DNA from: Alphaproteobacteria bacterium
GTDB taxonomy: Bacteria; Pseudomonadota; Alphaproteobacteria; JAPULJ01
DNA length: 64,000 bases
Direction: 5' to 3'
NCBI GenBank assembly: GCA_037387885.1
Contig: JARRKQ010000001.1
Span: 491-64,490 of the forward strand
Part shown: piece after piece, positions 1-64,000 of the stretch
Layout: each line of letters begins with the position of its first letter
How positions within the stretch are numbered: position 1 is the first letter of the stretch
Made by a program: the position numbers and the translations under genes
The notes under the pieces: generated by a model
Told to the model about the DNA's origin: nothing
Databases searched by the model: none
What the model saw: the letters and a program-made list of their open reading frames with translations, nothing else

Positions 1-1941
1 CGAAAGGCAGTTCGACTGCTCGACACAGTCGCCGCAGCCCTCGCAGACGTCCTGGTTGATGAAGATGCGCTTGTCGGGATCGGGGAAGGTGCCGCGCTTC
101 CTGCGGCGGCGCTTTTCGGCGGCGCAGGTCTGGTCGTAGATGAGCGCGGAGACGCCCGGCCAGTCGCGCAATTCGCGCTGCACCTCGTCGAGGTCGCGGC
201 GGTGATGGAAGGTGACGCCCGGCGCGAAGTTGGAGCCGATCGGATACTTGTCGGGCTCGTCGGAGACGACGGCGATGCGATCAACGCCCTCATCGGCGAC
301 CTGGCGCGAGATCATCGGCACGGAAAGCGGGCCGTCGACCGGCTGTCCGCCGGTCATGGCGACGGCGTCGTTGAAGAGGATCTTGTAGGTGATGTTGACG
401 CCGGCCGCCTTGGCCGCGCGGATCGCCATCAGGCCGGAATGGTAGTAGGTGCCGTCGCCGAGCGACTGGAAGACATGGTTGGTCGTGGTGTGCGGCGCCT
501 GGCCGATCCAGGTCGCACCCTCGCCGCCCATATGGGTCCAGCCGTAAACGTCGCGGTCCATCCAGACGGCCATGAAGTGGCAGCCGACGCCGCCGACCGC
601 GCGGCTGCCCTCGGGCACGCGCGTTGAGGTGTTGTGCGGACAGCCGGAGCAGAAATAGGGCGTACGGGCGACGATCGCCTCCGAGCCCTTGTGTCCGCCG
701 ATGCTGTCGAGGAACGCCATGCGTTCCTTGAGCGCGCTGTCGTCGCCGTGCATCGCCAGCAGGCGTTTGCCGATGGCGCGGGCAAGCTGCTCGGGTGTGT
801 GCGTGCCGTAAGGCGGCAGCAGCTCGGCGCCCGTCTCGTCGGTCTTGCCGATGATGCGCGGGGATTTCTCGCGGCTGTTGTAGAGCAGCTCCTTCATCTG
901 GGTTTCGATGAAGGCGCGCTTCTCCTCGATGACGAAGACCTCCTCGAGCCCCTTCGCCAGGGTCTGCGCGATGTTGGGCTCGAGCGGCCAGATCATGCCG
1001 AGCTTGAGGAGCCGGATGCCGAGGGCCTCGGCGCGCTTCTCGTCGATCCCGAGAATGCGGAGCGCGCGGCGCACGTCGAGATAGCTCTTGCCGGCGGCGA
1101 CGATGCCCAGGCGCGCCTTGGGCGCGTCGAGCACGATCCTGTTGAGCCCGTTGGCGCGGGCATAGGCCTTGGCGGCCTCGAGCTTGTATTTGTACTGACG
1201 CGTCTCGGCCGGGATGGCCATCTCGCCGACGCGGGTGCTCATGCCGCCCTCGGGGATTTCCAGATCGCGGGGGCGGATGATCTTCGGCTCGTCGGGGTCG
1301 AGGGTGAGCGTGCCCGAGGCCTCGACCGTGTCGGCCTCGGTCTTGTAGCCGACCCAGAGGCCGGAGGTGCGCGAGAGCCCGAAGCCGAGCAGGCCCATTT
1401 CGATGAATTCGGTCATGCCCGCCGGATAGATCACCGGCATCAGCGCATCCATGAAGCTGAACTCGCTGGGCAGCGCGAAGGCCGAGGAGGTGGCGCCGTG
1501 GTCGTCGCCGACGATGGCGAGCACGCCGCCCTTCTCGAAGGCGCCGGCCTGGTTGCCGTGCTTGATCGCGTCCATCGAGCGGGCGAGGCCGGGGCCCTTG
1601 CCATACCAGATACCGAAGACGCCGTCATACTTCGCGCCGGGGAAGAGGTTGACCTCCTGCGTGCCCCAGATCGAGGTGGCAGCGAGGTCTTCGTTCACCC
1701 CTGGCAGGAAGGTGATGTTGTGCTGCTTCAGCAGCGCTTTCACGCGCCAGAGCTCCATGTCGTAGCGCCCGACGGGTGAGCCGCGATAGCCGGAGATGAA
1801 GCCGGCGGTGTTCAAGCCCGCCGCGGCGTCGCGTTTGTGCTGTTCGATTGGCAGGCGGACGAGCGCCTGCAGGCCGGACATGAAAACCTGACCGCGTTCG
1901 GCCAGATACTTGTCGTCGAGGGTGACAACATTCGACGTCAT
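1..1941 (-). CDS. Indolepyruvate/2-oxoacid:ferredoxin oxidoreductase family protein (fused IorA/IorB type). N-terminal ~646 codons; the C-terminus runs off the window edge
   Basis: Minus-strand translation from ATG at 1939-1941, with GGAGG 6 nt upstream, reads MTSNVVTLDDKYLAERGQVFMSGLQALVRLPIEQHKRDAAAGLNTAGFISGYRGSP. That is the canonical IOR-family N-terminus. Near position 1 it reads ...DQTCAAEKRRRRKRGTFPDPDKRIFINQDVCEGCGDCVEQSNC, a ferredoxin-like Cys cluster. The gene is absent from the ORF track only because it is open at the window edge. The plus-strand ORFs 202..627 and 634..1779 are antisense artefacts. Confidence 0.8.
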   Translation of the reverse strand, partial: MTSNVVTLDDKYLAERGQVFMSGLQALVRLPIEQHKRDAAAGLNTAGFISGYRGSPVGRYDMELWRVKALLKQHNITFLPGVNEDLAATSIWGTQEVNLFPGAKYDGVFGIWYGKGPGLARSMDAIKHGNQAGAFEKGGVLAIVGDDHGATSSAFALPSEFSFMDALMPVIYPAGMTEFIEMGLLGFGLSRTSGLWVGYKTEADTVEASGTLTLDPDEPKIIRPRDLEIPEGGMSTRVGEMAIPAETRQYKYKLEAAKAYARANGLNRIVLDAPKARLGIVAAGKSYLDVRRALRILGIDEKRAEALGIRLLKLGMIWPLEPNIAQTLAKGLEEVFVIEEKRAFIETQMKELLYNSREKSPRIIGKTDETGAELLPPYGTHTPEQLARAIGKRLLAMHGDDSALKERMAFLDSIGGHKGSEAIVARTPYFCSGCPHNTSTRVPEGSRAVGGVGCHFMAVWMDRDVYGWTHMGGEGATWIGQAPHTTTNHVFQSLGDGTYYHSGLMAIRAAKAAGVNITYKILFNDAVAMTGGQPVDGPLSVPMISRQVADEGVDRIAVVSDEPDKYPIGSNFAPGVTFHHRRDLDEVQRELRDWPGVSALIYDQTCAAEKRRRRKRGTFPDPDKRIFINQDVCEGCGDCVEQSNCLS

Positions 1942-2031
1942 ACGTTACCTCCGAGGGTCTTGCGGCCTCGTCGCAAGAGGCCTGGCCGGAAGCGCGCGAC
2001 GCACTCGGTCAAGCGGCGGACCGTCCGGCCG

Positions 2032-3225
2032 TCATGCTGATATCCCGGTCTCGCGAAGGTGCTTGCACTCGGCCTCCGAGAAACCGGCTTCCATTAGGAT
2101 CTTGTCCGTATGCTCGCCGTATTTGGGCGGAAAGGCAATGTCGCGTTTTGCATAGGGCATATCCACCGCCATGGGTTGCATGCGGATTTCCTTGCCGTCC
2201 GGCAGATGCGTGCGGGTGAGCTTCGATGCAATCGCCGGCATCTCGCGCGCCTGCGGCACGGTGTTGATGCGTGCGTTGGGAATGCCCGCGGCGGCGAATT
2301 CGGCCTCGACCTCGTCGGTCGTGCCGGTCGATGTCGCGTCGCCCAGCTCCTTGTAGATCGCGTGGCGGTCGGCATAGCGCTCGTCGTTGGTGGTGCGGTT
2401 GTCGCGCGCAAGGCCGGCAAAGCGCGGGATCGCGGTCAGGCGCCGCCACTGGGTGTTCGAGCCCATCGCCATGTAGATGAAGCCGTCGCTGGTCGGATAG
2501 ACATTGGTCGGGATGAACTTGCGGTGCGCGTTGCCCCAGCGCGAATACTCTTCGGGATCGGCGTCGAAGTCGATGAGCGGCAGGGTGGTGATGAGCCACG
2601 AGGCGGCGGCCTGCGTCATCGAGACGTCGATACGCTTGCCCTCGCCGGTCTCGGCCTGCTCCGCGAGGCCGAGCATCACGTTGGCGTAGACCTCGTCGCC
2701 GGCTTTGAGGTCGATGATCGGGATGCCCGAGAGCGTCGGCGGGCCGTCCGGAAACCCGGTGGTCTCCATGAAGCCGGTCTGCGCCTGGATCGCCGGATCG
2801 TAGCCGGGGGTCTTGGGATAGTCCGGGCCCATCGCCGAGATGCCGGCCCAGATGAGCTTCGGGTTGATCGCCGACAAGGTCTCGTAGTCGATGCCGAAGG
2901 GCTCGTAGCGGCCGGGCAGGGTGTTGCAGCAGAAGACATCGACCTCGAGCTCGCGCACGATCTTGTGCAGCGCTTCGCGGCCCTCTTCCGATTTGAGGTT
3001 GAGCGCGATCGCCTCTTTGCCGCAGTTGGGCGCGACGAAATAGGAGTGGCGGTCGTCGTCGAGGACCTTCGAGCCGATGTACCGGTTGGGGTCGCCCGGA
3101 TGCGCATCGCCGTCGAGCGGCGTCGACTCGAGCCGGATCACCCGCCAGCCAAGCTGCACGAAGCGCAGCGTCGCGTACGTCATGGAGAGCGCCTGCTCCA
3201 TGGAGAGGACGGTGCGGGGCTTCAT
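2032..3225 (-). CDS. Family III CoA-transferase (CaiB/BaiF type)
   Basis: 397-aa ORF. The block [70 protein letters not shown]...[54 protein letters not shown] matches the conserved core of family III CoA-transferases. The ATG is at 3223-3225. Confidence 0.85.
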
Positions 3226-3329
3226 GGGCGGACCTTAACCTGGATAAACATGAGACCCTCGTCCTTCGACAAGCTCAGGATGAGGCCCTCATGCCGAGCC
3301 TGTCGAAGCATGTGGGCCGGGATGACTTG

Positions 3330-5654
3330 TTACTCCGCCGCCTGGCGCATCCGCTGCTCGCGCTCGAAAAGGCCGCGGGCGAGCTTCTCGGGCGAGACAG
3401 GCGGGTGGTCGATGCGCACGCCGGTGGCGTTGTAGACGGCGTTGCCGACGGCCGGCGCGATCACGATGGTCGGAAGCTCGGCGATGCCCTTGGCGCCGGC
3501 GGGGCCTTCGGAGTCCATGGTCTCGATGAAGGTCATGTCGATGCGTGGCATCTCGGGCGCGGTGAAGAGGTGATAGTCGCGGAAGAACGGGTTCTTCACG
3601 ATGCCCTTCTCGATCTTCAGATCTTCGGAGAGGGCGTAGCCGAGACCCATGGCGATGCCGCCCTCGATCTGGCCCTCGAGGCCGGTGAGGTTGATGACGC
3701 GGCCGACATCCTGGACCGACCACACGGTCTCGACCTTCACTTCGCCGGTGAAGGTGTCGACGATCACCTCGGCGACGTGGACGGCGTTGGAGTACGCGGC
3801 CGACATGTCGCCCACATGGTTCTCGTCCTCCGATTCGGTCGGCGGCTCGTAGTAGTCGGACTGGATGACGAGCTGCGCGGCCTCGCCGGCGAAGTGCATC
3901 TGGCGGAGCAGCCGGTCGAGCGGCATCACCGCGACGCCGTCTTCTGCCTGCACGACATGGCCGCCGCGGAGATCGAGCGCGTCGGCGGAGACGTTCGACT
4001 GCTTGGCCGCCGCATCGAGGATCTGCGCCTTGGCCTTCTGGGCGGCGCGCTGGGCCGACTTGCCGGCGATATAGGTGGTGCGGCTGGCATGCACGCCGAC
4101 ATCCCAGGGCCCGGTCGCGGTGTCGTTGGCGACGATGGTGACGTCGCGCATCGGAATGCCGAGCTCCTCGGCCATGATCTGCGCGATCACCGTGTCGATG
4201 CCCTGGCCGATCTCGCTCGCGCCGGTGATCACGGTGATGCGGGCGTAGTCGTCCATCTTGATGATGGTGCCGCAGCCGTCGGATTTGTGGATCTTGGCGC
4301 CGCCGGCATTGTGCAGCGAGGCGGCGATACCGATGCCGCGCTTGTAGCGCTCGGGGCTGTCCCAGCCGTCCTTGTACTTGGCCCACTTCGCCAGGAAATC
4401 GGATTTCTCCGCCGCGGTGTTGAGGCAGCCGACGAGGTCGATGCAGCCGAGGTTCGAGCCCTGCGGCGTGATCTCGTCGGGCTCATTGGCGTTCTTCAGG
4501 CGGAACTCGATCGGGTTGAAGCCGCCGATCTCCGCCATCTTGTCCATATGCGTCTCGATCGCCCAGGTCGCCTGGACGTTGCCGTAGCCGCGGAAGGAGC
4601 CGGCGAAGGGGTTGTTCGTGTAGACCGCCTTGGCGCTGTAGTGGATGTGCGGCACCTTGTAGTGCGAGGTGATGGTCCGCATCGTGACGTAAGGCGTGGT
4701 CGCGCCCCACGAGGTGTAGCCGCCGTTATTGAGCAGCGTGTCGACCTCGCGAAACGTAAGCGTGCCGTCCTTCTTCATACCCGCCTTGATCTTGAACTCG
4801 ACCGGCTGGCGGGTCGGCGAGGCGATAAACTCCTCCTCGCGGCTGAAGATGACCTTGACCGGGCGGCGGGTTGCCTTGGCGAGCAGCACGCAGATCGGCT
4901 CGTAGGGATAGACGTCGAGCTTGGAGCCGAAGGCCCCGCCGACGGGCGGCTGGACGATGCGCACGTCGCCCGGATGCATGCCGAGCGAGGGGGCGATGTC
5001 CATCTTCATGATGAAGGGATACTGCGACTGCGAGTAGAGCGTGACGCGGCCGTCGGGGTCGATGTCGGCGACGGCGCAGGACACGCCCATGTTGCAGTGG
5101 GTGACGTAGTGGACGTTGTAGTCGCCCTCGACGATGAAGTCGCTCTCGGCCTTGCCCTGCTCGATATCGCCGTGGTCGAAGTGCTGCGCCATGGCGATGT
5201 TGTCGGGCCGCTCCTCGTGGATCACCGGGGCGCCGTCCTTGAGCGCGTCCTCGCATTCGAAGACGGTCGGCAGATCCTCGTATTCGACCGTAATGAGTCG
5301 CAGCGCCTCGTCGCAGGCTTCCTCGCTCTCGGCGGCGACGGCGGCGATCTCGTCGCGGATGCAGCGCACCCGGTCCTTCTTGAGCGGCGGGTTGTCCTTC
5401 AGGACGCCGATGCCGAAATCAGGCGTGTCCGCGCCGGTCAGCACGGCGTGCACGCCGGGGACCGCTTTGGCCTTTTCGGTGTCGATCCGCAGGATCTTGG
5501 CGTGCACCCGATCGGTGCGCAGGATCTTGCCGTAGAGCATGCGCGGCAGGACCATGTCGTTCACGTAGCGCGTGCGGCCGGTCGTCTTGTCGGGCGCGTC
5601 CATCTTGCGCACGCGCTTGCCGATGATGGTGTCCTTCTCGATGATCTTGGTCAT
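3330..5654 (-). CDS. Xanthine dehydrogenase / aldehyde oxidase family molybdopterin-binding large subunit
   Basis: 774-aa ORF (MTKIIEKDTIIGKRVRKMDAPDKTTGRTRYVNDMVLPRMLYGKILRTDRVHAKI...). It is the same architecture as CoxL/XdhB-type Mo-hydroxylase large subunits. Genes for the 2Fe-2S and FAD subunits lie immediately upstream in the same operon. Confidence 0.85.
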   Translation of the reverse strand: MTKIIEKDTIIGKRVRKMDAPDKTTGRTRYVNDMVLPRMLYGKILRTDRVHAKILRIDTEKAKAVPGVHAVLTGADTPDFGIGVLKDNPPLKKDRVRCIRDEIAAVAAESEEACDEALRLITVEYEDLPTVFECEDALKDGAPVIHEERPDNIAMAQHFDHGDIEQGKAESDFIVEGDYNVHYVTHCNMGVSCAVADIDPDGRVTLYSQSQYPFIMKMDIAPSLGMHPGDVRIVQPPVGGAFGSKLDVYPYEPICVLLAKATRRPVKVIFSREEEFIASPTRQPVEFKIKAGMKKDGTLTFREVDTLLNNGGYTSWGATTPYVTMRTITSHYKVPHIHYSAKAVYTNNPFAGSFRGYGNVQATWAIETHMDKMAEIGGFNPIEFRLKNANEPDEITPQGSNLGCIDLVGCLNTAAEKSDFLAKWAKYKDGWDSPERYKRGIGIAASLHNAGGAKIHKSDGCGTIIKMDDYARITVITGASEIGQGIDTVIAQIMAEELGIPMRDVTIVANDTATGPWDVGVHASRTTYIAGKSAQRAAQKAKAQILDAAAKQSNVSADALDLRGGHVVQAEDGVAVMPLDRLLRQMHFAGEAAQLVIQSDYYEPPTESEDENHVGDMSAAYSNAVHVAEVIVDTFTGEVKVETVWSVQDVGRVINLTGLEGQIEGGIAMGLGYALSEDLKIEKGIVKNPFFRDYHLFTAPEMPRIDMTFIETMDSEGPAGAKGIAELPTIVIAPAVGNAVYNATGVRIDHPPVSPEKLARGLFEREQRMRQAAE

Positions 5655-5688
5655 GGAGCGGGTTCCCTAGCGCATGAGGTCGATTGAT

Positions 5689-6165
5689 TCAGGCGGTGGC
5701 CGTTCGCCCGGCGGCGATGACGGCGTCGATGATCTTCTTGTAGCCGGTGCAGCGGCAGACATTGCCTTCGAGGCCGCGCCGGATCTCGTCTTCCGACATG
5801 TTCGGATTGCGGTCGAGCAGATAGCGGATCTGCATGATCATGCCGGGCGTGCAAAAGCCGCACTGCACCGCGCCATGCTCGATGAAGGCGTCCTGCACGG
5901 GATCGATGCCGGCGTCGGTCCACAGGCCTTCGACCGTGAGCACCTCGCGGCCCTCGAGATCGACCGCGGGCATGAGGCAGGAATTGAGCGACTGGCCGTC
6001 CACGATCACGGTGCAGGCGCCGCATTCGCCCTCGCCGCAGGCGAGCTTGGCGCCGGCGAGGTCGAGGCGCTCGCGCAGGATCGTCAGCGCCGAGGCGCCG
6101 ACCGGAACGCCGACGCGGGTCGTCCGGCCGTTCAGTGTGAAAGTAACGTCAACCTGAAGCGGCAT
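5689..6165 (-). CDS. (2Fe-2S)-binding small subunit of the molybdenum hydroxylase
   Basis: It carries the two cluster motifs CGEGECGACTV and CGFCTPGMIMQ...CRCTGY. The likely start is MPLQVDVTFTLNG at 6165, and the long upstream extension in the ORF track is probably not translated. It overlaps the stop of the FAD subunit gene by 17 nt. Confidence 0.85.
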   Translation of the reverse strand: MPLQVDVTFTLNGRTTRVGVPVGASALTILRERLDLAGAKLACGEGECGACTVIVDGQSLNSCLMPAVDLEGREVLTVEGLWTDAGIDPVQDAFIEHGAVQCGFCTPGMIMQIRYLLDRNPNMSEDEIRRGLEGNVCRCTGYKKIIDAVIAAGRTATA

Positions 6166-7039
6166 GTCCGAGCTCCTGCATGAGATAGGCGCGTGCGAGG
6201 CGGCGGCGGTACCAGGCCGAGCCGCGATGGTCGTCGATCGGCGCGATCTCGGCGTCGAGCGCCTCGGCGGCGGTGTCAATTAAGGCATCATCGATGCTCT
6301 TGCCCTCCAGCGCGGCCTCGGTCTTGCGGGCGCGGATCGGCGTGGGCGCCACGGCCCCCAGCGCGAGCCGCACGTCGCGCAACGTTCCACCCTCGACATA
6401 GGCAGCGAAACCGAGCGAAACCAGGGCGATTTCGAGCGCCGGCCGCGGGCCGGTCTTGGCGAAGCCGCCATAAAAATTCTTGCCGGGAACCGCGAATTCG
6501 ACGCCGGTGATGAGCTCCTCCGGTGCGATCACGGTCTTGCCAGGGCCGGCGAAGACCTCGTTTATCGGCACGGTGCGCGTCTTGACCTTGCCGGCCTTCA
6601 TGGAGGCGAGCGAGACCTCGGCATCGAGGCAGAGCAGGGGGATCACGAAGTCGGCCGCGGGCGAGGCGTTGGCGATATTGCCGCCGACGGTCGCCGCATT
6701 GCGAATTTGTACGCTTGCGAACTTATCGGCCGCAGCTCGAAGCAGCGGGACTTTCTTGGCCAAATCCTTGTGCTCGAGCACCTGCGTCATGGTGACGAGC
6801 GCGCCGAGACGGATGCGGCCCGCCTTCACCTCGATGCCCGCAAGCTCGGGGACGTTCTTAATGTTGACGAGGCGCTTGCCGACCGCGCGGCCCGGCTCGT
6901 CCTTCTGGACCCAGAGGTCGGTGCCGCCGGCAACGCAGGTCGCGGCGCCATCCGCCAACGCGTCGAGCGCTTCGTCGAGCGAGCGGGGCGCAGCGTATTC
7001 CTCGATCGCCGGCGGTTGTTGGAGCTGGGGAAGGGTCAT
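6149..7039 (-). CDS. FAD-binding subunit of the molybdenum hydroxylase (CoxM/XdhA-like)
   Basis: 296 aa with a FAD-binding PCMH-type domain (AGGTDLWVQ...TVGGNIANASPAAD). At this length it lacks the Cys-rich insertion seen in 4-hydroxybenzoyl-CoA reductase HcrB. Confidence 0.85.
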   Translation of the reverse strand: MTLPQLQQPPAIEEYAAPRSLDEALDALADGAATCVAGGTDLWVQKDEPGRAVGKRLVNIKNVPELAGIEVKAGRIRLGALVTMTQVLEHKDLAKKVPLLRAAADKFASVQIRNAATVGGNIANASPAADFVIPLLCLDAEVSLASMKAGKVKTRTVPINEVFAGPGKTVIAPEELITGVEFAVPGKNFYGGFAKTGPRPALEIALVSLGFAAYVEGGTLRDVRLALGAVAPTPIRARKTEAALEGKSIDDALIDTAAEALDAEIAPIDDHRGSAWYRRRLARAYLMQELGHAASG

Positions 7040-7066
7040 TGCGGTCCTTTGTCTCTTTACGCGTGC

Positions 7067-8692
7067 CTAGAACCGCATCGGTTCCTGATAGCGGCCGAAC
7101 GCTTCCGTCAGCACGGCGGTGATCTCGCCGACCGAGGCGTAAGCCTTCACCGCATCCATGATCGCGGGCATCGTGTTGGCGTCGCCCTCGGCGGCGGCCT
7201 TAAGGTCGGCCAGCGCCTTGTCGACGGCGGCCTGGTCGCGGGTGGCCTTGACGTCGTTGAGGCGGCCGATCTGCCGGTCGGTGTCTTCCTTCTTGTAAGG
7301 ATGCATCTCGACCTCGGGCTCGTCCTCCTCGATCTCGTAGCAGTTGACGCCGACCTTGCGGTATTCGCCGGTCTCGAGGTCCTTCTGGTGCTCGTAAGCC
7401 TGCTTGGAGACGTGGGCCTGGATCTCGCCGTCGGCGATCATCTTGACGATGCCGCCCTTGTCGTCGAGCTCCTTCATGATGCGGACCATCTCGGCTTCCA
7501 TCTGGTTCGTCAGCGTCTCGACGTAGTAGGAGCCGGCGAGGGGGTCGACCGTATCGGTCATCCCCATCTCCTCGATCAGGAGCTGCATGGTGCGCAGCGA
7601 GATGCGCTGCGCCTTTTCCGACGGGATCGTGTACGCCTCGTCGTAGCAGCAGAGCGCGATGGTCTGCGCGCCGGAGAGCACGCAGCCGAGCGCATAGTAG
7701 GCGCCGCGCATGATGTTGTTCTCCGGCTGCTCGATGGTGAGGCCCGCGCCGCCGCCGCCGGCGATCATGCGCAGCCACATCGATTTGGGGTTCTTGGCGC
7801 CGTACTTGTTCTTGACGATCTTGGCCCAGAGGCGGCGGCCCGCGCGGAACTTGCAGACCTGCTCGAAGAACTGGCCGAAGATGTTGTAGTTGAACGACAT
7901 CCGGTAGGCGAACTCGTCGATGTCGAGCCCGCGCTTCAGCACCTCGTCGAAGTATGCGCTGGCGATGGCGAAGCCGTAGGCCATCTCTTCCGTCGGCGTC
8001 GCGCCCGATTCGCGGATGTGATAGCCGCAGACCGAGACGGGCGAGTAGAGCGGCGCGTGCTTGGCGCAATACTCCATCGTGTCGGCGACGAGGCGCACCG
8101 AGGGCTCGACCGGATAGATCCATGTGCCGCGGCCGACGAACTCTTTCAGAATGTCGTTCTGGCAGGTGCCGCGGAGCTTCGAAAGATCGAAGCCGCGTTT
8201 CTCGGCCATCGCCAGATACATCGCGATCATGATCGCGGCGGTGCCGTTGATGGTGAGCGAGACGGTGATGTTCTCGATGTCGATACCGTCGAAGGCGATC
8301 TCGACGTCTTTCAGCGTGTCGATCGCCATGCCGACGCGGCCGACCTCGCCGCCGGCCATCGGATCGTCGCTGTCATAGCCGCACTGGGTCGGCAGGTCGA
8401 AGGCGACGTTGAGGCCTGTATTGCCGGTCTCGATCAGATATTTGAAGCGCTTGTTCGTGTCCTCGGCGTTGCCAAAGCCCGTGTACTGGCGCATCGTCCA
8501 TGGCCGCTTGCGGTACATCATGTCGTGGATGCCGCGCGTGAACGGGTATTCGCCCGGCTTGCCGATTCCGTCGGGCGCCCCTTCATCGGGCAAGCGGGTC
8601 GCCTCCACGTCCTCTTCGGTATAGATCGGCTTGATCTCGATGCCCGACTCGTTGCGGCGGGTATCGGCGTCCGGTTTACGCTGCACGTTCAA
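7067..8692 (-). CDS. Methylmalonyl-CoA-mutase-family acyl-CoA mutase, large catalytic subunit (split form, no fused B12 domain)
   Basis: 541 aa. Conserved blocks PFTRGIHDMMYRKRPWTMRQYTGFGNAED and GLNVAFDLPTQCGYDSDD, then TCQNDILKEFVGRGTWIYPVEPSVR and GYHIRESGA. The substrate-contact positions are Tyr (RQYTGF) and Arg (FVGRGTW), as in methylmalonyl-CoA mutase, not the Phe/Gln pair of isobutyryl-CoA mutase. The start is a TTG at 8690-8692 with AAGGAG 7 nt upstream. Confidence 0.85.
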   Translation of the reverse strand: MNVQRKPDADTRRNESGIEIKPIYTEEDVEATRLPDEGAPDGIGKPGEYPFTRGIHDMMYRKRPWTMRQYTGFGNAEDTNKRFKYLIETGNTGLNVAFDLPTQCGYDSDDPMAGGEVGRVGMAIDTLKDVEIAFDGIDIENITVSLTINGTAAIMIAMYLAMAEKRGFDLSKLRGTCQNDILKEFVGRGTWIYPVEPSVRLVADTMEYCAKHAPLYSPVSVCGYHIRESGATPTEEMAYGFAIASAYFDEVLKRGLDIDEFAYRMSFNYNIFGQFFEQVCKFRAGRRLWAKIVKNKYGAKNPKSMWLRMIAGGGGAGLTIEQPENNIMRGAYYALGCVLSGAQTIALCCYDEAYTIPSEKAQRISLRTMQLLIEEMGMTDTVDPLAGSYYVETLTNQMEAEMVRIMKELDDKGGIVKMIADGEIQAHVSKQAYEHQKDLETGEYRKVGVNCYEIEEDEPEVEMHPYKKEDTDRQIGRLNDVKATRDQAAVDKALADLKAAAEGDANTMPAIMDAVKAYASVGEITAVLTEAFGRYQEPMRF

Positions 8693-9083
8693 GGGTCTTC
8701 TCCTTGATGAAATCGACGATTTCGTTGAGCTTCGAGCCGGTGTTGAACACCGCGTCGAGCCCGATCTTGCGCAAGGCCTCGTGGTCCTCGCGGGGCACGT
8801 TGCCGCCGATCACCCAGAGGCGGTCGTCGAGCCCGTATTCCTTCAGCAGTTCGGCAATGCGCTCGCAGATCGGAATATGCGAGCCGGAGAGGATGGAGAG
8901 CGCGATCACGTCGACATCCTCGTCGCGGGCGGCGTTGGCGATCATCTCCGGGCTCTGGCGTAGGCCCGTATAGATGACCTCGAAGCCGGCATCGACCAGC
9001 GCGCGCACCACGATCTTGGCCCCGACGTCATGGCCGTCGAGGCCGGGCTTGGCGACCAGGATGCGGACTTTCTTGTCAGCCAT
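8676..9083 (-). CDS. Cobalamin-binding small subunit of the split acyl-CoA mutase
   Basis: 135 aa (MADKKVRILVAKPGLDGHDVGAKIVVRALVDAGFEVIYTGLRQSPEMIANAA...). It has a DxHxxG-type B12-binding motif (GLDGHDVG). Its 3' end overlaps the start of the large subunit gene by 17 nt. Confidence 0.85.
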   Translation of the reverse strand: MADKKVRILVAKPGLDGHDVGAKIVVRALVDAGFEVIYTGLRQSPEMIANAARDEDVDVIALSILSGSHIPICERIAELLKEYGLDDRLWVIGGNVPREDHEALRKIGLDAVFNTGSKLNEIVDFIKEKTLERAA

Positions 9084-9101
9084 CGTGCTGCGCTCCGATA
9101 T

Positions 9102-10802
9102 CTATTCCGCCGCCTGCGACGCCGGCTCGTAGCCGTAGACTTCGCGGGCGGTGTCTTCTGAAATGATGCCGTTCTTGACCTCTTCGGCGAGCTTGGTGCG
9201 GTCGCGCTTCTTGGGATCGCCGTAGCCGCCTCCGCCGCCGGCCTGCTGGAAATAGACCGTGCCCTTCGGCAGTCCGGTAATGAGGTCCTTGTTGAGCGGC
9301 ACCACGTCGTTGCCGTCGGGGGTGGTGAGCTTGATCGTGTTGAGCGTGCCGTCGCCGCCGCCGAAGAGCCCGAAGGCGGGCTCGTAGTCGCCGTCGCCGA
9401 AGGTCACGAGCTGGGTGTTGTCGGAGCCGAATTCGTAGACCGTCTCGATGCCGATTCCGCCGCGCCACTGTCCGGCGCCGGCCGAGTCGGTCAGATATTC
9501 GTGCTTGATCAAGCGGTGCGGCGACTGCTGTTCGAACATCTCGTAGTCCTGGTCGAGCACGCCGCCCGAGGCGTCGATCATACCGATATGGTCGTAGCCG
9601 TCGGTGCCATTCATGGCGCCGGCGCCGCCCTTCATGCCCATGAAGAAGATGTCGACGTAGTCGTCGTCCTTCTCCTCGTCGAAGCCGGTGGTGAGCGACG
9701 AGAGCAGATTGTTCCAGCCGGCCGTCACGCGGTCGGGAATGGCCGGCGCGAGTGCGCGCTGGATCGCGTCTGCGTTGGGCGGGCAGAGGTGGTTGCCGAA
9801 GGTGGTCGCCGCCGGATAGCCGGCGTTCAGGATCGTGCCTTCGGGAATGATGATCTCCAGCGGCGCCAGCATACCCTCGTTATGCGGAATGTCGGGATTG
9901 ACCATCTGGAGCAGCGTCAGCGCCGTGGCGCTCGCGCTCGAGGTATAGGTGCCGTTGACGAAGCCGTTGGTGCGCGCATCGGTCTTGGAATAGTCGAAGG
10001 TGATCGCCTTGTCCTTGACCTCGATGTCGACGCGGATGGTGTATTTGGAGCCCTTGTTCTTGCCGTCGTAATAGACGTAGCCCTCGCCCGAGTAATTCCC
10101 GTTCGGGATCGAGCCGATCTCGGCTTCCATCATCTTCTGCGTGGCATCGAAAAGCGCCAACTTGTGCCGCTCGAAGACGTCGAGCCCGTGTTTTTCCAAC
10201 AGCGCCACCATGCGCCGCGCGCCGACATTGGTCGCGCCCATCTGCGAGCGCATGTCTTCCTGGACGATGTCGAAGCGGATATTGGCGAAGATGAGGTCCC
10301 AGACATCCTTGCGGAAGGTGCCGCCGTCATAGACCTTGACCGGCGGGATGCGGATGCCTTCCTGCCAAACCTCTACGGCGTTGGGGTTGTAGCCGCCAGC
10401 GACCGCGCCGCCGATATCGGCCTGGTGGCCCTTGACCGCCGTCCAGGCGACCAACTTGTCCTCAAAGAAGATCGGCCGGAACACGGCAACGTCGTTGTTC
10501 TGGTTGCCCATCGAGAAGACGTCGTTGTGGAAGATGACGTCGCCCGGCTTAAAGTCACCCTCGAAATACTCGATGATGTATTTGCACACCGGCGCCAGCG
10601 AGAAGGCGAGGATCGGCAGGTTCTCGGTCTGCTCCAGCATCCGGCCTTCGCCGTCGTAGAGCCCGGTCACGAAATCCTTGGCCTCGCACAAGATGGGCGA
10701 GCGCGCGGTTTGCTCGACCGACATGCTCATCTCGTCGGTGATCGACTTGAAGGCGCGCGCGAAGACCGACAGCAGGATCGGATCGATATCGGATTTGCTC
10801 AT
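9102..10802 (-). CDS. Hydantoinase B / oxoprolinase family protein (HyuB-like)
   Basis: 566 aa, starting MSKSDIDPILLSVFARAFKSITDEMSMSVEQTARSPILCEAKDFVTGLYD, a typical HyuB N-terminus. It overlaps the hyuA stop by 4 nt (ATGA). Confidence 0.85.
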   Translation of the reverse strand: MSKSDIDPILLSVFARAFKSITDEMSMSVEQTARSPILCEAKDFVTGLYDGEGRMLEQTENLPILAFSLAPVCKYIIEYFEGDFKPGDVIFHNDVFSMGNQNNDVAVFRPIFFEDKLVAWTAVKGHQADIGGAVAGGYNPNAVEVWQEGIRIPPVKVYDGGTFRKDVWDLIFANIRFDIVQEDMRSQMGATNVGARRMVALLEKHGLDVFERHKLALFDATQKMMEAEIGSIPNGNYSGEGYVYYDGKNKGSKYTIRVDIEVKDKAITFDYSKTDARTNGFVNGTYTSSASATALTLLQMVNPDIPHNEGMLAPLEIIIPEGTILNAGYPAATTFGNHLCPPNADAIQRALAPAIPDRVTAGWNNLLSSLTTGFDEEKDDDYVDIFFMGMKGGAGAMNGTDGYDHIGMIDASGGVLDQDYEMFEQQSPHRLIKHEYLTDSAGAGQWRGGIGIETVYEFGSDNTQLVTFGDGDYEPAFGLFGGGDGTLNTIKLTTPDGNDVVPLNKDLITGLPKGTVYFQQAGGGGGYGDPKKRDRTKLAEEVKNGIISEDTAREVYGYEPASQAAE

Positions 10803-12910
10803 GCCACGGCCTCCAGACTGGGTTTGACCAGCTCTTCGCGGCCCTTCTGGTAGACCGCAAACGAGCCGTACTGGTCGCAGACGCAGTCGTAGGACTGGGT
10901 GACCAGGATCGAGGTGTTTTCCTGTTCGATGATCGCGGGCCCCGTGATCCGATAGCCGAACTTGGTGTTGTGGCCATCATAGACCGGGACGGTCGCCGCT
11001 TCGCCGGTTTCGGGCACGATGATCTTGCGCTCGCCCTTGAGCGCGGGCGAGGGGTCAGCCCCGGCATAGCTCTCTTGGGTGTAGGCCGGCTTGTCGGTGC
11101 GGCCGACCGCCTGCAGGCGGACATTGATGATCTCGACCGGCGTGCCCTGCTCCTCCAGCGAATAGCCGTAGAGCCGGTTGTGCTCGGCGTGGAAGAGCGC
11201 CTTGATCGCCTCGCCGTCCTGCGCCTCGACGGCGCTGATCGGTGCCTCGTGCGTGACCTCGTGATACTGTTTGGCGTAGCGCGCATCGAGCTTGAGGATG
11301 TAGTCGCGCCGATCCTTTGAGATGCTCTCGCTGTCGAGCAAAGCGTCGCCCTCCGCGCGCATCTCGGCGATCAGCGCGTTCAAAGTCTGCCAGTCGCCGT
11401 CGTCGATGCGGCGGACATAGCTGCGCACGAAGTCGTGCTTCAAGTCCGACATCAGCATGCCGGCGGCGCAAAAGATCGAGCTTTCGCGCGGTACGATGAG
11501 CAGTGGGATTTCGAGCTCCTCGCCGATCATGCAGGCGTGGTTGGGGCCGGCGCCGCCGGCGACCACCATCGGGAACTCGCGCGGATCGAAGCCGCGCTTG
11601 ATGGTGATCTCGCGCACGCCCTGGGCCATATTGGTGTTGATGACGCGGTACATGCCGAGCGCGGCTTCCTCGACCGACATGCCGAGCGGCTTGGCGATCT
11701 TCTCTTCGATCGCCTTGCGCGCCGCATCGACGTCGAGCTTCAGTTTGCCGCCGGCGAAGTAGCCCGGATCGAGATAGCCCAGCACCAGATCGGCATCGGT
11801 GCAGGCCGGCAGCTCGCCGCCCTGGCCGTAGCAGACCGGGCCCGGATCGGCGCCCGCGCTTTGCGGGCCCATGCGCAAGAGGCCGCCTTCGTCGATCCAG
11901 CCGATCGAGCCGCCGCCGGCGCCGATGGTGACGATGTCGAGCATCGGCAGCGCGATACGGTAGCGGTTGATCTCGCCCTCGTTCGCCGTGATCGGCACGC
12001 CGTCGAGTACCATCGCGGCATCGAAGCTGGTGCCACCCATATCGACGGTGAGGCAGTTCTTCTGGCCGTGCGCCTCGGCGTAGCCGAGCCCGGCGACCGG
12101 ACCCGCCGCCGGGCCGGAGAGCAGCGTCATCGCCGCCGTCGTCTGCGCCGTCTCGGGCAGCACCACGCCGCCATTCGACTGCATGATCAAGAGCACGCCC
12201 TTGAAGCCGGTATCGGCCAAACGCTTCATCAGCGCGTCGATGTAAGCGCGCAGCTTGGGGCCGTTGTACGAATTCAGAACCGTCGTCGAGACGCGGTTAT
12301 AGAAGCGGATCGAGGGCAACAGCTCTGCGGAAACCGTGAGATAGGCGTCCGGCATTTCGCGTGCGACGAGCTCGCCCGCAGCCTTCTCATGCGCGGGATT
12401 GGCGAAGGCGTTCATGAAGCAGATCGCCACCGCCTCGACGCTCTCGGCCTTGAAGGTCTCGATCGCGGCGCGGACATCGTCGAGCTCGAGGCCTTCGATC
12501 TCGCGGCCCTTGCGGTCGAGCCGGCCGCGCACGCCGGCGCGCAGATAGCGCGGCACCAGCGGCGGCACGTTGGTGTAGCGGTTGTTGTACTGCTCCTCGC
12601 GGATGCCGCGGCGCATTTCCAAAGCGTCGCGCACGCCCTCGGTGGTGATGAGGCCGGACTTGGCGCCCGTGCGGGTCAGCGTCGCGTTCGTCGTCACCGT
12701 GGTGCCGTGGACGATCGTGTCGATCGTCGGTGCGAAGGCCTCCAGCGTGCTGCCGGCGGCCTTGGCGATGTCGGTCAGCCCGTTGATCAGGCCGATGGAG
12801 GGATCCTTAGGCGTCGACAGCGTCTTGAAGATCTGCGGTTCCGCGTCGTCCGAGACGACCAGGAAATCCGTGAAGGTGCCGCCAACGTCGATGCCGATCT
12901 TGGTCGTCAC
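10799..12910 (-). CDS. Hydantoinase A / oxoprolinase family protein (HyuA-like)
   Basis: 703 aa. The GTG start reads MTTKIGIDVGGTFTDFLVV, followed by the ASKHA-fold ATPase motifs typical of hydantoinase A. A GGAAGGGA ribosome-binding site lies upstream. No acetone-carboxylase gamma subunit gene follows it. Confidence 0.85.
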   Translation of the reverse strand: MTTKIGIDVGGTFTDFLVVSDDAEPQIFKTLSTPKDPSIGLINGLTDIAKAAGSTLEAFAPTIDTIVHGTTVTTNATLTRTGAKSGLITTEGVRDALEMRRGIREEQYNNRYTNVPPLVPRYLRAGVRGRLDRKGREIEGLELDDVRAAIETFKAESVEAVAICFMNAFANPAHEKAAGELVAREMPDAYLTVSAELLPSIRFYNRVSTTVLNSYNGPKLRAYIDALMKRLADTGFKGVLLIMQSNGGVVLPETAQTTAAMTLLSGPAAGPVAGLGYAEAHGQKNCLTVDMGGTSFDAAMVLDGVPITANEGEINRYRIALPMLDIVTIGAGGGSIGWIDEGGLLRMGPQSAGADPGPVCYGQGGELPACTDADLVLGYLDPGYFAGGKLKLDVDAARKAIEEKIAKPLGMSVEEAALGMYRVINTNMAQGVREITIKRGFDPREFPMVVAGGAGPNHACMIGEELEIPLLIVPRESSIFCAAGMLMSDLKHDFVRSYVRRIDDGDWQTLNALIAEMRAEGDALLDSESISKDRRDYILKLDARYAKQYHEVTHEAPISAVEAQDGEAIKALFHAEHNRLYGYSLEEQGTPVEIINVRLQAVGRTDKPAYTQESYAGADPSPALKGERKIIVPETGEAATVPVYDGHNTKFGYRITGPAIIEQENTSILVTQSYDCVCDQYGSFAVYQKGREELVKPSLEAVA

Positions 12911-12980
12911 GGTGCCATCCCTTCCGGTTTATTGGATCACACAAACACAGCCAGTCTTCGCCAGCTTTCGAGGTGACTAT

Positions 12981-13016
12981 AACACAATATTGTTGGACGT
13001 CCAACAATATTGTGTT
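12981..13016. promoter_or_regulatory. Perfect 36-bp palindrome in the divergent hyuA/ech promoter region; a putative MarR operator
   Basis: AACACAATATTGTTGGACGTCCAACAATATTGTGTT equals its own reverse complement (checked base by base). It is AT-rich in a high-GC context, and it lies between the hyuA start (12910) and the crotonase start (13135). Confidence 0.6.
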
Positions 13017-13134
13017 TGCCGGCATGCCCAAGCCGGCCGCTTGCGGTCGCCCGCGGCGCCCGGTAGCGTCGGGCATCATATGGGAGACAACCGGGCGGCA
13101 AAACCACCGGATTAGAAAGGGAGCGAGGCGAGCC

Positions 13135-13926
13135 ATGGCGGAGAATGCATTGCTGTTCGAGGTGCGCGACGGGGTTGCGCGGATCACGCTGAACCGGCCC
13201 GACGAGGCCAATCCGCTAGCGGTCGAAAGCGCCAAGAAGCTGTTCGACTATGCGATCGAGATCGACCAGGATCCCAGCATCCGCGCCGTGATCTTGACCA
13301 GCACCGGCCGGTTCTTCTCCGCCGGCGGCGACCTCAAGTTCTTCCACGACAATGCCGACCGGGTCGGCCATGTGCTGAAGGAAACGACGAGCTATCTGCA
13401 CGCCGCGCAGTCGCGCTTCGCGCGCATGGCAGCACCAGTCGTAGTCGCGATCAACGGGATTGCGGCGGGCGGCGGGGCGAGCATCGCCTTTTGCGGCGAC
13501 ATCGTTCTGGCGGCGCAGTCGGCGACCTTCACCATGGGCTACACGGCGGCCGGCCTCTCGCCGGACGGTTCCTCATCCTACTACCTGCCGCGGCTGGCGG
13601 GCCTGCGGCGGGCGCAGGAGCTCTTCCTGACCAATCGCCGGTTCACCGCGGACGAGGCGGCCGAATGGGGCCTCATCACCCGCGTCGTGCCGGACGATAA
13701 GCTGATGGAGGAGGCCGACGCTCTGGTCGCGCAGCTGGCCAAGGGGCCGACCCAGGCCTTCGGCTCGGTGAAGGCGCTGTTGGCGGATACGTTCACCAAC
13801 ACGCTGGAAACCCAGCTGGAGATGGAGACCCGCCACATCGCGGCCAACGGGGCGGGGCATGACGGCCGCGAAGGTGTTGCGGCCTTCGTGGCCAAGCGCA
13901 AGCCCGACTTCAAGGGCGTGCAATAG
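13135..13926 (+). CDS. Enoyl-CoA hydratase/isomerase (crotonase) family protein
   Basis: The start reads MAENALLFEVRDGVARITLNRPDEANPL, preceded by a GGGAG ribosome-binding site. The oxyanion-hole region reads FFSAGGDLK ... AINGIAAGGG. The ORF-track start at 12973 is an upstream extension and probably not translated. Confidence 0.85.
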   Translation: MAENALLFEVRDGVARITLNRPDEANPLAVESAKKLFDYAIEIDQDPSIRAVILTSTGRFFSAGGDLKFFHDNADRVGHVLKETTSYLHAAQSRFARMAAPVVVAINGIAAGGGASIAFCGDIVLAAQSATFTMGYTAAGLSPDGSSSYYLPRLAGLRRAQELFLTNRRFTADEAAEWGLITRVVPDDKLMEEADALVAQLAKGPTQAFGSVKALLADTFTNTLETQLEMETRHIAANGAGHDGREGVAAFVAKRKPDFKGVQ

Positions 13927-13990
13927 GCGCAGGGAATTTGGCCGTGGAGACGGCCGCGCGTTTTCCGCGAAAATCCGTGCAACGATACGC

Positions 13991-14010
13991 TTTGTTGGAC
14001 GGCAAACAAA
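13991..14010. promoter_or_regulatory. Operator-like inverted repeat upstream of marR, related to the 36-bp palindrome
   Basis: TTTGTTGGACGGCAAACAAA shares the TTGTTGGACG...AACAA core with the 12981 palindrome. It sits 20 nt upstream of the marR start codon. Confidence 0.4.
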
Positions 14011-14029
14011 TCCCGGCTATGATGCGCCC

Positions 14030-14557
14030 ATGAGCGATATCAGCGATATGAGCGACAGGCCCGATCCGGCCCATTCAGATGCGGCGGCGCAGACCGGCAA
14101 TGGCCAAGACCGCCATGGCGCGATCGATTTCGGCGACCTCGACGACTTCGTGGGCTTTCAGCTGCACCGCGCGCGCAACGTTGCCGCCTCGGTGCTGCAC
14201 AAGCTGATCGCGCCCGAGTTCGTGCCGGGGCATTTCCCCATCCTTTATCTGATCGCACAGAACCCCGACCGTACCCAATCGGCGATCGCCAGGGCCGTGG
14301 GGCTCGACCGCTCGTCGCTGGTGCCGATCCTCAACCGGTTCGAGAAGAGCGGCTGGGTCCAGCGCATTCCCTCGCAGGGCGACAAGCGCGCCCATGCGCT
14401 TCGCCTGACGCCCGCGGGCGAGCGCAAGATGCAGGACCTCCGCGACAAGGTGATGTCGATGGAGGACCGGATCTCCGACGCGCTGGGCGACGACGGCCAG
14501 AAAGCCATGCTCGACTATCTCCGGCGCATCCAGGACGCATTTGATCAAACGCGGTAG
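14030..14557 (+). CDS. MarR family transcriptional regulator
   Basis: MSDISDMSDRPDP...QSAIARAVGLDRSSLVPILNRFEKSGWVQRIPSQGDKRAHALRLTPAGE is a MarR winged-helix fold. The start is placed at the ATG at 14030, and the 13859 start in the ORF track gives an unlikely N-terminal extension. Confidence 0.8.
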   Translation: MSDISDMSDRPDPAHSDAAAQTGNGQDRHGAIDFGDLDDFVGFQLHRARNVAASVLHKLIAPEFVPGHFPILYLIAQNPDRTQSAIARAVGLDRSSLVPILNRFEKSGWVQRIPSQGDKRAHALRLTPAGERKMQDLRDKVMSMEDRISDALGDDGQKAMLDYLRRIQDAFDQTR

Positions 14558-14607
14558 GTGATCAAACGCTGTAGGTGATCAAACGCGGTAGGCGACCAGA
14601 CGCGGGG
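14543..14607. repeat. 17-bp tandem repeat, 3.8 copies (GATCAAACGCGGTAGGT), spanning the marR stop codon
   Basis: The copies read GATCAAACGCGGTAGGT, GATCAAACGCTGTAGGT, GATCAAACGCGGTAGGC and GACCAGACGCGGGG. The marR TAG stop lies inside the first copy. Confidence 0.7.
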
Positions 14608-14676
14608 AGCACAACAGTCCCGTTCGCTTGACCGAGGTCAAGGCGCCGTTGCCGCCGCACCGATCAAATCGTTCCC

Positions 14677-16026
14677 ATGACGCCGGACCTGCTGGATCGC
14701 TATAGCGGCCCCGTGCCGCGCTACACGAGCTATCCGACCGCCCCGCATTTCTCCGCGGAGGTGGGGCCGGATACGTATCGTGCATGGCTCGCCAAGCTGG
14801 ACCGCGATGAGCCGCTGTCGCTTTACGCGCATATCCCGTTTTGCCGCACGCTCTGCTGGTTCTGTGGCTGCCATACGCGGGCGGTCAATCGCTATTCGCC
14901 GGTCGAGGCGTATCTCGAAGCGCTGAGTGCCGAGGTGGCCTTGGTGTCGGAGGCGATCGGCAAGAATGCGCCGGTCGCGCATCTTCATTTCGGCGGCGGC
15001 ACGCCGACCATCCTGAGCTCGGCGGATTTCGCCCGTTTGATGGATCTGTTCCGGGCCCGCTTCCAGCTCCTGCCCGAAGCGGAGATCAGCGTGGAGATCG
15101 ATCCGCGCGGCATGGGCCGGCAGGAGATGCGCGGGCTCGCCGATGCCGGGGTCACGCGGGCGAGCCTGGGCGTGCAGGATCTCGACCCGGCCGTCCAGCA
15201 GGCGGTCAACCGCATCCAGCCGCGCGCGATGACCGAGCAGGTCGTCGACTGGTGCCGGGAGCTCGGGATAGGCGGCGTCAATATCGACCTCATGTATGGC
15301 CTGCCGCACCAGACCGTCGACGGCGTGGCGGCGACGGCGCAAGCGATGGCCGATCTCGTCCCCGACCGGATCGCCATCTTCGGCTACGCCCACGTGCCCT
15401 GGATGAAGCCGAACCAGAGGCTGATCGACGAAACGGCGCTGGCGGGTGCCTGGGAGCGCTGGCGCCAGGCGGAAGCGGCGGCCGAGGTGCTGGTCGCGGC
15501 CGGCTATCGCCCGATCGGGCTCGACCATTTCGCCCGCGACGACGACGCCTTGGCGCAGATGGAGGCGGCCGGCCGGCTGCACCGGAACTTCCAAGGCTAT
15601 ACCGACGATCAGGCGCGTACGCTGATCGGGCTCGGCGCTTCCTCGATCGGCGATCTGGGGCAGGGCTATGTCCAGAACGATCCCGATGTCCGGAACTATA
15701 TGACCACAGTGGCGGACGGCCGGTTCGCCACCGTCAAGGGCGTGGCGCTCGACGCCGAAGACCGCCTGCGCCGGGCCGTGATCGAGCGGCTGATGTGCGA
15801 TTTCGAGGTCGATCTGGGTGCGCTCGCCCGGTCCTATGGGATGACGCCCGATTGCTTCGCGGCCGACAAGGCGGCGCTCCATTCGCTCGCCTCCGATGGG
15901 CTGGTCGAGGTCGCGGGCGACCATGTGCAGGTCGTGGAGGCGGGGCGACCCCTCATTCGGGTGGTCGCGGCGGCCTTCGATGCCTATCTCGGCCGCGGCG
16001 AAGGGCGCCATTCGCGGGCTGTTTGA
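14677..16026 (+). CDS. hemN: Oxygen-independent coproporphyrinogen III oxidase (radical SAM)
   Basis: MTPDLLDRYSGPVPRYTSYPTAPHF...SLYAHIPFCRTLCWFCGCH carries the CxxxCxxC radical-SAM motif, and the HemN-type C-terminal domain follows. Confidence 0.9.
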   Translation: MTPDLLDRYSGPVPRYTSYPTAPHFSAEVGPDTYRAWLAKLDRDEPLSLYAHIPFCRTLCWFCGCHTRAVNRYSPVEAYLEALSAEVALVSEAIGKNAPVAHLHFGGGTPTILSSADFARLMDLFRARFQLLPEAEISVEIDPRGMGRQEMRGLADAGVTRASLGVQDLDPAVQQAVNRIQPRAMTEQVVDWCRELGIGGVNIDLMYGLPHQTVDGVAATAQAMADLVPDRIAIFGYAHVPWMKPNQRLIDETALAGAWERWRQAEAAAEVLVAAGYRPIGLDHFARDDDALAQMEAAGRLHRNFQGYTDDQARTLIGLGASSIGDLGQGYVQNDPDVRNYMTTVADGRFATVKGVALDAEDRLRRAVIERLMCDFEVDLGALARSYGMTPDCFAADKAALHSLASDGLVEVAGDHVQVVEAGRPLIRVVAAAFDAYLGRGEGRHSRAV

Positions 16027-16332
16027 CGCACTTCCGCATACGTGGTCATGCAGCTATTGGTCCATTTTGTCGCAGGCCGGCTTAGGAATGGATATTGGCA
16101 AGGCGGGCCCACGTATTCTATTTTGCAGGGCAGGACGCTGGCGGGAGTGCTCGTACAGCGCGTTTTGGCGCGCTGACCGGAGAATTGACTGGAAATCTGG
16201 CCAGACCTCTGGATACTCACGCCATGTTCAAGCAATCGTAACGGGGTTCGCCCGGGACGATGAACCCTGCAACGGGACAGAATTCATGACAGTCGTGAAA
16301 CCGGACTGTCGTTGAGCGAAAGGAGCCATGGG

Positions 16333-16734
16333 ATGAGGTTTTTGATTTTGCTGTTCGCCTCGCTGGCCATGACGGTGGCCGCCGGTTCGGCCTATTCGGC
16401 AGGCGACGCCAAGCGCGGCGGGAAGCAGTTCAGCCGCTGCAAGGCTTGCCATTCCGTTGAAGCGGGCAAGAACAAGATCGGTCCCTCGCTCCACGGCGTT
16501 GTCGGCCGCAAGGCCGGGACCGCGGCGAAGTACAAATATTCCAAGAGCCTCGCGGCCGCCGGTGCAAAGGGTCTCGTCTGGACCGAGGAGAACCTGATGG
16601 AGTATCTGAAGGGCCCGACGAAGTTCCTGAAGAAGTATCTCGATACCAAGAAGGTCCACAACAAGATGAAGAACCGCTTCAAGAAGAAGTCGCTGCGCGA
16701 GAACATCATCGCCTATCTGGCGACGCAGAAGTAA
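16333..16734 (+). CDS. Class I c-type cytochrome (cytochrome c2/c550-like)
   Basis: A signal peptide (MRFLILLFASLAMTVAAGSAYSA) is followed by the CKACH haem-binding motif and a Lys-rich C-terminus. AAAGGAG lies 8 nt upstream of the ATG at 16333. Confidence 0.85.
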   Translation: MRFLILLFASLAMTVAAGSAYSAGDAKRGGKQFSRCKACHSVEAGKNKIGPSLHGVVGRKAGTAAKYKYSKSLAAAGAKGLVWTEENLMEYLKGPTKFLKKYLDTKKVHNKMKNRFKKKSLRENIIAYLATQK

Positions 16735-16757
16735 CGCGCGCGTCAGGTTCGTGACGA

Positions 16758-16796
16758 AATCGGGCGGGGCCTTCGAGGTCCCGCCCGTTTCGTTTC
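16758..16796. terminator. Bidirectional intrinsic terminator-like hairpin between the convergent cytochrome c gene and the nadX-like gene
   Basis: An imperfect GC stem (GGGCGGGGCC / GTCCCGCCC, loop TTCGAG) within 16760-16787 is followed by a T-rich GTTTCGTTTC. Confidence 0.5.
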
Positions 16797-16841
16797 AGGC
16801 TCGAGTTGGCCGCTCAAATCTCACCGCTTAGATTTCCCTAC

Positions 16842-17681
16842 TCAAATCTCAATGGCGCTCGCCCGGTTGCGGATCGCGCGCAGCACGCTGTAGGCGGTGA
16901 GCGAGGAGGTCTTGGGGTTCTCCGGCAACGGGTTGCCGCGCAGCTCCATGGTCATCGAACCAAAAGCCCCGTCCGCTTCGATCAGATGGATATTGCCGCC
17001 GGCCTCCGGGTCGGCGATCAGCCGAACGGCGGTGTCGGTGAAGCCCACGCCCGCGAGGGCGACCGTGGCGGCGACATTGGCGTTCTTGGGATAGAGCCGC
17101 GCCGCTTCGTCGGCAGGGCCCGTATAGAGCTCGGTCGCTTCCGTGAGCGCGTTAAGATCGGCGACCTCCTCGGCGGGCGAGCCGGCCCAGGCCTGTGGCG
17201 GCTTGCGCGAAGTGTAGCGGACCTGCGTGAGCCCGCCTTCGCGCGCGGCCGCAAGCGCATCGACGCCGCCGATGGCGCCCGGCGCGATCAGCATCCGCCC
17301 GCTCTCCGCCGCGGCGAGGAGACGGTTGTAGAGCACGGGATCGGCAAGCGCGCCGACCGAGACCACCAGCAGATCATGGCCCTGTTCCAGCGCGGCGACA
17401 CCGTGCTCGGCCAGACCCTCATGGCCCGCGACCTCCACGACCAGTCCCGGCGGGGTGGGTAGTTGGTCGATGGCGCTCACCACGCTGACGGCGTCGCCGA
17501 CCTCGTCCTGGATCGCGGCCACGCGCGCCGGGCGCATGACGATGGCGGCGATCTGGGCGTGCTGCTCCTTGGCGAGGCGCGCATGGACATAGCGCCCGAT
17601 CGCGCCGTAGCCGATCAGGGCAATGTCCAGCGGCACGCTCGGGTCCACGCCTGGCTCCACATTGGGGTCGATGTCATCCAT
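16842..17681 (-). CDS. Aspartate dehydrogenase (NadX) family NAD(P)-dependent dehydrogenase
   Basis: LDIALIGYGAIGRYVHARL is a Rossmann motif, and the overall match is to L-aspartate dehydrogenase-like proteins. The start is ambiguous: ATG at 17717, ATG at 17681, or GTG at 17648. The last has a GGAG ribosome-binding site and avoids overlap with the upstream gene. Confidence 0.65.
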   Translation of the reverse strand: MDDIDPNVEPGVDPSVPLDIALIGYGAIGRYVHARLAKEQHAQIAAIVMRPARVAAIQDEVGDAVSVVSAIDQLPTPPGLVVEVAGHEGLAEHGVAALEQGHDLLVVSVGALADPVLYNRLLAAAESGRMLIAPGAIGGVDALAAAREGGLTQVRYTSRKPPQAWAGSPAEEVADLNALTEATELYTGPADEAARLYPKNANVAATVALAGVGFTDTAVRLIADPEAGGNIHLIEADGAFGSMTMELRGNPLPENPKTSSLTAYSVLRAIRNRASAIEI

Positions 17682-19227
17682 CTTTGGGCGTCGGCGGGCC
17701 GGCGAAGCGTTTCGCATACGGGCCGACCGCGGTCATGTCGATCTCGACGACGGCCGGGCCCTCGACCGCGAGCGCGCGGGCGAAGGCATCGGCGAAGCCG
17801 GCGGGATCGGACACGCGCTCGTGGGCCAGGCCCATCGAGCCTGCGAGCTTGGCGAAGTCGGGCGTGACGAGATCGGCGTAGATGCGCCGTCCGCCATACT
17901 GGGCGTCCTGGATGTTGCGGATCACGCCGTAACCGAGGTCGTTCATCAGGATGAGGGCGATGTCGGCCTTCTCCTGGACGGCGGTCGCGAGCTCGCCAAG
18001 GCCGAGCGCGAGCCCGCCATCGCCCACGAGGGCGACGGTCTTGCGCCCGTCATTGCCGAGCGCGGCGCCGATCGCCATGGCGAGGCCCTGGCCGATGCCG
18101 CCGCCCAGCGGGTGCACGCCCTGGCGCGGACCCGAAAGATCGACGTAGCGGTTGCCCCAGGTGCTGTTCGAGACGGTAATGTCGCGCACCCAGGCGGCAC
18201 CCTCGGGCATGGCGGCGCGCAGATCGTCGATGATGCGCGCGTAAGGGCCGAAGCCGTCGCGCAGGTCCTCGACCCCCGCGGTCTTGGCGGCCGCGAGGTC
18301 GTCCGCGAAGGCCGGATCGATCGCGGGGCCGTTGCCGAGCCGCTCGATCAGGCCCTGCAGGGCCAATTTGGCGTCGCCCGCGATGAAGAGATTGTTCGCG
18401 TAGGACAGGCCGTCCTTGGCCGGGTCGGCGTCGATGCGGGCGAGCGGCTGGGGCAGGGCGAGGGTGTTCTTCAGCGTCTCGTTGCCGCGCAGGCGCGTGC
18501 CCACGGCGGCCATGAGATCGACGGTCTTGTAGAAGTCGGCGACCGCCGGCACGGCGTTGAAGGCGCCGAGGCTCATCGGGTGGCCTTCCGCCACGACGCC
18601 GCGGCCGTTGACGCTGGTCACGATGCCGACGCCCATCTCGGCGAGTTGCCGAGCCTCGGTCGCGGCTGCCCTTGCGCCGCCGCCGAACCAGAAGAGCGGA
18701 CGCTTGGCGTCGCGGACCAGCGCTGCGAGGCGGTCGAGCGCGGCACTGTCGGGGACCGGCGGGTCGACGACCGGCGGCGTCATCGTGCCGGGCAGCGTGG
18801 TCTCGGCGCCCTGGACGTCGATCGGGATCTCGACGCTGACCGGTCCCGTGGGCGGGGTAAGGGCGGTCTTCACCGCTTCTTCGAGGACGGCGAGCGTGTC
18901 CTCGGGCCGCGTGATGCGGAAGAATTTCTTCGAGATCGCGTGCAGCATGCCGGGCTGATCCGGCGCTTCGTGGATGTATCCGCGGCCCTGGTCGAGAAAC
19001 CCGGTCTCGATCTGGCCGGTCAGATGCAGCACCGGCGTGCCGGCGGTGAGCGCCTCGACGAGGCTGCCGGCGGCGTTGCCGGCCGCAACGCCCGTAGAGG
19101 TCACGCCGACGCTGAGCCCGCCGGTCACCCGCGCGAAGGCGTCGGCCATGTTGAGCGCGCCCGCCTCGCCGCGCGCCGGTACGAAGCGCACGCGCCCGCG
19201 TGCGGCGATCGCATCGAGGATCGGCAT
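17674..19227 (-). CDS. Thiamine-pyrophosphate-dependent enzyme (acetolactate synthase / benzoylformate decarboxylase family). The annotated ORF lacks its N-terminal ~30 residues
   Basis: A TPP motif (GDGGLALGLGELATAVQEKADIALILMNDLGYGVIRN) and the central and C-terminal domains are present. The in-frame sequence upstream of the first ATG still encodes the conserved N-terminus (VGALVAAYLEACGVSAAFGVISIHN). It is closed by a TAA at 19318-19320 and has no in-frame start. See findings. Confidence 0.75.
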   Translation of the reverse strand: MPILDAIAARGRVRFVPARGEAGALNMADAFARVTGGLSVGVTSTGVAAGNAAGSLVEALTAGTPVLHLTGQIETGFLDQGRGYIHEAPDQPGMLHAISKKFFRITRPEDTLAVLEEAVKTALTPPTGPVSVEIPIDVQGAETTLPGTMTPPVVDPPVPDSAALDRLAALVRDAKRPLFWFGGGARAAATEARQLAEMGVGIVTSVNGRGVVAEGHPMSLGAFNAVPAVADFYKTVDLMAAVGTRLRGNETLKNTLALPQPLARIDADPAKDGLSYANNLFIAGDAKLALQGLIERLGNGPAIDPAFADDLAAAKTAGVEDLRDGFGPYARIIDDLRAAMPEGAAWVRDITVSNSTWGNRYVDLSGPRQGVHPLGGGIGQGLAMAIGAALGNDGRKTVALVGDGGLALGLGELATAVQEKADIALILMNDLGYGVIRNIQDAQYGGRRIYADLVTPDFAKLAGSMGLAHERVSDPAGFADAFARALAVEGPAVVEIDMTAVGPYAKRFAGPPTPKDG

Positions 19228-19410
19228 GTTGTGGATCGAGATGACGCCGAAGGCGGCGCTGACGCCGCAGGCCTCGAGATAGGCCGCGACCAGCGCGCCG
19301 ACCGTTGTACATCGACTTTACACATCCGTTCTGCGATTCGCTGCGCAGCGATCTCCTCGATGCCGCACGCCGCGCGGACGTACCTGTCCACGACGGCGGC
19401 GTTTACGCGG

Positions 19411-20229
19411 TCACCCAGGGGGCACGCGCTTCCAGACCTGCGGCTCGTGCGTCGCTTCGTCGATCTGCTGGACTTCGGAGGTGTATTCGATGACGAAGTC
19501 GTTGGGGTCGCGAAAATAGGAGAAGACGTTGTTGCCCGGCCCGTGCCGGCCGATGCCCCAGGCGACGGGAACTTCGTGCGACTTGAGGCGGCCGATGCCG
19601 CGCATCTGATCGTCGAGCGAGGGCATCTCGAAGGCGATGTGGTTGAGCGAGGCGTGCTCCGCGCGGTTGAAGGCGATCGAGTGGTGATCGGTGTTGCAGC
19701 GGATGAAGACCATCTGGTCCTCCGACCAGTCGCTGACCCGGAAGCCGAGCGCCGACTCGTAGAAGGCGAGGCAGGTCTCGAGCCGCGCCGTATTGAGCAC
19801 GACATGGCTGATCTTGCGGGGGGCGGCCGGGCGGTCTGGCGCGTCGGCATAGGTCTCGACCCCGGCGGAGATGCGAAGCAGCCGGTTGTCGGGATCGACG
19901 ACGGCGAAGCCGGTGCCGCCGCCGGGCGTTTCGTTGGGGCCGATCGGCTGCGCGATCGGCGTGCCGTCCGCGACGAGGCGGTCGTGCATTTCCTGCAGCC
20001 GTGTCTCGTCCGGCACGGCGAGCTTGATCCGGACGATGCCGCGGGTCTCGCGGTCGTGCAGCGAGAGGATGTGGTGCTCGGGCCCACTGCCGCGCAGATA
20101 GACCGCGCCGGGTTCGGTGTGCACGGTCTCCAGGCCCCAGCACTCGGTGTAGAAGGTCTCGCTCTGCGTCAGGTTCAGCCCGCCGAGACCGAGGCCGCGT
20201 AACCGAGTGACACCTACCTGATTGGTCAT
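19411..20229 (-). CDS. Two-domain VOC-family extradiol ring-cleavage dioxygenase (catechol 2,3-dioxygenase-like)
   Basis: 272 aa from MTNQVGVTRLRGLGLGGLNL. There are two VOC modules (HHILSLHDRE ... HHSIAFNRAEHASLNHIAFEM). The 439-aa ORF in the track is an upstream extension with Arg-rich sequence. Confidence 0.8.
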   Translation of the reverse strand: MTNQVGVTRLRGLGLGGLNLTQSETFYTECWGLETVHTEPGAVYLRGSGPEHHILSLHDRETRGIVRIKLAVPDETRLQEMHDRLVADGTPIAQPIGPNETPGGGTGFAVVDPDNRLLRISAGVETYADAPDRPAAPRKISHVVLNTARLETCLAFYESALGFRVSDWSEDQMVFIRCNTDHHSIAFNRAEHASLNHIAFEMPSLDDQMRGIGRLKSHEVPVAWGIGRHGPGNNVFSYFRDPNDFVIEYTSEVQQIDEATHEPQVWKRVPPG

Positions 20230-20243
20230 GTCGCGGGTTTCCC

Positions 20244-21071
20244 TTACGCCGAGCGCCGCTCGCCGCGATGGCCGAGCCATTCGGAGATCGTGCCCGCGGT
20301 CTCGACCACGGCGTCGCGGATCCAGGTTTCCAGATCGTCGCCGCTCAGGGTGGATTCGGGCGTGGTGATGTTGATCGCGGCGATTACCGCGCCCTCGGCA
20401 TCGAAGACCGGGGCAGCGACGCTGGCGATGCCGCGCTCGAAGTTCGAGCGGCTCAGCACGTAACCTTGCGCGCGGTCGCGGGCGAGCTGGGCGATCAGAT
20501 CGTCGAGTGAGGTTGCCGTCACCTCGCTGAAGGCCTCGAGCGGTTGGCCCTTGAAGCGCGCGCGGACGTCGTCGGCGGAAAGCTGCGAGAGCAGCGCGCG
20601 GCCCATCGAGGTCGCGTGCGCCGGCAGGCGCGAGCCGACCTGGACATGGCTGGTCAGCGCCTTCTGCACCGCGTGGCGTGCGACATAGACAATCTCGGTG
20701 CCGTCGAGGATCGCCAGATGCGCCGAGCATTGGGTACGGTCGCGCAAGGCCATCAGATGCGGCTGGGCGACCTCGACGATCTCGATCGACGAGAGGAAGG
20801 CAAAGCCGAGGCCGAGCACGCGCGGGCCGAGGCGGTAGGATTTCGTCGCCTCGTCGCGCACCAGATAGCCGAGCTCGGCGAGCGTGTAGGCGATGCGGAA
20901 GGCCGAGGATCGCGTGAGCCCCACCGCGCGCGCGAGGTCGGCGAGCGAAAGCTGCGGCGTCTCGGCGGTGAAGGCCGAGAGCATGGCAAGCCCGCGCGCC
21001 AGGCCCGGCACCATGTAGCGCTCATCCGCGCCGGCCGCATTCGCGTCCGCGTTGTGAGTGGCATCGGTCAT
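20244..21071 (-). CDS. IclR family transcriptional regulator
   Basis: 275 aa from MTDATHNADA. The HTH reads LSLADLARAVGLTRSSAFRIAYTLAELGYLVRD, and a C-terminal IclR effector domain follows. Its start overlaps the stop of the upstream hydrolase gene (ATGA). Confidence 0.85.
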   Translation of the reverse strand: MTDATHNADANAAGADERYMVPGLARGLAMLSAFTAETPQLSLADLARAVGLTRSSAFRIAYTLAELGYLVRDEATKSYRLGPRVLGLGFAFLSSIEIVEVAQPHLMALRDRTQCSAHLAILDGTEIVYVARHAVQKALTSHVQVGSRLPAHATSMGRALLSQLSADDVRARFKGQPLEAFSEVTATSLDDLIAQLARDRAQGYVLSRSNFERGIASVAAPVFDAEGAVIAAINITTPESTLSGDDLETWIRDAVVETAGTISEWLGHRGERRSA

Positions 21072-21889
21072 GCAGCAGCGCGCTCCTGTTCGGCGAGGAA
21101 ATCGGCAAGCACGGTGTTGAAGCGTTCCGGCGCCTCGACATACGGCAAGTGACCCAGCCCATCGAGCAGCACGAAGCGGCCGTTCACGAGCGCATCGGCG
21201 ATACGGCGGCCGCCCTCGGGCGGGGTGACGATGTCTTCGCCGCCGCTGACGACGAGCGCCGGCGCGTCGCAGCCGTCGAGGTCGGCGAAGATGTTGCCTT
21301 GCGAGAGCGTGCGCGCGGCCTGGGCATAGCCGTCGGGCCGCACCTGGCGCATGACGCCGCGCACGGCTTCGAGCACGTCCTCGCCCGTATTCGGGCCGAC
21401 CAGCTTGGCCGCGCGGGCTTCGGTCATCTTGGCGGGGCCGTCGTTGTAGACGCCGTCGAGGCGCATCTTGAGCGACGTCTCCCGCGTCTCGGGATCGGCC
21501 TCCGCGTGGCCGATGGCGGGATCGGAGAGGAGAAGCGAACGCACCCGGGCGCGGTGGCGGCCCGCGAAGGCGCCGGCGAAGAGCGAGCCCAGTGAATTGC
21601 CCACCAGATGCGCGCTCTCGATATCGAGCGCATCGAGCAGGCGGGCCAGCGCATCGGCATAGGCGGCGGTGCCGGGGCACTCGCCGTCGAGATCGCCCGA
21701 GCCGCCATAGCCCGGCGCATCCCAGGCGATCGCGCGATGGTGCGCGCCGAAATGATCGAGCTGGTTGGTCCAGCCAGCCGATCCCGAGCCGATGCCGTGC
21801 AGGAAAACGATGGGCGCGCCGCTGCCGGCCTCGCGGTAGGCGATGGTGAGGCCGTTGGCGTCGATCTGCTTCAGGGCGTGTTCGCTCAT
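21068..21889 (-). CDS. Alpha/beta-hydrolase, meta-cleavage-product (C-C bond) hydrolase-like
   Basis: The N-terminal region reads IVFLHGIGSGSAGW, and there is a GNSLG nucleophile elbow. It is about 273 aa. Confidence 0.8.
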   Translation of the reverse strand: MSEHALKQIDANGLTIAYREAGSGAPIVFLHGIGSGSAGWTNQLDHFGAHHRAIAWDAPGYGGSGDLDGECPGTAAYADALARLLDALDIESAHLVGNSLGSLFAGAFAGRHRARVRSLLLSDPAIGHAEADPETRETSLKMRLDGVYNDGPAKMTEARAAKLVGPNTGEDVLEAVRGVMRQVRPDGYAQAARTLSQGNIFADLDGCDAPALVVSGGEDIVTPPEGGRRIADALVNGRFVLLDGLGHLPYVEAPERFNTVLADFLAEQERAAA

Positions 21890-21901
21890 GGTCTCAAATC
21901 C

Positions 21902-22663
21902 TCAGTTGAAGACGAAGCCGCCGTTCACCGGCAGAAGCTGGCCGGTGACGAAAGCGGCGCCGTCCGACAGCAGGTAGACGACCGAACCGACCACATCCTC
22001 GGGGTCCTGGGCGCGGTGCATGGCGCGGCCCTCGACGTAATGGTCGTGGCGGTCCTGGGGGACGTATTCGGTGGCCTCGACGCGGGTGAGGCCGGGGGCG
22101 ATCGCGTTGACGGCGATGTTGTCGGGGCCGAGCTCGCGGGCGAGCGCCCGGGTCATGGCGATTACCGCGCCTTTGCTGGAGACGTAATGCAGCAGCTTGG
22201 GCGCGCCCCAGAGCGCGGTGTCGGAGGCGATGTTGACAACGCGCGCACCGTTCACGCCTTTCCTGAGCAGCGGCGCGCAGGCCTTCACCGCGAGCCAGAG
22301 CCCGCGGACATTCACCTGCATGACGCGGTCCCAGGTCTCGATGTCGATCTCCTCGAACGTCTTGCCGCCGATGCCGGTGGCGATGGCGCCGTTATTGACC
22401 AGTCCGTCGATGCGCCCGCAGCGTGTCTCGACCGTTTCGGCCATCGCCGTGACGCTGCCCGGATCGCCGAGGTCGAGCGGCACGAAGAGCGTCTCGTAGC
22501 CGGCATTGCCCAGGGCATGGGCGGTATCGCGGCCCCAGTCCTCGTTGATCTCGGCGATCACGACCATCTCGGCCCCGGCCTCGGCAGAGGCTTCCGCGAA
22601 GGCGCGGCCGAGCCCGCGCCCCGCGCCGGTCACCACGATCACCTTGCCGTCGAGCGCGCCCAT
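21902..22663 (-). CDS. SDR family oxidoreductase
   Basis: TGAGRGLG is the cofactor-binding motif and YVSSK the catalytic YxxxK. 253 aa. Confidence 0.85.
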   Translation of the reverse strand: MGALDGKVIVVTGAGRGLGRAFAEASAEAGAEMVVIAEINEDWGRDTAHALGNAGYETLFVPLDLGDPGSVTAMAETVETRCGRIDGLVNNGAIATGIGGKTFEEIDIETWDRVMQVNVRGLWLAVKACAPLLRKGVNGARVVNIASDTALWGAPKLLHYVSSKGAVIAMTRALARELGPDNIAVNAIAPGLTRVEATEYVPQDRHDHYVEGRAMHRAQDPEDVVGSVVYLLSDGAAFVTGQLLPVNGGFVFN

Positions 22664-22669
22664 GGGCGG

Positions 22670-23068
22670 TCAGGCCTGCTTTTCTAGGTGCCAGTCATGC
22701 TCGGAGATGTCGACGACCACGCCGTTCACGTCCTTGACCTTGGTCTCGACCTCGACCCCGGGCACGTCGGGCAATTCCATGAAGTATGCGCCGCCATTCG
22801 CCTCGATCTTTTTCATCGTCTCGTCGAGGTCGTCGACCACGAAGCCGAAATGATGCACGCCCGCCCAGTCGGGGCCGTTGATCATCGAGGGCTGGCCCTC
22901 GGGGAATTTGAGCAGCGTCAGGTTCATCACGCCGTCGGACAGCATGATCGTGTCGCCAATCTCGCTCTCCGACTCGTAGACGCGGCGCAGATCGAACGCC
23001 GCCTCGTAGAAGGCGGCAGCCTTCTCGAGATCGGGGACTTGCATCGCGATGTGGCGCAGCTTCGCCAT
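22670..23068 (-). CDS. VOC family protein (glyoxalase/bleomycin-resistance/dioxygenase fold)
   Basis: 132 aa. MAKLRHIAMQVPDLEKAAAFYEAAFDL is a typical VOC N-terminus. Confidence 0.75.
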   Translation of the reverse strand: MAKLRHIAMQVPDLEKAAAFYEAAFDLRRVYESESEIGDTIMLSDGVMNLTLLKFPEGQPSMINGPDWAGVHHFGFVVDDLDETMKKIEANGGAYFMELPDVPGVEVETKVKDVNGVVVDISEHDWHLEKQA

Positions 23069-23090
23069 CGATCGGCTCGCTCCTTCGGCC

Positions 23091-23636
23091 TTACTTCTTC
23101 GGCCGCTTGATCTTGGAGAGCGGGTGGTCCGGCGGATAGGTCGGCGTCTGCGGCTTAGAGTTGCCGAGCATCACGCACATCAGCGCTTCTTCCTGGCCGT
23201 CGTTCAGCAGACCGCGATAGAGGCCCGGCGGCACCGAGATCAGGTCGCGCTCCTTCAACACCGTCTCGAAGCGCTCGCCGTCCTGCTCGACGAAGAGGCG
23301 GATGCGGCCGCGCAGCATGAAGAACACCTCCTCCACGTCGTCATGAACGTGGATCGGGCCTTCGCAGCCGGCGGGCAGCACCATGGTCGAGAAGGTGAAG
23401 TGCTCGGCTGGCACGGTGTTCTGGTCGGACGAAATGCCCGTGCCGCCGGTGCCCATGTAGCGCATCTGGGCGCGGCGGTATTTCGGGTCGTAGTCGGCCT
23501 GGAACTTCAGCGCGTCCCAGTCGTAGCGGCGCGTCTCGTAGCGCGCGATGCGGCTCTCGACCCAGTCGCCGAGGCTCATATCGGCCGGTTTGCCGCCGAC
23601 CGTCTGGTCGTCCTTGAGTGCGGTCTGTGCGCTCAT
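23091..23636 (-). CDS. Cupin-domain protein
   Basis: 181 aa. A cupin motif is present (GPIHVHDDVEEVFFMLRGRIRLFVE). Confidence 0.7.
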   Translation of the reverse strand: MSAQTALKDDQTVGGKPADMSLGDWVESRIARYETRRYDWDALKFQADYDPKYRRAQMRYMGTGGTGISSDQNTVPAEHFTFSTMVLPAGCEGPIHVHDDVEEVFFMLRGRIRLFVEQDGERFETVLKERDLISVPPGLYRGLLNDGQEEALMCVMLGNSKPQTPTYPPDHPLSKIKRPKK

Positions 23637-23698
23637 GATCGCTTCGCTCCTTGCTTTGATCGCAATGTGTTGGTCGTCGGTGTTGTCGCTTTCGGCGG

Positions 23699-24751
23699 CT
23701 ATTCGGCCGCCGCTTGCTCGTGCTCCAACGCGGCCAGCGCCTCGAGCTGGGCCTTGGCCTCTTTCTCCAGAATGCGGCGGACGCGGGCCATGCCGGTGTC
23801 GTGCTGGTAGAGGAATTCGCGGGCCCGCGCCTCGGGCGCCATGTTCTCCAGCACCACGCGGTCCTGCTCGAGCACGTCCCAGTGGAGGCCTTCCAGGCGG
23901 TTCCGGTACATGAAGCGCCAGAGGTCGCGCTGCCAGCCGGCGACCTTGCGGTTGCGCCAGAAGAAGACCTGACAGGTGTTCTCATCGATCGGCGTGACGC
24001 AGCCGACGATGCCGAAAAGCCCGCCCGGCCCCGCCGACTTGCGGTAGGGGATGGCAAGGCGGAGGAAGATGGCGCCGGTCTCGCGGAACTCGACCCAGTC
24101 GAAGTTGATGTCGCGCTGGGTCTCCTTCTCGAAGACGAGGCCTTTGTCGATCTTGGAGACCTTCATCTTCGCCTGCTTGTCGCCTTCGGCCATCGAGTGC
24201 GAGAGCGCGTGGAGATAAGCGCCGTGCATCGGGTCCATGACGTTGTCGACCGCGTAGCGGTAATTGCATCGCCAGACCGCGGTGCAGAGCATGGTCGCGT
24301 ATTCTTGCGTGTTCGCCAGCTCCTCGGGCAGGACGAGATCGACCGGCTCGGGGTGCGCCGCGTCGCCGAAATAGGCGAACACCGCGCCTTCGATCTCGCG
24401 CACCGGATAGCTCTTGACCGGCTTGGTGCCTTCCAGCGGGCAGCGATCGACGGCGGGCACGGCCTTGACCTCGCCGTCGCCGCCGACCTCGATGCCGTGA
24501 TACCAGCAGGCCAGGCGGTCGCCCAGGTTCCAGCCAAGCGAGAGCCGCGCGCCGCGATGCGGGCAGCGGTCCTCGATCGCATGGGGCGTGCCGTCGGTGT
24601 CGCGCCAGACTGCGATGTTCTCGCCGAGGCGCGTGATCCCGGCGGGCCGCGTCGTCACCTGGTAGCTCGGTGCGATCGGGTACCAGAGATTGCGCAAGCC
24701 GCTGTTCACGAGCCCGTCGATAGCGCTGCGGTCGATCTTCGATGTCGTCAT
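23699..24751 (-). CDS. Rieske [2Fe-2S] non-haem-iron oxygenase alpha subunit with no partner beta subunit (class IA/III type)
   Basis: Rieske motif CPHRGARLSLG...CWYHG. The catalytic domain follows, with DNVMDPMHGAYLH. The start is MTTSKIDRS at 24751, with GAGG 6 nt upstream. Confidence 0.8.
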   Translation of the reverse strand: MTTSKIDRSAIDGLVNSGLRNLWYPIAPSYQVTTRPAGITRLGENIAVWRDTDGTPHAIEDRCPHRGARLSLGWNLGDRLACWYHGIEVGGDGEVKAVPAVDRCPLEGTKPVKSYPVREIEGAVFAYFGDAAHPEPVDLVLPEELANTQEYATMLCTAVWRCNYRYAVDNVMDPMHGAYLHALSHSMAEGDKQAKMKVSKIDKGLVFEKETQRDINFDWVEFRETGAIFLRLAIPYRKSAGPGGLFGIVGCVTPIDENTCQVFFWRNRKVAGWQRDLWRFMYRNRLEGLHWDVLEQDRVVLENMAPEARAREFLYQHDTGMARVRRILEKEAKAQLEALAALEHEQAAAE

Positions 24752-24788
24752 GGCAAGCCTCGTGTGCCCGTCATATTCGTATTCGGGT

Positions 24789-25745
24789 TCATATCGGTAT
24801 CGCCACATCGCCGAAGTCGCGCTTGGGCAGGTAGCGCAACACGCGGCGCTCGGCCAGGATGACGAGCGCGTAGGCGATGATGCCGATGAGGGTCAGAAGG
24901 ATGATGGCGGCGAAGACCGAGCCGGTATTGCCCTGGCCCTCGCCCTGGACCAGCAGGTAGCCGAGCCCGGTATTGCCGCCGACGAACTCGCCCACCGTGA
25001 CGCCGATGACGGCGAGGGTGGAGCCGATTCGCAGGCCCGAAAAGAGCGAGGGCATCGAGGCCGGGAACTCGATCTTCCAGAAGATCTGCCAGCGGCTCGC
25101 CTTGAAGGAACGGGCGAGGTTGATCAGCGCCGGGTCGACCGTGCGCACGGAGGTCAGCACGTTGATCAGGATCGGGAAGAAGACGATCAGGACGGCGACC
25201 AGGATCTTTGGCGCCATGTTGTAGCCGAACCACAGGATGAAGAGCGGCGCGAAGGCCACCTTGGGCGCGATCTGCAGCGCCAGGAGGTAGGGCGAGGCGA
25301 TGACTTCGGTGGTCGGCGACATGCCGAGCAGATAGCCAATCACAGCACCCAGCAAGCAGCCGAGGCTGAAGCCGACCAGCACCTCGAAGCAGGTGATGCC
25401 GGCGTGATAGAGGAGCTCGCTGTTCTGGTAGAGAAAGACGCCTTCCTGGATCACCAGCGAGAGGCGGGGGATGTTGTAGGGCGCGATGCCGAGCAGCACC
25501 GGACCCCATTCCCAGCCGGCGACGAACAGCACCAGGACGACAAGACTGAGCCAGGTCTCCTTGCGGTTGAAGCGGCTGGCGAGCCCGCGCTTTGCCGCTG
25601 CCGGCGTAGGTGCGGGCGCTGCCACCGGGCGCGGCCCCTGTTCAACTGTCGCGGCCGCGCAGCAGGTCGCCGCAGCGCAGCTCCGCTCCGCATCGGGCCG
25701 CGGAACGGCCGGGGCAAGGGCGCCGGCGTCGCGGGCCGCCATCAC
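24789..25745 (-). CDS. ABC transporter permease, NitT/TauT (nitrate/sulfonate/bicarbonate) family
   Basis: There are multiple transmembrane segments and an EAA-like loop (ARSFKASRWQIFWKIEFPASMP). Its start overlaps the ATPase gene stop (ATGA). Confidence 0.85.
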   Translation of the reverse strand: MMAARDAGALAPAVPRPDAERSCAAATCCAAATVEQGPRPVAAPAPTPAAAKRGLASRFNRKETWLSLVVLVLFVAGWEWGPVLLGIAPYNIPRLSLVIQEGVFLYQNSELLYHAGITCFEVLVGFSLGCLLGAVIGYLLGMSPTTEVIASPYLLALQIAPKVAFAPLFILWFGYNMAPKILVAVLIVFFPILINVLTSVRTVDPALINLARSFKASRWQIFWKIEFPASMPSLFSGLRIGSTLAVIGVTVGEFVGGNTGLGYLLVQGEGQGNTGSVFAAIILLTLIGIIAYALVILAERRVLRYLPKRDFGDVAIPI

Positions 25746-26542
25746 GCCGCCTCGATTTCGTCGCCGATGTGCAGCAAGCCCATCAGCTTGGTGATGTAGT
25801 CGCCCATCTTGGGATGGCCGCGCCGGGCGATCGGCTTCTCGCGCTCGGGCATTTCGACGGCGATCTCCTCGATGATGCGGCCGGGACGTGACGACATCAC
25901 CAGGACGCGGTCAGAGAGCGCCACCGCCTCGATCAGATCGTGGGTGATCAGGAAAGCGGTCTTGCCCTCGTCTTTGAGGGTGCGCGCGAGATCGGTCTGG
26001 AGGACCATCTTGGTCTGCGCATCGAGGGCGGAGAAGGGCTCGTCGAGCAACAGCACGTCGGGGTCCATCGCCATGGTGCGCGCGAGTGCGGCGCGCTGGC
26101 GCATGCCGCCGGAAAGTTGGTGGGGGTAGGCATTGGCGAATTCGCCCAGCTTGTATTTCGCGATCAGATCGAGGGCGACCGTGCGGCGGCTCTCCCTGGC
26201 CACGCCCTGGATCTCCTGGCCGAGTTCGACATTGTCGCGGATCGTCCGCCAGGGCAGCAGCAGGTCCTTCTGCAGCATGAAGGCGACGTGCGAGTTGGGC
26301 CCGTCGACCTCTTCCCCGTCGACCAGCACCGTTCCTTCGTTCGGGCGGTCGAGCCCGGAGCCGAGATTGAGCAGCGTGCTCTTGCCGCAGCCGCTCGGCC
26401 CGATCAGCGAGACCACCTCGCCGTCGGCCAGCGCCAGCGAGACGTCCTCGACCGCCGTGATCACTGGATCGCGGCCGTCACCCGAATTGCGGTTGCCGAA
26501 GCGCTTGGTGACCTGACGGAACTCCAGGCGGGAGGTTGCCAT
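25742..26542 (-). CDS. ABC transporter ATP-binding protein, NitT/TauT family
   Basis: Walker A GPSGCGKST, signature LSGGMRQRAALAR and Walker B LLLDEPFSALD. GGGAGAG lies upstream of the ATG. Confidence 0.9.
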   Translation of the reverse strand: MATSRLEFRQVTKRFGNRNSGDGRDPVITAVEDVSLALADGEVVSLIGPSGCGKSTLLNLGSGLDRPNEGTVLVDGEEVDGPNSHVAFMLQKDLLLPWRTIRDNVELGQEIQGVARESRRTVALDLIAKYKLGEFANAYPHQLSGGMRQRAALARTMAMDPDVLLLDEPFSALDAQTKMVLQTDLARTLKDEGKTAFLITHDLIEAVALSDRVLVMSSRPGRIIEEIAVEMPEREKPIARRGHPKMGDYITKLMGLLHIGDEIEAA

Positions 26543-26560
26543 GGGTGCTCTCCCGTCCGC

Positions 26561-26962
26561 TCAGCCGCCGCTGCCGGCAGGCTCGCCGGCGCCGAGGCGC
26601 TGCATCACGGACTTGAAGGAGGTTTCGGTCCAGGGATTGCCATCGGGATCGGCGGGCCCGGTCTCGTTCAGGCCGGCGATGATGGCATCGAGCTCGTAGA
26701 TTTCCTTGGTGAACAGCGCTTCGAGCGCATCGCCCAGCGCGTTCTCATAGTCGGTCGGCGGGGCGGGCCGGGTCTGCCAGCGGATCAGCGCCGGCGCGTC
26801 GTAGCGCTCGATCGACTGGGCATTGCCCTTGTTGGGACCGTCGGCCTTGCTGTCGAGCTGGCCGGCAGCCGCTTTCGCCTCCATTGCGAACCGCAGGTGG
26901 GGATTGAAGTCGGACACGTTCGCGACCCTCCCGGTGCTTGCCGGCTCGGCGCACCCTGCCAC
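26561..26962 (-). CDS. Hypothetical protein of unknown function in the oxygenase/transporter operon
   Basis: There are no recognisable motifs. Third-codon-position GC is high, consistent with coding. A shorter 107-aa version starting MEAKAAAGQ at 26884 is possible. Confidence 0.45.
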   Translation of the reverse strand: MAGCAEPASTGRVANVSDFNPHLRFAMEAKAAAGQLDSKADGPNKGNAQSIERYDAPALIRWQTRPAPPTDYENALGDALEALFTKEIYELDAIIAGLNETGPADPDGNPWTETSFKSVMQRLGAGEPAGSGG

Positions 26963-26987
26963 CGATGCCGGCCCGTGTGCTTCATGG

Positions 26988-27037
26988 TAGTTTTGTATAT
27001 AAAACTATTGTTCTTATACAAAACACATTAACAGGCC
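26988..27037. repeat. AT-rich ~50-bp element with internal inverted repeats (GTTTTGTATA ... TATACAAAAC); left copy of a pair flanking the Rieske ferredoxin gene
   Basis: The sequence is GTAGTTTTGTATATAAAACTATTGTTCTTATACAAAACACATTAACAGG. It is about 75% identical to the reverse complement of the 27601-27655 element. Spurious ORFs containing YKTIVLI are translations of this motif. Confidence 0.5.
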
Positions 27038-27095
27038 GGTGCGAGAGAATCAAGGGCCGGATTTCGCCGTGCGAACCGGGCGGATCAGGCGAGCT

Positions 27096-27413
27096 TCACG
27101 AAGATAGCTTCACGAAGATATCGTCGCCCTCGACCTTGACCTGATAGACGGTGAGGTCCTCCTCGGCGGGCGGGGCGAGGCACTTGCCGGTCCTGATGTC
27201 GAACTTGGCGGCATGGAGCGGGCACTCGACCTGGCCGTCCTCGACGAACCCCTCGCTCAGCATCACGAAGGCATGCGGGCAGACATTCTCGGTCGCGAAG
27301 AACTCCTCGCCGATCTTGAAGATCGCCACCAGCTTGTCGCCGACTTCTGCCGCCGCGGGCTCGTCCTCGTCGACCTCGCTGGTGCTCGCGACCTTGTGCC
27401 ATTCTTCCGCCAT
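27096..27413 (-). CDS. Rieske-type [2Fe-2S] ferredoxin (oxygenase electron-transfer component)
   Basis: 105 aa from MAEEWHKVASTSEV. CPHAFVMLSEG...CPLHAAKF is the Rieske motif. The 162-aa ORF in the track carries an unlikely N-terminal extension. Confidence 0.8.
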   Translation of the reverse strand: MAEEWHKVASTSEVDEDEPAAAEVGDKLVAIFKIGEEFFATENVCPHAFVMLSEGFVEDGQVECPLHAAKFDIRTGKCLAPPAEEDLTVYQVKVEGDDIFVKLSS

Positions 27414-27600
27414 CGCTCTCCTCGTATCTGGTTGCTGTCCCGCCAGCGTGCCCCGTATCCGGCCCTGATGCTGATGGCAGGACGTCGGATCAGAAGTATA
27501 GGTCTCGCGCCGCTGGGTAAACAGAGGCCGCGCCGGTGACGGCGCCGCGCTTTGGGACCGCTCTCGGTCCCGCGGCTTGGGCATTGATCGGCGGAGCGCT

Positions 27601-27655
27601 GCCTGTTAGTCTGTCTAAAATAAGAACGATCGTTTTGTATATCAAACATTCTTCG
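27601..27655. repeat. AT-rich element in inverted orientation relative to 26988-27037; contains the perfect palindrome AACGATCGTT
   Basis: The sequence is CCTGTTAGTCTGTCTAAAATAAGAACGATCGTTTTGTATATCAAACATTCTTCG. It lies in the divergent promoter region between the ferredoxin gene and the substrate-binding-protein gene. The CCTGTTA end mirrors the TAACAGG end of the other copy. Confidence 0.5.
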
Positions 27656-27818
27656 ACATATCCCGTTTCAGGCCGTTTCGCACTTTGAAGCCAATGGAGT
27701 AGTGTCGGGGCAGGCGTGCGGGTCGCGCCGCGGAACAGCATTGCGCCGACGGCGAAGCTTCAACGTCGGACGCCAGCATGACGGCAGATCAGCCGGACGA
27801 CAAAGGGAGAGTCTCAGC

Positions 27819-28814
27819 ATGCTCAATCGACGGACGACGACGGTGGCGCGCAAAGCGCTCATCGGGATCGCGGGCGCAGCGCTCGCGATGACGCTCGGCG
27901 CCGGCTCGGCCAGCGCGGAGAAAGTGACCTATCTGTTTCCGGCGCCGCCGATCCTGCCGGCGTTCGGGCCGATCCAGATCGCCAAGGGCAAGGGTTACTA
28001 CAAGGCCGAGGGCCTCGAGGTGGTGTTCCAGCGCGGCAAGGGCGGCGTCGACGTCGCCAAGCAGGTCGGCGCCGGCAATGCGCAGCTCGGCGGCGGACTG
28101 GCCGACGGGCCGATCATCGTGCGCGCCCAGGGCGTGCCGGTGCGCTCGGTCGCTTCATTTGGCGGCCGTGGCTTCATGCAGCTCGTGGTGCGCGCCGATA
28201 GCGGCATCAAGTCGCCCAAGGATCTGAAGGGCAAGACCATCTCGGTCATGTCCTACCAGGACACGACCTTCTATGCGTTGCGCGGCATGTTGGCGAGCGA
28301 GGGGCTCACCCTGAAGGACGTGAAGGCGATCGCGGTCGGCCCGCGCAACGTGCCGACGATGGTGATCGAGAAGAAGGCCGTGGCCTGCGCCTGCGTGCCC
28401 GACTGGATCCCGCCCTTCCACCGCGCCAAGGTGAAAATCAACATCATCAAGTCGGAGGACTACTTCCCGCACATGGCGCAAGCCATTCTGGCCTCCGACG
28501 ACATCATCAAGAAGAATCCCAAGATGGTCGCCGCCTTCATCCGCGCCTCGCTGAAGGGCATGAAGGACATCATGGACAACCCCAAGGCGGCGGCCGCCGA
28601 TTTCGCCAAGTTCGTGCCGCTGTGGAAGGGCAAGGAAGGCTATATCACCGGCGTCTTCACCTACTACGCCCAGCTCGTCTATCCGGGGCAGAAGAAGCTC
28701 GGCGAGATCAATGTCGAGCGCCTGACCAAGCTGCAGGACTTCTATGTGAAGCAGGGCATCGTGCGGAAGCGGGTGCCGGTCGCCGATCTCTACACGAACC
28801 AGTTCATCAAGTAG
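27819..28814 (+). CDS. ABC transporter substrate-binding protein, NMT1/THI5-like (NitT/TauT family)
   Basis: A signal peptide (MLNRRTTTVARKALIGIAGAALAMTLGAGSASA) is followed by a periplasmic binding fold. AAAGGGAGAG lies upstream of the ATG at 27819. Confidence 0.85.
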   Translation: MLNRRTTTVARKALIGIAGAALAMTLGAGSASAEKVTYLFPAPPILPAFGPIQIAKGKGYYKAEGLEVVFQRGKGGVDVAKQVGAGNAQLGGGLADGPIIVRAQGVPVRSVASFGGRGFMQLVVRADSGIKSPKDLKGKTISVMSYQDTTFYALRGMLASEGLTLKDVKAIAVGPRNVPTMVIEKKAVACACVPDWIPPFHRAKVKINIIKSEDYFPHMAQAILASDDIIKKNPKMVAAFIRASLKGMKDIMDNPKAAAADFAKFVPLWKGKEGYITGVFTYYAQLVYPGQKKLGEINVERLTKLQDFYVKQGIVRKRVPVADLYTNQFIK

Positions 28815-28837
28815 TGGGCCGACCATCGGTCGAAACG

Positions 28838-28870
28838 AAAACCCCGGCCTTAGCGCCGGGGTTTTTTGTT
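28838..28870 (+). terminator. Rho-independent terminator after the substrate-binding-protein gene
   Basis: AAAACCCCGGCCTTAGCGCCGGGGTTTTTTGTT has a 7-bp GC stem followed by a T6 run. Confidence 0.75.
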
Positions 28871-28941
28871 GGGGCCACTTACGTATCCCTCCTCCTCTGA
28901 AGAGGGGGAGGGGATGAGAGAGGTCCCGAACGAATTTCGCG

Positions 28942-29469
28942 TCAGAACGGCACCGAGATCGTGTCGAGCACGCCCTCGGCGTTGACCAGATCGACGCGCT
29001 TCCAGGCGATGCGCCAGCCGCCGCCGGACCGGCGCAGGCAATGGCGCGCGGTGGCGCCGTAGACGCGCTGCTCGCTGAGGCGGTGCTCGAGCATCACGAA
29101 CTTCGACCGCACCACCGCTTCCTTACCGCCGTCGGCGGTGCTTTCGAGCGTCGTGCCGCTGACCACGCGCACGGTCGCGATCGGCGGCGAGACGGCGTGG
29201 CCCGTCCCGTCGGTGAGGCGGCGCACGCGCGCCTCCATCAGCATCCGGTCGTCGTAGAAGATCGAGATCTCGTTCAGCGGATCGGTCTGCTCGGGCCGGT
29301 GCGGCGCCCAGTAGTAGGCATCGTCCGCGTAGAGCGCGAGCCAGTCCTCGTAGCGGGCTTCGTCGAGCAGGCGCGCTTCCTCCAGCACCAGCGCGGTGAC
29401 CGTCGTCATCGCCTCGGGCGACAGCCGCACCGAGCTGTCTCGCGGCTTGGCTTTGACCTCAGTCGTCAT
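28942..29469 (-). CDS. Aromatic-ring-hydroxylating dioxygenase beta subunit
   Basis: 175 aa with an NTF2-like fold. EARLLDEARYEDWLALYADDAYYWAP is typical of small subunits. It overlaps the stop of the alpha subunit gene. Confidence 0.8.
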   Translation of the reverse strand: MTTEVKAKPRDSSVRLSPEAMTTVTALVLEEARLLDEARYEDWLALYADDAYYWAPHRPEQTDPLNEISIFYDDRMLMEARVRRLTDGTGHAVSPPIATVRVVSGTTLESTADGGKEAVVRSKFVMLEHRLSEQRVYGATARHCLRRSGGGWRIAWKRVDLVNAEGVLDTISVPF

Positions 29470-30824
29470 TCGGCGGCCTCTGCGCTAGCGTTGGTGGCCG
29501 GGCGCATGTAGTCGAGCCAAGCCTTGAACTGGTTGCGGATGTGGATCTCGCTGGTGCCGTGATCGCCGTGGCGGCCGCCGCGCTCGTCGTCCACGTCATG
29601 CCCCTCGCCGCGGCCGAGATGCAGCCACTCCGTACCCTCGCTCTGCAGGCCGTCGCGGATTCGGCGGTAGATCTCCAGATCGTCGGTCAGGATCTGCGAG
29701 GCCGGCGAGTTGATCGCATTGGCGAAGCGCACCGTGTCCTGGAACATCGCCTCGGGCGCGCCTTTGAGGCGGAAGGAATAGATGTGTACCTCGGTCTTGT
29801 CGGGCGCCACCGGCAGGATGACGCGGAGCTGGCGGAAGGACGACATGAAGGTGAGGTTCGGATAGACGATCGTGTTGAAACGGGCGACGCTCAGGATCTC
29901 GCGCGTGCGCTTGGCGCCCTGCGCCGCTTCGAGCGCGTCGCGGTATTCGACGAAGACCGGATCGTCGGAGGCGGCGAGCAGGCGCTCGTCGTCGTGATAG
30001 TCGCCCATGTATGAGTGGCCGCCGTCATAGGCCCAGACGCCGACATTGTCCCAGATCTTGGTGAGCACGCCGTTCTGCGTCATCTGCCGCACGGCGATCT
30101 CGCCGGCACCGTCGGTGGGCGCGTCCATGCGCTGCTTGGCGGCGGTGTCGATCGACGAGGCGTGCACGAAGGCCGGATGCATCAGGTCGTTGACGTTCTC
30201 GATATAGAGCTTCCAGTTGCCGTCGTAGGTGTGCTTGAAAATGCCGCCCGCGACCTCGATCTCGCCGCCCGGCGCGCGGTCGACCATGTCATCGAAGGAC
30301 GTCGTGATGTCGCCCAGCCACTCTTCGAGTGCAGGACCGTCTGCGGCGAGGCTCGCAAAGACGAAGCCGCGATAGATCGCCTGGCGGGCGACGGGCCGTA
30401 ATCCCAGCGAACCGCGCTCCTTCTCGAAGCGCTCGTCATAGCCTTCCTGGCGCGGCACGCCGATCAGCGCGCCGTCCGTCCCGAAGGTCCAGCCGTGATA
30501 GCCGCATTGGAAATGCTTGGCGTTGCCCGTCTCCGCGGCGCAGACCATGGCGCCGCGATGGGTGCAACGGTTGTGCAGCACGCGTACATTTCCGTCGCGG
30601 CCCCGCACCATCAGGACGGGCTGGCGGCCGAGGCGGGTGGCGTAGAAGTCGCCGGGCTTCGCCACCTGGCTTTCGTGGCCGACGAAGAGCCAGGCGCGGC
30701 CGAACAGGCGCTCGAGCTCGAGCTCGAAGATATCCGGGTCGGTATAGACGCTGCGGTGGACGCGGTCGGGCTGGATCAGCGCCGCGAGGTCGGGCGTCGG
30801 CCGGTGGGTGAGGGGACGGTTCAT
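29466..30824 (-). CDS. Rieske aromatic-ring-hydroxylating dioxygenase alpha subunit (alpha/beta type)
   Basis: Rieske motif CTHRGAMVC...CGYHGW. The catalytic domain carries the mononuclear-iron His/Asp region. The start is MNRPLTHRPTP at 30824. Confidence 0.85.
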   Translation of the reverse strand: MNRPLTHRPTPDLAALIQPDRVHRSVYTDPDIFELELERLFGRAWLFVGHESQVAKPGDFYATRLGRQPVLMVRGRDGNVRVLHNRCTHRGAMVCAAETGNAKHFQCGYHGWTFGTDGALIGVPRQEGYDERFEKERGSLGLRPVARQAIYRGFVFASLAADGPALEEWLGDITTSFDDMVDRAPGGEIEVAGGIFKHTYDGNWKLYIENVNDLMHPAFVHASSIDTAAKQRMDAPTDGAGEIAVRQMTQNGVLTKIWDNVGVWAYDGGHSYMGDYHDDERLLAASDDPVFVEYRDALEAAQGAKRTREILSVARFNTIVYPNLTFMSSFRQLRVILPVAPDKTEVHIYSFRLKGAPEAMFQDTVRFANAINSPASQILTDDLEIYRRIRDGLQSEGTEWLHLGRGEGHDVDDERGGRHGDHGTSEIHIRNQFKAWLDYMRPATNASAEAAE

Positions 30825-30914
30825 GGGCAGGCACTCCATCCTGGCTGCGGAACGCCGAAGAACATATATGTTCGAATCTGGCATGCGCCGGGCATGGCGT
30901 AAAGGCGAGCCATA

Positions 30915-32036
30915 TCACGCCGGCATCAGCGATCCGAGATCGCCGGGCCGGATCGCCCAGGCAGGCAGTGCGTCGGCGGGGGCATGTGGGCCGGCCTCCT
31001 TGGCGGGGAAGCCCTCGAGGACGAGATTGTCGCCGAAGCTCGCCCCCTGGCGGACCAGCGCGCCCGCTTTGATCAGGCAATTGGCGCCGACCACCGAATT
31101 GTCGCAGACGATCGCGGCGGGCTCGACGACGGTGCCCGCCCCGATGCGGCAGCCATGGATCATCGCGCCGGGACCGATCACCACCCCGTCGGCGAGCTCC
31201 AGCGTGTTGTCGGGCAGCAGGTGGAGGACCGCGTTCTCCAGAATCTGGACGTCGGCGCCGATGCGCACGGGCCCGTGGCTGTCGCCGACGATGCGCACGC
31301 CCGCGCCGATGATGCTCCGCGCCCCGATCACGACGTCGCCGGTGATCTCGGCGCTATCGAAGAGCACGGCGTCGGAGGCGATCTCGGGGGACTTGTCGTT
31401 GTAGCGATAGATCTGCGCCATGGTCGGTCCTGCGTTTGTCGATTCGCGGTAGGTCTCGGTCGGAACGTCGGGCAGCGAGAGATCGCCGCCCCGCAGCGCA
31501 GTAAGCCGCGCGATATCGGCCTCGTTCGCGGCGCGGATCGTCCGGCCGGGACGGCCGACGACGACGGCGTTGTCGGGCACGGTCATGCCTTCGGGGATCA
31601 GCGTGCCCTCGCCGGTGAAGACGCGGTCGCCGAGCACTGCACCCGGCATGATGACGGTCGCGTTGCCGATCTCGCAGAGGTCGCCGATCCGCGCGCCGAT
31701 CACCCGGGCGAGGTGGCCGAAGACGGTGCGTCGGCCGACCGAGGCCGGCATGTCGGGTCGGCCGACGATCACCCCGGTTTCCAGCAGCGCCGTGCCCGCG
31801 CCGATGGCGACGCCGCCGCCTGCGGCGCGCACCGCCGTGCCCTGGCCCAGATAGGCACCGGGGCCGATCTCGATCGGGCCGATCACTCGGGCGGAGGCCG
31901 CGATGCGCGCGCCGCCGTGGCTCCGCCGTTCGTCGTGGTCGGGTTGCTCGAAGGCCATCGCCCCAAAATCCGCCGTAGCGTCCGCCATTCCGCCCGTGCC
32001 TTTGATAGCACGGCCGTCGTGTGGGGCGGATGACAA
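30915..32036 (-). CDS. Tandem left-handed beta-helix (hexapeptide repeat) protein, two gamma-carbonic-anhydrase/PaaY-like modules
   Basis: Hexapeptide-repeat patterns ([LIV]GxxxxIG) recur in both halves. The second half begins MAQIYRYNDKSPEIASDAVLFDSAEITGDVVIGARSIIGAGVRI. An alternative start is at 31988 (MADATADFG). Confidence 0.65.
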   Translation of the reverse strand: MSSAPHDGRAIKGTGGMADATADFGAMAFEQPDHDERRSHGGARIAASARVIGPIEIGPGAYLGQGTAVRAAGGGVAIGAGTALLETGVIVGRPDMPASVGRRTVFGHLARVIGARIGDLCEIGNATVIMPGAVLGDRVFTGEGTLIPEGMTVPDNAVVVGRPGRTIRAANEADIARLTALRGGDLSLPDVPTETYRESTNAGPTMAQIYRYNDKSPEIASDAVLFDSAEITGDVVIGARSIIGAGVRIVGDSHGPVRIGADVQILENAVLHLLPDNTLELADGVVIGPGAMIHGCRIGAGTVVEPAAIVCDNSVVGANCLIKAGALVRQGASFGDNLVLEGFPAKEAGPHAPADALPAWAIRPGDLGSLMPA

Positions 32037-32103
32037 TCAGATAGTTGACTCAGGCAACTAATTTGATTGAAATGGACGTGCGACCTTGAGTATTGGCGGT
32101 GCA

Positions 32104-33054
32104 ATGACGGAAACACTGCAACCCACCGAGGCCAAGCGGATCGAGGCGGTGCGGCGCTTCAACCGCTTCTACACGCGGCGCATCGGCGTGCTGCGCGAGG
32201 GCCTCCTCGACAGCCCGTTTTCGCTCACGCAGGCGCGGGTGATCTACGAGCTGGCGCACCGGGCGGGTGTGACGGCGCGCGAGCTCGGCGCCGATCTCGG
32301 CCTCGATGCCGGCTATCTGAGCCGGCTGCTGCGCGGCCTTCGCGAACGCGGGCTGGTGGCGGAGACGCGCTCGTCCAGGGACGGGCGGCGCAAGCTGCTG
32401 CACCTGACGCGGGCGGGGGAGGTTGCCTTCGCGACGCTCAATGCCCGCTCGCGCGAGGAGATCGGGGCCATGCTGGGCGCGCTGGCGCCGCGCGACCGCG
32501 CGCGCCTCGTCGCGGCGATGGAAACGATCGAACAAACGCTTAAGGCCAAGCCCGAGACGCGATCGCCCTACATCCTGCGCCCGCACCGGGCCGGCGACAT
32601 CGGCTGGGTGATCCAACGCCATGGCGCGCTCTACGCCCAGGAATACGGCTGGGACGAAACCTTCGATGCCATGGTGGCGCGGGTCGCCGCCGACTTCATC
32701 GACAATTTCGACGAGGCGCGCGAGCGCTGCTGGATCGCGGAGATGGAGGGCGCGATCGTCGGCTCGGTCTTTCTGGTGCGCCAATCGGACGCGGTCGCGA
32801 AGCTGCGCATGCTGCTCGTCGATCCGGCTGCGCGCGGCCACGGGCTCGGCCGGCGGCTGGTCGAGGAATGCATCGCCTTCGCGCGCGCGGTCGGCTACTT
32901 GAAGATTACGCTCTGGACCAACGATATCCTGTACGCCGCCCGGCATATCTACGAGAGCGTCGGCTTCGTGCTGATCGACGAGGAGCCCCATCACAGCTTC
33001 GGCCAGGACCTGGTCGGCCAGACCTGGGAGCTCGATCTGAAGACGAACGCGTGA
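32104..33054 (+). CDS. MarR-type HTH domain fused to a GNAT N-acetyltransferase
   Basis: The N-terminal winged helix reads FSLTQARVIYELAHRAGVTARELGADLGLDAGYLSRLLRGLRERGLV. The C-terminal GNAT motif reads RGHGLGRRLVEECIAFARAVGY. Confidence 0.75.
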   Translation: MTETLQPTEAKRIEAVRRFNRFYTRRIGVLREGLLDSPFSLTQARVIYELAHRAGVTARELGADLGLDAGYLSRLLRGLRERGLVAETRSSRDGRRKLLHLTRAGEVAFATLNARSREEIGAMLGALAPRDRARLVAAMETIEQTLKAKPETRSPYILRPHRAGDIGWVIQRHGALYAQEYGWDETFDAMVARVAADFIDNFDEARERCWIAEMEGAIVGSVFLVRQSDAVAKLRMLLVDPAARGHGLGRRLVEECIAFARAVGYLKITLWTNDILYAARHIYESVGFVLIDEEPHHSFGQDLVGQTWELDLKTNA

Positions 33055-33061
33055 GTGGCGC

Positions 33062-34444
33062 CTAATCCACCGCCACCACGTCGAAGGCGATCGAGACGCG
33101 GCGCTGGGGCGACTTGAACGGCACGGTCGCGTGATAATAGTAACCGGGGAAGAGCACCATCAGCCCTTCATGCGGCTGGATCTCGATGGTCTCGTGCTCG
33201 GCCTTGAGCGGTAGCTCGGCGGGTGGGCGGCCGAGCTGGAACCAGCCGCCCTTGGCGGTCTCGTCGGCGACCACGTCCGGCACTTGCGGGTAGTAGCAGC
33301 CGCCCATATAGCCTTCGAGATGAAGATGCGGGGCGAGATTGCCTTCGCCTTCCAGCACCACGCCCCAGGCGGTGATGCGCCAGCGCTCGGGCCATTGGGC
33401 GAGGAAGGGGTGGTCGGGCGGCACGCTCACGCTTGCCCGGTACTCCTCGACCGCCTCATACATCATGCGCTCGAGCGTCTCCATCGGGCCCTTGTCGCCG
33501 TCGAGCATCTCTTCGGTGATCCACAGGCTGGGATGGTGATAGGTGGGATCGCTCTCGGGCGGGACCTTGAGCGTCGGATGGTTGCGCACATGGCTGACCA
33601 GCGCGGCGTTGAACGCATCGAGGCTCTCATAGCCGGGGATCTCCTCGTAGCGCCGGGTGCGGACGAGGCCGTCGAAATCGAGCCAATAATGCAGCCGCGT
33701 CTTGTCGCCGAGCTCGTTGAGGGCAATGCAGTGGTAGGACATCGCGGCGACGCTGCCGGGGAGCGCCGCGAGCCAATCGGCCGCGGCATCGGCGGCGCCC
33801 GCCGCATCGCCCTCGGCGAGCAACGTGTCGGTCAGATTGTTGTGCGCCTCGTTCCAGTCGGGCCGTGCGGCCAGCGCCGCGCGGAACGCGTGTTCGGCTT
33901 CGTCGAAGCGTTCGAGCTTCTGGAGCGCGAGACCGAGGTTGCGTTGGCTGTCCACGGCGTCCGGGGCGAGGTCGAGCGTGCGCGCATAGGCTTCGGCGGC
34001 CTCGGCGTGCTGGCCGAGCGCCATCAGCGCGTTGCCGAGATTGTGATACGCCGGGGCGAGGTCGGGCTTGATCGCGATCGCGGCGCGGTAGGCCTCGATG
34101 GCCGCCTTGGTATCACCGTGCTGTTGCAGCGCCCGGCCGAGATTGTAATGCGCTTCGAAGAACTGCGGCTCGTTTGTGACGGCGGCGCGGTAGTGCTCGA
34201 CCGCGGTTTCCGCGTCGCCCATGCGCAGAGCGATCATGCCGGCGAAAGCGTGCACGTCGGCGCGCGCGGGCTGCAGCGCCAGGATCTGGCGGCAGACGGT
34301 CAAGGCATCAGCCTGGCGCCCCGATTGAAAGAGCGCGCCCGCCTGTTGCTGCAAGGCGGCAACCTCCGCCGGGGGTGACGCGTCCGTCCGCGGCCGACGG
34401 GGCGCGGATCGTCTTGCACGGCGATTGGATTTGCGGGCACTCAT
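33062..34444 (-). CDS. TPR-repeat protein with a C-terminal 2OG-Fe(II)-oxygenase-like domain
   Basis: There are several TPR units (AEAHYNLGRALQQHGDTKAAIEAY...). The C-terminal region reads PGYYYHATVPFKSPQRRVSIAFD. The start is MSARKSNRR at 34444, and the extension in the ORF track is implausible. Confidence 0.6.
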   Translation of the reverse strand: MSARKSNRRARRSAPRRPRTDASPPAEVAALQQQAGALFQSGRQADALTVCRQILALQPARADVHAFAGMIALRMGDAETAVEHYRAAVTNEPQFFEAHYNLGRALQQHGDTKAAIEAYRAAIAIKPDLAPAYHNLGNALMALGQHAEAAEAYARTLDLAPDAVDSQRNLGLALQKLERFDEAEHAFRAALAARPDWNEAHNNLTDTLLAEGDAAGAADAAADWLAALPGSVAAMSYHCIALNELGDKTRLHYWLDFDGLVRTRRYEEIPGYESLDAFNAALVSHVRNHPTLKVPPESDPTYHHPSLWITEEMLDGDKGPMETLERMMYEAVEEYRASVSVPPDHPFLAQWPERWRITAWGVVLEGEGNLAPHLHLEGYMGGCYYPQVPDVVADETAKGGWFQLGRPPAELPLKAEHETIEIQPHEGLMVLFPGYYYHATVPFKSPQRRVSIAFDVVAVD

Positions 34445-34546
34445 CGGCCGCGACCCTAGCGGAATCAGGGACCGATGCAAACGCCGGCCGATTGAGCGCC
34501 GTTCGATTGAACAGTGGGCCGCCCCCGTGCCAATCTCGGCGCCGCC

Positions 34547-35452
34547 ATGCCGGAGCTGCCCGACATCACCGCCTATATCGAGGCGCTCGACCGCCGCGTC
34601 ACCGGCGCGCCGCTGGAGGGCGTGCGCCTCGCGAGCCCGTTCCTGCTGCGCACGGTCGAGCCGCCGCTCGCCGACTTCACCGGCAAGCGCGTGCGTGGGC
34701 TGCGCCGGATCGGCAAGCGCATCGCCTTCGGCTTCGAGGACGATCTCTGGCTGGTCCTGCATCTGATGATTGCGGGCCGGCTCCACTGGAAGGCGGCGGG
34801 CGCCGCCATTCCCGGCGGCAAGCGGGGCCTGGCGGCGTTTGATTTTCCCGACGGCACGCTGATCCTGACCGAAGCCGGCTCAAAGAAGCGCGCCTCGCTG
34901 CATGCGGTCAAGGGCGAGGCCGGGCTCGCGGCGCACGATCCGGGCGGGATCGAGCTCTTCGAGGCGAGCCTTGAGGATTTCTCCGCGCGGCTCACCCGGT
35001 CGAACCACACGCTCAAACGCGCGCTCACCGATCCGCGCCTCTTCAGCGGCATCGGCAATGCCTATTCGGATGAGATCCTGCTCTACGCCAAGCTCTCGCC
35101 GGTGGCGATGACGCAGAAGCTCGACCCGGACGAGATCGCGCGCCTCTTCGAGGTGACCAAGAAGACCCTCAAGGAGTGGTGCGAGCGCCTACGCGATGAG
35201 ACGGGCGAGGGCTTTCCGGAGAAGGTCACGGCGTTCCGGCCGGAGATGGCGGCGCATGGCAAGTTCGGGCAGCCCTGTCCCGTCTGCGGCGCCAAGATCC
35301 AGCGCATCCGCTACGCGACCAACGAGACCAATTACTGCCCGAGCTGCCAGACCGGCGGGCGATTATTGGCCGACCGCGCGCTCTCGCGGTTCTTGAAGAA
35401 GGACTGGCCGCGCCGGCCCGAGGAGTTCGAGGAGCTGCGCGGCGGAAGATAA
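34547..35452 (+). CDS. Fpg/Nei family DNA glycosylase (formamidopyrimidine-DNA glycosylase-like)
   Basis: [10 protein letters not shown] has the catalytic Pro2/Glu3. The H2TH domain and C-terminal zinc finger [25 protein letters not shown] follow. Confidence 0.85.
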
Positions 35453-35523
35453 GAAAACGGCCGGACCCGCTTGCACGAGCCCGGCCATCCGTCCGGTCGT
35501 TTAGATCTCGACCAGGATCTCGA

Positions 35524-36009
35524 TTAGATGATGCGGATGGTCACGTTGCGCCGGCCGTGGCGCTTGACCAGCGCGAACAGGCGGGCGGCGTTGCCGGGCG
35601 CCAGGCGGACGCAGCCATGCGAGGCCGGCCGGCCGAGGCGGCGCACCGCGCCGGTGCCGTGGATGGCGTGGCCGCGGCTGGTGAAGAAGATCGAGTTCGG
35701 CATCTTCGCCATGTTGTACTTGCGCGAGTAGTGCATCTTCTTCAGCACCAGCGGGCGGAAGGTGCCGCGCGGCGTGGCGTGGCCGCGCTTGCCGGTGGAG
35801 ACGCGAAAGACGTAGCGCTTCACGCCGCCGACGCGGACGACCATGCGCTGGGTGCGCTTGTTGATGGTGATGACGATCTTGCCGCGCGACTTGGCGCCGT
35901 GCCCATAGCGGTTGTGGGCCTGGGCGCTGCCGGCGAGCAGGGTGAACGCGGCGACGGCCGCGGTGATCAGCGCGAGACCGCGCGAAAGCGGAGAGGTGAA
36001 CGTGGACAT
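35524..36009 (-). CDS. L,D-transpeptidase (YkuD domain)
   Basis: A signal peptide (MSTFTSPLSRGLALITAAVAAFTLLAGSAQA) and a catalytic HGCVRL motif are present. GAGGAG lies upstream of the ATG at 36009. Confidence 0.8.
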   Translation of the reverse strand: MSTFTSPLSRGLALITAAVAAFTLLAGSAQAHNRYGHGAKSRGKIVITINKRTQRMVVRVGGVKRYVFRVSTGKRGHATPRGTFRPLVLKKMHYSRKYNMAKMPNSIFFTSRGHAIHGTGAVRRLGRPASHGCVRLAPGNAARLFALVKRHGRRNVTIRII

Positions 36010-36148
36010 GTGAAGGCTCCTCAAAGAATGGGTTTGGGGCGAGATCGCCCTCCGAGTTGCCTCCACACTAGCCATGCGCGATCCGCCGCGCAGTGACGCG
36101 GGTCACAATGGTAAACAAATGGTTAATGGGGTGACGGTCGCCGGTTCG

Positions 36149-37000
<852 letters not shown>

Positions 37001-37169
37001 AGGCGATCCGGCGCTGTGCTGACGGAGACGGCCATCAAAGATGACTTACGTTTAGAAATCACTGATATCCCCCGGCGACAAGGCCGGATCGGAAACGGTG
37101 CCTAAATCCAGGATTCGTAACGGTTTGGTGTTGGCGAAGCCGAGGGTGATGGGTTAGAAGGGGCCGTTC

Positions 37170-38510
37170 ATGAGGGGCCGGCAAGGCCCGCAGAGACGTA
37201 CCGATTTTTCGCCCGTGACATCGCAGCCCCCGATTTCCAATCCCGACACGCCCGCGCGCGCGCCGGTCGATGCTCCGCTTCTGGCGCCGTTCCGCGGCCT
37301 GCGCCCGATCCGATCGGCCGCCGCCGGCATCATCGCGCCGCCCTACGACGTGATGACCACCGACGAGGCGCGGGTCCTGGCCGAAGGCCGCGACTATTGC
37401 TTCCTCAAAGTCTCGCGCCCGGAGATCACGCTGCCGGCCGGCAGCGACCCGCACGGCGTCGACGCCTATGCAGCGGCGCGCGCGGCCTTGCGGCGGATGA
37501 TCGAGGCGGGCGTGTTGATCCGCGACGCGGCGCCGGCCTACTACGTCTACCGGATCGCCGACGGCGAGCATGTGCAGACCGGGCTCGCCGCCGCGGCGCC
37601 CGTCGCGGCCTACGAGACCGGCTTCATCAAGCGACACGAGTTCACCCGGCCCGATCGCGAGCTCGACCGCGCCCATCAGATCGATGCGGTGAACGCGCAA
37701 ACTGGCCCGGTCCTGGCGATCCACCGCCGCGCGCCCGCCTTCGAGGCGCTGCTGGACGCTGCGACCAAGGCCGAACCCGATTGCGACGTCACGGTCGACG
37801 GGGTGCGCCACACGATTTGGGCGGTCACCGATCCCGAAGCCGTCGCGGCGATTTCCGCCGCATCCGAGGCGCTCGACGCGCTCTACATCGCCGACGGCCA
37901 TCACCGCAGCGCCGCCGCCGCCCGGGTCGCGGCGATGCGGCGCGAGGCCAATCCCGATCACCGGGGTGACGAGCCCTACAATGCCTTCCTCGTCATCACC
38001 TTCCCCGACGACCAGGTGCGCGTGCTCGACTACAACCGCGTCGTCTATGACCTCAACGGGCTCACGCCGGATGCATTCTTGAAGCAGGTGGCCGGGCCTT
38101 TCGACGTCGCGCCGAGCGACGGGCCGGCTCGGCCGGCCGGTGCCCATGAATTCGGGCTCTATGTCGCCGGCGGCTGGTATCGCCTGACCATGAAGAATCC
38201 GCCGTCGGACGATACCGACGTGCTCGCGCGGCTCGACGTCACGCTGCTGGCCGAGCACATCCTCGGGCCGATCCTGGGCATCGGCGATCCGCGCGAGGAC
38301 ATGCGGGTCGATTTCGTCGGCGGCGCGCGCGGTCTCGACTGGCTGCAGCATCTGGTCGATGACGGCCCGATGGCGGCGGCCTTCGCGCTCTATCCGACCC
38401 AGGTCGCAACCCTGCTCGAGGTCGCCGATGCCGGCGGGATCATGCCGCCGAAATCGACCTGGTTCGAGCCTAAGCTGGCCGACGGGCTGATCTCCTATCC
38501 GCTCGACTGA
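37170..38510 (+). CDS. DUF1015 domain-containing protein
   Basis: APFRGLRP near the N-terminus and ADGHHRSAAAARVA match the DUF1015 family signature. Confidence 0.75.
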   Translation: MRGRQGPQRRTDFSPVTSQPPISNPDTPARAPVDAPLLAPFRGLRPIRSAAAGIIAPPYDVMTTDEARVLAEGRDYCFLKVSRPEITLPAGSDPHGVDAYAAARAALRRMIEAGVLIRDAAPAYYVYRIADGEHVQTGLAAAAPVAAYETGFIKRHEFTRPDRELDRAHQIDAVNAQTGPVLAIHRRAPAFEALLDAATKAEPDCDVTVDGVRHTIWAVTDPEAVAAISAASEALDALYIADGHHRSAAAARVAAMRREANPDHRGDEPYNAFLVITFPDDQVRVLDYNRVVYDLNGLTPDAFLKQVAGPFDVAPSDGPARPAGAHEFGLYVAGGWYRLTMKNPPSDDTDVLARLDVTLLAEHILGPILGIGDPREDMRVDFVGGARGLDWLQHLVDDGPMAAAFALYPTQVATLLEVADAGGIMPPKSTWFEPKLADGLISYPLD

Positions 38511-38517
38511 GCGCGCC

Positions 38518-39486
38518 TCACGGCCCGGTTTTCAGACAGCCAATCAGGTCCGCGACAAGCCGCCGCATCAAGGTAAAGTATGCCTCCTCGCCCGGCGCGA
38601 TCCGCGCGCCCAGCGGGTCGAGCGTGGCGGCACGGGCGCCGGTGCCTTCGATCACCGTGGCGACGATGCTCGGCCGGAATTGCGGCTCGGCGAAGACGCA
38701 GCGCGCCTTGCGCTTGCGGATCGTCTTGCGGATATCCCTCAGGCGGCGCGCGCCGGGGGTGCGTCCGGGATCGAGCGTAATCGCGCCGACGGCGCCCAGG
38801 CGATAGCGGCGCTCGAAATACTGATAGGCGTCGTGGAAAACGATGAAACGCGCGGTGCGAACGGGCGCAAGTCTGCGGTCGAGGTCGCGGTCGAGGGCGT
38901 CGAGCTTTGCTGACAGCCGCGCCGCGTTCGCGCGATACGCGGCGGCATTGGCATGATCGGCCTTGACGATCGCCGCCGCGATCGCCGCCGTCATCGCCTT
39001 GGCATTCCGCGGATCGAGCCAGAGATGGGCGTCGATCTCGCCATGCGCGTGGGGTCTGCCGTTTTTCGCCGTAGGCCGGGTCTCGTGGCCGTCGTCGTCG
39101 CGAACCCAGGCGCCACCCTCGCGGACCTTGAGGGTCGCAACGCCCTTGGCTTCGATCAGCGCGACCGTCTGCGCCTTGCGGGCCAACGTCTTCAAGGGGC
39201 GCACCAGGAAGCGCTCCATGTCCTCGCCGATCCAAAAGACGATGCGGGCCGAGGCGAGCGCCTTGGCATCGGAGGGACGGAGCGAAAACGCATGGGGCGA
39301 GGCGCCGCCCTTGAGGAGAAGCGTCGGCGTCCCGACCCCGCGCATGACCCCGGCCACGAGCGAATGAACCGGGGGGATCGAGGCGACGACCTTGGGCGCC
39401 TCGGCAGCACAAATGCCGGGCACGCCGCCGATTACGGTAAGGAGGGCGACGATTGCGGTCGCCCCCGCGCGGATTACTCCCGGCAT
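38518..39486 (-). CDS. znuA: Zinc ABC transporter substrate-binding protein
   Basis: A signal peptide, a cluster 9 SBP fold, and a His-rich flexible loop (DDDGHETRPTAKNGRPHAHGEIDAH) typical of ZnuA. It is divergent from zur-znuCB. Confidence 0.85.
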   Translation of the reverse strand: MPGVIRAGATAIVALLTVIGGVPGICAAEAPKVVASIPPVHSLVAGVMRGVGTPTLLLKGGASPHAFSLRPSDAKALASARIVFWIGEDMERFLVRPLKTLARKAQTVALIEAKGVATLKVREGGAWVRDDDGHETRPTAKNGRPHAHGEIDAHLWLDPRNAKAMTAAIAAAIVKADHANAAAYRANAARLSAKLDALDRDLDRRLAPVRTARFIVFHDAYQYFERRYRLGAVGAITLDPGRTPGARRLRDIRKTIRKRKARCVFAEPQFRPSIVATVIEGTGARAATLDPLGARIAPGEEAYFTLMRRLVADLIGCLKTGP

Positions 39487-39539
39487 GTCTGCTGCTCCTC
39501 GCCGCGCCCGTCGCGAAAGGATTGAATCTCGCTCGAAAC

Positions 39540-39582
39540 GCTATATCATAACATTTAATTGATAGTGTTATATCATAACAAT
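39540..39582. promoter_or_regulatory. Putative Zur box pair in the znuA / zur-znuCB divergent promoter
   Basis: There are two copies of TATATCATAACA (TATATCATAACAT at 39543-39555 and TTATATCATAACA at 39568-39580). The second copy forms the imperfect palindrome TGTTATATCATAACA. The region is AT-rich and immediately upstream of both the znuA and zur start codons. Confidence 0.55.
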
Positions 39583-39645
39583 CTTTGTCAACCGCTGTTG
39601 AAACGACGCTGGACGGCCAGACGGCGGAGAAGGGATCGAACAGAA

Positions 39646-40134
39646 ATGGCCAACGCCGATAACGCCTCGACGCGCGACCACAGCCCCCACGATCATGCTC
39701 AGTGCATCGACGACGCCCTCGATGCGGCGGCCGAGATCTGCGCGCGGCGGGGCGCGCGGCTGACGCCCTTGCGGCGGCGGGTGCTGGAGCTCGTCTGGGC
39801 CGGCCACGAGGCGGTCAAGGCTTACGATCTGCTGGCCAAGCTCGATGCCGGGGCGAAGCCGCCGACGGTCTACCGCGCGCTCGATTTCCTGGTGGCGCAC
39901 GGCCTCGTCCATAAGCTCGAAAGCCTGAATGCCTATGTCGGCTGCCCGCGGCCGCAGACGGCGCACGAAGGCCAGTTCCTCATCTGCGACACCTGCGGTC
40001 TGGTCGACGAGATCGATGCGCCGGAGCTCAACAGCCAGCTCGTCGAGCGCGCCGCGATCGCCGGTTTCGCGCCCCAGCGCCAGACCGTGGAGGTTCACGG
40101 GCGCTGCGCGGCCTGCGGCGGCAGTCGGTCATGA
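39646..40134 (+). CDS. zur: Fur-family zinc uptake regulator
   Basis: MANADNASTRDHSPHDH, then the HTH, and C-terminal CxxC ... CxxC (CDTCG ... CAACG). It is co-oriented with znuC and znuB, and its stop overlaps the znuC start (ATGA). Confidence 0.85.
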   Translation: MANADNASTRDHSPHDHAQCIDDALDAAAEICARRGARLTPLRRRVLELVWAGHEAVKAYDLLAKLDAGAKPPTVYRALDFLVAHGLVHKLESLNAYVGCPRPQTAHEGQFLICDTCGLVDEIDAPELNSQLVERAAIAGFAPQRQTVEVHGRCAACGGSRS

Positions 40135-41003
40135 GTGCGGACGGCGGCACCAATGGTGGCGGCGGGGCCGGCCGGCCGCTGATCGCGGGCGTGGATCTGG
40201 GCGTCCACCGCGACGGCAAGACGCTGCTCGAGCACGTGAACGTTGAAGTCGCGGAGAACGAGATCGTCACGCTGATCGGCCCCAACGGCGCCGGCAAGAC
40301 GACGCTGATCCGGGTGCTGCTCGGCGTACTGGCGCCCGATACGGGCACGGTGGAGCGGCGGCCGGGCCTTCACATCGGCTATGTGCCCCAGCGCTTCGAG
40401 GCCGATCCGGTACTGCCGCTCACCGTCTCGCGGTTCCTGTTGCTCGGTACGCCGCGGCCACCGGCCGGCGCGCTCGACCGCATCCTGGACGAGACCGGGA
40501 TTGCGGAATTGCGTCAGGCACCGCTCCACGCGCTCTCGGGCGGCGAGCTGCAACGCGCGCTGCTGGCCCGCGCCCTGCTGCGCGATCCCGACCTCCTGAT
40601 CCTCGACGAGCCGGTGCAGGGTGTCGACTTCTCCGGCCAGCTCGATCTCTACGATCTGATCGGGCGCTTGAAGCGCGAATATGGCTGCGGGGTGCTGATG
40701 GTCTCGCATGATCTCCACATCGTCATGCGCGCGACCGACCGCGTGGTCTGCATCAACCGGCATCTCTGTTGCGCCGGCCAGCCCGAGGCCGTGTCCCGGC
40801 ATCCCGAATATGTCTCGCTCTTCGGGCCGCGCGCGGGCGAGCTCGCGGTCTATACGCACGAGCACGACCACAAGCACGACCTGGCCGGCCATGTGGTGCC
40901 GGCCGAGGGCGGGCACGATCATCATCATCACCATGATCACGCGCATACCCACACCCACGACTCTGCGCACGACAAAGGATCGGGGGGCGCGGGCGATGCT
41001 TGA
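40131..41003 (+). CDS. znuC: Zinc ABC transporter ATP-binding protein with a His-rich C-terminal tail
   Basis: Walker A GPNGAGKTT, signature LSGGELQRALLARAL, Walker B LLILDEP. The tail reads HEHDHKHDLAGHVVPAEGGHDHHHHHDHAHTHTHDSAHD. Confidence 0.9.
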   Translation: MSADGGTNGGGGAGRPLIAGVDLGVHRDGKTLLEHVNVEVAENEIVTLIGPNGAGKTTLIRVLLGVLAPDTGTVERRPGLHIGYVPQRFEADPVLPLTVSRFLLLGTPRPPAGALDRILDETGIAELRQAPLHALSGGELQRALLARALLRDPDLLILDEPVQGVDFSGQLDLYDLIGRLKREYGCGVLMVSHDLHIVMRATDRVVCINRHLCCAGQPEAVSRHPEYVSLFGPRAGELAVYTHEHDHKHDLAGHVVPAEGGHDHHHHHDHAHTHTHDSAHDKGSGGAGDA

Positions 41004-41802
41004 GAGCTTCGTTGTGCGTGCGCTGATCGGCGGCATCGGCATCGCGCTGGTGGCGGGACCGCTCGGCTGCTTCGTCGTCTGGCGGCGGATGGCCTATTTC
41101 GGTTCGTCGATCGCCCATGGCGCGCTGCTCGGCGTGGCCCTGGGGCTGCTCTTCGGGGTCGGGCTGACGCCGGCGGTTCTCGTCGTCTCCGTAGTCCTGG
41201 CCATGCTGCTCGTTGTGTTCCAGCATCAACGTCTGCTGCCGACCGATACGTTGCTCGGCATTCTCGCCCATGCGGCGTTGGCGTTCGGTCTCATCGCCCT
41301 GGCGCTGATGGAGGGCGTGCGGGTCGATCTGATGGCCTATCTCTTCGGCGACGTGCTCTCGATCGGCTGGATCGACATCATCTGGATTTATGGCGGCGGC
41401 GCGTTGGCGCTGACGGCGCTGGTGCTCGTCTGGACGCCTCTTCTGGCGGCGACATTGAACGAGGAGCTGGCGCGCGCTGAAGGCCTGCCGGTCGGCCGCG
41501 CCCGCACGGTCCTGATGCTGCTGATCGCACTTGTCGTGGCGATTGCGATGAAGATCGTGGGCGTGCTGCTGATCGTCTCGCTGCTGATCATTCCGGCCGC
41601 GGCCGCGCGATGCTTCGCCCGCACGCCCGAAGCGATGGCGGCGTTCGCCGCGGGGATCGGCGTGTTGTCGGTGATCGGCGGCATTGCCGCCTCGATGGCC
41701 TGGGACTGGCCCGCCGGCCCCGCGATCGTGGCGGCCGCGACGCTGCTGTTCGTCGTGAGTCTGGGGACCGGCGGCGGGCGACGCGCGCTGGAACGAAGCT
41801 AG
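40996..41802 (+). CDS. znuB: Zinc ABC transporter permease
   Basis: 268 aa from MLESFVVRALIGG, hydrophobic throughout. It overlaps the znuC 3' end by 8 nt. The 364-aa ORF in the track is a 5' extension. Confidence 0.85.
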   Translation: MLESFVVRALIGGIGIALVAGPLGCFVVWRRMAYFGSSIAHGALLGVALGLLFGVGLTPAVLVVSVVLAMLLVVFQHQRLLPTDTLLGILAHAALAFGLIALALMEGVRVDLMAYLFGDVLSIGWIDIIWIYGGGALALTALVLVWTPLLAATLNEELARAEGLPVGRARTVLMLLIALVVAIAMKIVGVLLIVSLLIIPAAAARCFARTPEAMAAFAAGIGVLSVIGGIAASMAWDWPAGPAIVAAATLLFVVSLGTGGGRRALERS

Positions 41803-41815
41803 CTGGAACCGGCGT

Positions 41816-42904
41816 CTACGACGTCTTCTTTTTCTCGATCAGGTCCTTCAGGCGCAGCTGCATGTGGCTCAGGTTGGTTGCGGGCACCTTGTAGGCCCAG
41901 CCCTTGAGCCGCGCCCGCAGCGCGGCGACTTCCTTCTTGGCCGCGTCCGCCGTCTTGATCTCCATCTTCTCGTGCACCTTGCCCTTCGGCGTGATCGCGC
42001 CGGCGGCGTTATAGGCGACGTCGAAGCTGACCCAGAACTCGTCCTTCTTCACCTTGGCGACCCGCGCGGTGACGACGATGCCGTCGTAGGTGCGAATCTC
42101 GGCGGTCGAGACGGTCAGCTTGTCCCAGTCGATCTTGGACGCCTCGCGCACGTCCTCCAGCTCCAGCTTCTCCAGCACCGCGGCGACCGCGCTGATGGTG
42201 CCGTCGGTCTTCGGCACCATGCCCTCGGGCAGCGGGTAGTTGGTCAGCTCCAGCGCCGCGCCGGGCTTGGGTCGCCTGATCGCAACCGTCTCGCCGGCCT
42301 TGCCGCTGACCGCGACGAAGCGGACGCGGGTCTTGCGGATATCGGCCAGGTCCTTGTCGATCCAGTTCGACGGATCGTGATCGATGCTGATGTCGCCGGA
42401 CGCCTTCCAGGCGCGCTTTTCGCCGGGCTTGCGGTAGTAGGCGGTGCCCGGCCCGAAGCGGCCGCGCGCGGTCTTGCCGATGAGCAGCTTGGCCAGCGTC
42501 TTGTTTTTCGCGCCGACGACGGTGACGAGCTGTGCCGCGGAGTCCTTGTGCGAGAGATCGCGCAGATCGAGCCGCTCGTAGAGATCGGGGCGGTTGGTCT
42601 TGGGCTCCAGCACCTTCATGCCGGCGAGGCCGACGAGGATTTCCTTCACCTTGTCGGGATCGGCGGCATAGCCGCCGCGCTCCTTGACGTGCCAGCCGTC
42701 CTTGTCGCGGGTGATGGTAAGCGAGCCCTTCTTGCGCGCGATGGTGATGCCGCGCACGTCGTTGATCGACTTGGCGAGCTCGGGAAGCACGAGCTTGCCG
42801 CTGCCGGCGACCTTGGCGAGCCGGTTGGAGGGCTCGGTCGCGATCGCCGCCGCAACCGCGACCGCGGTGACGCCGGCGAGGATCAGGAAGTTCCGTTTGC
42901 GCAT
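41816..42904 (-). CDS. DUF4340 domain-containing protein (partner of Gldg-type ABC auxiliary proteins)
   Basis: There is an N-terminal transmembrane anchor (MRKRNFLILAGVTAVAVAAAIA). Sequence and gene context, immediately after a Gldg gene, match DUF4340. Confidence 0.7.
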   Translation of the reverse strand: MRKRNFLILAGVTAVAVAAAIATEPSNRLAKVAGSGKLVLPELAKSINDVRGITIARKKGSLTITRDKDGWHVKERGGYAADPDKVKEILVGLAGMKVLEPKTNRPDLYERLDLRDLSHKDSAAQLVTVVGAKNKTLAKLLIGKTARGRFGPGTAYYRKPGEKRAWKASGDISIDHDPSNWIDKDLADIRKTRVRFVAVSGKAGETVAIRRPKPGAALELTNYPLPEGMVPKTDGTISAVAAVLEKLELEDVREASKIDWDKLTVSTAEIRTYDGIVVTARVAKVKKDEFWVSFDVAYNAAGAITPKGKVHEKMEIKTADAAKKEVAALRARLKGWAYKVPATNLSHMQLRLKDLIEKKKTS

Positions 42905-42915
42905 GGCTCCTCTCC

Positions 42916-44991
42916 TCAGCCTTCCGCCATCGCATGGCGTCGCCGGCGCCGCCGCCGCCGCACCAGACCCATGATCGCGGCGAAAATCGCGATCGCCAGC
43001 GGCACGGCGGCGATCGTGTAGAACTGGATGCGCCGCTCCAGCCGGTCGATGTCGCTGCGCATGGCGTGCTGGACAGCGCGCAGCTCGCCGCGCGTCTTGA
43101 TGATCTCGACGCGGAACTGATCGATCGCCTTGATCTGCGCCGCCGACAGGATCGTCTCGCCCGCCTTGTCGGTCTTGCTCTGCAGTTGGGTCAGCTTCTT
43201 GCGGGTCTCGGCCAGCTTCTTGACCAGGCCCTGCTCCTTGGCGCGCAGCCGCACGCTCGCCTTGCGCTGGATTTCCTGGACCAGCGTGAAGGGCCGGGCG
43301 GCCTGGCCGCGGCTGCGCAGACCGATGAGCCCCTTGCCACCGGCCATGTTGTCGACGGCGTTGATGATGAAGGCGCCGTTGTCGGCCGCGGCGACCGGGA
43401 CCTGCCGGCCATAGACCGACTGCCGGGAGATCCAGAACTTGTCGTCCATCAGGTCGGTGTCGGCGATCACGATGACGTTGATCGGCCCGACCGACTTGGT
43501 GAGGTGCTTGGGTTTCGGCTTTTTCTTTTCGGCCGGCTTGGCTTTGGGCTTGGCCTTGGCTTTTGCCTTGTCGTCTTTTTTCTTCTTGTCGCCCTTCTTG
43601 GGCTTCTCCGGTGGGGGGCCCTTGGGGAAGGCGCTCTCGGCGGGCCCGCGCAGGCGTGCGGCCAGCACCAGCACCCGGCCGCCGGCCTTATAGTCGGCGA
43701 CGAGCTTGGGCAGGTTGGGGCGGAAGCGCAGCTTGTTGGCGTCGATCAGCTCCGCCTGCGGCGTGCTGATCAGGAGCGGGGTCATGGTGACCTTGCTCTT
43801 GGTCTTCTCGTCGCGGACGATCGCGCCGGGCGAGGCGACATAGAGCTGGCGCAGCTCGGCCGTGACGATGTCTTCGCGGTTCATGTTGCGCGCGGTGAGC
43901 GCCATCCAGGCGAGATGCTCGACGACCTGTCTGCCGCGTCCGTCGGGGCTTGGGAACTGGACCCGAACCGCGCGCGAGGGGTCGCCGACAACCTTGTTGG
44001 GGAGCACCTTGATGCCCCACGGCTCCATGACCTTCGGCAGGCTCGATCCGGTGTCGAGATTCGGTATGCCGAAGCGGCCGCCGGCCCTGTCCGTCTCGGC
44101 GTGGGGGTCGATGAAGAAGATCGCCTTGCCGCCGCGCATGATGAACTGGTCGATGGCGTAGAGCGTCTGCGGCGAGGGCTTCTTGGGATGGACCACCAGG
44201 AGCACGTCGATGTCTTTGTCGATCGCCTTCGCGGCGCTGCTCACCTGGCGCATGGTGAAGCGCTCGCTGAGCTGGGAGAGCAGGACCCACGGCGTGCCCC
44301 ACATGCCGCGCCGCGCCGCCGGATGCGACAGGCGCAGGTTCGACATCAGGCCCACCACCTTCTTCTTCGGATTGGCGAGGCGCTCGACGAGACGCGTCAC
44401 GTCGTATTCGAGGAAGGATTCGCGGTTGGGATGGAAGAAGGCGATGGTCAACTCGTCGTCGGTGCTGTTGGTGCCGACGAGGCCGAAATAGCCCTTCTCG
44501 TCGGAACGGCTGCTGAGCGGCACGGCCTGAAGGCCGGCGCGGACCGCCTCGTCCTCGGTGGTCGAGAAGGGTTCGGGGTTGAGGATCTCCAGCCGGATCT
44601 TGCCGCCGGAGATACCCTGGTAGCGCTGCAGAAGCTCGCGCACCCGGGTGATGTAGGGAATGAAGGTCGGCGCGGCCTCGCCCAGCTTGCGCGAGTAGTA
44701 GAGCTTGAGCGTGATCGGCTCGTCGATAGAGGTCAGAACGGTCCGCGTGCTGTCGGACAGGGTGAACAGATTGTCCTCGGTGAAATCGAGCGCGGTGCCG
44801 CGCGAGAGCCGCCCCGACAGCGCATTCACCGCGACCAGCAGGACGGCCAGCAGGATCAGGCTCGCGATCGCGATGGTGCGGTGCCCGGCAAGGCCGGTTT
44901 CGGCCTTTGCCGGCGGCGTGCCCGCACCGCCGGTCTGGGGGGCGGACGGTTTTTCAGGTGAGTCCGGGTTGGCGGTCTTGCTGTCGGCCAT
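42916..44991 (-). CDS. Gldg-family ABC-transporter-associated auxiliary protein
   Basis: 691 aa with N- and C-terminal transmembrane segments. There is an internal Lys/Pro-rich low-complexity insert (PEKPKKGDKKKKDDKAKAKAKPKAKPAEKKKPKPK). It follows an ABC-2 permease and ATPase. Confidence 0.75.
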   Translation of the reverse strand: MADSKTANPDSPEKPSAPQTGGAGTPPAKAETGLAGHRTIAIASLILLAVLLVAVNALSGRLSRGTALDFTEDNLFTLSDSTRTVLTSIDEPITLKLYYSRKLGEAAPTFIPYITRVRELLQRYQGISGGKIRLEILNPEPFSTTEDEAVRAGLQAVPLSSRSDEKGYFGLVGTNSTDDELTIAFFHPNRESFLEYDVTRLVERLANPKKKVVGLMSNLRLSHPAARRGMWGTPWVLLSQLSERFTMRQVSSAAKAIDKDIDVLLVVHPKKPSPQTLYAIDQFIMRGGKAIFFIDPHAETDRAGGRFGIPNLDTGSSLPKVMEPWGIKVLPNKVVGDPSRAVRVQFPSPDGRGRQVVEHLAWMALTARNMNREDIVTAELRQLYVASPGAIVRDEKTKSKVTMTPLLISTPQAELIDANKLRFRPNLPKLVADYKAGGRVLVLAARLRGPAESAFPKGPPPEKPKKGDKKKKDDKAKAKAKPKAKPAEKKKPKPKHLTKSVGPINVIVIADTDLMDDKFWISRQSVYGRQVPVAAADNGAFIINAVDNMAGGKGLIGLRSRGQAARPFTLVQEIQRKASVRLRAKEQGLVKKLAETRKKLTQLQSKTDKAGETILSAAQIKAIDQFRVEIIKTRGELRAVQHAMRSDIDRLERRIQFYTIAAVPLAIAIFAAIMGLVRRRRRRRRHAMAEG

Positions 44992-45000
44992 GGTCGCTAG

Positions 45001-45735
45001 CTACTCCGCTTTCTCAAGATCGAGGACGATCGAATTCGCGATCAGGAAAAGCACGATCATCGAGCCGAAGAAGACGAGGTCGCGCACCTCGATGACGCCC
45101 TTGGAGATCGCGTTGAAATGGGTGAGGAAACTGAGCGAGGCGATCGTGTCGGCGATCGTCTGCGGCACCCAGCCTGCAAGGAAGGTGAGGACGAACTGCG
45201 TGCCGCTCAGCGTGAAGATGAGGCAGACCGCGGCGGAGACTACGAAGGCGATCACCTGGTTCTTGGTCCAGGCTGAGAAGCACGCGCCGATGGCGAGATA
45301 GCCGCCCGCCATCAGGAAGCTGCCGACATAGCCCGCGAGAATCGCGCCGTTGTCGGGATTGCCGAGCCGGTTCACGACGAGCCAGATCGGGAAGGTGAGC
45401 GCGAGCGCCACGCCGGCAAAGGCCCAGGCGGCGAGGAACTTGCCGATCACCGCCTGCGGCAGCGAGATCGGCAGGGTGAACAGCAGCTCGATCGTGCCGG
45501 ATTTGCGCTCTTCGGCCCACAGCCGCATCGAGATCGCCGGCACCAGGAAGAGATAAAGCCAGGGGTGAAAGACGAAGAAGGCCTGGAGATCGGCCTGCTC
45601 GCGGCCGAAGAAGTTGCCGACGAAATAAGTGAGCGCGCCGGCGACGGCGAGGAAAACCACGAGGAAGACATAGGCCACGGGCGTCGCGAAATAGCCGCGC
45701 AGCTCGCGCTTGAAAATCGTCCAGATATTGCTCAT
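45001..45735 (-). CDS. ABC-2 family transporter permease
   Basis: A six-TM hydrophobic profile and the typical ABC-2 N-terminus (MSNIWTIFKRELRGYFATPVAYVFL). Confidence 0.8.
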   Translation of the reverse strand: MSNIWTIFKRELRGYFATPVAYVFLVVFLAVAGALTYFVGNFFGREQADLQAFFVFHPWLYLFLVPAISMRLWAEERKSGTIELLFTLPISLPQAVIGKFLAAWAFAGVALALTFPIWLVVNRLGNPDNGAILAGYVGSFLMAGGYLAIGACFSAWTKNQVIAFVVSAAVCLIFTLSGTQFVLTFLAGWVPQTIADTIASLSFLTHFNAISKGVIEVRDLVFFGSMIVLFLIANSIVLDLEKAE

Positions 45736-45753
45736 ACGCGTCTCTGCCTGCTT

Positions 45754-46680
45754 TTACGCTGCCGTTTGCGTGATATCGCGGAACACTTCGTCGAGATGGC
45801 CGCGCTCGGCGTAGACCTCCTGGACCGGCCACTTCTCAGACCGCGCCAGATCGTTCACCGTCGCGATGATCGAGCGGCCGTCCTTGGGATAGACGATGAG
45901 CACGCCGCCGCCGCGCGGCTGCACGTTGGCGACCTCGTCCAATCCCCGCAGCGCTTCGGCGGCCGCCGCTTCGCTGTCCTTGTCGATCTTCAATGTGACG
46001 GCATTGTGATGGCGCGAGCGGGCCTCCATCTCCTCCGGCGTGCCGTCGGCGACGACGCGGCCGGATGCGATGATGATGGCGCGGCTGCAGACGGCCGTGA
46101 CCTCTTCCAGCAGATGCGTGGAGATGATGATCGCCTTCTGCGGCGCCATCTCGCGGATCAGCTTGCGCACCTCGTGCTTCTGGTTGGGGTCGAGACCGTC
46201 GGTCGGCTCGTCGAGCACCAGGACGTCGGGGTCGTCGAGCAGCGCCTGGGCGAGCCCCACCCGGCGCTTGAAGCCCTTCGACAGCGTCTCGATCGGCTGG
46301 TCATAAACCGAGGCGATGTTGGCAAGCTCGATCGTCTTCTCGATGCGCTCGGCGCGCGCCGAACCGCCCAAGCCCCGGATCCCGGCGATGAAACCCAGAT
46401 AGGAGCGCGGCGTCATGTCGGCATAAGCCGGCGCGCCCTCGGGCAGATAACCCAGATGCTGCTTCGCCTCGATGGGGTTCTGCACGATATCGAAACCGCA
46501 GATCGAGGCCGTGCCGGCGGTCGGGGTGAGGAAGCCGCAGAGCGTCTTCATCGTGGTCGACTTGCCGGCGCCGTTGGGCCCCAGAAAGCCCAGCACCTCG
46601 CCCTTGCCGACCTTGAAGCTGACCCCGTCGACCGCCTTGATCGGTCCGAAATATTTCGTCAACGAGTCTGCCTGGATCAT
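45754..46680 (-). CDS. ABC transporter ATP-binding protein (ABC-2 subfamily)
   Basis: Walker A GPNGAGKST, signature LSKGFKRRVGLAQAL, Walker B LVLDEPTDGLD. Confidence 0.9.
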   Translation of the reverse strand: MIQADSLTKYFGPIKAVDGVSFKVGKGEVLGFLGPNGAGKSTTMKTLCGFLTPTAGTASICGFDIVQNPIEAKQHLGYLPEGAPAYADMTPRSYLGFIAGIRGLGGSARAERIEKTIELANIASVYDQPIETLSKGFKRRVGLAQALLDDPDVLVLDEPTDGLDPNQKHEVRKLIREMAPQKAIIISTHLLEEVTAVCSRAIIIASGRVVADGTPEEMEARSRHHNAVTLKIDKDSEAAAAEALRGLDEVANVQPRGGGVLIVYPKDGRSIIATVNDLARSEKWPVQEVYAERGHLDEVFRDITQTAA

Positions 46681-46972
46681 GGCATCCCTTTTTCGCGCGT
46701 TCGCGCCATTGCGTCGTCAGGTTTGTGCGTCGGTAGGTTTGGCCGGCCGCTCGGCCGTCGATATAGGGCAGTCCTGCCGGCCGTCAACCGACACGCGCCC
46801 CGTTGCTTGGGCCGGATTCATATCGGGTCTGACGGTCCCACGCAAATGCTTCCGCGAGCGATTTTCCGGAGGTTTCAGGCGTTAATCATGAATCGGCCGT
46901 GCAGCGCCCGTGACGCCTCACGGCCGGCTGGCCTATGCTGCGCGACCGCGCCGGCAGACCTGGGAGGGGGAG

Positions 46973-47659
46973 ATGACCGTTTCGTATGACGTGATCGTCA
47001 AGGGCAACAATCTGGCCTTCCGCGGCGGCTATTTCGCCCTCGCCAACGTGACACTGGTCTTCACGCCCGACGGGCCGGTGCTGTTCGACACCGGGCATTA
47101 CTGCAACCGGCCCTCTCTGCTCGACGGCCTGACGCGCCACGGTCTCGCGCCGAAGGACGTACGCGCGGTCTTCCTCTCGCACCTCCATTTCGACCACTGC
47201 AACAACATCGACGTCTTCGCCGACGCCAAGGTCAATGTCTCGCAGCGCGAATGGGCGTATGTCGACGCGCCGCACGAAAAGGACATGTTCGTGCCCTGGA
47301 TGGTGCGCGAGCAGCTGAAGACGCATGACGTCGAGTTCCTCGACGGCGAGGGACGGATTGCCGAGGGCGTGCGTTACTTTCCAGCACCCGGTCACACGCC
47401 GGGGTCTTACGCGTTGGACCTCGACACCGCGGCGGGGGAGCGGGTGGTGCTGGCCGGCGATGCCATCAAATACGCCAAGGAGGCGGTGACCAAGCGCTGC
47501 GACATGGCCTTCGATACGATCGAGAGCGGCACTGCCTCGATCGAGCACATCCTCGCGATCGCCGACCGCATCGTGCCGGGGCACTTTCCCGAGCTCATCA
47601 AGCGCGATGGGACCTGGATCTGGGAGGAGGCGGCCGAGCTGCCTCTGCTGGTGCGTTAG
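46973..47659 (+). CDS. MBL-fold metallo-hydrolase
   Basis: The HLHFDH metal-binding motif is present. The start reads MTVSYDVIV, with GGAGGGGGAG upstream. Confidence 0.8.
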   Translation: MTVSYDVIVKGNNLAFRGGYFALANVTLVFTPDGPVLFDTGHYCNRPSLLDGLTRHGLAPKDVRAVFLSHLHFDHCNNIDVFADAKVNVSQREWAYVDAPHEKDMFVPWMVREQLKTHDVEFLDGEGRIAEGVRYFPAPGHTPGSYALDLDTAAGERVVLAGDAIKYAKEAVTKRCDMAFDTIESGTASIEHILAIADRIVPGHFPELIKRDGTWIWEEAAELPLLVR

Positions 47660-47670
47660 GTCGCGTCCGC

Positions 47671-48843
47671 TCAGCGCGGCGCGTAGACGGCGCGTTTTTC
47701 GGTGATGCCCTTGAGGTCGAATTCGCCCAGCAGCTCGAAGTCGCCACCATGGACGGCGGCAAAGGCGGCGGAGGCCAGCACGTTTTCGTCGATCTGACGC
47801 GTCAGCCCTTCGATGCGGGCGGCGAGGTTCACCGCCGGGCCGATCACGGTGAAGTCGAGCCGGTTGACGCTGCCGACATTGCCGTAGAGCACGTCACCGA
47901 AATGGAGCGCCACGCCGCACTCGAACGTCGGCTTGCCGGCGTCCGTCCTCGCCTCGTTGATGGCAGCGAGATCGACCTGCGCCGCGCGGGCGGCGGCGAG
48001 GGCACGGCGGGCGGCGTCGGCCTCGTCGTCATCTTTGGGCACGAAGATCGCCATCACCGCATCGCCGATGAACTTCAGGATCTCGCCACCTTCGGCCTCG
48101 ATCGCGCGCGCGACGGCATCGAAATAGTCGTTCAGGAGGTCGATGAGCTGAGGCCCGGGCAGCGTCTCCGATAGCGGCGTGAAGCCGCGCAGGTCGCAGA
48201 ACCAGATTGCCGCCTTGATCGTCTCCTGCGCGCCGCGCTTGATCGCGCCGTGCAGGACGCGCGTGCCAGCGACCGGCCCGACATAGGTGTCCACGAGCAT
48301 TCTAGCGAGGCGGTGCAGATAGAGCGTCTCCATGATCGGGGCGATGTCGCCCGCGATGCCCTCGAGCACGGCGATCTCGTCCTCGCTGAAGCCGCCCGCG
48401 CGGTTGGTCGCGTAGCTCACCGCCTTGTTCGAGCCGTCAGAAAAGGGGATGGGAATGACGATGTAATCGGTGAGCCCGGCAGCGCGGAGGTCGGGCAGGA
48501 CCGTGAACTCGCCCTCTTGCGGTGGGGCCTCCAGATGGCAGCGCACGCTGCGGCCCTCGTTGTAGACGATGTAGAGCGGGCTGTTGCGGAAGACCGCTTC
48601 GCCGTCGTCGGTCTGGCGGTACTGTCGGATGCTAACGCCCTTATCCTGCTCCCAGAGCGCGGAGAAGCTGTCGACTTGGGGATGCAGGCTTGGCACGCCC
48701 GAGGTGACGCGCACGATCGGCAGGCCCCAGCCGAGCAGGCGTTCGACGAAGGCGGTGACGAATACGTCGGGGTCTGCAATGAACCGCCCCTCCGCGCGCA
48801 GCCAGTCGCGGATCGCTTCGATGGTGGATTGCGGCTCGGGCAT
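47671..48843 (-). CDS. Class III adenylate/guanylate cyclase with an N-terminal sensor domain
   Basis: The C-terminal catalytic domain reads FCDLRGFTPLSE...LKFIGDAVMAIF...FGDVLYGNVGSVNRLDFTVIGPAVNLAARIEG. Confidence 0.8.
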   Translation of the reverse strand: MPEPQSTIEAIRDWLRAEGRFIADPDVFVTAFVERLLGWGLPIVRVTSGVPSLHPQVDSFSALWEQDKGVSIRQYRQTDDGEAVFRNSPLYIVYNEGRSVRCHLEAPPQEGEFTVLPDLRAAGLTDYIVIPIPFSDGSNKAVSYATNRAGGFSEDEIAVLEGIAGDIAPIMETLYLHRLARMLVDTYVGPVAGTRVLHGAIKRGAQETIKAAIWFCDLRGFTPLSETLPGPQLIDLLNDYFDAVARAIEAEGGEILKFIGDAVMAIFVPKDDDEADAARRALAAARAAQVDLAAINEARTDAGKPTFECGVALHFGDVLYGNVGSVNRLDFTVIGPAVNLAARIEGLTRQIDENVLASAAFAAVHGGDFELLGEFDLKGITEKRAVYAPR

Positions 48844-48875
48844 GAGCGGCGGGTTCTTCCAGCATGCGACACGGA

Positions 48876-50276
48876 TCAGTCCCCAAGAACCTGCATCGCC
48901 GCGGCGCGGCCGGCAAGCCGGCCGAGCACGGTGGCCGTCAGGAGCCCGTTGCCCGAGAGGTAACCCGAGACGTGCGGGCCGGACACACCGCAGGCCGCGC
49001 CGCCGCCGGCGAAGAGATTGGGGAGCGCCGTGCCGTCGGGGCGCAGCACGCGGCCGTCGGCGTCGACCACAAGTCCGCCCTGTGTGTGGAGCAGCGCGGC
49101 GGTCACCCGCACCGCGTAGTAAGGCGGGGCGAGCGGGGCCTGCCCCGTGAAGTCGCGGCCGAAGGGGCAGGGGCGTTCGCCCCTCGCGAAGCTTTGCGTT
49201 TCCGCAATGGTACGCGCGAGGGCGTCGGCCGGCAGGCCGGTTGCGTCAGCCAGCGCTTCGGCCGTGTCGCCCGTCTTGACCGCGCCCGCCTCGAAGGCGG
49301 TTCGGTAGTCGTCGAAGGTCATGCCGAGTTCGTGGATGCGCGCGTCGTAGATATCGAAGACGACGCCCTCTGGCTGGTCCTGCACGAAGACGGCCTGCTC
49401 CGAATAGCCTTGATGCTCGTTGGAGAAGCGCTCGCCCAACAGATTCACTTGAAAGCCGCCTTCCATCATCAACGCCCAGGTGATCTGGATGCCGTGCGGA
49501 TGCGCGATCGAGCCGTGGCCCTGATAGCCGCTCATATCGCGCGTGGCCGCGCCCAGCGCGGCGCCCCAGTCGATGCCCTCGCCCAGGTTGCCGGCATGGC
49601 CGAAATAGAGCGCGTTGGCGATCTCCGGGATGTTCTCGGCCACCATCGACGCGTTCCCGCCGAAGCCGTTGCAGGCCAGCAAGAGCACATCGCAGCCGAT
49701 ATCTTCGGCACTGCCGTCGGGCCGCTCGTACCATAGTCCGTGAACGCCCCCCGTCTCGTCCGCGAAGAGCGCGGTCACATGCGCGTCGCACAATATCTCA
49801 ATCCCGGCAGCCTCGGCGGCATTCCGTAGCGCGTCCATCAGCGCTTGGCCGGTCTTGCCGGGCGGGGCGTGCATGCGCAGACGCGAATGCCCCGGATAGA
49901 GGAAGCCCTCGACCAGCTCGAGCGGAATACCGCGGTCCTCGGCGAGCCAGTCGACGGTGGGGCCGGAGGCGCGGGCGATCACCTCGACCATGGCGGGATC
50001 GTTCTTGTCCTTGGCCTTGCGGCGGAGATCGCCAGCGAAGATCTCGGCGCTGTCGTCGATGCCTTTGGCCGCCTGGATGCGCGTGCCGGCGGCGGGGATC
50101 ATGCCCGACGACATGGCGGTCGAGCCCATCGGCAGCGGATCGCGTTCGAGCACCACGACCTCGGCGCCGAGCTCCGAGGCCGCGAGCGCCGCGGTCAGCC
50201 CACAGGCCCCGGCACCGACGATGACGAGCGGGACGGTGAAGGCGAAATCGGCCTGGTCGGGGCTGAGGATGGTCAT
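48876..50276 (-). CDS. FAD-dependent oxidoreductase of the fumarate reductase / succinate dehydrogenase flavoprotein-like fold (FAD_binding_2; TcuA / 3-oxosteroid-dehydrogenase-like)
   Basis: The N-terminal dinucleotide-binding motif is VIVGAGACGLTAALAASELGAEVVVLER. The C-terminal region reads LFAGGGAACGVSGPHVSG. Confidence 0.8.
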   Translation of the reverse strand: MTILSPDQADFAFTVPLVIVGAGACGLTAALAASELGAEVVVLERDPLPMGSTAMSSGMIPAAGTRIQAAKGIDDSAEIFAGDLRRKAKDKNDPAMVEVIARASGPTVDWLAEDRGIPLELVEGFLYPGHSRLRMHAPPGKTGQALMDALRNAAEAAGIEILCDAHVTALFADETGGVHGLWYERPDGSAEDIGCDVLLLACNGFGGNASMVAENIPEIANALYFGHAGNLGEGIDWGAALGAATRDMSGYQGHGSIAHPHGIQITWALMMEGGFQVNLLGERFSNEHQGYSEQAVFVQDQPEGVVFDIYDARIHELGMTFDDYRTAFEAGAVKTGDTAEALADATGLPADALARTIAETQSFARGERPCPFGRDFTGQAPLAPPYYAVRVTAALLHTQGGLVVDADGRVLRPDGTALPNLFAGGGAACGVSGPHVSGYLSGNGLLTATVLGRLAGRAAAMQVLGD

Positions 50277-50299
50277 GGGCGCCGCCGCGACGCGCGTTC

Positions 50300-51223
50300 T
50301 TAGCTCTGCCCCTTGAATGCCGCGAGGATCTCCGCGCCCGTCGCCGACCAGACGCCGTCATGGCTGGTGATATGCGCGAGCGCCGCCTCGAGCGCCCTGA
50401 TGCGGTGCGGCTGGCCCGACATCCAGGGATGGATGGTGACCGCCATGATCCGCCCGCCCTCGCTTTCGCTCTCGCGGTAGAGCACGTCGAACTGGTCGCG
50501 CACCTGGTCGACGAACTGCGCCTCGGAGTGGTGGTAGCCCATCATGATCGTCTGATCGTCGATCTCGTGGGCGTGGGGCATCGAGTGGATGGTGCCGTGC
50601 TTGGTCTTGATAGCGTAGGGCATGTCGTCGTTGATCCAGTCGCAGACGTAATCGATGCCTTCGGCCGCCACGAGGTCGAGCGTATTCTCCGATTCCGACT
50701 TGGCCGGCGAGAGCCATCCTGTCACCGGCTGCCCCGAGGCCTCGCGCAGGACGCTAAGCGCTTCTTGAACCAGAGCTTTTTCGTCGGCTTCGGCGAGCCC
50801 GCCATAGTGGAGCTTGCCCATATCGACGCCGTTCGCGATCACCTCCCAGCCGCGCGCGTTGATCTCGTCAATGAGGAGGGGATAGCGCTGGGCGATCTTG
50901 GAGTTCACCGCGACCGAGGCCTTTATGCCGAGCGTGTCGAGCAGCTTGAAGACGCGGAAGACTCCGACTCGGTTGCCGTAGTCGCGCAGCGTGTAGTGAC
51001 GAAGGTCGGGATAGGGGGTGACCATGCCGCCCGGCGCCTTGAAGGGCTGGGCCGGCTGGTTGAGCGGGAAGAATTCGAGCGCCGGCACGACCCAGAGCGC
51101 GATGCGCGCGCCGTTCGGCCATTCGATCTTCGGGCGCTTCTGGAGGATCGACCACTCATAGCGGTCGTGATCCATGCCGTAGCCGCGCTTGGGGTATTTG
51201 AGATAGTCGTCGGGGAGCGCCAT
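50300..51223 (-). CDS. Polysaccharide deacetylase (CE4) family protein, PuuE/allantoinase-like
   Basis: KIEWPNGARIALWVVPALEFF and the overall NodB-fold pattern. It is a paralogue of the next gene. Confidence 0.75.
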   Translation of the reverse strand: MALPDDYLKYPKRGYGMDHDRYEWSILQKRPKIEWPNGARIALWVVPALEFFPLNQPAQPFKAPGGMVTPYPDLRHYTLRDYGNRVGVFRVFKLLDTLGIKASVAVNSKIAQRYPLLIDEINARGWEVIANGVDMGKLHYGGLAEADEKALVQEALSVLREASGQPVTGWLSPAKSESENTLDLVAAEGIDYVCDWINDDMPYAIKTKHGTIHSMPHAHEIDDQTIMMGYHHSEAQFVDQVRDQFDVLYRESESEGGRIMAVTIHPWMSGQPHRIRALEAALAHITSHDGVWSATGAEILAAFKGQS

Positions 51224-51227
51224 CGGA

Positions 51228-52142
51228 TCAGCCTCCCTGATGTTTGGCGATATCGGCGATCGCCGTGTCGTAGTGGTGTTCGAGATACCACTGGGCGATC
51301 TCGCGGCCCGTCGTCATCCAGACATCGTCGTGCCCGGTGATGTATTCGAGCGCTTCGGCGAAGGGCTGGATGCGGTGGGGCTGGCCGACCGCGTAGGCGT
51401 GGAGCGGGATGCACATGACCGTGCCGCTCTCCCCGCCCTCCGCATACAACTGGTCGAAGTTCGCCTTCAGCATGTCGGCGTAGCGGCGCGGGGCCTGGAA
51501 GTTGAAGTTGTAGACGATGATGTCGTTCATCTCGAGCGAGTAGGGGATCGAGATGAAGCGGCCCTGCTTCACCTTCACCGGTTGGGGCTGGTCGTCGCAG
51601 AAGAGATCGCAGGTGTAGAGCAGGCCGTATTCGGCCAGCAGGTCCATCGTGCGCTCGGTATGGGTGAGCGCCGGAGCGAGCCAGCCCGCGATCATCTGCC
51701 CGGTGTGCGTCTTCACCGTCTCGATCGCGTCCTCGATGATGGCGCGCTCCTGCGCCTCGTCCATGTCGTAGCAGTAGCGCGTGTTGTAGATGCCGTGGGA
51801 GTAGAATTCCCAGTCGCGCTTGACGCATTCCTCGATCAGCTCGGGATGATGCTCGCAGAGCGCCACGTTCAGCGAGACGCTGCCGCGCACGCCGCAGCGG
51901 TCCATCACCTCCATCATCCGCCAATGCCCGGCGCGGTTGCCGTAGTCGCGCTGGGCGTAGGGCAGGATGGCGGGCGTCGGCCGCGGCCAGGGCGTGCGCT
52001 TGGGGTTCGATGGCGGATCGAGCTCGTAGAACTCGATATTGGGCGCAACCCAAAGGGCGACGCGCGCGCCGTTCGGCCATTCGAGCTTCGGCCGGTCCTT
52101 GTAGGGCCAGTAGTCGTAGAGCCCGGGATCGTCTTTCTGCAT
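51228..52142 (-). CDS. Polysaccharide deacetylase (CE4) family protein, PuuE/allantoinase-like (second copy)
   Basis: 304 aa from MQKDDPGLYDYWPYKDRPKLEWPNGARVALWVAPNIEFY. The 446-aa ORF in the track has an Arg-rich N-terminal artefact. Confidence 0.75.
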   Translation of the reverse strand: MQKDDPGLYDYWPYKDRPKLEWPNGARVALWVAPNIEFYELDPPSNPKRTPWPRPTPAILPYAQRDYGNRAGHWRMMEVMDRCGVRGSVSLNVALCEHHPELIEECVKRDWEFYSHGIYNTRYCYDMDEAQERAIIEDAIETVKTHTGQMIAGWLAPALTHTERTMDLLAEYGLLYTCDLFCDDQPQPVKVKQGRFISIPYSLEMNDIIVYNFNFQAPRRYADMLKANFDQLYAEGGESGTVMCIPLHAYAVGQPHRIQPFAEALEYITGHDDVWMTTGREIAQWYLEHHYDTAIADIAKHQGG

Positions 52143-52156
52143 GTTTTCGGGCTCGC

Positions 52157-52831
52157 TCAGTTGGGGGCCTGCCAGTCCTTCAGATAGCCGATCACGTCCG
52201 CCGCCGGCACGACGTCGGCATACTTGACCGCCATGTCGTAGAGGTTGGCGAAATGCGGGCTCTCGTGCTTGTCGGCGACGCATTCCTCCGCGACCACAGT
52301 GCGGTAGCCGTGGCTGAGGCTGTCGACGCAGGTCGCGCGCACGCAGCCGCTGGTCGACCCACCCGTCAGCACCACCGTGTCGCACTGATGCCAGACCAGC
52401 AGCGATTGCAGATTGGTCTCGTGGAACGCCGAGGCCATGCGCTTGTTGATGATGACGTCGCGGACCTTGTCGATGTTGAGGCGGTCGTCGAACTCCGAGC
52501 GCCTGGACCCGACCTTGATGTTCTGCAGCGAGTCGGGCGTGTCGGTGCGCGTGCCCCAGATGCCGCAATCCTCGCCCGATTCCATATAGGCGACATAGGT
52601 CCAGACGACGGGGATCGCCTTCGAACGCGCGAGATCGGAGATCTCGTTCACGTAATCCATCTGCTTGGGGTCGGTCTCGTAGGCGGTCTTGAACTCGCCG
52701 ACGTTCGTATAGGACTTCTGCAGATCGATATTGACGATCGCCGGTTTGCGGCCGAAGCCGAAGCGCGGGCGCGTCGGGTTCGCCTTGATCTCCTCATAGA
52801 GCTGGCGGGCCGTCTTGTCGGATGTCTCCAT
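52157..52831 (-). CDS. Isochorismatase-family cysteine hydrolase (amidohydrolase)
   Basis: The catalytic Cys is in LTGGSTSGCVRATCVDS and the conserved Lys in IINKRMASAF. It is related to CSHase, RutB and maleamate-amidase-type enzymes. Confidence 0.8.
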   Translation of the reverse strand: METSDKTARQLYEEIKANPTRPRFGFGRKPAIVNIDLQKSYTNVGEFKTAYETDPKQMDYVNEISDLARSKAIPVVWTYVAYMESGEDCGIWGTRTDTPDSLQNIKVGSRRSEFDDRLNIDKVRDVIINKRMASAFHETNLQSLLVWHQCDTVVLTGGSTSGCVRATCVDSLSHGYRTVVAEECVADKHESPHFANLYDMAVKYADVVPAADVIGYLKDWQAPN

Positions 52832-52843
52832 ACCGTCTCTCTC

Positions 52844-53737
52844 CTAGTCGTCTTCACTTTCGTATCGCTTGCCCATATCGAGCATGTCTTTGGTGCCGAG
52901 CAAGTCCTGCAGCCCGTCGAAATCGAGCATGCGGTCGCGCCAGGGCGCGGTCGAGCCGTGCTCGGCGAGGCTTCCGAAATAGTCGCGCAGCATATGGCCG
53001 ACCGCGCGCGCGGTGCCGCCCGGAAAGATCACCAGCTTGAAGCCGAGCGCCTGCAGCGCCGCGGCATCGAGGCTCGGCGTCTTGCCGCCCTCGACCATGT
53101 TCGCCATCAGCGGCGCGGCATTGCCGAGGCGCCCGACCATGGTCTGCATCTCGTCCTCGCTGCGCGGCGCTTCGACGAACAGCATGTCGGCGCCGGCCTC
53201 GGCGTAGCGCGCGGCGCGCTCGAGCGCGGGCTCGAAGCCCTCGACGCCGATCGCATCGGTGCGCGCGATGATCAGCGTGTCGGCATCGGCGCGGGCGTCG
53301 AGCGCGGCTTTGATCTTGCCGACCATCTCGTCGGTCGAAACGAGGTCCTTGTTGTCCAGGTGGCCGCAGCGCTTGGGATAGCTCTGATCCTCAATCTGGA
53401 TCGCCGAGGCGCCCATGCGCTCGAAGAGCTTGACCGTGCGGATCACGTTGAGGGCATTGCCGAAACCGGTATCGGCGTCGACGATGAGCGGGATGGCGAT
53501 GCGCTCGCGGATCGCCGAGACCACGCCCGCAACCTCCTCCATGCCGACGAGGCCGATGTCGGGCCGCCCGAAGCGGGCGTAGGCGATCGAGGCGCCGGAG
53601 AGATAGGCGGCGCGGAAGCCCGCCTCCTCTATCAGCAGCGCCGTGAACGCGTCGTAGCAGCCGGGCGCCACGACGATCTCCCGGCCCGTCAGCATGGCAG
53701 GGAGAGTTTCGCCACCAGGCGTGCGGGCGACATTCAT
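52844..53737 (-). CDS. Isocitrate lyase / PEP mutase superfamily lyase (2-methylisocitrate-lyase / 2,3-dimethylmalate-lyase-like)
   Basis: 297 aa from MNVARTPGG. ...IVDADTGFGNALNV...IEDQSYPKRCGHLDNK is the family active-site loop. Its start overlaps the stop of the LeuD-like gene (ATGA). Confidence 0.8.
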   Translation of the reverse strand: MNVARTPGGETLPAMLTGREIVVAPGCYDAFTALLIEEAGFRAAYLSGASIAYARFGRPDIGLVGMEEVAGVVSAIRERIAIPLIVDADTGFGNALNVIRTVKLFERMGASAIQIEDQSYPKRCGHLDNKDLVSTDEMVGKIKAALDARADADTLIIARTDAIGVEGFEPALERAARYAEAGADMLFVEAPRSEDEMQTMVGRLGNAAPLMANMVEGGKTPSLDAAALQALGFKLVIFPGGTARAVGHMLRDYFGSLAEHGSTAPWRDRMLDFDGLQDLLGTKDMLDMGKRYESEDD

Positions 53738-54243
53738 GCCGCCGCCCCTTTGAGCTTCTTCTTCAGATGCGGCAGCAGGCCGCCATCGGCGATCATGGCG
53801 AGGAGATGCGGCGGGATCGGCTCGCAAGAGAGGCGCTCACCGCCCTCGATCGCAAGGGTACCTTCGGCCGGATCGAGGCTGAGCGTGTCGCCCGCCCTGA
53901 TCTTGTCCGCGTCGGCGCAGACGAGCGCCGGCAGGCCGAGATTGATGGCGTTCCTATAGAAGATGCGGGCAAAGGATTTGGCGACCAGCGCCGATATGCC
54001 GAGCTCGAGCAGCGCTTGGCCCGCCTGCTCGCGCGACGAGCCCATGCCGAAATTCTCGCCGGCCACCAAGATGTCGCCGCGCTGGACGTTGCGGGCGAAG
54101 TCGGGATCGACCGATTCCAGGCAATGCTGGGCGAGCTCCGCCATCGAGCCCTTCATGTAGATGCCGGGCGCGAGCACGTCGGTGTCGATATTATCGCCGA
54201 AGACCCAGGCGCGGCCCGTCAGCGAGGTAATTTGCGCGCTCAT
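53734..54243 (-). CDS. Aconitase-family hydro-lyase small subunit (LeuD-like swivel domain)
   Basis: 169 aa. GDNIDTDVLAPGIYMK...VAGENFGMGSSREQA is typical of LeuD-like subunits. Confidence 0.85.
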   Translation of the reverse strand: MSAQITSLTGRAWVFGDNIDTDVLAPGIYMKGSMAELAQHCLESVDPDFARNVQRGDILVAGENFGMGSSREQAGQALLELGISALVAKSFARIFYRNAINLGLPALVCADADKIRAGDTLSLDPAEGTLAIEGGERLSCEPIPPHLLAMIADGGLLPHLKKKLKGAAA

Positions 54244-55520
54244 GCCGCCTTCTCCATCAGGAAGGCGCGCGGGTCGGTGATGTGGCCGGTGACGGCGCTC
54301 GCCGCCACAGTAAAGGGCGAGGCGAGATAGACCCGGCTTTCGGCATGGCCCATGCGGCCCTTGAAGTTGCGCGCGGTCGACGAAATGCAGACTTCGCCCG
54401 CCGCCAACACGCCGGCGCCATATCCGGCGCAGGCGCCGCAGCCGCTCGGCATCAGAATGGCGCCGGCCTCGGTCAGCACCGCAAGCGTGCCGTCGGCCGC
54501 CGCTTCGTTGGTGATGCGCGCCGAGGCGGGGGCGACCAGAAGGCGCACACCCGGCGCGACCTTGCGGCCGCCCAGGATTGCCGCGGCCATGCGCAGGTCG
54601 CCGAGCTTCGCCCCGGTGCAGGCGCCGATATAGGCCTGATCGATCTTCACCGTGTCGTGCGCCTCTGCATCGGCGGCGTTCTCCGGGCTGTGCGGCGCCG
54701 CGACCTGAGGATTGAGCGTGGTCGCATCGAAGCTGTGGATAGCCTCGACCTCGGCATCCGGATCGCTCTTCCAGTCGAGCGCGTCGTCACCGACATCGGC
54801 GCCGGCGGCGCGCAGATAGTCGAGCGTCACGTCGTCGGGCGCGATCAGGCCGACCTTGCCGCCGAGCTCCGCCGCCATGTTGGAGAGCACCATGCGCTCC
54901 GTCATTGGCAGCGCGGTCATGGCGGGACCGGTGTATTCGATCGCCTTGTAGTTCCCGACCCCCATGCCGAGTTCGCCGCAGAGCTTGAGCATCATGTCCT
55001 TCGCCGCGAGGCCCTCGCCCAGCGCTCCGGTCCACTCGATGCGGATGGTCGGCGGCACCTTGACCCAGATCTCGCCCGTCGCCATCACGCCCGCCATCTC
55101 GGTGGCGCCGATGCCGATCATGAAGGCGGCGAAGGCGCCGCCCGTCGTCGAATGCGAATCGCCGCCGGCGACGAACATGCCGGGCTTCAGATGCCCGCGC
55201 TCGGGCAGCACGATGTGGCAGATCCCCTGCATGTCGTAAAAGGCCTCGACGCCCGTGTCGCGCGCCCATTTGCGCGTCAGGTCGAGGATGGCGGCGCTTT
55301 CGGCATCGACTGCGGGGACGTAGTGGTCGGTGATCAGCACGACCTTCGAGGGATCCCAAACGTCCGCACCGATCTCTTCCAGCTTGGACACGAGGCGCCG
55401 CGGCCCGCTCGAATCGTGGACCATGGCGAGATCGACCTTGGCGGTGACGATCTCGCCCGGTGTGACGGACGGAACGCCCGCCGCCTTGGCGCAAAGCTTT
55501 TCCGCCAATGTCATGCTCAT
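54240..55520 (-). CDS. Aconitase-family hydro-lyase large subunit (LeuC-like)
   Basis: 426 aa. AGGDSHSTTGGAFAAFMIGIGATE and the three cluster cysteines (CTGAKL ... SGCGACAGYG) are present. Confidence 0.85.
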   Translation of the reverse strand: MSMTLAEKLCAKAAGVPSVTPGEIVTAKVDLAMVHDSSGPRRLVSKLEEIGADVWDPSKVVLITDHYVPAVDAESAAILDLTRKWARDTGVEAFYDMQGICHIVLPERGHLKPGMFVAGGDSHSTTGGAFAAFMIGIGATEMAGVMATGEIWVKVPPTIRIEWTGALGEGLAAKDMMLKLCGELGMGVGNYKAIEYTGPAMTALPMTERMVLSNMAAELGGKVGLIAPDDVTLDYLRAAGADVGDDALDWKSDPDAEVEAIHSFDATTLNPQVAAPHSPENAADAEAHDTVKIDQAYIGACTGAKLGDLRMAAAILGGRKVAPGVRLLVAPASARITNEAAADGTLAVLTEAGAILMPSGCGACAGYGAGVLAAGEVCISSTARNFKGRMGHAESRVYLASPFTVAASAVTGHITDPRAFLMEKAA

Positions 55521-55527
55521 GGCGACC

Positions 55528-56367
55528 TCACCCTGCCGGCGACCAGATCTTGCGGTCCTCGCCGTCGATCCGGTTGAGCGTCATCTGATACTGGTAGCGG
55601 TCGGGCCGGTAGAGCCCGGTGATATGCTCCACGGCGCGCTGGTCCTGGTCGTGAACCGTGCGCGTAATGCGCAGCAGCGGGGCGCCGACCTGCACCTCCA
55701 GCAACGGCGCGATGCGCGCATCCGCCAGCGCGGCCGTCAGCGTCTGGTGCGCCGAGGAGACGATCACGCCGCAGCGCTCGAGCAGGGCTAGCAGCGGCCG
55801 GTTGGCCAGATCGTCGCGGCTGTAGGAGCGGCCGAGGGCTTCGGGCACATGCGTCGTCAGATGCGAGAAGGGCTCGCCCTCCATGTGCCGCACGCGCACC
55901 GCGCGCTGAACCGTCGTGCCGGCCTCGCAGCCGAGGGCGCGGGCGATCTCCTCCGAGGCGGCGACGTAGTCGAAATCGAGGAGCCGCACCTCGGTCTTGA
56001 TGCCCATCTGCAGGAGATTTTCGAGCAAGCCTTCGACGGAGGCGCGGACGGGCGGCGAGGGCGCCTCGAAGCGCACCACGGTGCCGCGCCCGCGCTCGCG
56101 GCTCACCAGCCCTTCCGCGGCCAGTTCGTTCAGCGCCCGCTTGGCGGTGACCCGGCTGACCCCATATTGCCGCGTCAGCTCGAACTCGCTCGGCAGGATG
56201 GCGCCGTTGGGATAGGCGCCGCTCACGATCTCGTCGCGCAGGATCGTGTAGATCTGGTGGTAGAGCGGCGTCGGCTGGCGCGCATCGACGCCGCCGCGCG
56301 CGGCCGTCGCATTGGGATCGGCGGGTCGCCGGGCGAGCAGGGTATCTGTTCTCGGCTGCGCGGCCAT
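55528..56367 (-). CDS. GntR family transcriptional regulator, HutC subfamily (UTRA effector domain)
   Basis: The HTH reads LPSEFELTRQYGVSRVTAKRALNELAAEGLVSRERGRGTVV. The start is MAAQPRTDTL at 56367, with GGGAGGA upstream. It heads the minus-strand operon 55520-48876. Confidence 0.8.
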   Translation of the reverse strand: MAAQPRTDTLLARRPADPNATAARGGVDARQPTPLYHQIYTILRDEIVSGAYPNGAILPSEFELTRQYGVSRVTAKRALNELAAEGLVSRERGRGTVVRFEAPSPPVRASVEGLLENLLQMGIKTEVRLLDFDYVAASEEIARALGCEAGTTVQRAVRVRHMEGEPFSHLTTHVPEALGRSYSRDDLANRPLLALLERCGVIVSSAHQTLTAALADARIAPLLEVQVGAPLLRITRTVHDQDQRAVEHITGLYRPDRYQYQMTLNRIDGEDRKIWSPAG

Positions 56368-56442
56368 TGCTGAAGCGGATCCTCCCAAGAAAGCGAGCAA
56401 GCGAGAAAACGGCGCTCGGCTCGCCGTCCAAGTGACATGTTC

Positions 56443-56466
56443 AAATGGTATATTGACATATCATTT
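56443..56466. promoter_or_regulatory. 24-bp near-palindromic motif AAATGGTATATTGACATATCATTT in the GntR / qor divergent promoter (copy 1 of 2)
   Basis: The half-sites AAATGGTAT and ATATCATTT are inverted. It is AT-rich. A near-identical copy lies at 62417-62440. Confidence 0.5.
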
Positions 56467-56582
56467 AATGGGCCGCCAGGGCCGATTGGCCTGTCCCGGT
56501 CGCAATGCCTGGCGTTCCGGCCTATAACCGGCAGCCGCTTCGCGGCGGACGCGCCTCACACCACACCTGGAAAACACGGCTC

Positions 56583-57512
56583 ATGAAAGCGCTTCAGATA
56601 ATGGACTACGGCGGGTCTGAGCAGCTCGCCTTGAACGAGGTTCCCGATCCCGAGCCGGGGCCCGGGGACGTCGTCGTCGACATTGCGGCGGCGAGCCTGA
56701 ACCCGATCGACTGGAAGATGCGCGCGGGCCATATCCGCAAATTCTTCGAGTTCGACATGCCGCATGTGCCGGGCCGGGATTTCTCGGGCACCGTCCGCTC
56801 GGTGGGCGACGGCGTCGAGGGGATCGCGCCGGGCGATCCGGTCTTCGGCATTGCCGAGGTCGCCCGTTGGGGCAGTCACGCGGAAGCGCTCGCGGTCAAG
56901 GCCGGGATGGTGGCGGCCAAGCCCGAGGCGCTCAGCCACGAGGCCGCGGCGGCGCTCGGTATTTCGGCGATCACCGTGCTGGCGGCACTGGAGGTCACAG
57001 CTCCCATCGGCGCGGGCGACCGCATCCTCATTCACGCAGGCGCCGGCGGCGTTGGGCATCTCGCGATCCAGTACGCCAAGCACAAGGGCGCGGAGGTGCT
57101 GACCACGGCGCGCGAGGTGAACCACAGCTTCGTGACCGCCCTCGGCGCCGATGAGGCAATCGATTACACGAAGGTCGATTTCGCCGAGGCCGCGCCCAAC
57201 TGCGACGTGGTGTTCGACACGATGGGCGGCGAGGTCCACCGCCGCTCCTTCGATGCGCTGAAGCCGGGCGGGCTCCTCGTCTATCTGAATGCGGAACCCC
57301 TACCGGAAGGGCCGGGCCGTCCTGATGTCACGGTGCTCAACGCGCAAGTGCGCGGCGACCGGGCGGGGCTCGAGCGCATCGTGGCGCTGGTCGGCGAGGG
57401 GACGTTCAAGCCGGCGGTGGAGAAGACCTATGCGCTGGAAGAGTTCGCCGACGCCTATGCCCGCATCGAGACCGGGCATTCGCGCGGCAAGATCGTCTTC
57501 AAGATGGGTTGA
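56583..57512 (+). CDS. Zinc-binding alcohol dehydrogenase family NADPH:quinone oxidoreductase (MDR superfamily)
   Basis: MKALQIMDYGG, the nucleotide-binding motif AGAGGVGHLAIQ, and about 309 aa. Confidence 0.85.
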   Translation: MKALQIMDYGGSEQLALNEVPDPEPGPGDVVVDIAAASLNPIDWKMRAGHIRKFFEFDMPHVPGRDFSGTVRSVGDGVEGIAPGDPVFGIAEVARWGSHAEALAVKAGMVAAKPEALSHEAAAALGISAITVLAALEVTAPIGAGDRILIHAGAGGVGHLAIQYAKHKGAEVLTTAREVNHSFVTALGADEAIDYTKVDFAEAAPNCDVVFDTMGGEVHRRSFDALKPGGLLVYLNAEPLPEGPGRPDVTVLNAQVRGDRAGLERIVALVGEGTFKPAVEKTYALEEFADAYARIETGHSRGKIVFKMG

Positions 57513-57530
57513 ACATATTCACGGCACCAG

Positions 57531-57594
57531 CCCGCTCCCCCTCCCGGCCGCCTAATTAGGATACTCTCGTAGGGCGGCCGGGAGGGGGAGCGGG
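57531..57594. terminator. Long perfect hairpin (22-bp arms, 20-nt AT-rich loop) between the convergent qor and dctM genes
   Basis: CCCGCTCCCCCTCCCGGCCGCC - TAATTAGGATACTCTCGTAG - GGCGGCCGGGAGGGGGAGCGGG. It has no U-tract, so it is classed as a bidirectional terminator or REP-like element by position only. Confidence 0.5.
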
Positions 57595-57624
57595 CCGGAG
57601 CGAGGCGCCAGCCACAAAAGCCCG

Positions 57625-59079
57625 TCAAAATTTAGCCCAGGGCAGCCAGGTGGCGACCTCGGGGACCATGATGATCAGCGCCACCAGCGCCATGGCGCAG
57701 GCCATGAAGGGGATCGCGGCCAGGCAGATCTCGCTGAACTTGGTGCCCGGCGGCGCCACGCCCTGCATGACGAAGAGCAGAAGCCCGAAGGGCGGCGTGG
57801 TAAAACTGATCTCCATCGCCAGCAGCATGATCACGCCGAACCAGATCTGTGTGACCTCGAGCGGCAGGCCGAACTGAAGCTTGGCGATCACGGGGAAGAA
57901 GATCGGTACCGTGAGTAGCATCATCGCCAGCTGGTCCATGAACATGCCGAGCAGCAGCAGGATGCCGATCATCATCAGCAGCATCACGTAGCCCGACACG
58001 TCGAAGCTGGTCACCCATTCGATCAGCTTGACGCTCGCCCCCGAGGCGGCCAGCACGTTGGAGAACAGCGACGAGCCCAGCAGGATCACCAGCGCGATCA
58101 CGGTGACCCGCCCCGCGCCCCACATCGACTTCCACAAGGCTTTGCCGAAAGCGGGCGCGAAGCGCTTGAGCTGCTCCTTGGCCTCGTCGCGCCGCGCCAC
58201 CGCTTCGATGTCGCGGCCGCCGCTGAACAGCAACCGCACCAGCGGGGCGAAGAAGAGATAGATGAGCCCCAGCAGGATCACGCCCACCGAGCCATAGGCC
58301 GCGGCCTCCGACGGGGTGGCAATGCCGCCCATGATCAGCGCGATGACCATGCCGATGATCGAGATCATCGGCATCACGTCGCGGGCGAACATCTTGAGGC
58401 GCACCATGTAGGGCACGTATTCGACGTCGTAAGCCGGCGCCGCGTCGGGATCGATAGTGGCGCGCACGAAGATCAGCACCGCATACATGAGCGCCAGGAT
58501 GATGCCGGGCACGATGCCGGCGATCAGCAGCTTGCCGATGTCGATCTCGGCGATGGTGCCGAGGAGGACCGCCAGCGCCGAGGGCGGGATCAGCATGGCG
58601 AGCCCGCCCGTGCCCAGGATCGGGCCGATCGACATGCTCTTCTTGTAGCCGCGCTTGGTCATCTCCGGGACCATCAGCGTGCCGAGCAGCGCTGTCGAGC
58701 CCATCGACGAGCCCGAGAGCGTGGCGAGCGCCGTGCCGCCGGCGACCGTCACATAGGAGAGCCGCGCCGGCACCCGGCCCATCAGCATCTCCACCGCGTT
58801 GAACATCCGGTTGGCGAGCCCGGTATGGAAGAAGAGCTCGCCCATCAACAGGAACATTGGTATGGGCACGATTGCGAAGATCGCGATGTTCGAAAACGCG
58901 TTGTCCGCAAGCTGAAAGACGCTCGCCTCGAGATTGGCATCGAAGCCGCCGAAGCGCCCATAGATCAGATAGGCGGTGAACGTGCAGACGATCACGAAGG
59001 CGATGCCCACCGGCACGCCGATGAACATCAGGACCAGGATCGATCCCAGGAGCAGCAGCAGGATCCAGTACCACTCCAT
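57625..59079 (-). CDS. dctM: TRAP transporter large permease
   Basis: 484 aa and highly hydrophobic. The DctM-family blocks are present (MGSTALLGTLMVPEM ... GTIAEIDIGKLLIAGIVPG). Confidence 0.9.
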   Translation of the reverse strand: MEWYWILLLLLGSILVLMFIGVPVGIAFVIVCTFTAYLIYGRFGGFDANLEASVFQLADNAFSNIAIFAIVPIPMFLLMGELFFHTGLANRMFNAVEMLMGRVPARLSYVTVAGGTALATLSGSSMGSTALLGTLMVPEMTKRGYKKSMSIGPILGTGGLAMLIPPSALAVLLGTIAEIDIGKLLIAGIVPGIILALMYAVLIFVRATIDPDAAPAYDVEYVPYMVRLKMFARDVMPMISIIGMVIALIMGGIATPSEAAAYGSVGVILLGLIYLFFAPLVRLLFSGGRDIEAVARRDEAKEQLKRFAPAFGKALWKSMWGAGRVTVIALVILLGSSLFSNVLAASGASVKLIEWVTSFDVSGYVMLLMMIGILLLLGMFMDQLAMMLLTVPIFFPVIAKLQFGLPLEVTQIWFGVIMLLAMEISFTTPPFGLLLFVMQGVAPPGTKFSEICLAAIPFMACAMALVALIIMVPEVATWLPWAKF

Positions 59080-59652
59080 CTAGAGCTCGCTCGCCAGGTC
59101 GCGCTTCTGCTCTTCGAGCTCGATGCGGTCGCTCGCCACCCCGGCGATGCCGACATGCATCGGCTCCTCGGTGAAGGCGAAGCGCAAAAACTCCACCCCC
59201 ATCAGGAAGAAGCCGATGGGAAAGGGGATCGTGCTGATCCAGAGCGGGATGTTGAACTGGGCGCGCAGCTCGTCGAACGACATCGTGTCGCCCCAGCGCT
59301 CGGTGAAGAGCCCCCAAGTGTACCAGGTCCAGATGAAGCAGATGAGCGCCGCCGCCGTGACGATGCCGCGCGAGAGGATCTTGCGGGCGCGCTCGGGGAT
59401 CGCGGCGGTCAGCAGCTCGATATAGATGTGCGCGCGCTGGCGCACCAGCCAGGGCGAGCCCAGGAAGAGGATGTAGACGAATCCGTACTCGATGGCGATG
59501 TTGGCAAACGGCGTATAGGACCAGCCGGCGGCGCGGAAAACCGTCACATAGACGATCATCACCATGATCGCGCCGACATAAAGCGCCGCAATGGCCATCA
59601 ACAGCCAAAGCAGACGTCCCCACAGCCGATCAACGGCCTTCAGGACTGACAT
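59080..59652 (-). CDS. dctQ: TRAP transporter small permease
   Basis: Four predicted TM helices. It lies immediately upstream of and abutting dctM. The start is uncertain, at 59652 or 59679. Confidence 0.75.
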   Translation of the reverse strand: MSVLKAVDRLWGRLLWLLMAIAALYVGAIMVMIVYVTVFRAAGWSYTPFANIAIEYGFVYILFLGSPWLVRQRAHIYIELLTAAIPERARKILSRGIVTAAALICFIWTWYTWGLFTERWGDTMSFDELRAQFNIPLWISTIPFPIGFFLMGVEFLRFAFTEEPMHVGIAGVASDRIELEEQKRDLASEL

Positions 59653-59791
59653 TGCCCCCCTTGCTGTCCCCTGTGCCATTGGCGCCCCACACGCCGAATG
59701 ACGCCCTCATTGACGCCGATGGCGCCGAAAAATCGATCCCGGGACCAGCTGCGAGATGGCCCCGGGATCATCGATGAGCCGACCTCAGTGA

Positions 59792-60796
59792 CTACTCGCG
59801 CCAGGTCGCGCGCAGCTTGGCGGCGTTGCCGGCGCCGCGCTTGGTCTTTTTCAGGCGGTTGACCATGCGCTGATAGGCGCTGTCGACAGCCAGCTTCACG
59901 TATGCCTTCGGGTTCGGCACGGTGTAGAACTTCATGCCCTCATCCATCAGCGTCTTGCGCTCGGCGGCCGCCAGGGCCAACAGCTTTTTGCGAGCGGCGG
60001 ACTCCTGCGCGATGACCTGATCCTGGATCAGCTTCTTCGCGGCCGGGCTCAATGAGTTCCATTTCTTCAAGTTCATGATCCAGCCGATGTCGGTGTGGAA
60101 GAACTCCGGCTCGACGGCGTGGCGCAGGAACTTGTCCCATTTGAGGCCCTTGAGGCCGATGGTCGCCCAGGCCGCCGCGTCGACCACGCCCTTCTCAAGC
60201 GCCGGATAGGTGTCTGTGGCGCGGAGCGTGTGGGTGGTGGCCTTCATGGCGCGGAAGAAGGCGCCATAGATCGGGTTATCGCGCAGCTTCACGCCGGTGA
60301 AGTCGATCAGCCCGTCCTTGGTGAATTTCGGCGGGTTCTTCATGTAGATGCGGAAATGCCCGCCCGACGAGGTCCAGCCCAGATACTTCACGCCGAAATA
60401 CTTCTGGTGGATTTCGTCAAGGAGCTTGAAGCCGCCATTGGCGCGGACATGGCTGGGCGAGGAGTTCGAGGTCGCCACGGCTTCCGCTTCCGGCAGGCCG
60501 CGCGCGTAGAAGGCGGCGGGAATGCAGGAAATGTCGACGCGTCCGGCCTTGACCGCCGGCGGCTGCTTGAACATGCCGATCGAGTTGAACGGCAGGACCT
60601 TGATGTGCACCACGCCTTTGCCGGCCGCGTTGATCTTGCCGACCAGCTCCTTGCAGAGCTTGGTGTAGATCAGATAGTCGGGGAACGGGTGAACGAGCGT
60701 GAGCTCGGTCGCGGCGGCGTTCGCCGGCGCCGAGGCCGTTCCGATCACCGCGGCGGCGCTCGCCGCCAGCACAAATGATTTCAATTTAGTTTTCAC
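59792..60796 (-). CDS. TRAP transporter substrate-binding protein
   Basis: A signal peptide (MKTKLKSFVLAASAAAVIGTASAPANA) is followed by a periplasmic SBP fold. It lies upstream of dctQM in the same orientation. Confidence 0.8.
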   Translation of the reverse strand: MKTKLKSFVLAASAAAVIGTASAPANAAATELTLVHPFPDYLIYTKLCKELVGKINAAGKGVVHIKVLPFNSIGMFKQPPAVKAGRVDISCIPAAFYARGLPEAEAVATSNSSPSHVRANGGFKLLDEIHQKYFGVKYLGWTSSGGHFRIYMKNPPKFTKDGLIDFTGVKLRDNPIYGAFFRAMKATTHTLRATDTYPALEKGVVDAAAWATIGLKGLKWDKFLRHAVEPEFFHTDIGWIMNLKKWNSLSPAAKKLIQDQVIAQESAARKKLLALAAAERKTLMDEGMKFYTVPNPKAYVKLAVDSAYQRMVNRLKKTKRGAGNAAKLRATWRE

Positions 60797-60981
60797 AGTC
60801 TGCCTCCTAGCTTGTAGGTCACTCTCTCCAGTCCGATTTTCTTCAAGTCCGATTTCTTAACGTCAGATCGTTTGTCGCCTGCCGCAATCATCCCACGCCG
60901 ATGGCGACACGACAATGTTTTTGCTGGATATCCAACAATCAGGGTAAAGACGGTCGGACGCGTTTTGCGGGCAAAACAGTC

Positions 60982-62073
60982 TCATGCCGCGCGCTCCGCG
61001 GTGATCAGCGTCCAGGGAAAGCGCCAATCCGAATGCTTCGGGTCGAGCGCGCCGTCGGCTTCCTCGAAGGGCGTGACGGCCACGTTCTTGAAGCCCTTGG
61101 CGGCCAGAACCGCCGGCAGATCCATCTTCGCGAAGGGCTCCATGAAGGGCTCGTTGTTGCGCCGGCCATGCCCGTAATGGATGAAGCGGGCGAAGGCGTC
61201 TGGCAGGTGGTGGAAATCGAGATGCACCATGCGGCCGCCCGGCTTCAGCACCCGGCGCGCCTCGTCGAAGGTCGCCTCGATCACCTTGGGCGGCATTTCG
61301 TGCAGCAGCATGGTCGAGGTGACGACGTCGAAGCTTTCGCCGTCGAGCCCTGTATCCGAGGCATCGCGTTGGGCGAAGCGGACATTGCGGCTCTGATGAT
61401 CGGCCGCGCGCCTTGCGGCGAGCTTGAGGCAGGGCGCGGATAGATCGACGCCGACCACGGATGCATTGCGGAAGCGCTCATACAAAGGCTCTGTCGACTT
61501 GCCGAAGCCGCAGCCCATGTCGAGCAGGCGGTCCGGCGCGCCACCGGCTTCGATCGCGTCGGCCAGGCGGTCGTGCAGATCCTTGTGGCGCGCGCCATGC
61601 GTCGGCGTCGTGGTGCGCGCGCCGCGCTCGTAGACATAGCCGGCGATCTCGTCCGACCAGACCCCGCCCGGATGCTGGTGAATGTCGACGGCGGTGTAGT
61701 AGGTGGGCTGCTCGAACCCCGGATCGAGATCGAGCAGGCCCGGCGGCAGATCCGCCGGATCGAGGCTCGCCTCCAAGGCCGCGCGCTGCTGGGCATGATA
61801 GGGCTCAAGCCCGTAGCGGCCGGAATACTTGAAGCGCTGCAGATGCCGCTCGAGCCAGGCATAGGCCTGATAGAGCGTCGTTCCGCCGATCAGATCCGCG
61901 GCGTCGGCCGCGGTCTCCGGCGGTCTTTCGGCCGCCGCCGCGCGTTCATCGTAGTCGCGCCTCAGGGCCGGAAAGATCTCGCGCGTCCAGTAGAGCTTGG
62001 CCGCCAGAATGAAGGCCTGGCCGGCGGCGAAGCTGCGCCCATCGATCTCCGGCGCTGATTGCGACCCCGCCAT
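60982..62073 (-). CDS. Class I SAM-dependent methyltransferase
   Basis: Motif I reads LLDMGCGFGKST, motif II is an acidic loop (VVGVDLS), and motif post-I VLKPGGRMV is also present. Confidence 0.8.
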   Translation of the reverse strand: MAGSQSAPEIDGRSFAAGQAFILAAKLYWTREIFPALRRDYDERAAAAERPPETAADAADLIGGTTLYQAYAWLERHLQRFKYSGRYGLEPYHAQQRAALEASLDPADLPPGLLDLDPGFEQPTYYTAVDIHQHPGGVWSDEIAGYVYERGARTTTPTHGARHKDLHDRLADAIEAGGAPDRLLDMGCGFGKSTEPLYERFRNASVVGVDLSAPCLKLAARRAADHQSRNVRFAQRDASDTGLDGESFDVVTSTMLLHEMPPKVIEATFDEARRVLKPGGRMVHLDFHHLPDAFARFIHYGHGRRNNEPFMEPFAKMDLPAVLAAKGFKNVAVTPFEEADGALDPKHSDWRFPWTLITAERAA

Positions 62074-62433
62074 TCAGCGCGCGCCCTTGGAGACCTGCTC
62101 GCCGAGCAGGTTGCTCATCAGATGTGCGACGAAGGCCTCGCGGTCGGCGGCGTTCGCCGCCAGCTCGTCGGGGCTCGGCTCGGCATCGAGGGCGTCCTGC
62201 GCCACCACGCCAGCTTCGGCAAGGCGTGCTTCGAGCGCCCGCAACCGGTCGCGCAGCACATAGACCTCGCTGGCCAGCGCCATGGTCACGCCGAGAACCC
62301 GGTCGATGGCGGGGTCCTCGAAGAAGGTTTGCTCGGCCCGGGGGCCGGTCTCGTGCTCCGCGCCCATCTCCCTGACCCATTGGACGTCCGGCGTCTTCAA
62401 TTCCGTGCGCCGGATTAAATGGTATACTGACAT
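62074..62433 (-). CDS. Small hypothetical protein (119 aa), translationally coupled to the methyltransferase; its start codon lies inside the 24-bp motif
   Basis: It begins MSVYHLIRRTELKTPDVQWVREMGAEHETGPRAEQTFFEDPAIDRVLGVTMALASEVYVLRDRL.... The composition is coding-like. Its stop abuts the methyltransferase start. The ATG at 62431-62433 is part of AAATGGTATACTGACATATCATTT. Confidence 0.5.
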   Translation of the reverse strand: MSVYHLIRRTELKTPDVQWVREMGAEHETGPRAEQTFFEDPAIDRVLGVTMALASEVYVLRDRLRALEARLAEAGVVAQDALDAEPSPDELAANAADREAFVAHLMSNLLGEQVSKGAR

Positions 62434-62440
62434 ATCATTT
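62417..62440. promoter_or_regulatory. Second copy of the 24-bp motif (AAATGGTATACTGACATATCATTT), in the divergent region between the small-protein/methyltransferase operon and the tautomerase-SnoaL gene
   Basis: 23 of 24 positions match the copy at 56443-56466. Confidence 0.5.
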
Positions 62441-62566
62441 GCGGCCAGACCAGCCCCCAATCTTGGGGCAGGCGCGGCATTCGCCCGTGTTATGATCTTG
62501 CAAACACTGCCGGGGACGCCCGGGGCGGCAAACCGGGACCCAAGTCGAAGACCCAAGGAGAAGATT

Positions 62567-63154
62567 ATGCCGGTTGTGACGATCACCCTGATGGAAGGCT
62601 ATGACGACGATGTCCGCACGGCGCTGTCCGAGCGGCTGACCGATGCGGTGCGCGCGACCATCGCAGCGCCCTTGGACGGCATCACCGTGCAGATCAACGA
62701 GGTCAAGCCCACCGGCTACATGCGCGGCCGCCAGCGCCGGAAACCGGGCGAACCCGTGCCCGACGCCGCGACCGTCGTGCACGACTATCTGAAGGCAATG
62801 GAGGCGCGCGATCTCGACAAGGCGAAATCGATGCTCGCCGATGAATTCATCATGTATTTTCCCGGCACCGGCGAGATGCGCGGCCTCGACGAGCTGATCG
62901 GCTGGGCGAAGGACCGCTATGCCTCGGTCGGCAAGACCTACGAGCGCTTCGACGTCGCGCCGGGCGAGGACGGGGTTGCGGTTTACTGTTACGGCATGTT
63001 GGCCGGCGAATGGCTCGACGGCTCCAAGTTCAGCGACATCCGCTTCATCGACCGCTTCACCGTGCGCGACGGCAAGCTTGTCGATCAGCGCGTTTGGAAC
63101 GATATGGGTGAGACGATGTTGAAAGCGGCCGGCGCGCGCGCGGCGGCGGAATAA
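62567..63154 (+). CDS. Fusion protein: N-terminal 4-oxalocrotonate-tautomerase-like domain (Pro1) plus a C-terminal SnoaL/NTF2-like domain
   Basis: MPVVTITLMEGYDDDVRTALSERLTDAVRATIAAPLDGITVQINEV has the Met-Pro start and the beta-alpha-beta tautomerase unit. The C-terminal ~125 aa (ATVVHDYLKAMEARDLDKAKSMLADEFIMYFPGTGEM...) is SnoaL-like. AAGGAG lies 6 nt upstream of the ATG at 62567. Confidence 0.65.
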   Translation: MPVVTITLMEGYDDDVRTALSERLTDAVRATIAAPLDGITVQINEVKPTGYMRGRQRRKPGEPVPDAATVVHDYLKAMEARDLDKAKSMLADEFIMYFPGTGEMRGLDELIGWAKDRYASVGKTYERFDVAPGEDGVAVYCYGMLAGEWLDGSKFSDIRFIDRFTVRDGKLVDQRVWNDMGETMLKAAGARAAAE

Positions 63155-63177
63155 ATCGGGGACAGGAGAGCACGGGA

Positions 63178-63588
63178 ATGAAGATCAACGGAGCCTGCCA
63201 TTGCGGCGCCATCACCTACGAGGCCGAGGTCGATCCGGAGATGTCGCGGATCTGTCACTGCTCCGATTGCCAGACCATGTCGGGTGCGCCTTACCGGGCC
63301 ATCGTGATCGCCAAGGAGGAGGATTTCAAAATCCTCACCGGCACGCCGAAGATCTACGTCAAGACGGCGGAGAGCGGGAACAAGCGCGACCAGGGTTTCT
63401 GCGGCGACTGCGGCACCGCGCTCTTCGCCACCTCCCATGGCGGCGATGCGCCGAAGATCTACGGTCTCCGCCTCGGCGCCATCAAGCAGCGCGACCAGAT
63501 CCGCCCGACCGGCCAGATATGGACCGCCTCGGCCCAGCCCTGGGTGAACGATCTCCACGATATTCCGGGCTTCGAGAAACAGTCCTAA
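63178..63588 (+). CDS. GFA (glutathione-dependent formaldehyde-activating, CENP-V-like) family protein
   Basis: The zinc-binding cysteines lie in CHCGAITYE...CHCSDCQ...CGDCGTALF. Confidence 0.8.
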   Translation: MKINGACHCGAITYEAEVDPEMSRICHCSDCQTMSGAPYRAIVIAKEEDFKILTGTPKIYVKTAESGNKRDQGFCGDCGTALFATSHGGDAPKIYGLRLGAIKQRDQIRPTGQIWTASAQPWVNDLHDIPGFEKQS

Positions 63589-63594
63589 CGACCG

Positions 63595-64000
63595 CTAATC
63601 CGCTTTCGGCCAGCCGCGCACGCTGACGCGGTTCATGATGCGGGCGTCCTCGGGGCCGGTCGACTCGTCGAGCTTCGGGCCGGTGTGGAGCGTGGCGGCG
63701 TTGTCCCAGATCACGACGTCGTCAACTTCGTAGGAATGCGCGTACTGCACCTCGGGCGCGATGGCGTAACGGCCGATCTCGTCCAGGAAATTGCATGCTT
63801 CGTCCTCGGGCATACCCTCGACGCCGATGCAGGTGCTGGTCGCCCCGTAGAGCGCCTTGCGCCCGGTTGCGGGGTGCTCGCGCACCAGCGGATGATGCAC
63901 GGTGGGAAAGGAGCCGTCGCGCCGGCCCTCGTAGCAATGCGCCACGGTGGCGGAGTCCGCTTGCTTGCGTAACGCCTCCGGTAGCGACTCCAGCGCCGCA
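63595..64000 (-). CDS. TauD/TfdA-family 2-oxoglutarate-dependent dioxygenase, C-terminal part; the N-terminus lies beyond the window
   Basis: The frame is open to position 64000 (...EALRKQADSATVAHCYEGRRDGSFPTVHHPLV...AATLHTGP...RIMNRVSV). The C-terminal His and Arg-containing blocks of TauD-like enzymes are present. Confidence 0.75.
   Translation of the reverse strand, partial: AALESLPEALRKQADSATVAHCYEGRRDGSFPTVHHPLVREHPATGRKALYGATSTCIGVEGMPEDEACNFLDEIGRYAIAPEVQYAHSYEVDDVVIWDNAATLHTGPKLDESTGPEDARIMNRVSVRGWPKAD

Follow-up and report, generated by a model that had tools for sequence, protein, structure and literature searches.

The window analysed here, a 64-kb stretch of alphaproteobacterial DNA, contains a 24-bp near-palindrome twice, each time between divergently oriented genes. 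The question raised by the locus is what these two elements do: whether they are operators, and if so for which protein, or whether they reflect promoter sequence, RNA structure, coding sequence or a repeat of some other kind. Judging from comparison of the locus with its relatives, it is likely that both are operators of the adjacent GntR/HutC-family regulator (55528–56367). The features concerned, in window coordinates, are as follows:

48876–50276, minus strand: TcuA/flavocytochrome-like FAD protein
50300–51223 and 51228–52142, minus strand: two PuuE-like CE4 hydrolases
52157–52831, minus strand: isochorismatase-type amidohydrolase
52844–53737, minus strand: PrpB-like lyase
53734–54243, minus strand: LeuC-type hydratase, small subunit
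54240–55520, minus strand: LeuC-type hydratase, large subunit
55528–56367, minus strand: GntR/HutC-family regulator gene (Pfam), 279 aa, winged helix-turn-helix (wHTH) plus UTRA domain; proposed to bind both sites and to be autoregulatory; ATG 56367, 76 bp from copy 1
56443–56466, no strand assigned: operator copy 1 (predicted), AAATGGTATATTGACATATCATTT, in the spacer from which the HutC-family regulator and quinone oxidoreductase genes diverge; 37.3 bits
56583–57512, plus strand: quinone oxidoreductase (zinc-ADH family), divergent from the regulator gene; ATG 56583, 117 bp from copy 1
57625–60796, minus strand: TRAP transporter dctP-dctQ-dctM, within the block bounded by the two operator copies
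60982–62073, minus strand: SAM-dependent methyltransferase, 363 aa; begins directly after the small-protein stop codon
62074–62367, minus strand: small conserved protein, 97 aa; true start ATG 62367–62365, 50 bp from copy 2
62417–62440, no strand assigned: operator copy 2 (predicted), AAATGGTATACTGACATATCATTT, in the spacer from which the small-protein/methyltransferase genes and the tautomerase-SnoaL gene diverge; 33.6 bits
62567–63154, plus strand: tautomerase-SnoaL fusion, 195 aa, divergent from the regulator gene in the proposed ancestral arrangement; ATG 62567, 127 bp from copy 2
63178–63588, plus strand: GFA-family gene; follows the tautomerase-SnoaL gene at a distance of 24 bp

Two copies of one motif

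A search of the window at up to 3 mismatches, on either strand, returned these two 24-mers and no others, and 100 dinucleotide shuffles gave 0 motif matches. The copies are identical at 23 of 24 positions, as a sequence-only reading of this DNA had claimed, and the gene context that it described for both is likewise correct. Likeness between the copies ends at the motif edges, where dissimilar flanks begin; the motif is therefore not part of a longer duplication. Four pairs of 24-mers in the window differ by no more than one mismatch: a hairpin, a paralogous-gene pair, another palindrome and the pair discussed here. Because one such pair also arose in 5 of 30 first-order Markov simulations of the window, the repeat alone is only suggestive; it becomes decisive because it is AT-rich within 66% GC DNA, because both copies are intergenic and because both are kept in other genomes. 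When the window is scored with the position weight matrix (PWM) of the family described below, the next best position after the two copies reaches 9.2 bits.

Both copies are imperfect palindromes (18/24 and 16/24 self-complementary positions) in which the arms AAATGGTAT and ATATCATTT enclose a centre of 6 bp. A palindrome might work as RNA, as a 5′-leader hairpin, attenuator or terminator, and the motif can indeed fold into a hairpin of 9–10 bp. The predicted hairpins are nonetheless weak (−2 to −6.4 kcal/mol, z-scores −0.1 to −1.6) and are followed by no T-run, a search of the motif against Rfam gave 0 family matches, the sequence identity itself is kept beyond what pairing would demand, and the element sits in divergent spacers, where its transcription is not required. 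We regard a role as RNA as very improbable.

The shared bases could alternatively encode a real MS(V/I)YHL N-terminus of two small proteins: ORFs begin at the motif ATG in both copies, and one database gene call (P0042) begins there. The sequence-only reading had nevertheless ascribed the conservation to DNA rather than to protein, and comparison with homologues bears this out. Homologues of the small protein are 92–97 aa long and their conservation begins only farther downstream, near GPRAEQTFF; in loci L001 and L005 the ATG of the motif lies out of frame, and reading from it meets a stop after 30–41 codons; and the 78-aa ORF at copy 1 overlaps the regulator gene in another frame. The 119-aa ORF said to start within copy 2 does exist, but the real protein has 97 aa (62074–62367, without a match to any Pfam family), and copy 2 is therefore fully intergenic. 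On this comparison the "MSVYHL" start is judged non-coding, its codons a by-product of the operator sequence. A mobile repeat is argued against by the dissimilar flanks, the absence of terminal features and a copy number of just two, and we give almost no credence to a coding origin, or to a chance or mobile repeat. The same comparison explains a recurrent annotation artefact, in which calls for the small-protein gene begin at "MS[VIL]YHL" inside the operator.

Conservation of the motif with the regulator gene

In the syntenic loci L001 and L005 both copies are islands of identity within otherwise diverged spacers. Copy 1 is kept in L001, L005, L022 and L027–L031 despite diverging flanks, and copy 2, surrounded by an invariant flank GGATT...GCGG, in L001, L005, L025 and L107. 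Within the clade of the window the motif varies only at positions 6 (G or A), 11 (any of the four bases) and 19 (T or C). A scan of one related genome for the exact 20-mer returned two sites only, both in the cluster (L023, L024). Eleven unrelated loci in other phyla contain the exact 20-mer as well, and in at least 4 of these it falls within a long ORF; no GntR gene was found among the flanking genes of the five intergenic ones checked.

Among more distant orthologues the motif takes the form wAATGrTATA-N4-TATAyCATTw. A PWM of this family scores at least 18 bits upstream of the regulator gene at 66 of 78 metagenomic HutC-orthologue loci, compared with 2 of 856 control windows, a comparison that is circular in that the PWM was trained on those same upstream regions; nor are the 78 loci independent lineages. 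Counting mismatches to the consensus of the window clade avoids the circularity: in the 320 bp upstream of HutC orthologues a site with at most 5 mismatches is present at 36/78 loci versus 0/856 control windows, and one with at most 7 at 53/78 versus 2/856. A site of at least 18 bits is absent at 12 of the 78 loci, some of which have a half-site only or altered spacing, while three carry the site on the downstream side of the HutC gene. Overall, the motif accompanies orthologues of the regulator down to ∼52% identity, irrespective of neighbouring genes: loci differ in carrying a TRAP or Liv-type ABC transporter, a PrpD-like gene or a quinone oxidoreductase, and the constant partner is the regulator gene. 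Other genomes have additional sites ahead of lyase or hydratase genes. The motif, its conservation, its rarity, its non-coding nature and its exclusive association with orthologues of the regulator are thus matters of direct observation.

The arms of the motif covary across orthologues, for example TGGTATA...TATACCA versus TGATATA...TATATCA. Such dyad-symmetric conservation fits a dimeric protein and not a directional promoter, and bears on the suggestion that the motif is a core promoter, UP-like element or alternative-sigma-factor site common to two promoters, rather than a repressor site. Its AT-richness in GC-rich DNA, the TTGACA of copy 1 and several TATA-like strings speak for that suggestion, as do L010 and L017, where TTGAC(A/T)-N16-TATCAT, directed at the regulator gene, overlaps the site: the −35-like hexamer abuts the motif and the internal TATCAT could act as −10. 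The internal TTGACA, however, changes to CTGACA, ATGACA or GTGACA in other copies, and a search of the window spacers gave no pair of promoter hexamers at the correct distance. A promoter element is, on balance, improbable. The overlap in L010 and L017 also counts in favour of the operator reading, as a site that covers a promoter in relatives. Neither window spacer yielded a sigma-70 consensus promoter, and promoter occlusion there is therefore assumed.

The regulator and its likely operator

The regulator consists of an N-terminal GntR wHTH (PF00392, E = 1.9e-20, residues 35–98) and a C-terminal UTRA domain of chorismate-lyase fold (PF07702, E = 1.1e-35, residues 121–259), and aligns full-length to the structures of NagR and DasR. 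More than 1,000 clusters of relatives at 90% identity, mostly from uncultured Alphaproteobacteria, reach E ≤ 1e-60. The protein scores below all NCBIfam equivalog cut-offs, its best NCBIfam matches being HutC and PhnF. HutC proper, the histidine utilisation repressor (TIGR02018), is rejected at 119.6 bits against a cut-off of 220, PhnF (TIGR02325) at 114.2 against 156.8 and PhnR (TIGR03337) at 63.8 against 296.75; hut and phn genes are absent from the cluster. HutC and PhnF are local, self-regulated repressors of catabolic operons, as is proposed for the regulator here.

Family members are expected to have an imperfect palindrome of about 15–24 bp near their own gene, and the 24-bp near-palindrome answers to this description. 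HutC-type operators have the core GT-N-TA-N-AC. The consensus found here, TGrTATA-N4-TATAyCA, yields GT...AC only if r is G and y is C, and is more widely spaced than GTnTAnAC. The likeness to a HutC/GntR operator with GT...AC elements, drawn in the sequence-only reading, thus holds for a near-palindrome beside the regulator gene and only loosely for the GT...AC elements.

The closest solved homologue, with the same domain architecture, is NagR (YvoA) of Bacillus subtilis (4u0v, E = 4e-33). The NagR dimer binds an imperfect palindrome before its own operon and before a transporter gene, from which an effector of the C-terminal domain releases it; the core of its dre site is a GG at −5/−4 read by Arg38 and Arg48 (PMC4333415). 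Operator sequences in the two systems are unrelated: the half-site here is TGrTATA, with its conserved G ∼8 bp from the dyad, ∼3 bp farther out than in the NagR dre site, and the geometry of binding may differ. The residue aligned with NagR Arg38 is Phe62, which is Gln in most orthologues and Arg in none, while the equivalents of Arg48 and Gly69 are retained. Lacking both Arg38 and the GG at −5/−4, regulator and half-site depart from the NagR/DasR dre type; the substitution of Phe62 for Arg38, with Arg48 and Gly69 kept, fits the predicted half-site, in which a single G is conserved and the inner part is AT-rich. NagR regulates amino-sugar use, which the genes regulated here do not serve. DasR of Streptomyces, a second solved homologue (4zs8, E = 6e-26), belongs to the HutC subfamily of repressors and recognises a 16-bp palindrome of different sequence; it acts globally through many sites, whereas the 64 kb here contain two, the same number as a related genome at the stringency applied.

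Since regulator and site are linked by association, the motif might instead be the operator of a different transcription factor encoded elsewhere, with the adjacent HutC-type protein reading another sequence. A second regulator motif in the same cluster implies that more than one factor acts here: in the window clade the TRAP genes are preceded by a different, operator-like palindrome (60921–60938, upstream of dctP). In L025, moreover, the regulator gene is absent from the 8 kb examined. (In L025 and L035 the TRAP operon adjoins a HutC-type site or follows the HutC gene.) On the other hand, through dozens of gene contexts no gene for a DNA-binding protein accompanies the motif except the HutC orthologue, whose recognition helix, VSR(I/V)TAKRAL, is near-invariant in ∼80 orthologues, that is, as strongly conserved as the motif. 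A GntR-type protein of another phylum, an AraR-like regulator from a spirochaete with a near-identical helix (VSRITSKKAL), has the identical 20-mer in front of its own gene, with 3 nt between the 20-mer and the first in-frame ATG. A different factor is accordingly unlikely, if the least improbable of the alternatives.

Taking the two 24-mers as operators of the adjacent regulator, we infer physical binding, repression rather than activation, overlap with promoters and an effector. A dimer of the regulator would most likely bind each imperfect palindrome and, the site lying in a short divergent spacer, would block both promoters. Four transcription units would be held off: the hydratase/lyase/amidohydrolase operon together with the regulator gene, the gene for the quinone oxidoreductase, the pair encoding small protein and methyltransferase, and the tautomerase-SnoaL and GFA genes. 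Binding of a pathway metabolite to the UTRA domain would then release the regulator.

A probable split divergon and its proposed regulon

Diverse orthologues most commonly show one site placed between the tautomerase-SnoaL and HutC genes; where enough upstream DNA is available, about half of the loci have the two genes as divergent neighbours, usually with one site between. These loci, with one palindrome in a regulator/tautomerase-SnoaL spacer of ∼100–150 bp, resemble bacterial catabolic divergons that share one operator. In the window clade, by contrast, the pair is split by ∼6 kb of genes (quinone oxidoreductase, TRAP transporter, methyltransferase and small protein) and the operator occurs twice, one copy at each end of the block in the ancestral orientation. 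Both copies keep the asymmetric centre and orientation of a group 66–70% identical. An independent split, by a PrpD-like gene, is seen in L032, whose two sites share a centre of their own. The two window copies are thus probably paralogues, derived from a single ancestral operator that lay where the tautomerase-SnoaL and regulator genes diverged; as the ∼6-kb block came to separate that pair, each end would have kept a copy. The locus would illustrate operator duplication upon insertion of genes into a divergent promoter region.

The genes downstream of the regulator gene (48876–55520, all on the minus strand) are separated by gaps of −4 to 23 nt, as read from coordinates, and probably form one operon. 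Elsewhere, the hydratase and lyase genes lie within the HutC operon or have their own site. The PEP-mutase-family gene scores best as PrpB-like (294 against a cut-off of 354), and the tautomerase-SnoaL fusion has a solved homologue, 9mua (E = 7.5e-57). The GFA-family gene is probably co-transcribed with the latter, an order also found in L001 and L005. The comparative evidence points to a regulon with a conserved core of two parts, the tautomerase-SnoaL gene and an operon of the order regulator-(transporter)-hydratase-lyase. It backs the small local regulon of the sequence-only reading as far as hydratase/lyase and tautomerase-SnoaL are concerned; the methyltransferase and quinone oxidoreductase would be lineage-specific members, placed there by position. 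The small-protein and methyltransferase pair is kept in L001, L005 and L107, and the divergent quinone oxidoreductase is confined to the window clade.

Taken alone this is a routine regulatory site, in kind an ordinary HutC operator and a previously undescribed member of that kind. It marks a widespread, apparently uncharacterised catabolic cluster, in which a conserved core (tautomerase-SnoaL fusion, LeuCD/DmdAB-type hydratase, PrpB-like lyase) is joined by variable transporters and by ring-opening or amide hydrolases (PuuE-like CE4, isochorismatase-type, hydantoinase/oxoprolinase). We tentatively suggest a catabolic regulon; as a speculation, it might serve to degrade a cyclic imide or a comparable N-heterocycle, via alkyl-substituted maleate/malate, to pyruvate and a short acid. 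The operator is predicted to link the tautomerase-SnoaL fusion, hydratase, lyase, amidohydrolases, 97-aa protein and methyltransferase into one co-regulated unit, and the recurrence of such a unit in many environmental Alphaproteobacteria offers a handle on its substrate. If the catabolic reading is true, regulator and operator together would serve directly as a biosensor in the search for that substrate.

The motif pair and its surroundings

The two 24-mers picked out by the sequence-only reading lie where it placed them and are identical at 23 of 24 positions. Their setting is as follows.

Features around the two copies of the motif
55528-56367, minus strand: GntR/HutC-family regulator gene (wHTH and UTRA), first of a closely packed run of genes
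Behind the regulator gene, minus strand: genes for a LeuC/LeuD-type hydratase, a PrpB-like lyase, an isochorismatase-type amidohydrolase, two PuuE-like CE4 hydrolases and a TcuA/flavocytochrome-like FAD protein
56443-56466: copy 1, AAATGGTATATTGACATATCATTT, upstream of both the regulator gene (ATG 76 bp away) and the divergent quinone oxidoreductase gene (117 bp away)
After the quinone oxidoreductase gene, minus strand: dctM-dctQ-dctP, then a SAM methyltransferase gene, then a small ORF
62417-62440: copy 2, AAATGGTATACTGACATATCATTT, between the small ORF and the divergent gene for a tautomerase-SnoaL fusion (solved homologue 9mua), with a GFA-family gene next after it

With up to three mismatches allowed, these two copies are the only matches on either strand of the window, and 100 dinucleotide shuffles gave none. 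Both are imperfect palindromes with 9-bp arms and a 6-bp centre (self-complementary at 18 of 24 positions in copy 1 and 16 of 24 in copy 2), and beyond the motif edges they show no likeness. By our own count (a general repeat finder left the pair unranked amid low-identity GC-rich matches) the whole window holds four pairs of 24-mers differing by at most one base; since one such pair arises in five of 30 Markov simulations, the repeat by itself is suggestive at most. The evidential weight of the motif comes from its AT-rich composition (75% AT; the surrounding DNA is 66% GC), its intergenic placement and the comparative data. A megablast search of 55500-63600 against plasmids gave no match.

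The placement of copy 2 depends on where the small ORF begins: the sequence-only reading started a 119-aa ORF ("MSVYHL") at the ATG within the motif. More than 200 homologues of the small protein were found, mostly of 92-97 aa; conservation in their alignment starts near GPRAEQTFF, and most begin at the residue matching Met23 of the 119-aa ORF. In the syntenic contigs L001 and L005, 76 nt separate the motif ATG from the annotated start; the ATG is thus out of frame, and a stop follows after 30-41 codons. Homologue lengths, alignment start and these frames together place the real gene at 62074-62367 (97 aa); copy 2 is therefore wholly intergenic, 50 bp upstream of it. At copy 1, the 78-aa ORF overlaps the regulator gene in a different frame. 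The coding reading of MSVYHL is accordingly rejected; the earlier reading had itself held protein binding to be a more parsimonious explanation than coding for the conservation of the apparent N-terminus at the DNA level. An exact look-up of the 119-aa ORF and of protein P0001 in the contig index returned no record.

Gene callers at times pick the ATG inside the putative operator (in the window, 62368-62433), giving rise to spurious 'MS[VIL]YHL' N-termini in protein databases. P0042, the small-protein homologue of a further syntenic relative (L107, 8001-8387), is a case in point: the database gene call begins "MSLYHL" within the operator sequence and runs to 128 aa as against the usual 92-97 aa, and this start is an annotation artefact.

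Three other features of the neighbourhood were recorded. A GAF-domain adenylate/guanylate cyclase gene (47671-48843) lies where the putative HutC operon ends, 32 nt beyond the FAD-protein gene and on the same strand. The two neighbouring PuuE-like CE4 hydrolase genes (50300-52142) are paralogues with DNA stretches 71-92% identical (51054-51172 and 52012-52130), which has the look of a local tandem duplication. The quinone oxidoreductase gene and dctM converge on a GC-rich hairpin (57524-57601; 29-nt arms, 93% complementary) that looks like a bidirectional terminator.

Occurrence of the motif beside HutC-type regulators

The motif is retained at both positions in L001 and L005 (small proteins 86% and 78% identical, respectively, to that of the window), and in spacer alignments it stands as an island of identity amid poorly alignable DNA. 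It was found again in L022, L025, L027-L031 and L107. Within the clade only three positions vary: 6 (G/A), 11 (all four bases) and 19 (T/C).

Scanned for exact copies of the 20-mer ATGRTATANTGACATATCAT, 185,579 species genomes gave 19 loci. The sole related genome in that collection, DATKZM01, has exactly two sites, both in the cluster; genome-wide scarcity rests on this exact-match scan of one related genome, in which weaker sites are possible. Five more matches are beside relevant genes: L010, L017, L022 and L025 adjoin cluster genes in high-GC alphaproteobacterial DNA, and L015 adjoins another GntR-type gene. The remaining 11 come from unrelated phyla (Campylobacterales, Clostridiales, Balneola, Victivallales, Pseudomaricurvus and others) and were discounted as chance matches or unrelated elements: long ORFs contain at least four of them (L008, L012, L020, L026), and for five intergenic ones (L009, L014, L016, L018, L019) a Pfam scan of the flanking genes found unrelated genes and no GntR gene. 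In L014 (3935-3978; Clostridiales MAG JAFVAY010000002.1) the 20-mer lies within a ∼44-bp palindrome directly upstream of a formate-tetrahydrofolate ligase gene, with no GntR gene in the 8-kb locus.

The regulators of L010 and L017 are 51% identical to that of the window, and both loci carry the same 20-mer directly upstream of the regulator gene and a Liv-type ABC transporter after it; in L010 the 20-mer lies between the regulator gene and a divergent tautomerase-SnoaL gene, and hydratase genes follow the transporter. A search of metagenome contigs with a five-orthologue alignment yielded 80 loci at 52-99% identity. Using the window-clade consensus alone, the 320 bp upstream of each orthologue were compared with 856 control windows of equal size taken from other parts of these loci: at up to five mismatches the motif was present in 36 of 78 orthologue loci and in none of the controls, and at up to seven in 53 of 78 against two controls. 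A symmetrised family matrix refined on the orthologue upstream regions (consensus wAATGrTATA-N4-TATAyCATTw) scored at least 18 bits in 66 of 78 loci and two of 856 controls; there is partial redundancy among these metagenomic loci, with 63 distinct sequences among the 66 site-plus-flank stretches compared. Loci negative by the matrix include half-site-only cases, one with odd spacing and three whose site stands just past the regulator gene and before the lyase gene. The typical layout is that of L108, a 4.98-Mb contig with a regulator 61% identical to the window's: tautomerase-SnoaL, a 136-bp spacer with TAATGATATAACATTATATCATTT, regulator, Liv-type ABC transporter, hydratase, lyase, hydantoinase B.

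In the window the family matrix gives the two copies 37.3 and 33.6 bits, and the runner-up position 9.2 bits. The top position outside the two site-bearing spacers (8.2 bits) is TTAATTGATAGTGTTATATCATAA, in an AT-rich spacer between divergent ORFs (39536-39586), which is probably the site of another regulator.

The nearest solved structure to the window regulator is NagR/YvoA. In NagR, Arg38 and Arg48 read two half-site guanines and the wing residue Gly69 touches the minor groove (PMC4333415); the equivalents here are Phe62, Arg72 and Gly93. The recognition helix VSR(I/V)TAKRAL hardly varies across ∼80 orthologues, none of which has Arg at the position of Arg38. We infer that this pattern suits a half-site in which a single G is conserved and the inner part is AT-rich. 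In L015 (Spirochaetia bacterium MS502-67, BNVD01000160.1) an identical 20-mer, ATGGTATATTGACATATCAT (3132-3151), lies 3 nt ahead of the first in-frame ATG in the ORF for an AraR-like regulator (GntR HTH plus sugar-binding-type domain) whose helix, VSRITSKKAL, nearly equals that of the window regulator.

Probable origin of the two copies and extent of the proposed regulon

Where an orthologous locus includes sufficient upstream DNA, the regulator gene has the tautomerase-SnoaL gene as its divergent neighbour in about half of the cases, usually with one site between them. Because this arrangement is seen throughout the 52-70% identity range, the single-site divergent pair is likely to be the ancestral state. 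In the window's clade (L001, L005, L028-L031, L107) a block consisting of the small protein, methyltransferase, dctPQM and quinone oxidoreductase genes divides the two, with one site at each end. Both copies retain the asymmetric centre TATGTCA(A/G)TATA (reading towards the regulator gene) and the orientation found in single-site relatives 66-70% identical. L032 is an independent split of the gene pair: there a PrpD-like gene has come to lie between the two, and the flanking sites share a centre of their own, GTAAT.

The proposal that the motif defines a small regulon is supported by the association of regulator and motif (66 of 78 loci); membership of the quinone oxidoreductase, small protein and methyltransferase is suggested by position only, and in this clade only. 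Elsewhere, a site between the tautomerase gene and dctP (L025) and dctPQM downstream of the regulator gene (L035) show the TRAP transporter within the regulon.

In the window a separate, unrelated palindrome, TTGTTGGAnnTCCAACAA, has three matches at up to three mismatches against 0.04 expected.

Matches to TTGTTGGAnnTCCAACAA, in the gap separating the hydantoinase/oxoprolinase A/B operon from an enoyl-CoA hydratase gene, ahead of a MarR-family gene, and ahead of dctP
12990-13007
13992-14009
60921-60938

The perfect copy is the core of a ∼38-bp palindrome (12980-13017), and L001 and L005 keep the dctP copy. The three sites probably mark a MarR-type regulon overlapping the HutC cluster, and since a different palindrome stands upstream in this clade, dctPQM may be under separate or joint control. 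Immediately before the dctP start, on the other strand from the gene, is a tandem direct repeat, AGTCCGATTTTCTTCA / AGTCCGATTTCTTAAC (60830-60861). In L108 a hydantoinase B gene (16211-16819) follows the lyase gene in the HutC operon; the hydantoinase A/B genes of the window (9102-12910) are 43 kb away and adjoin the MarR-type motif, which hints that the two regulons serve one pathway.

Probable mode of action and relation to known regulators

The likeliest mechanism, by analogy with HutC-subfamily proteins already characterised, is repression: a regulator dimer would sit in the spacer common to two divergent promoters and would be released when a pathway metabolite binds the UTRA domain. The sequences bear this out in part. 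L010, L017 and several other loci carry a TTGAC(A/T) hexamer just upstream of the site, which therefore covers the spacer and the TATCAT -10-like element of the regulator's promoter. Scans of both window spacers found neither a sigma-70 promoter nor a terminator, and no consensus promoter was found in the window's clade; TTGCGG or TTGnnn adjoins the ATATCATTT arm in most copies, and we conjecture that it might be a -35 element overlapping the site. Action of the motif at the RNA level is unlikely: predicted hairpins are weak (-2 to -6.4 kcal/mol), the motif has no Rfam match, and it is the sequence, not mere pairing, that is conserved. An Rfam scan of 55000-64000 gave just spurious sub-threshold miRNA-type matches on the GC hairpin at 57522-57603. 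Promoter-only and mobile-repeat readings were also considered and rejected.

By analogy with NagR, DasR, HutC and PhnF, the window regulator would be a local, self-regulated repressor of the HutC subfamily. It has the subfamily's architecture and scores below every equivalog cut-off; in contrast to NagR and DasR, it lacks the dre-type contacts and its proposed operator is different. More than 1,000 orthologue clusters are named only generically ("GntR family transcriptional regulator"), and no account of the system came up in a literature search covering the cluster, the motif, tautomerase-SnoaL fusions and cyclic-imide catabolism. On these grounds we regard regulator and operator as a further, ordinary case of the HutC-subfamily type. 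Their value is in outlining an apparently uncharacterised, widespread catabolic regulon and in recording the duplication of an operator.
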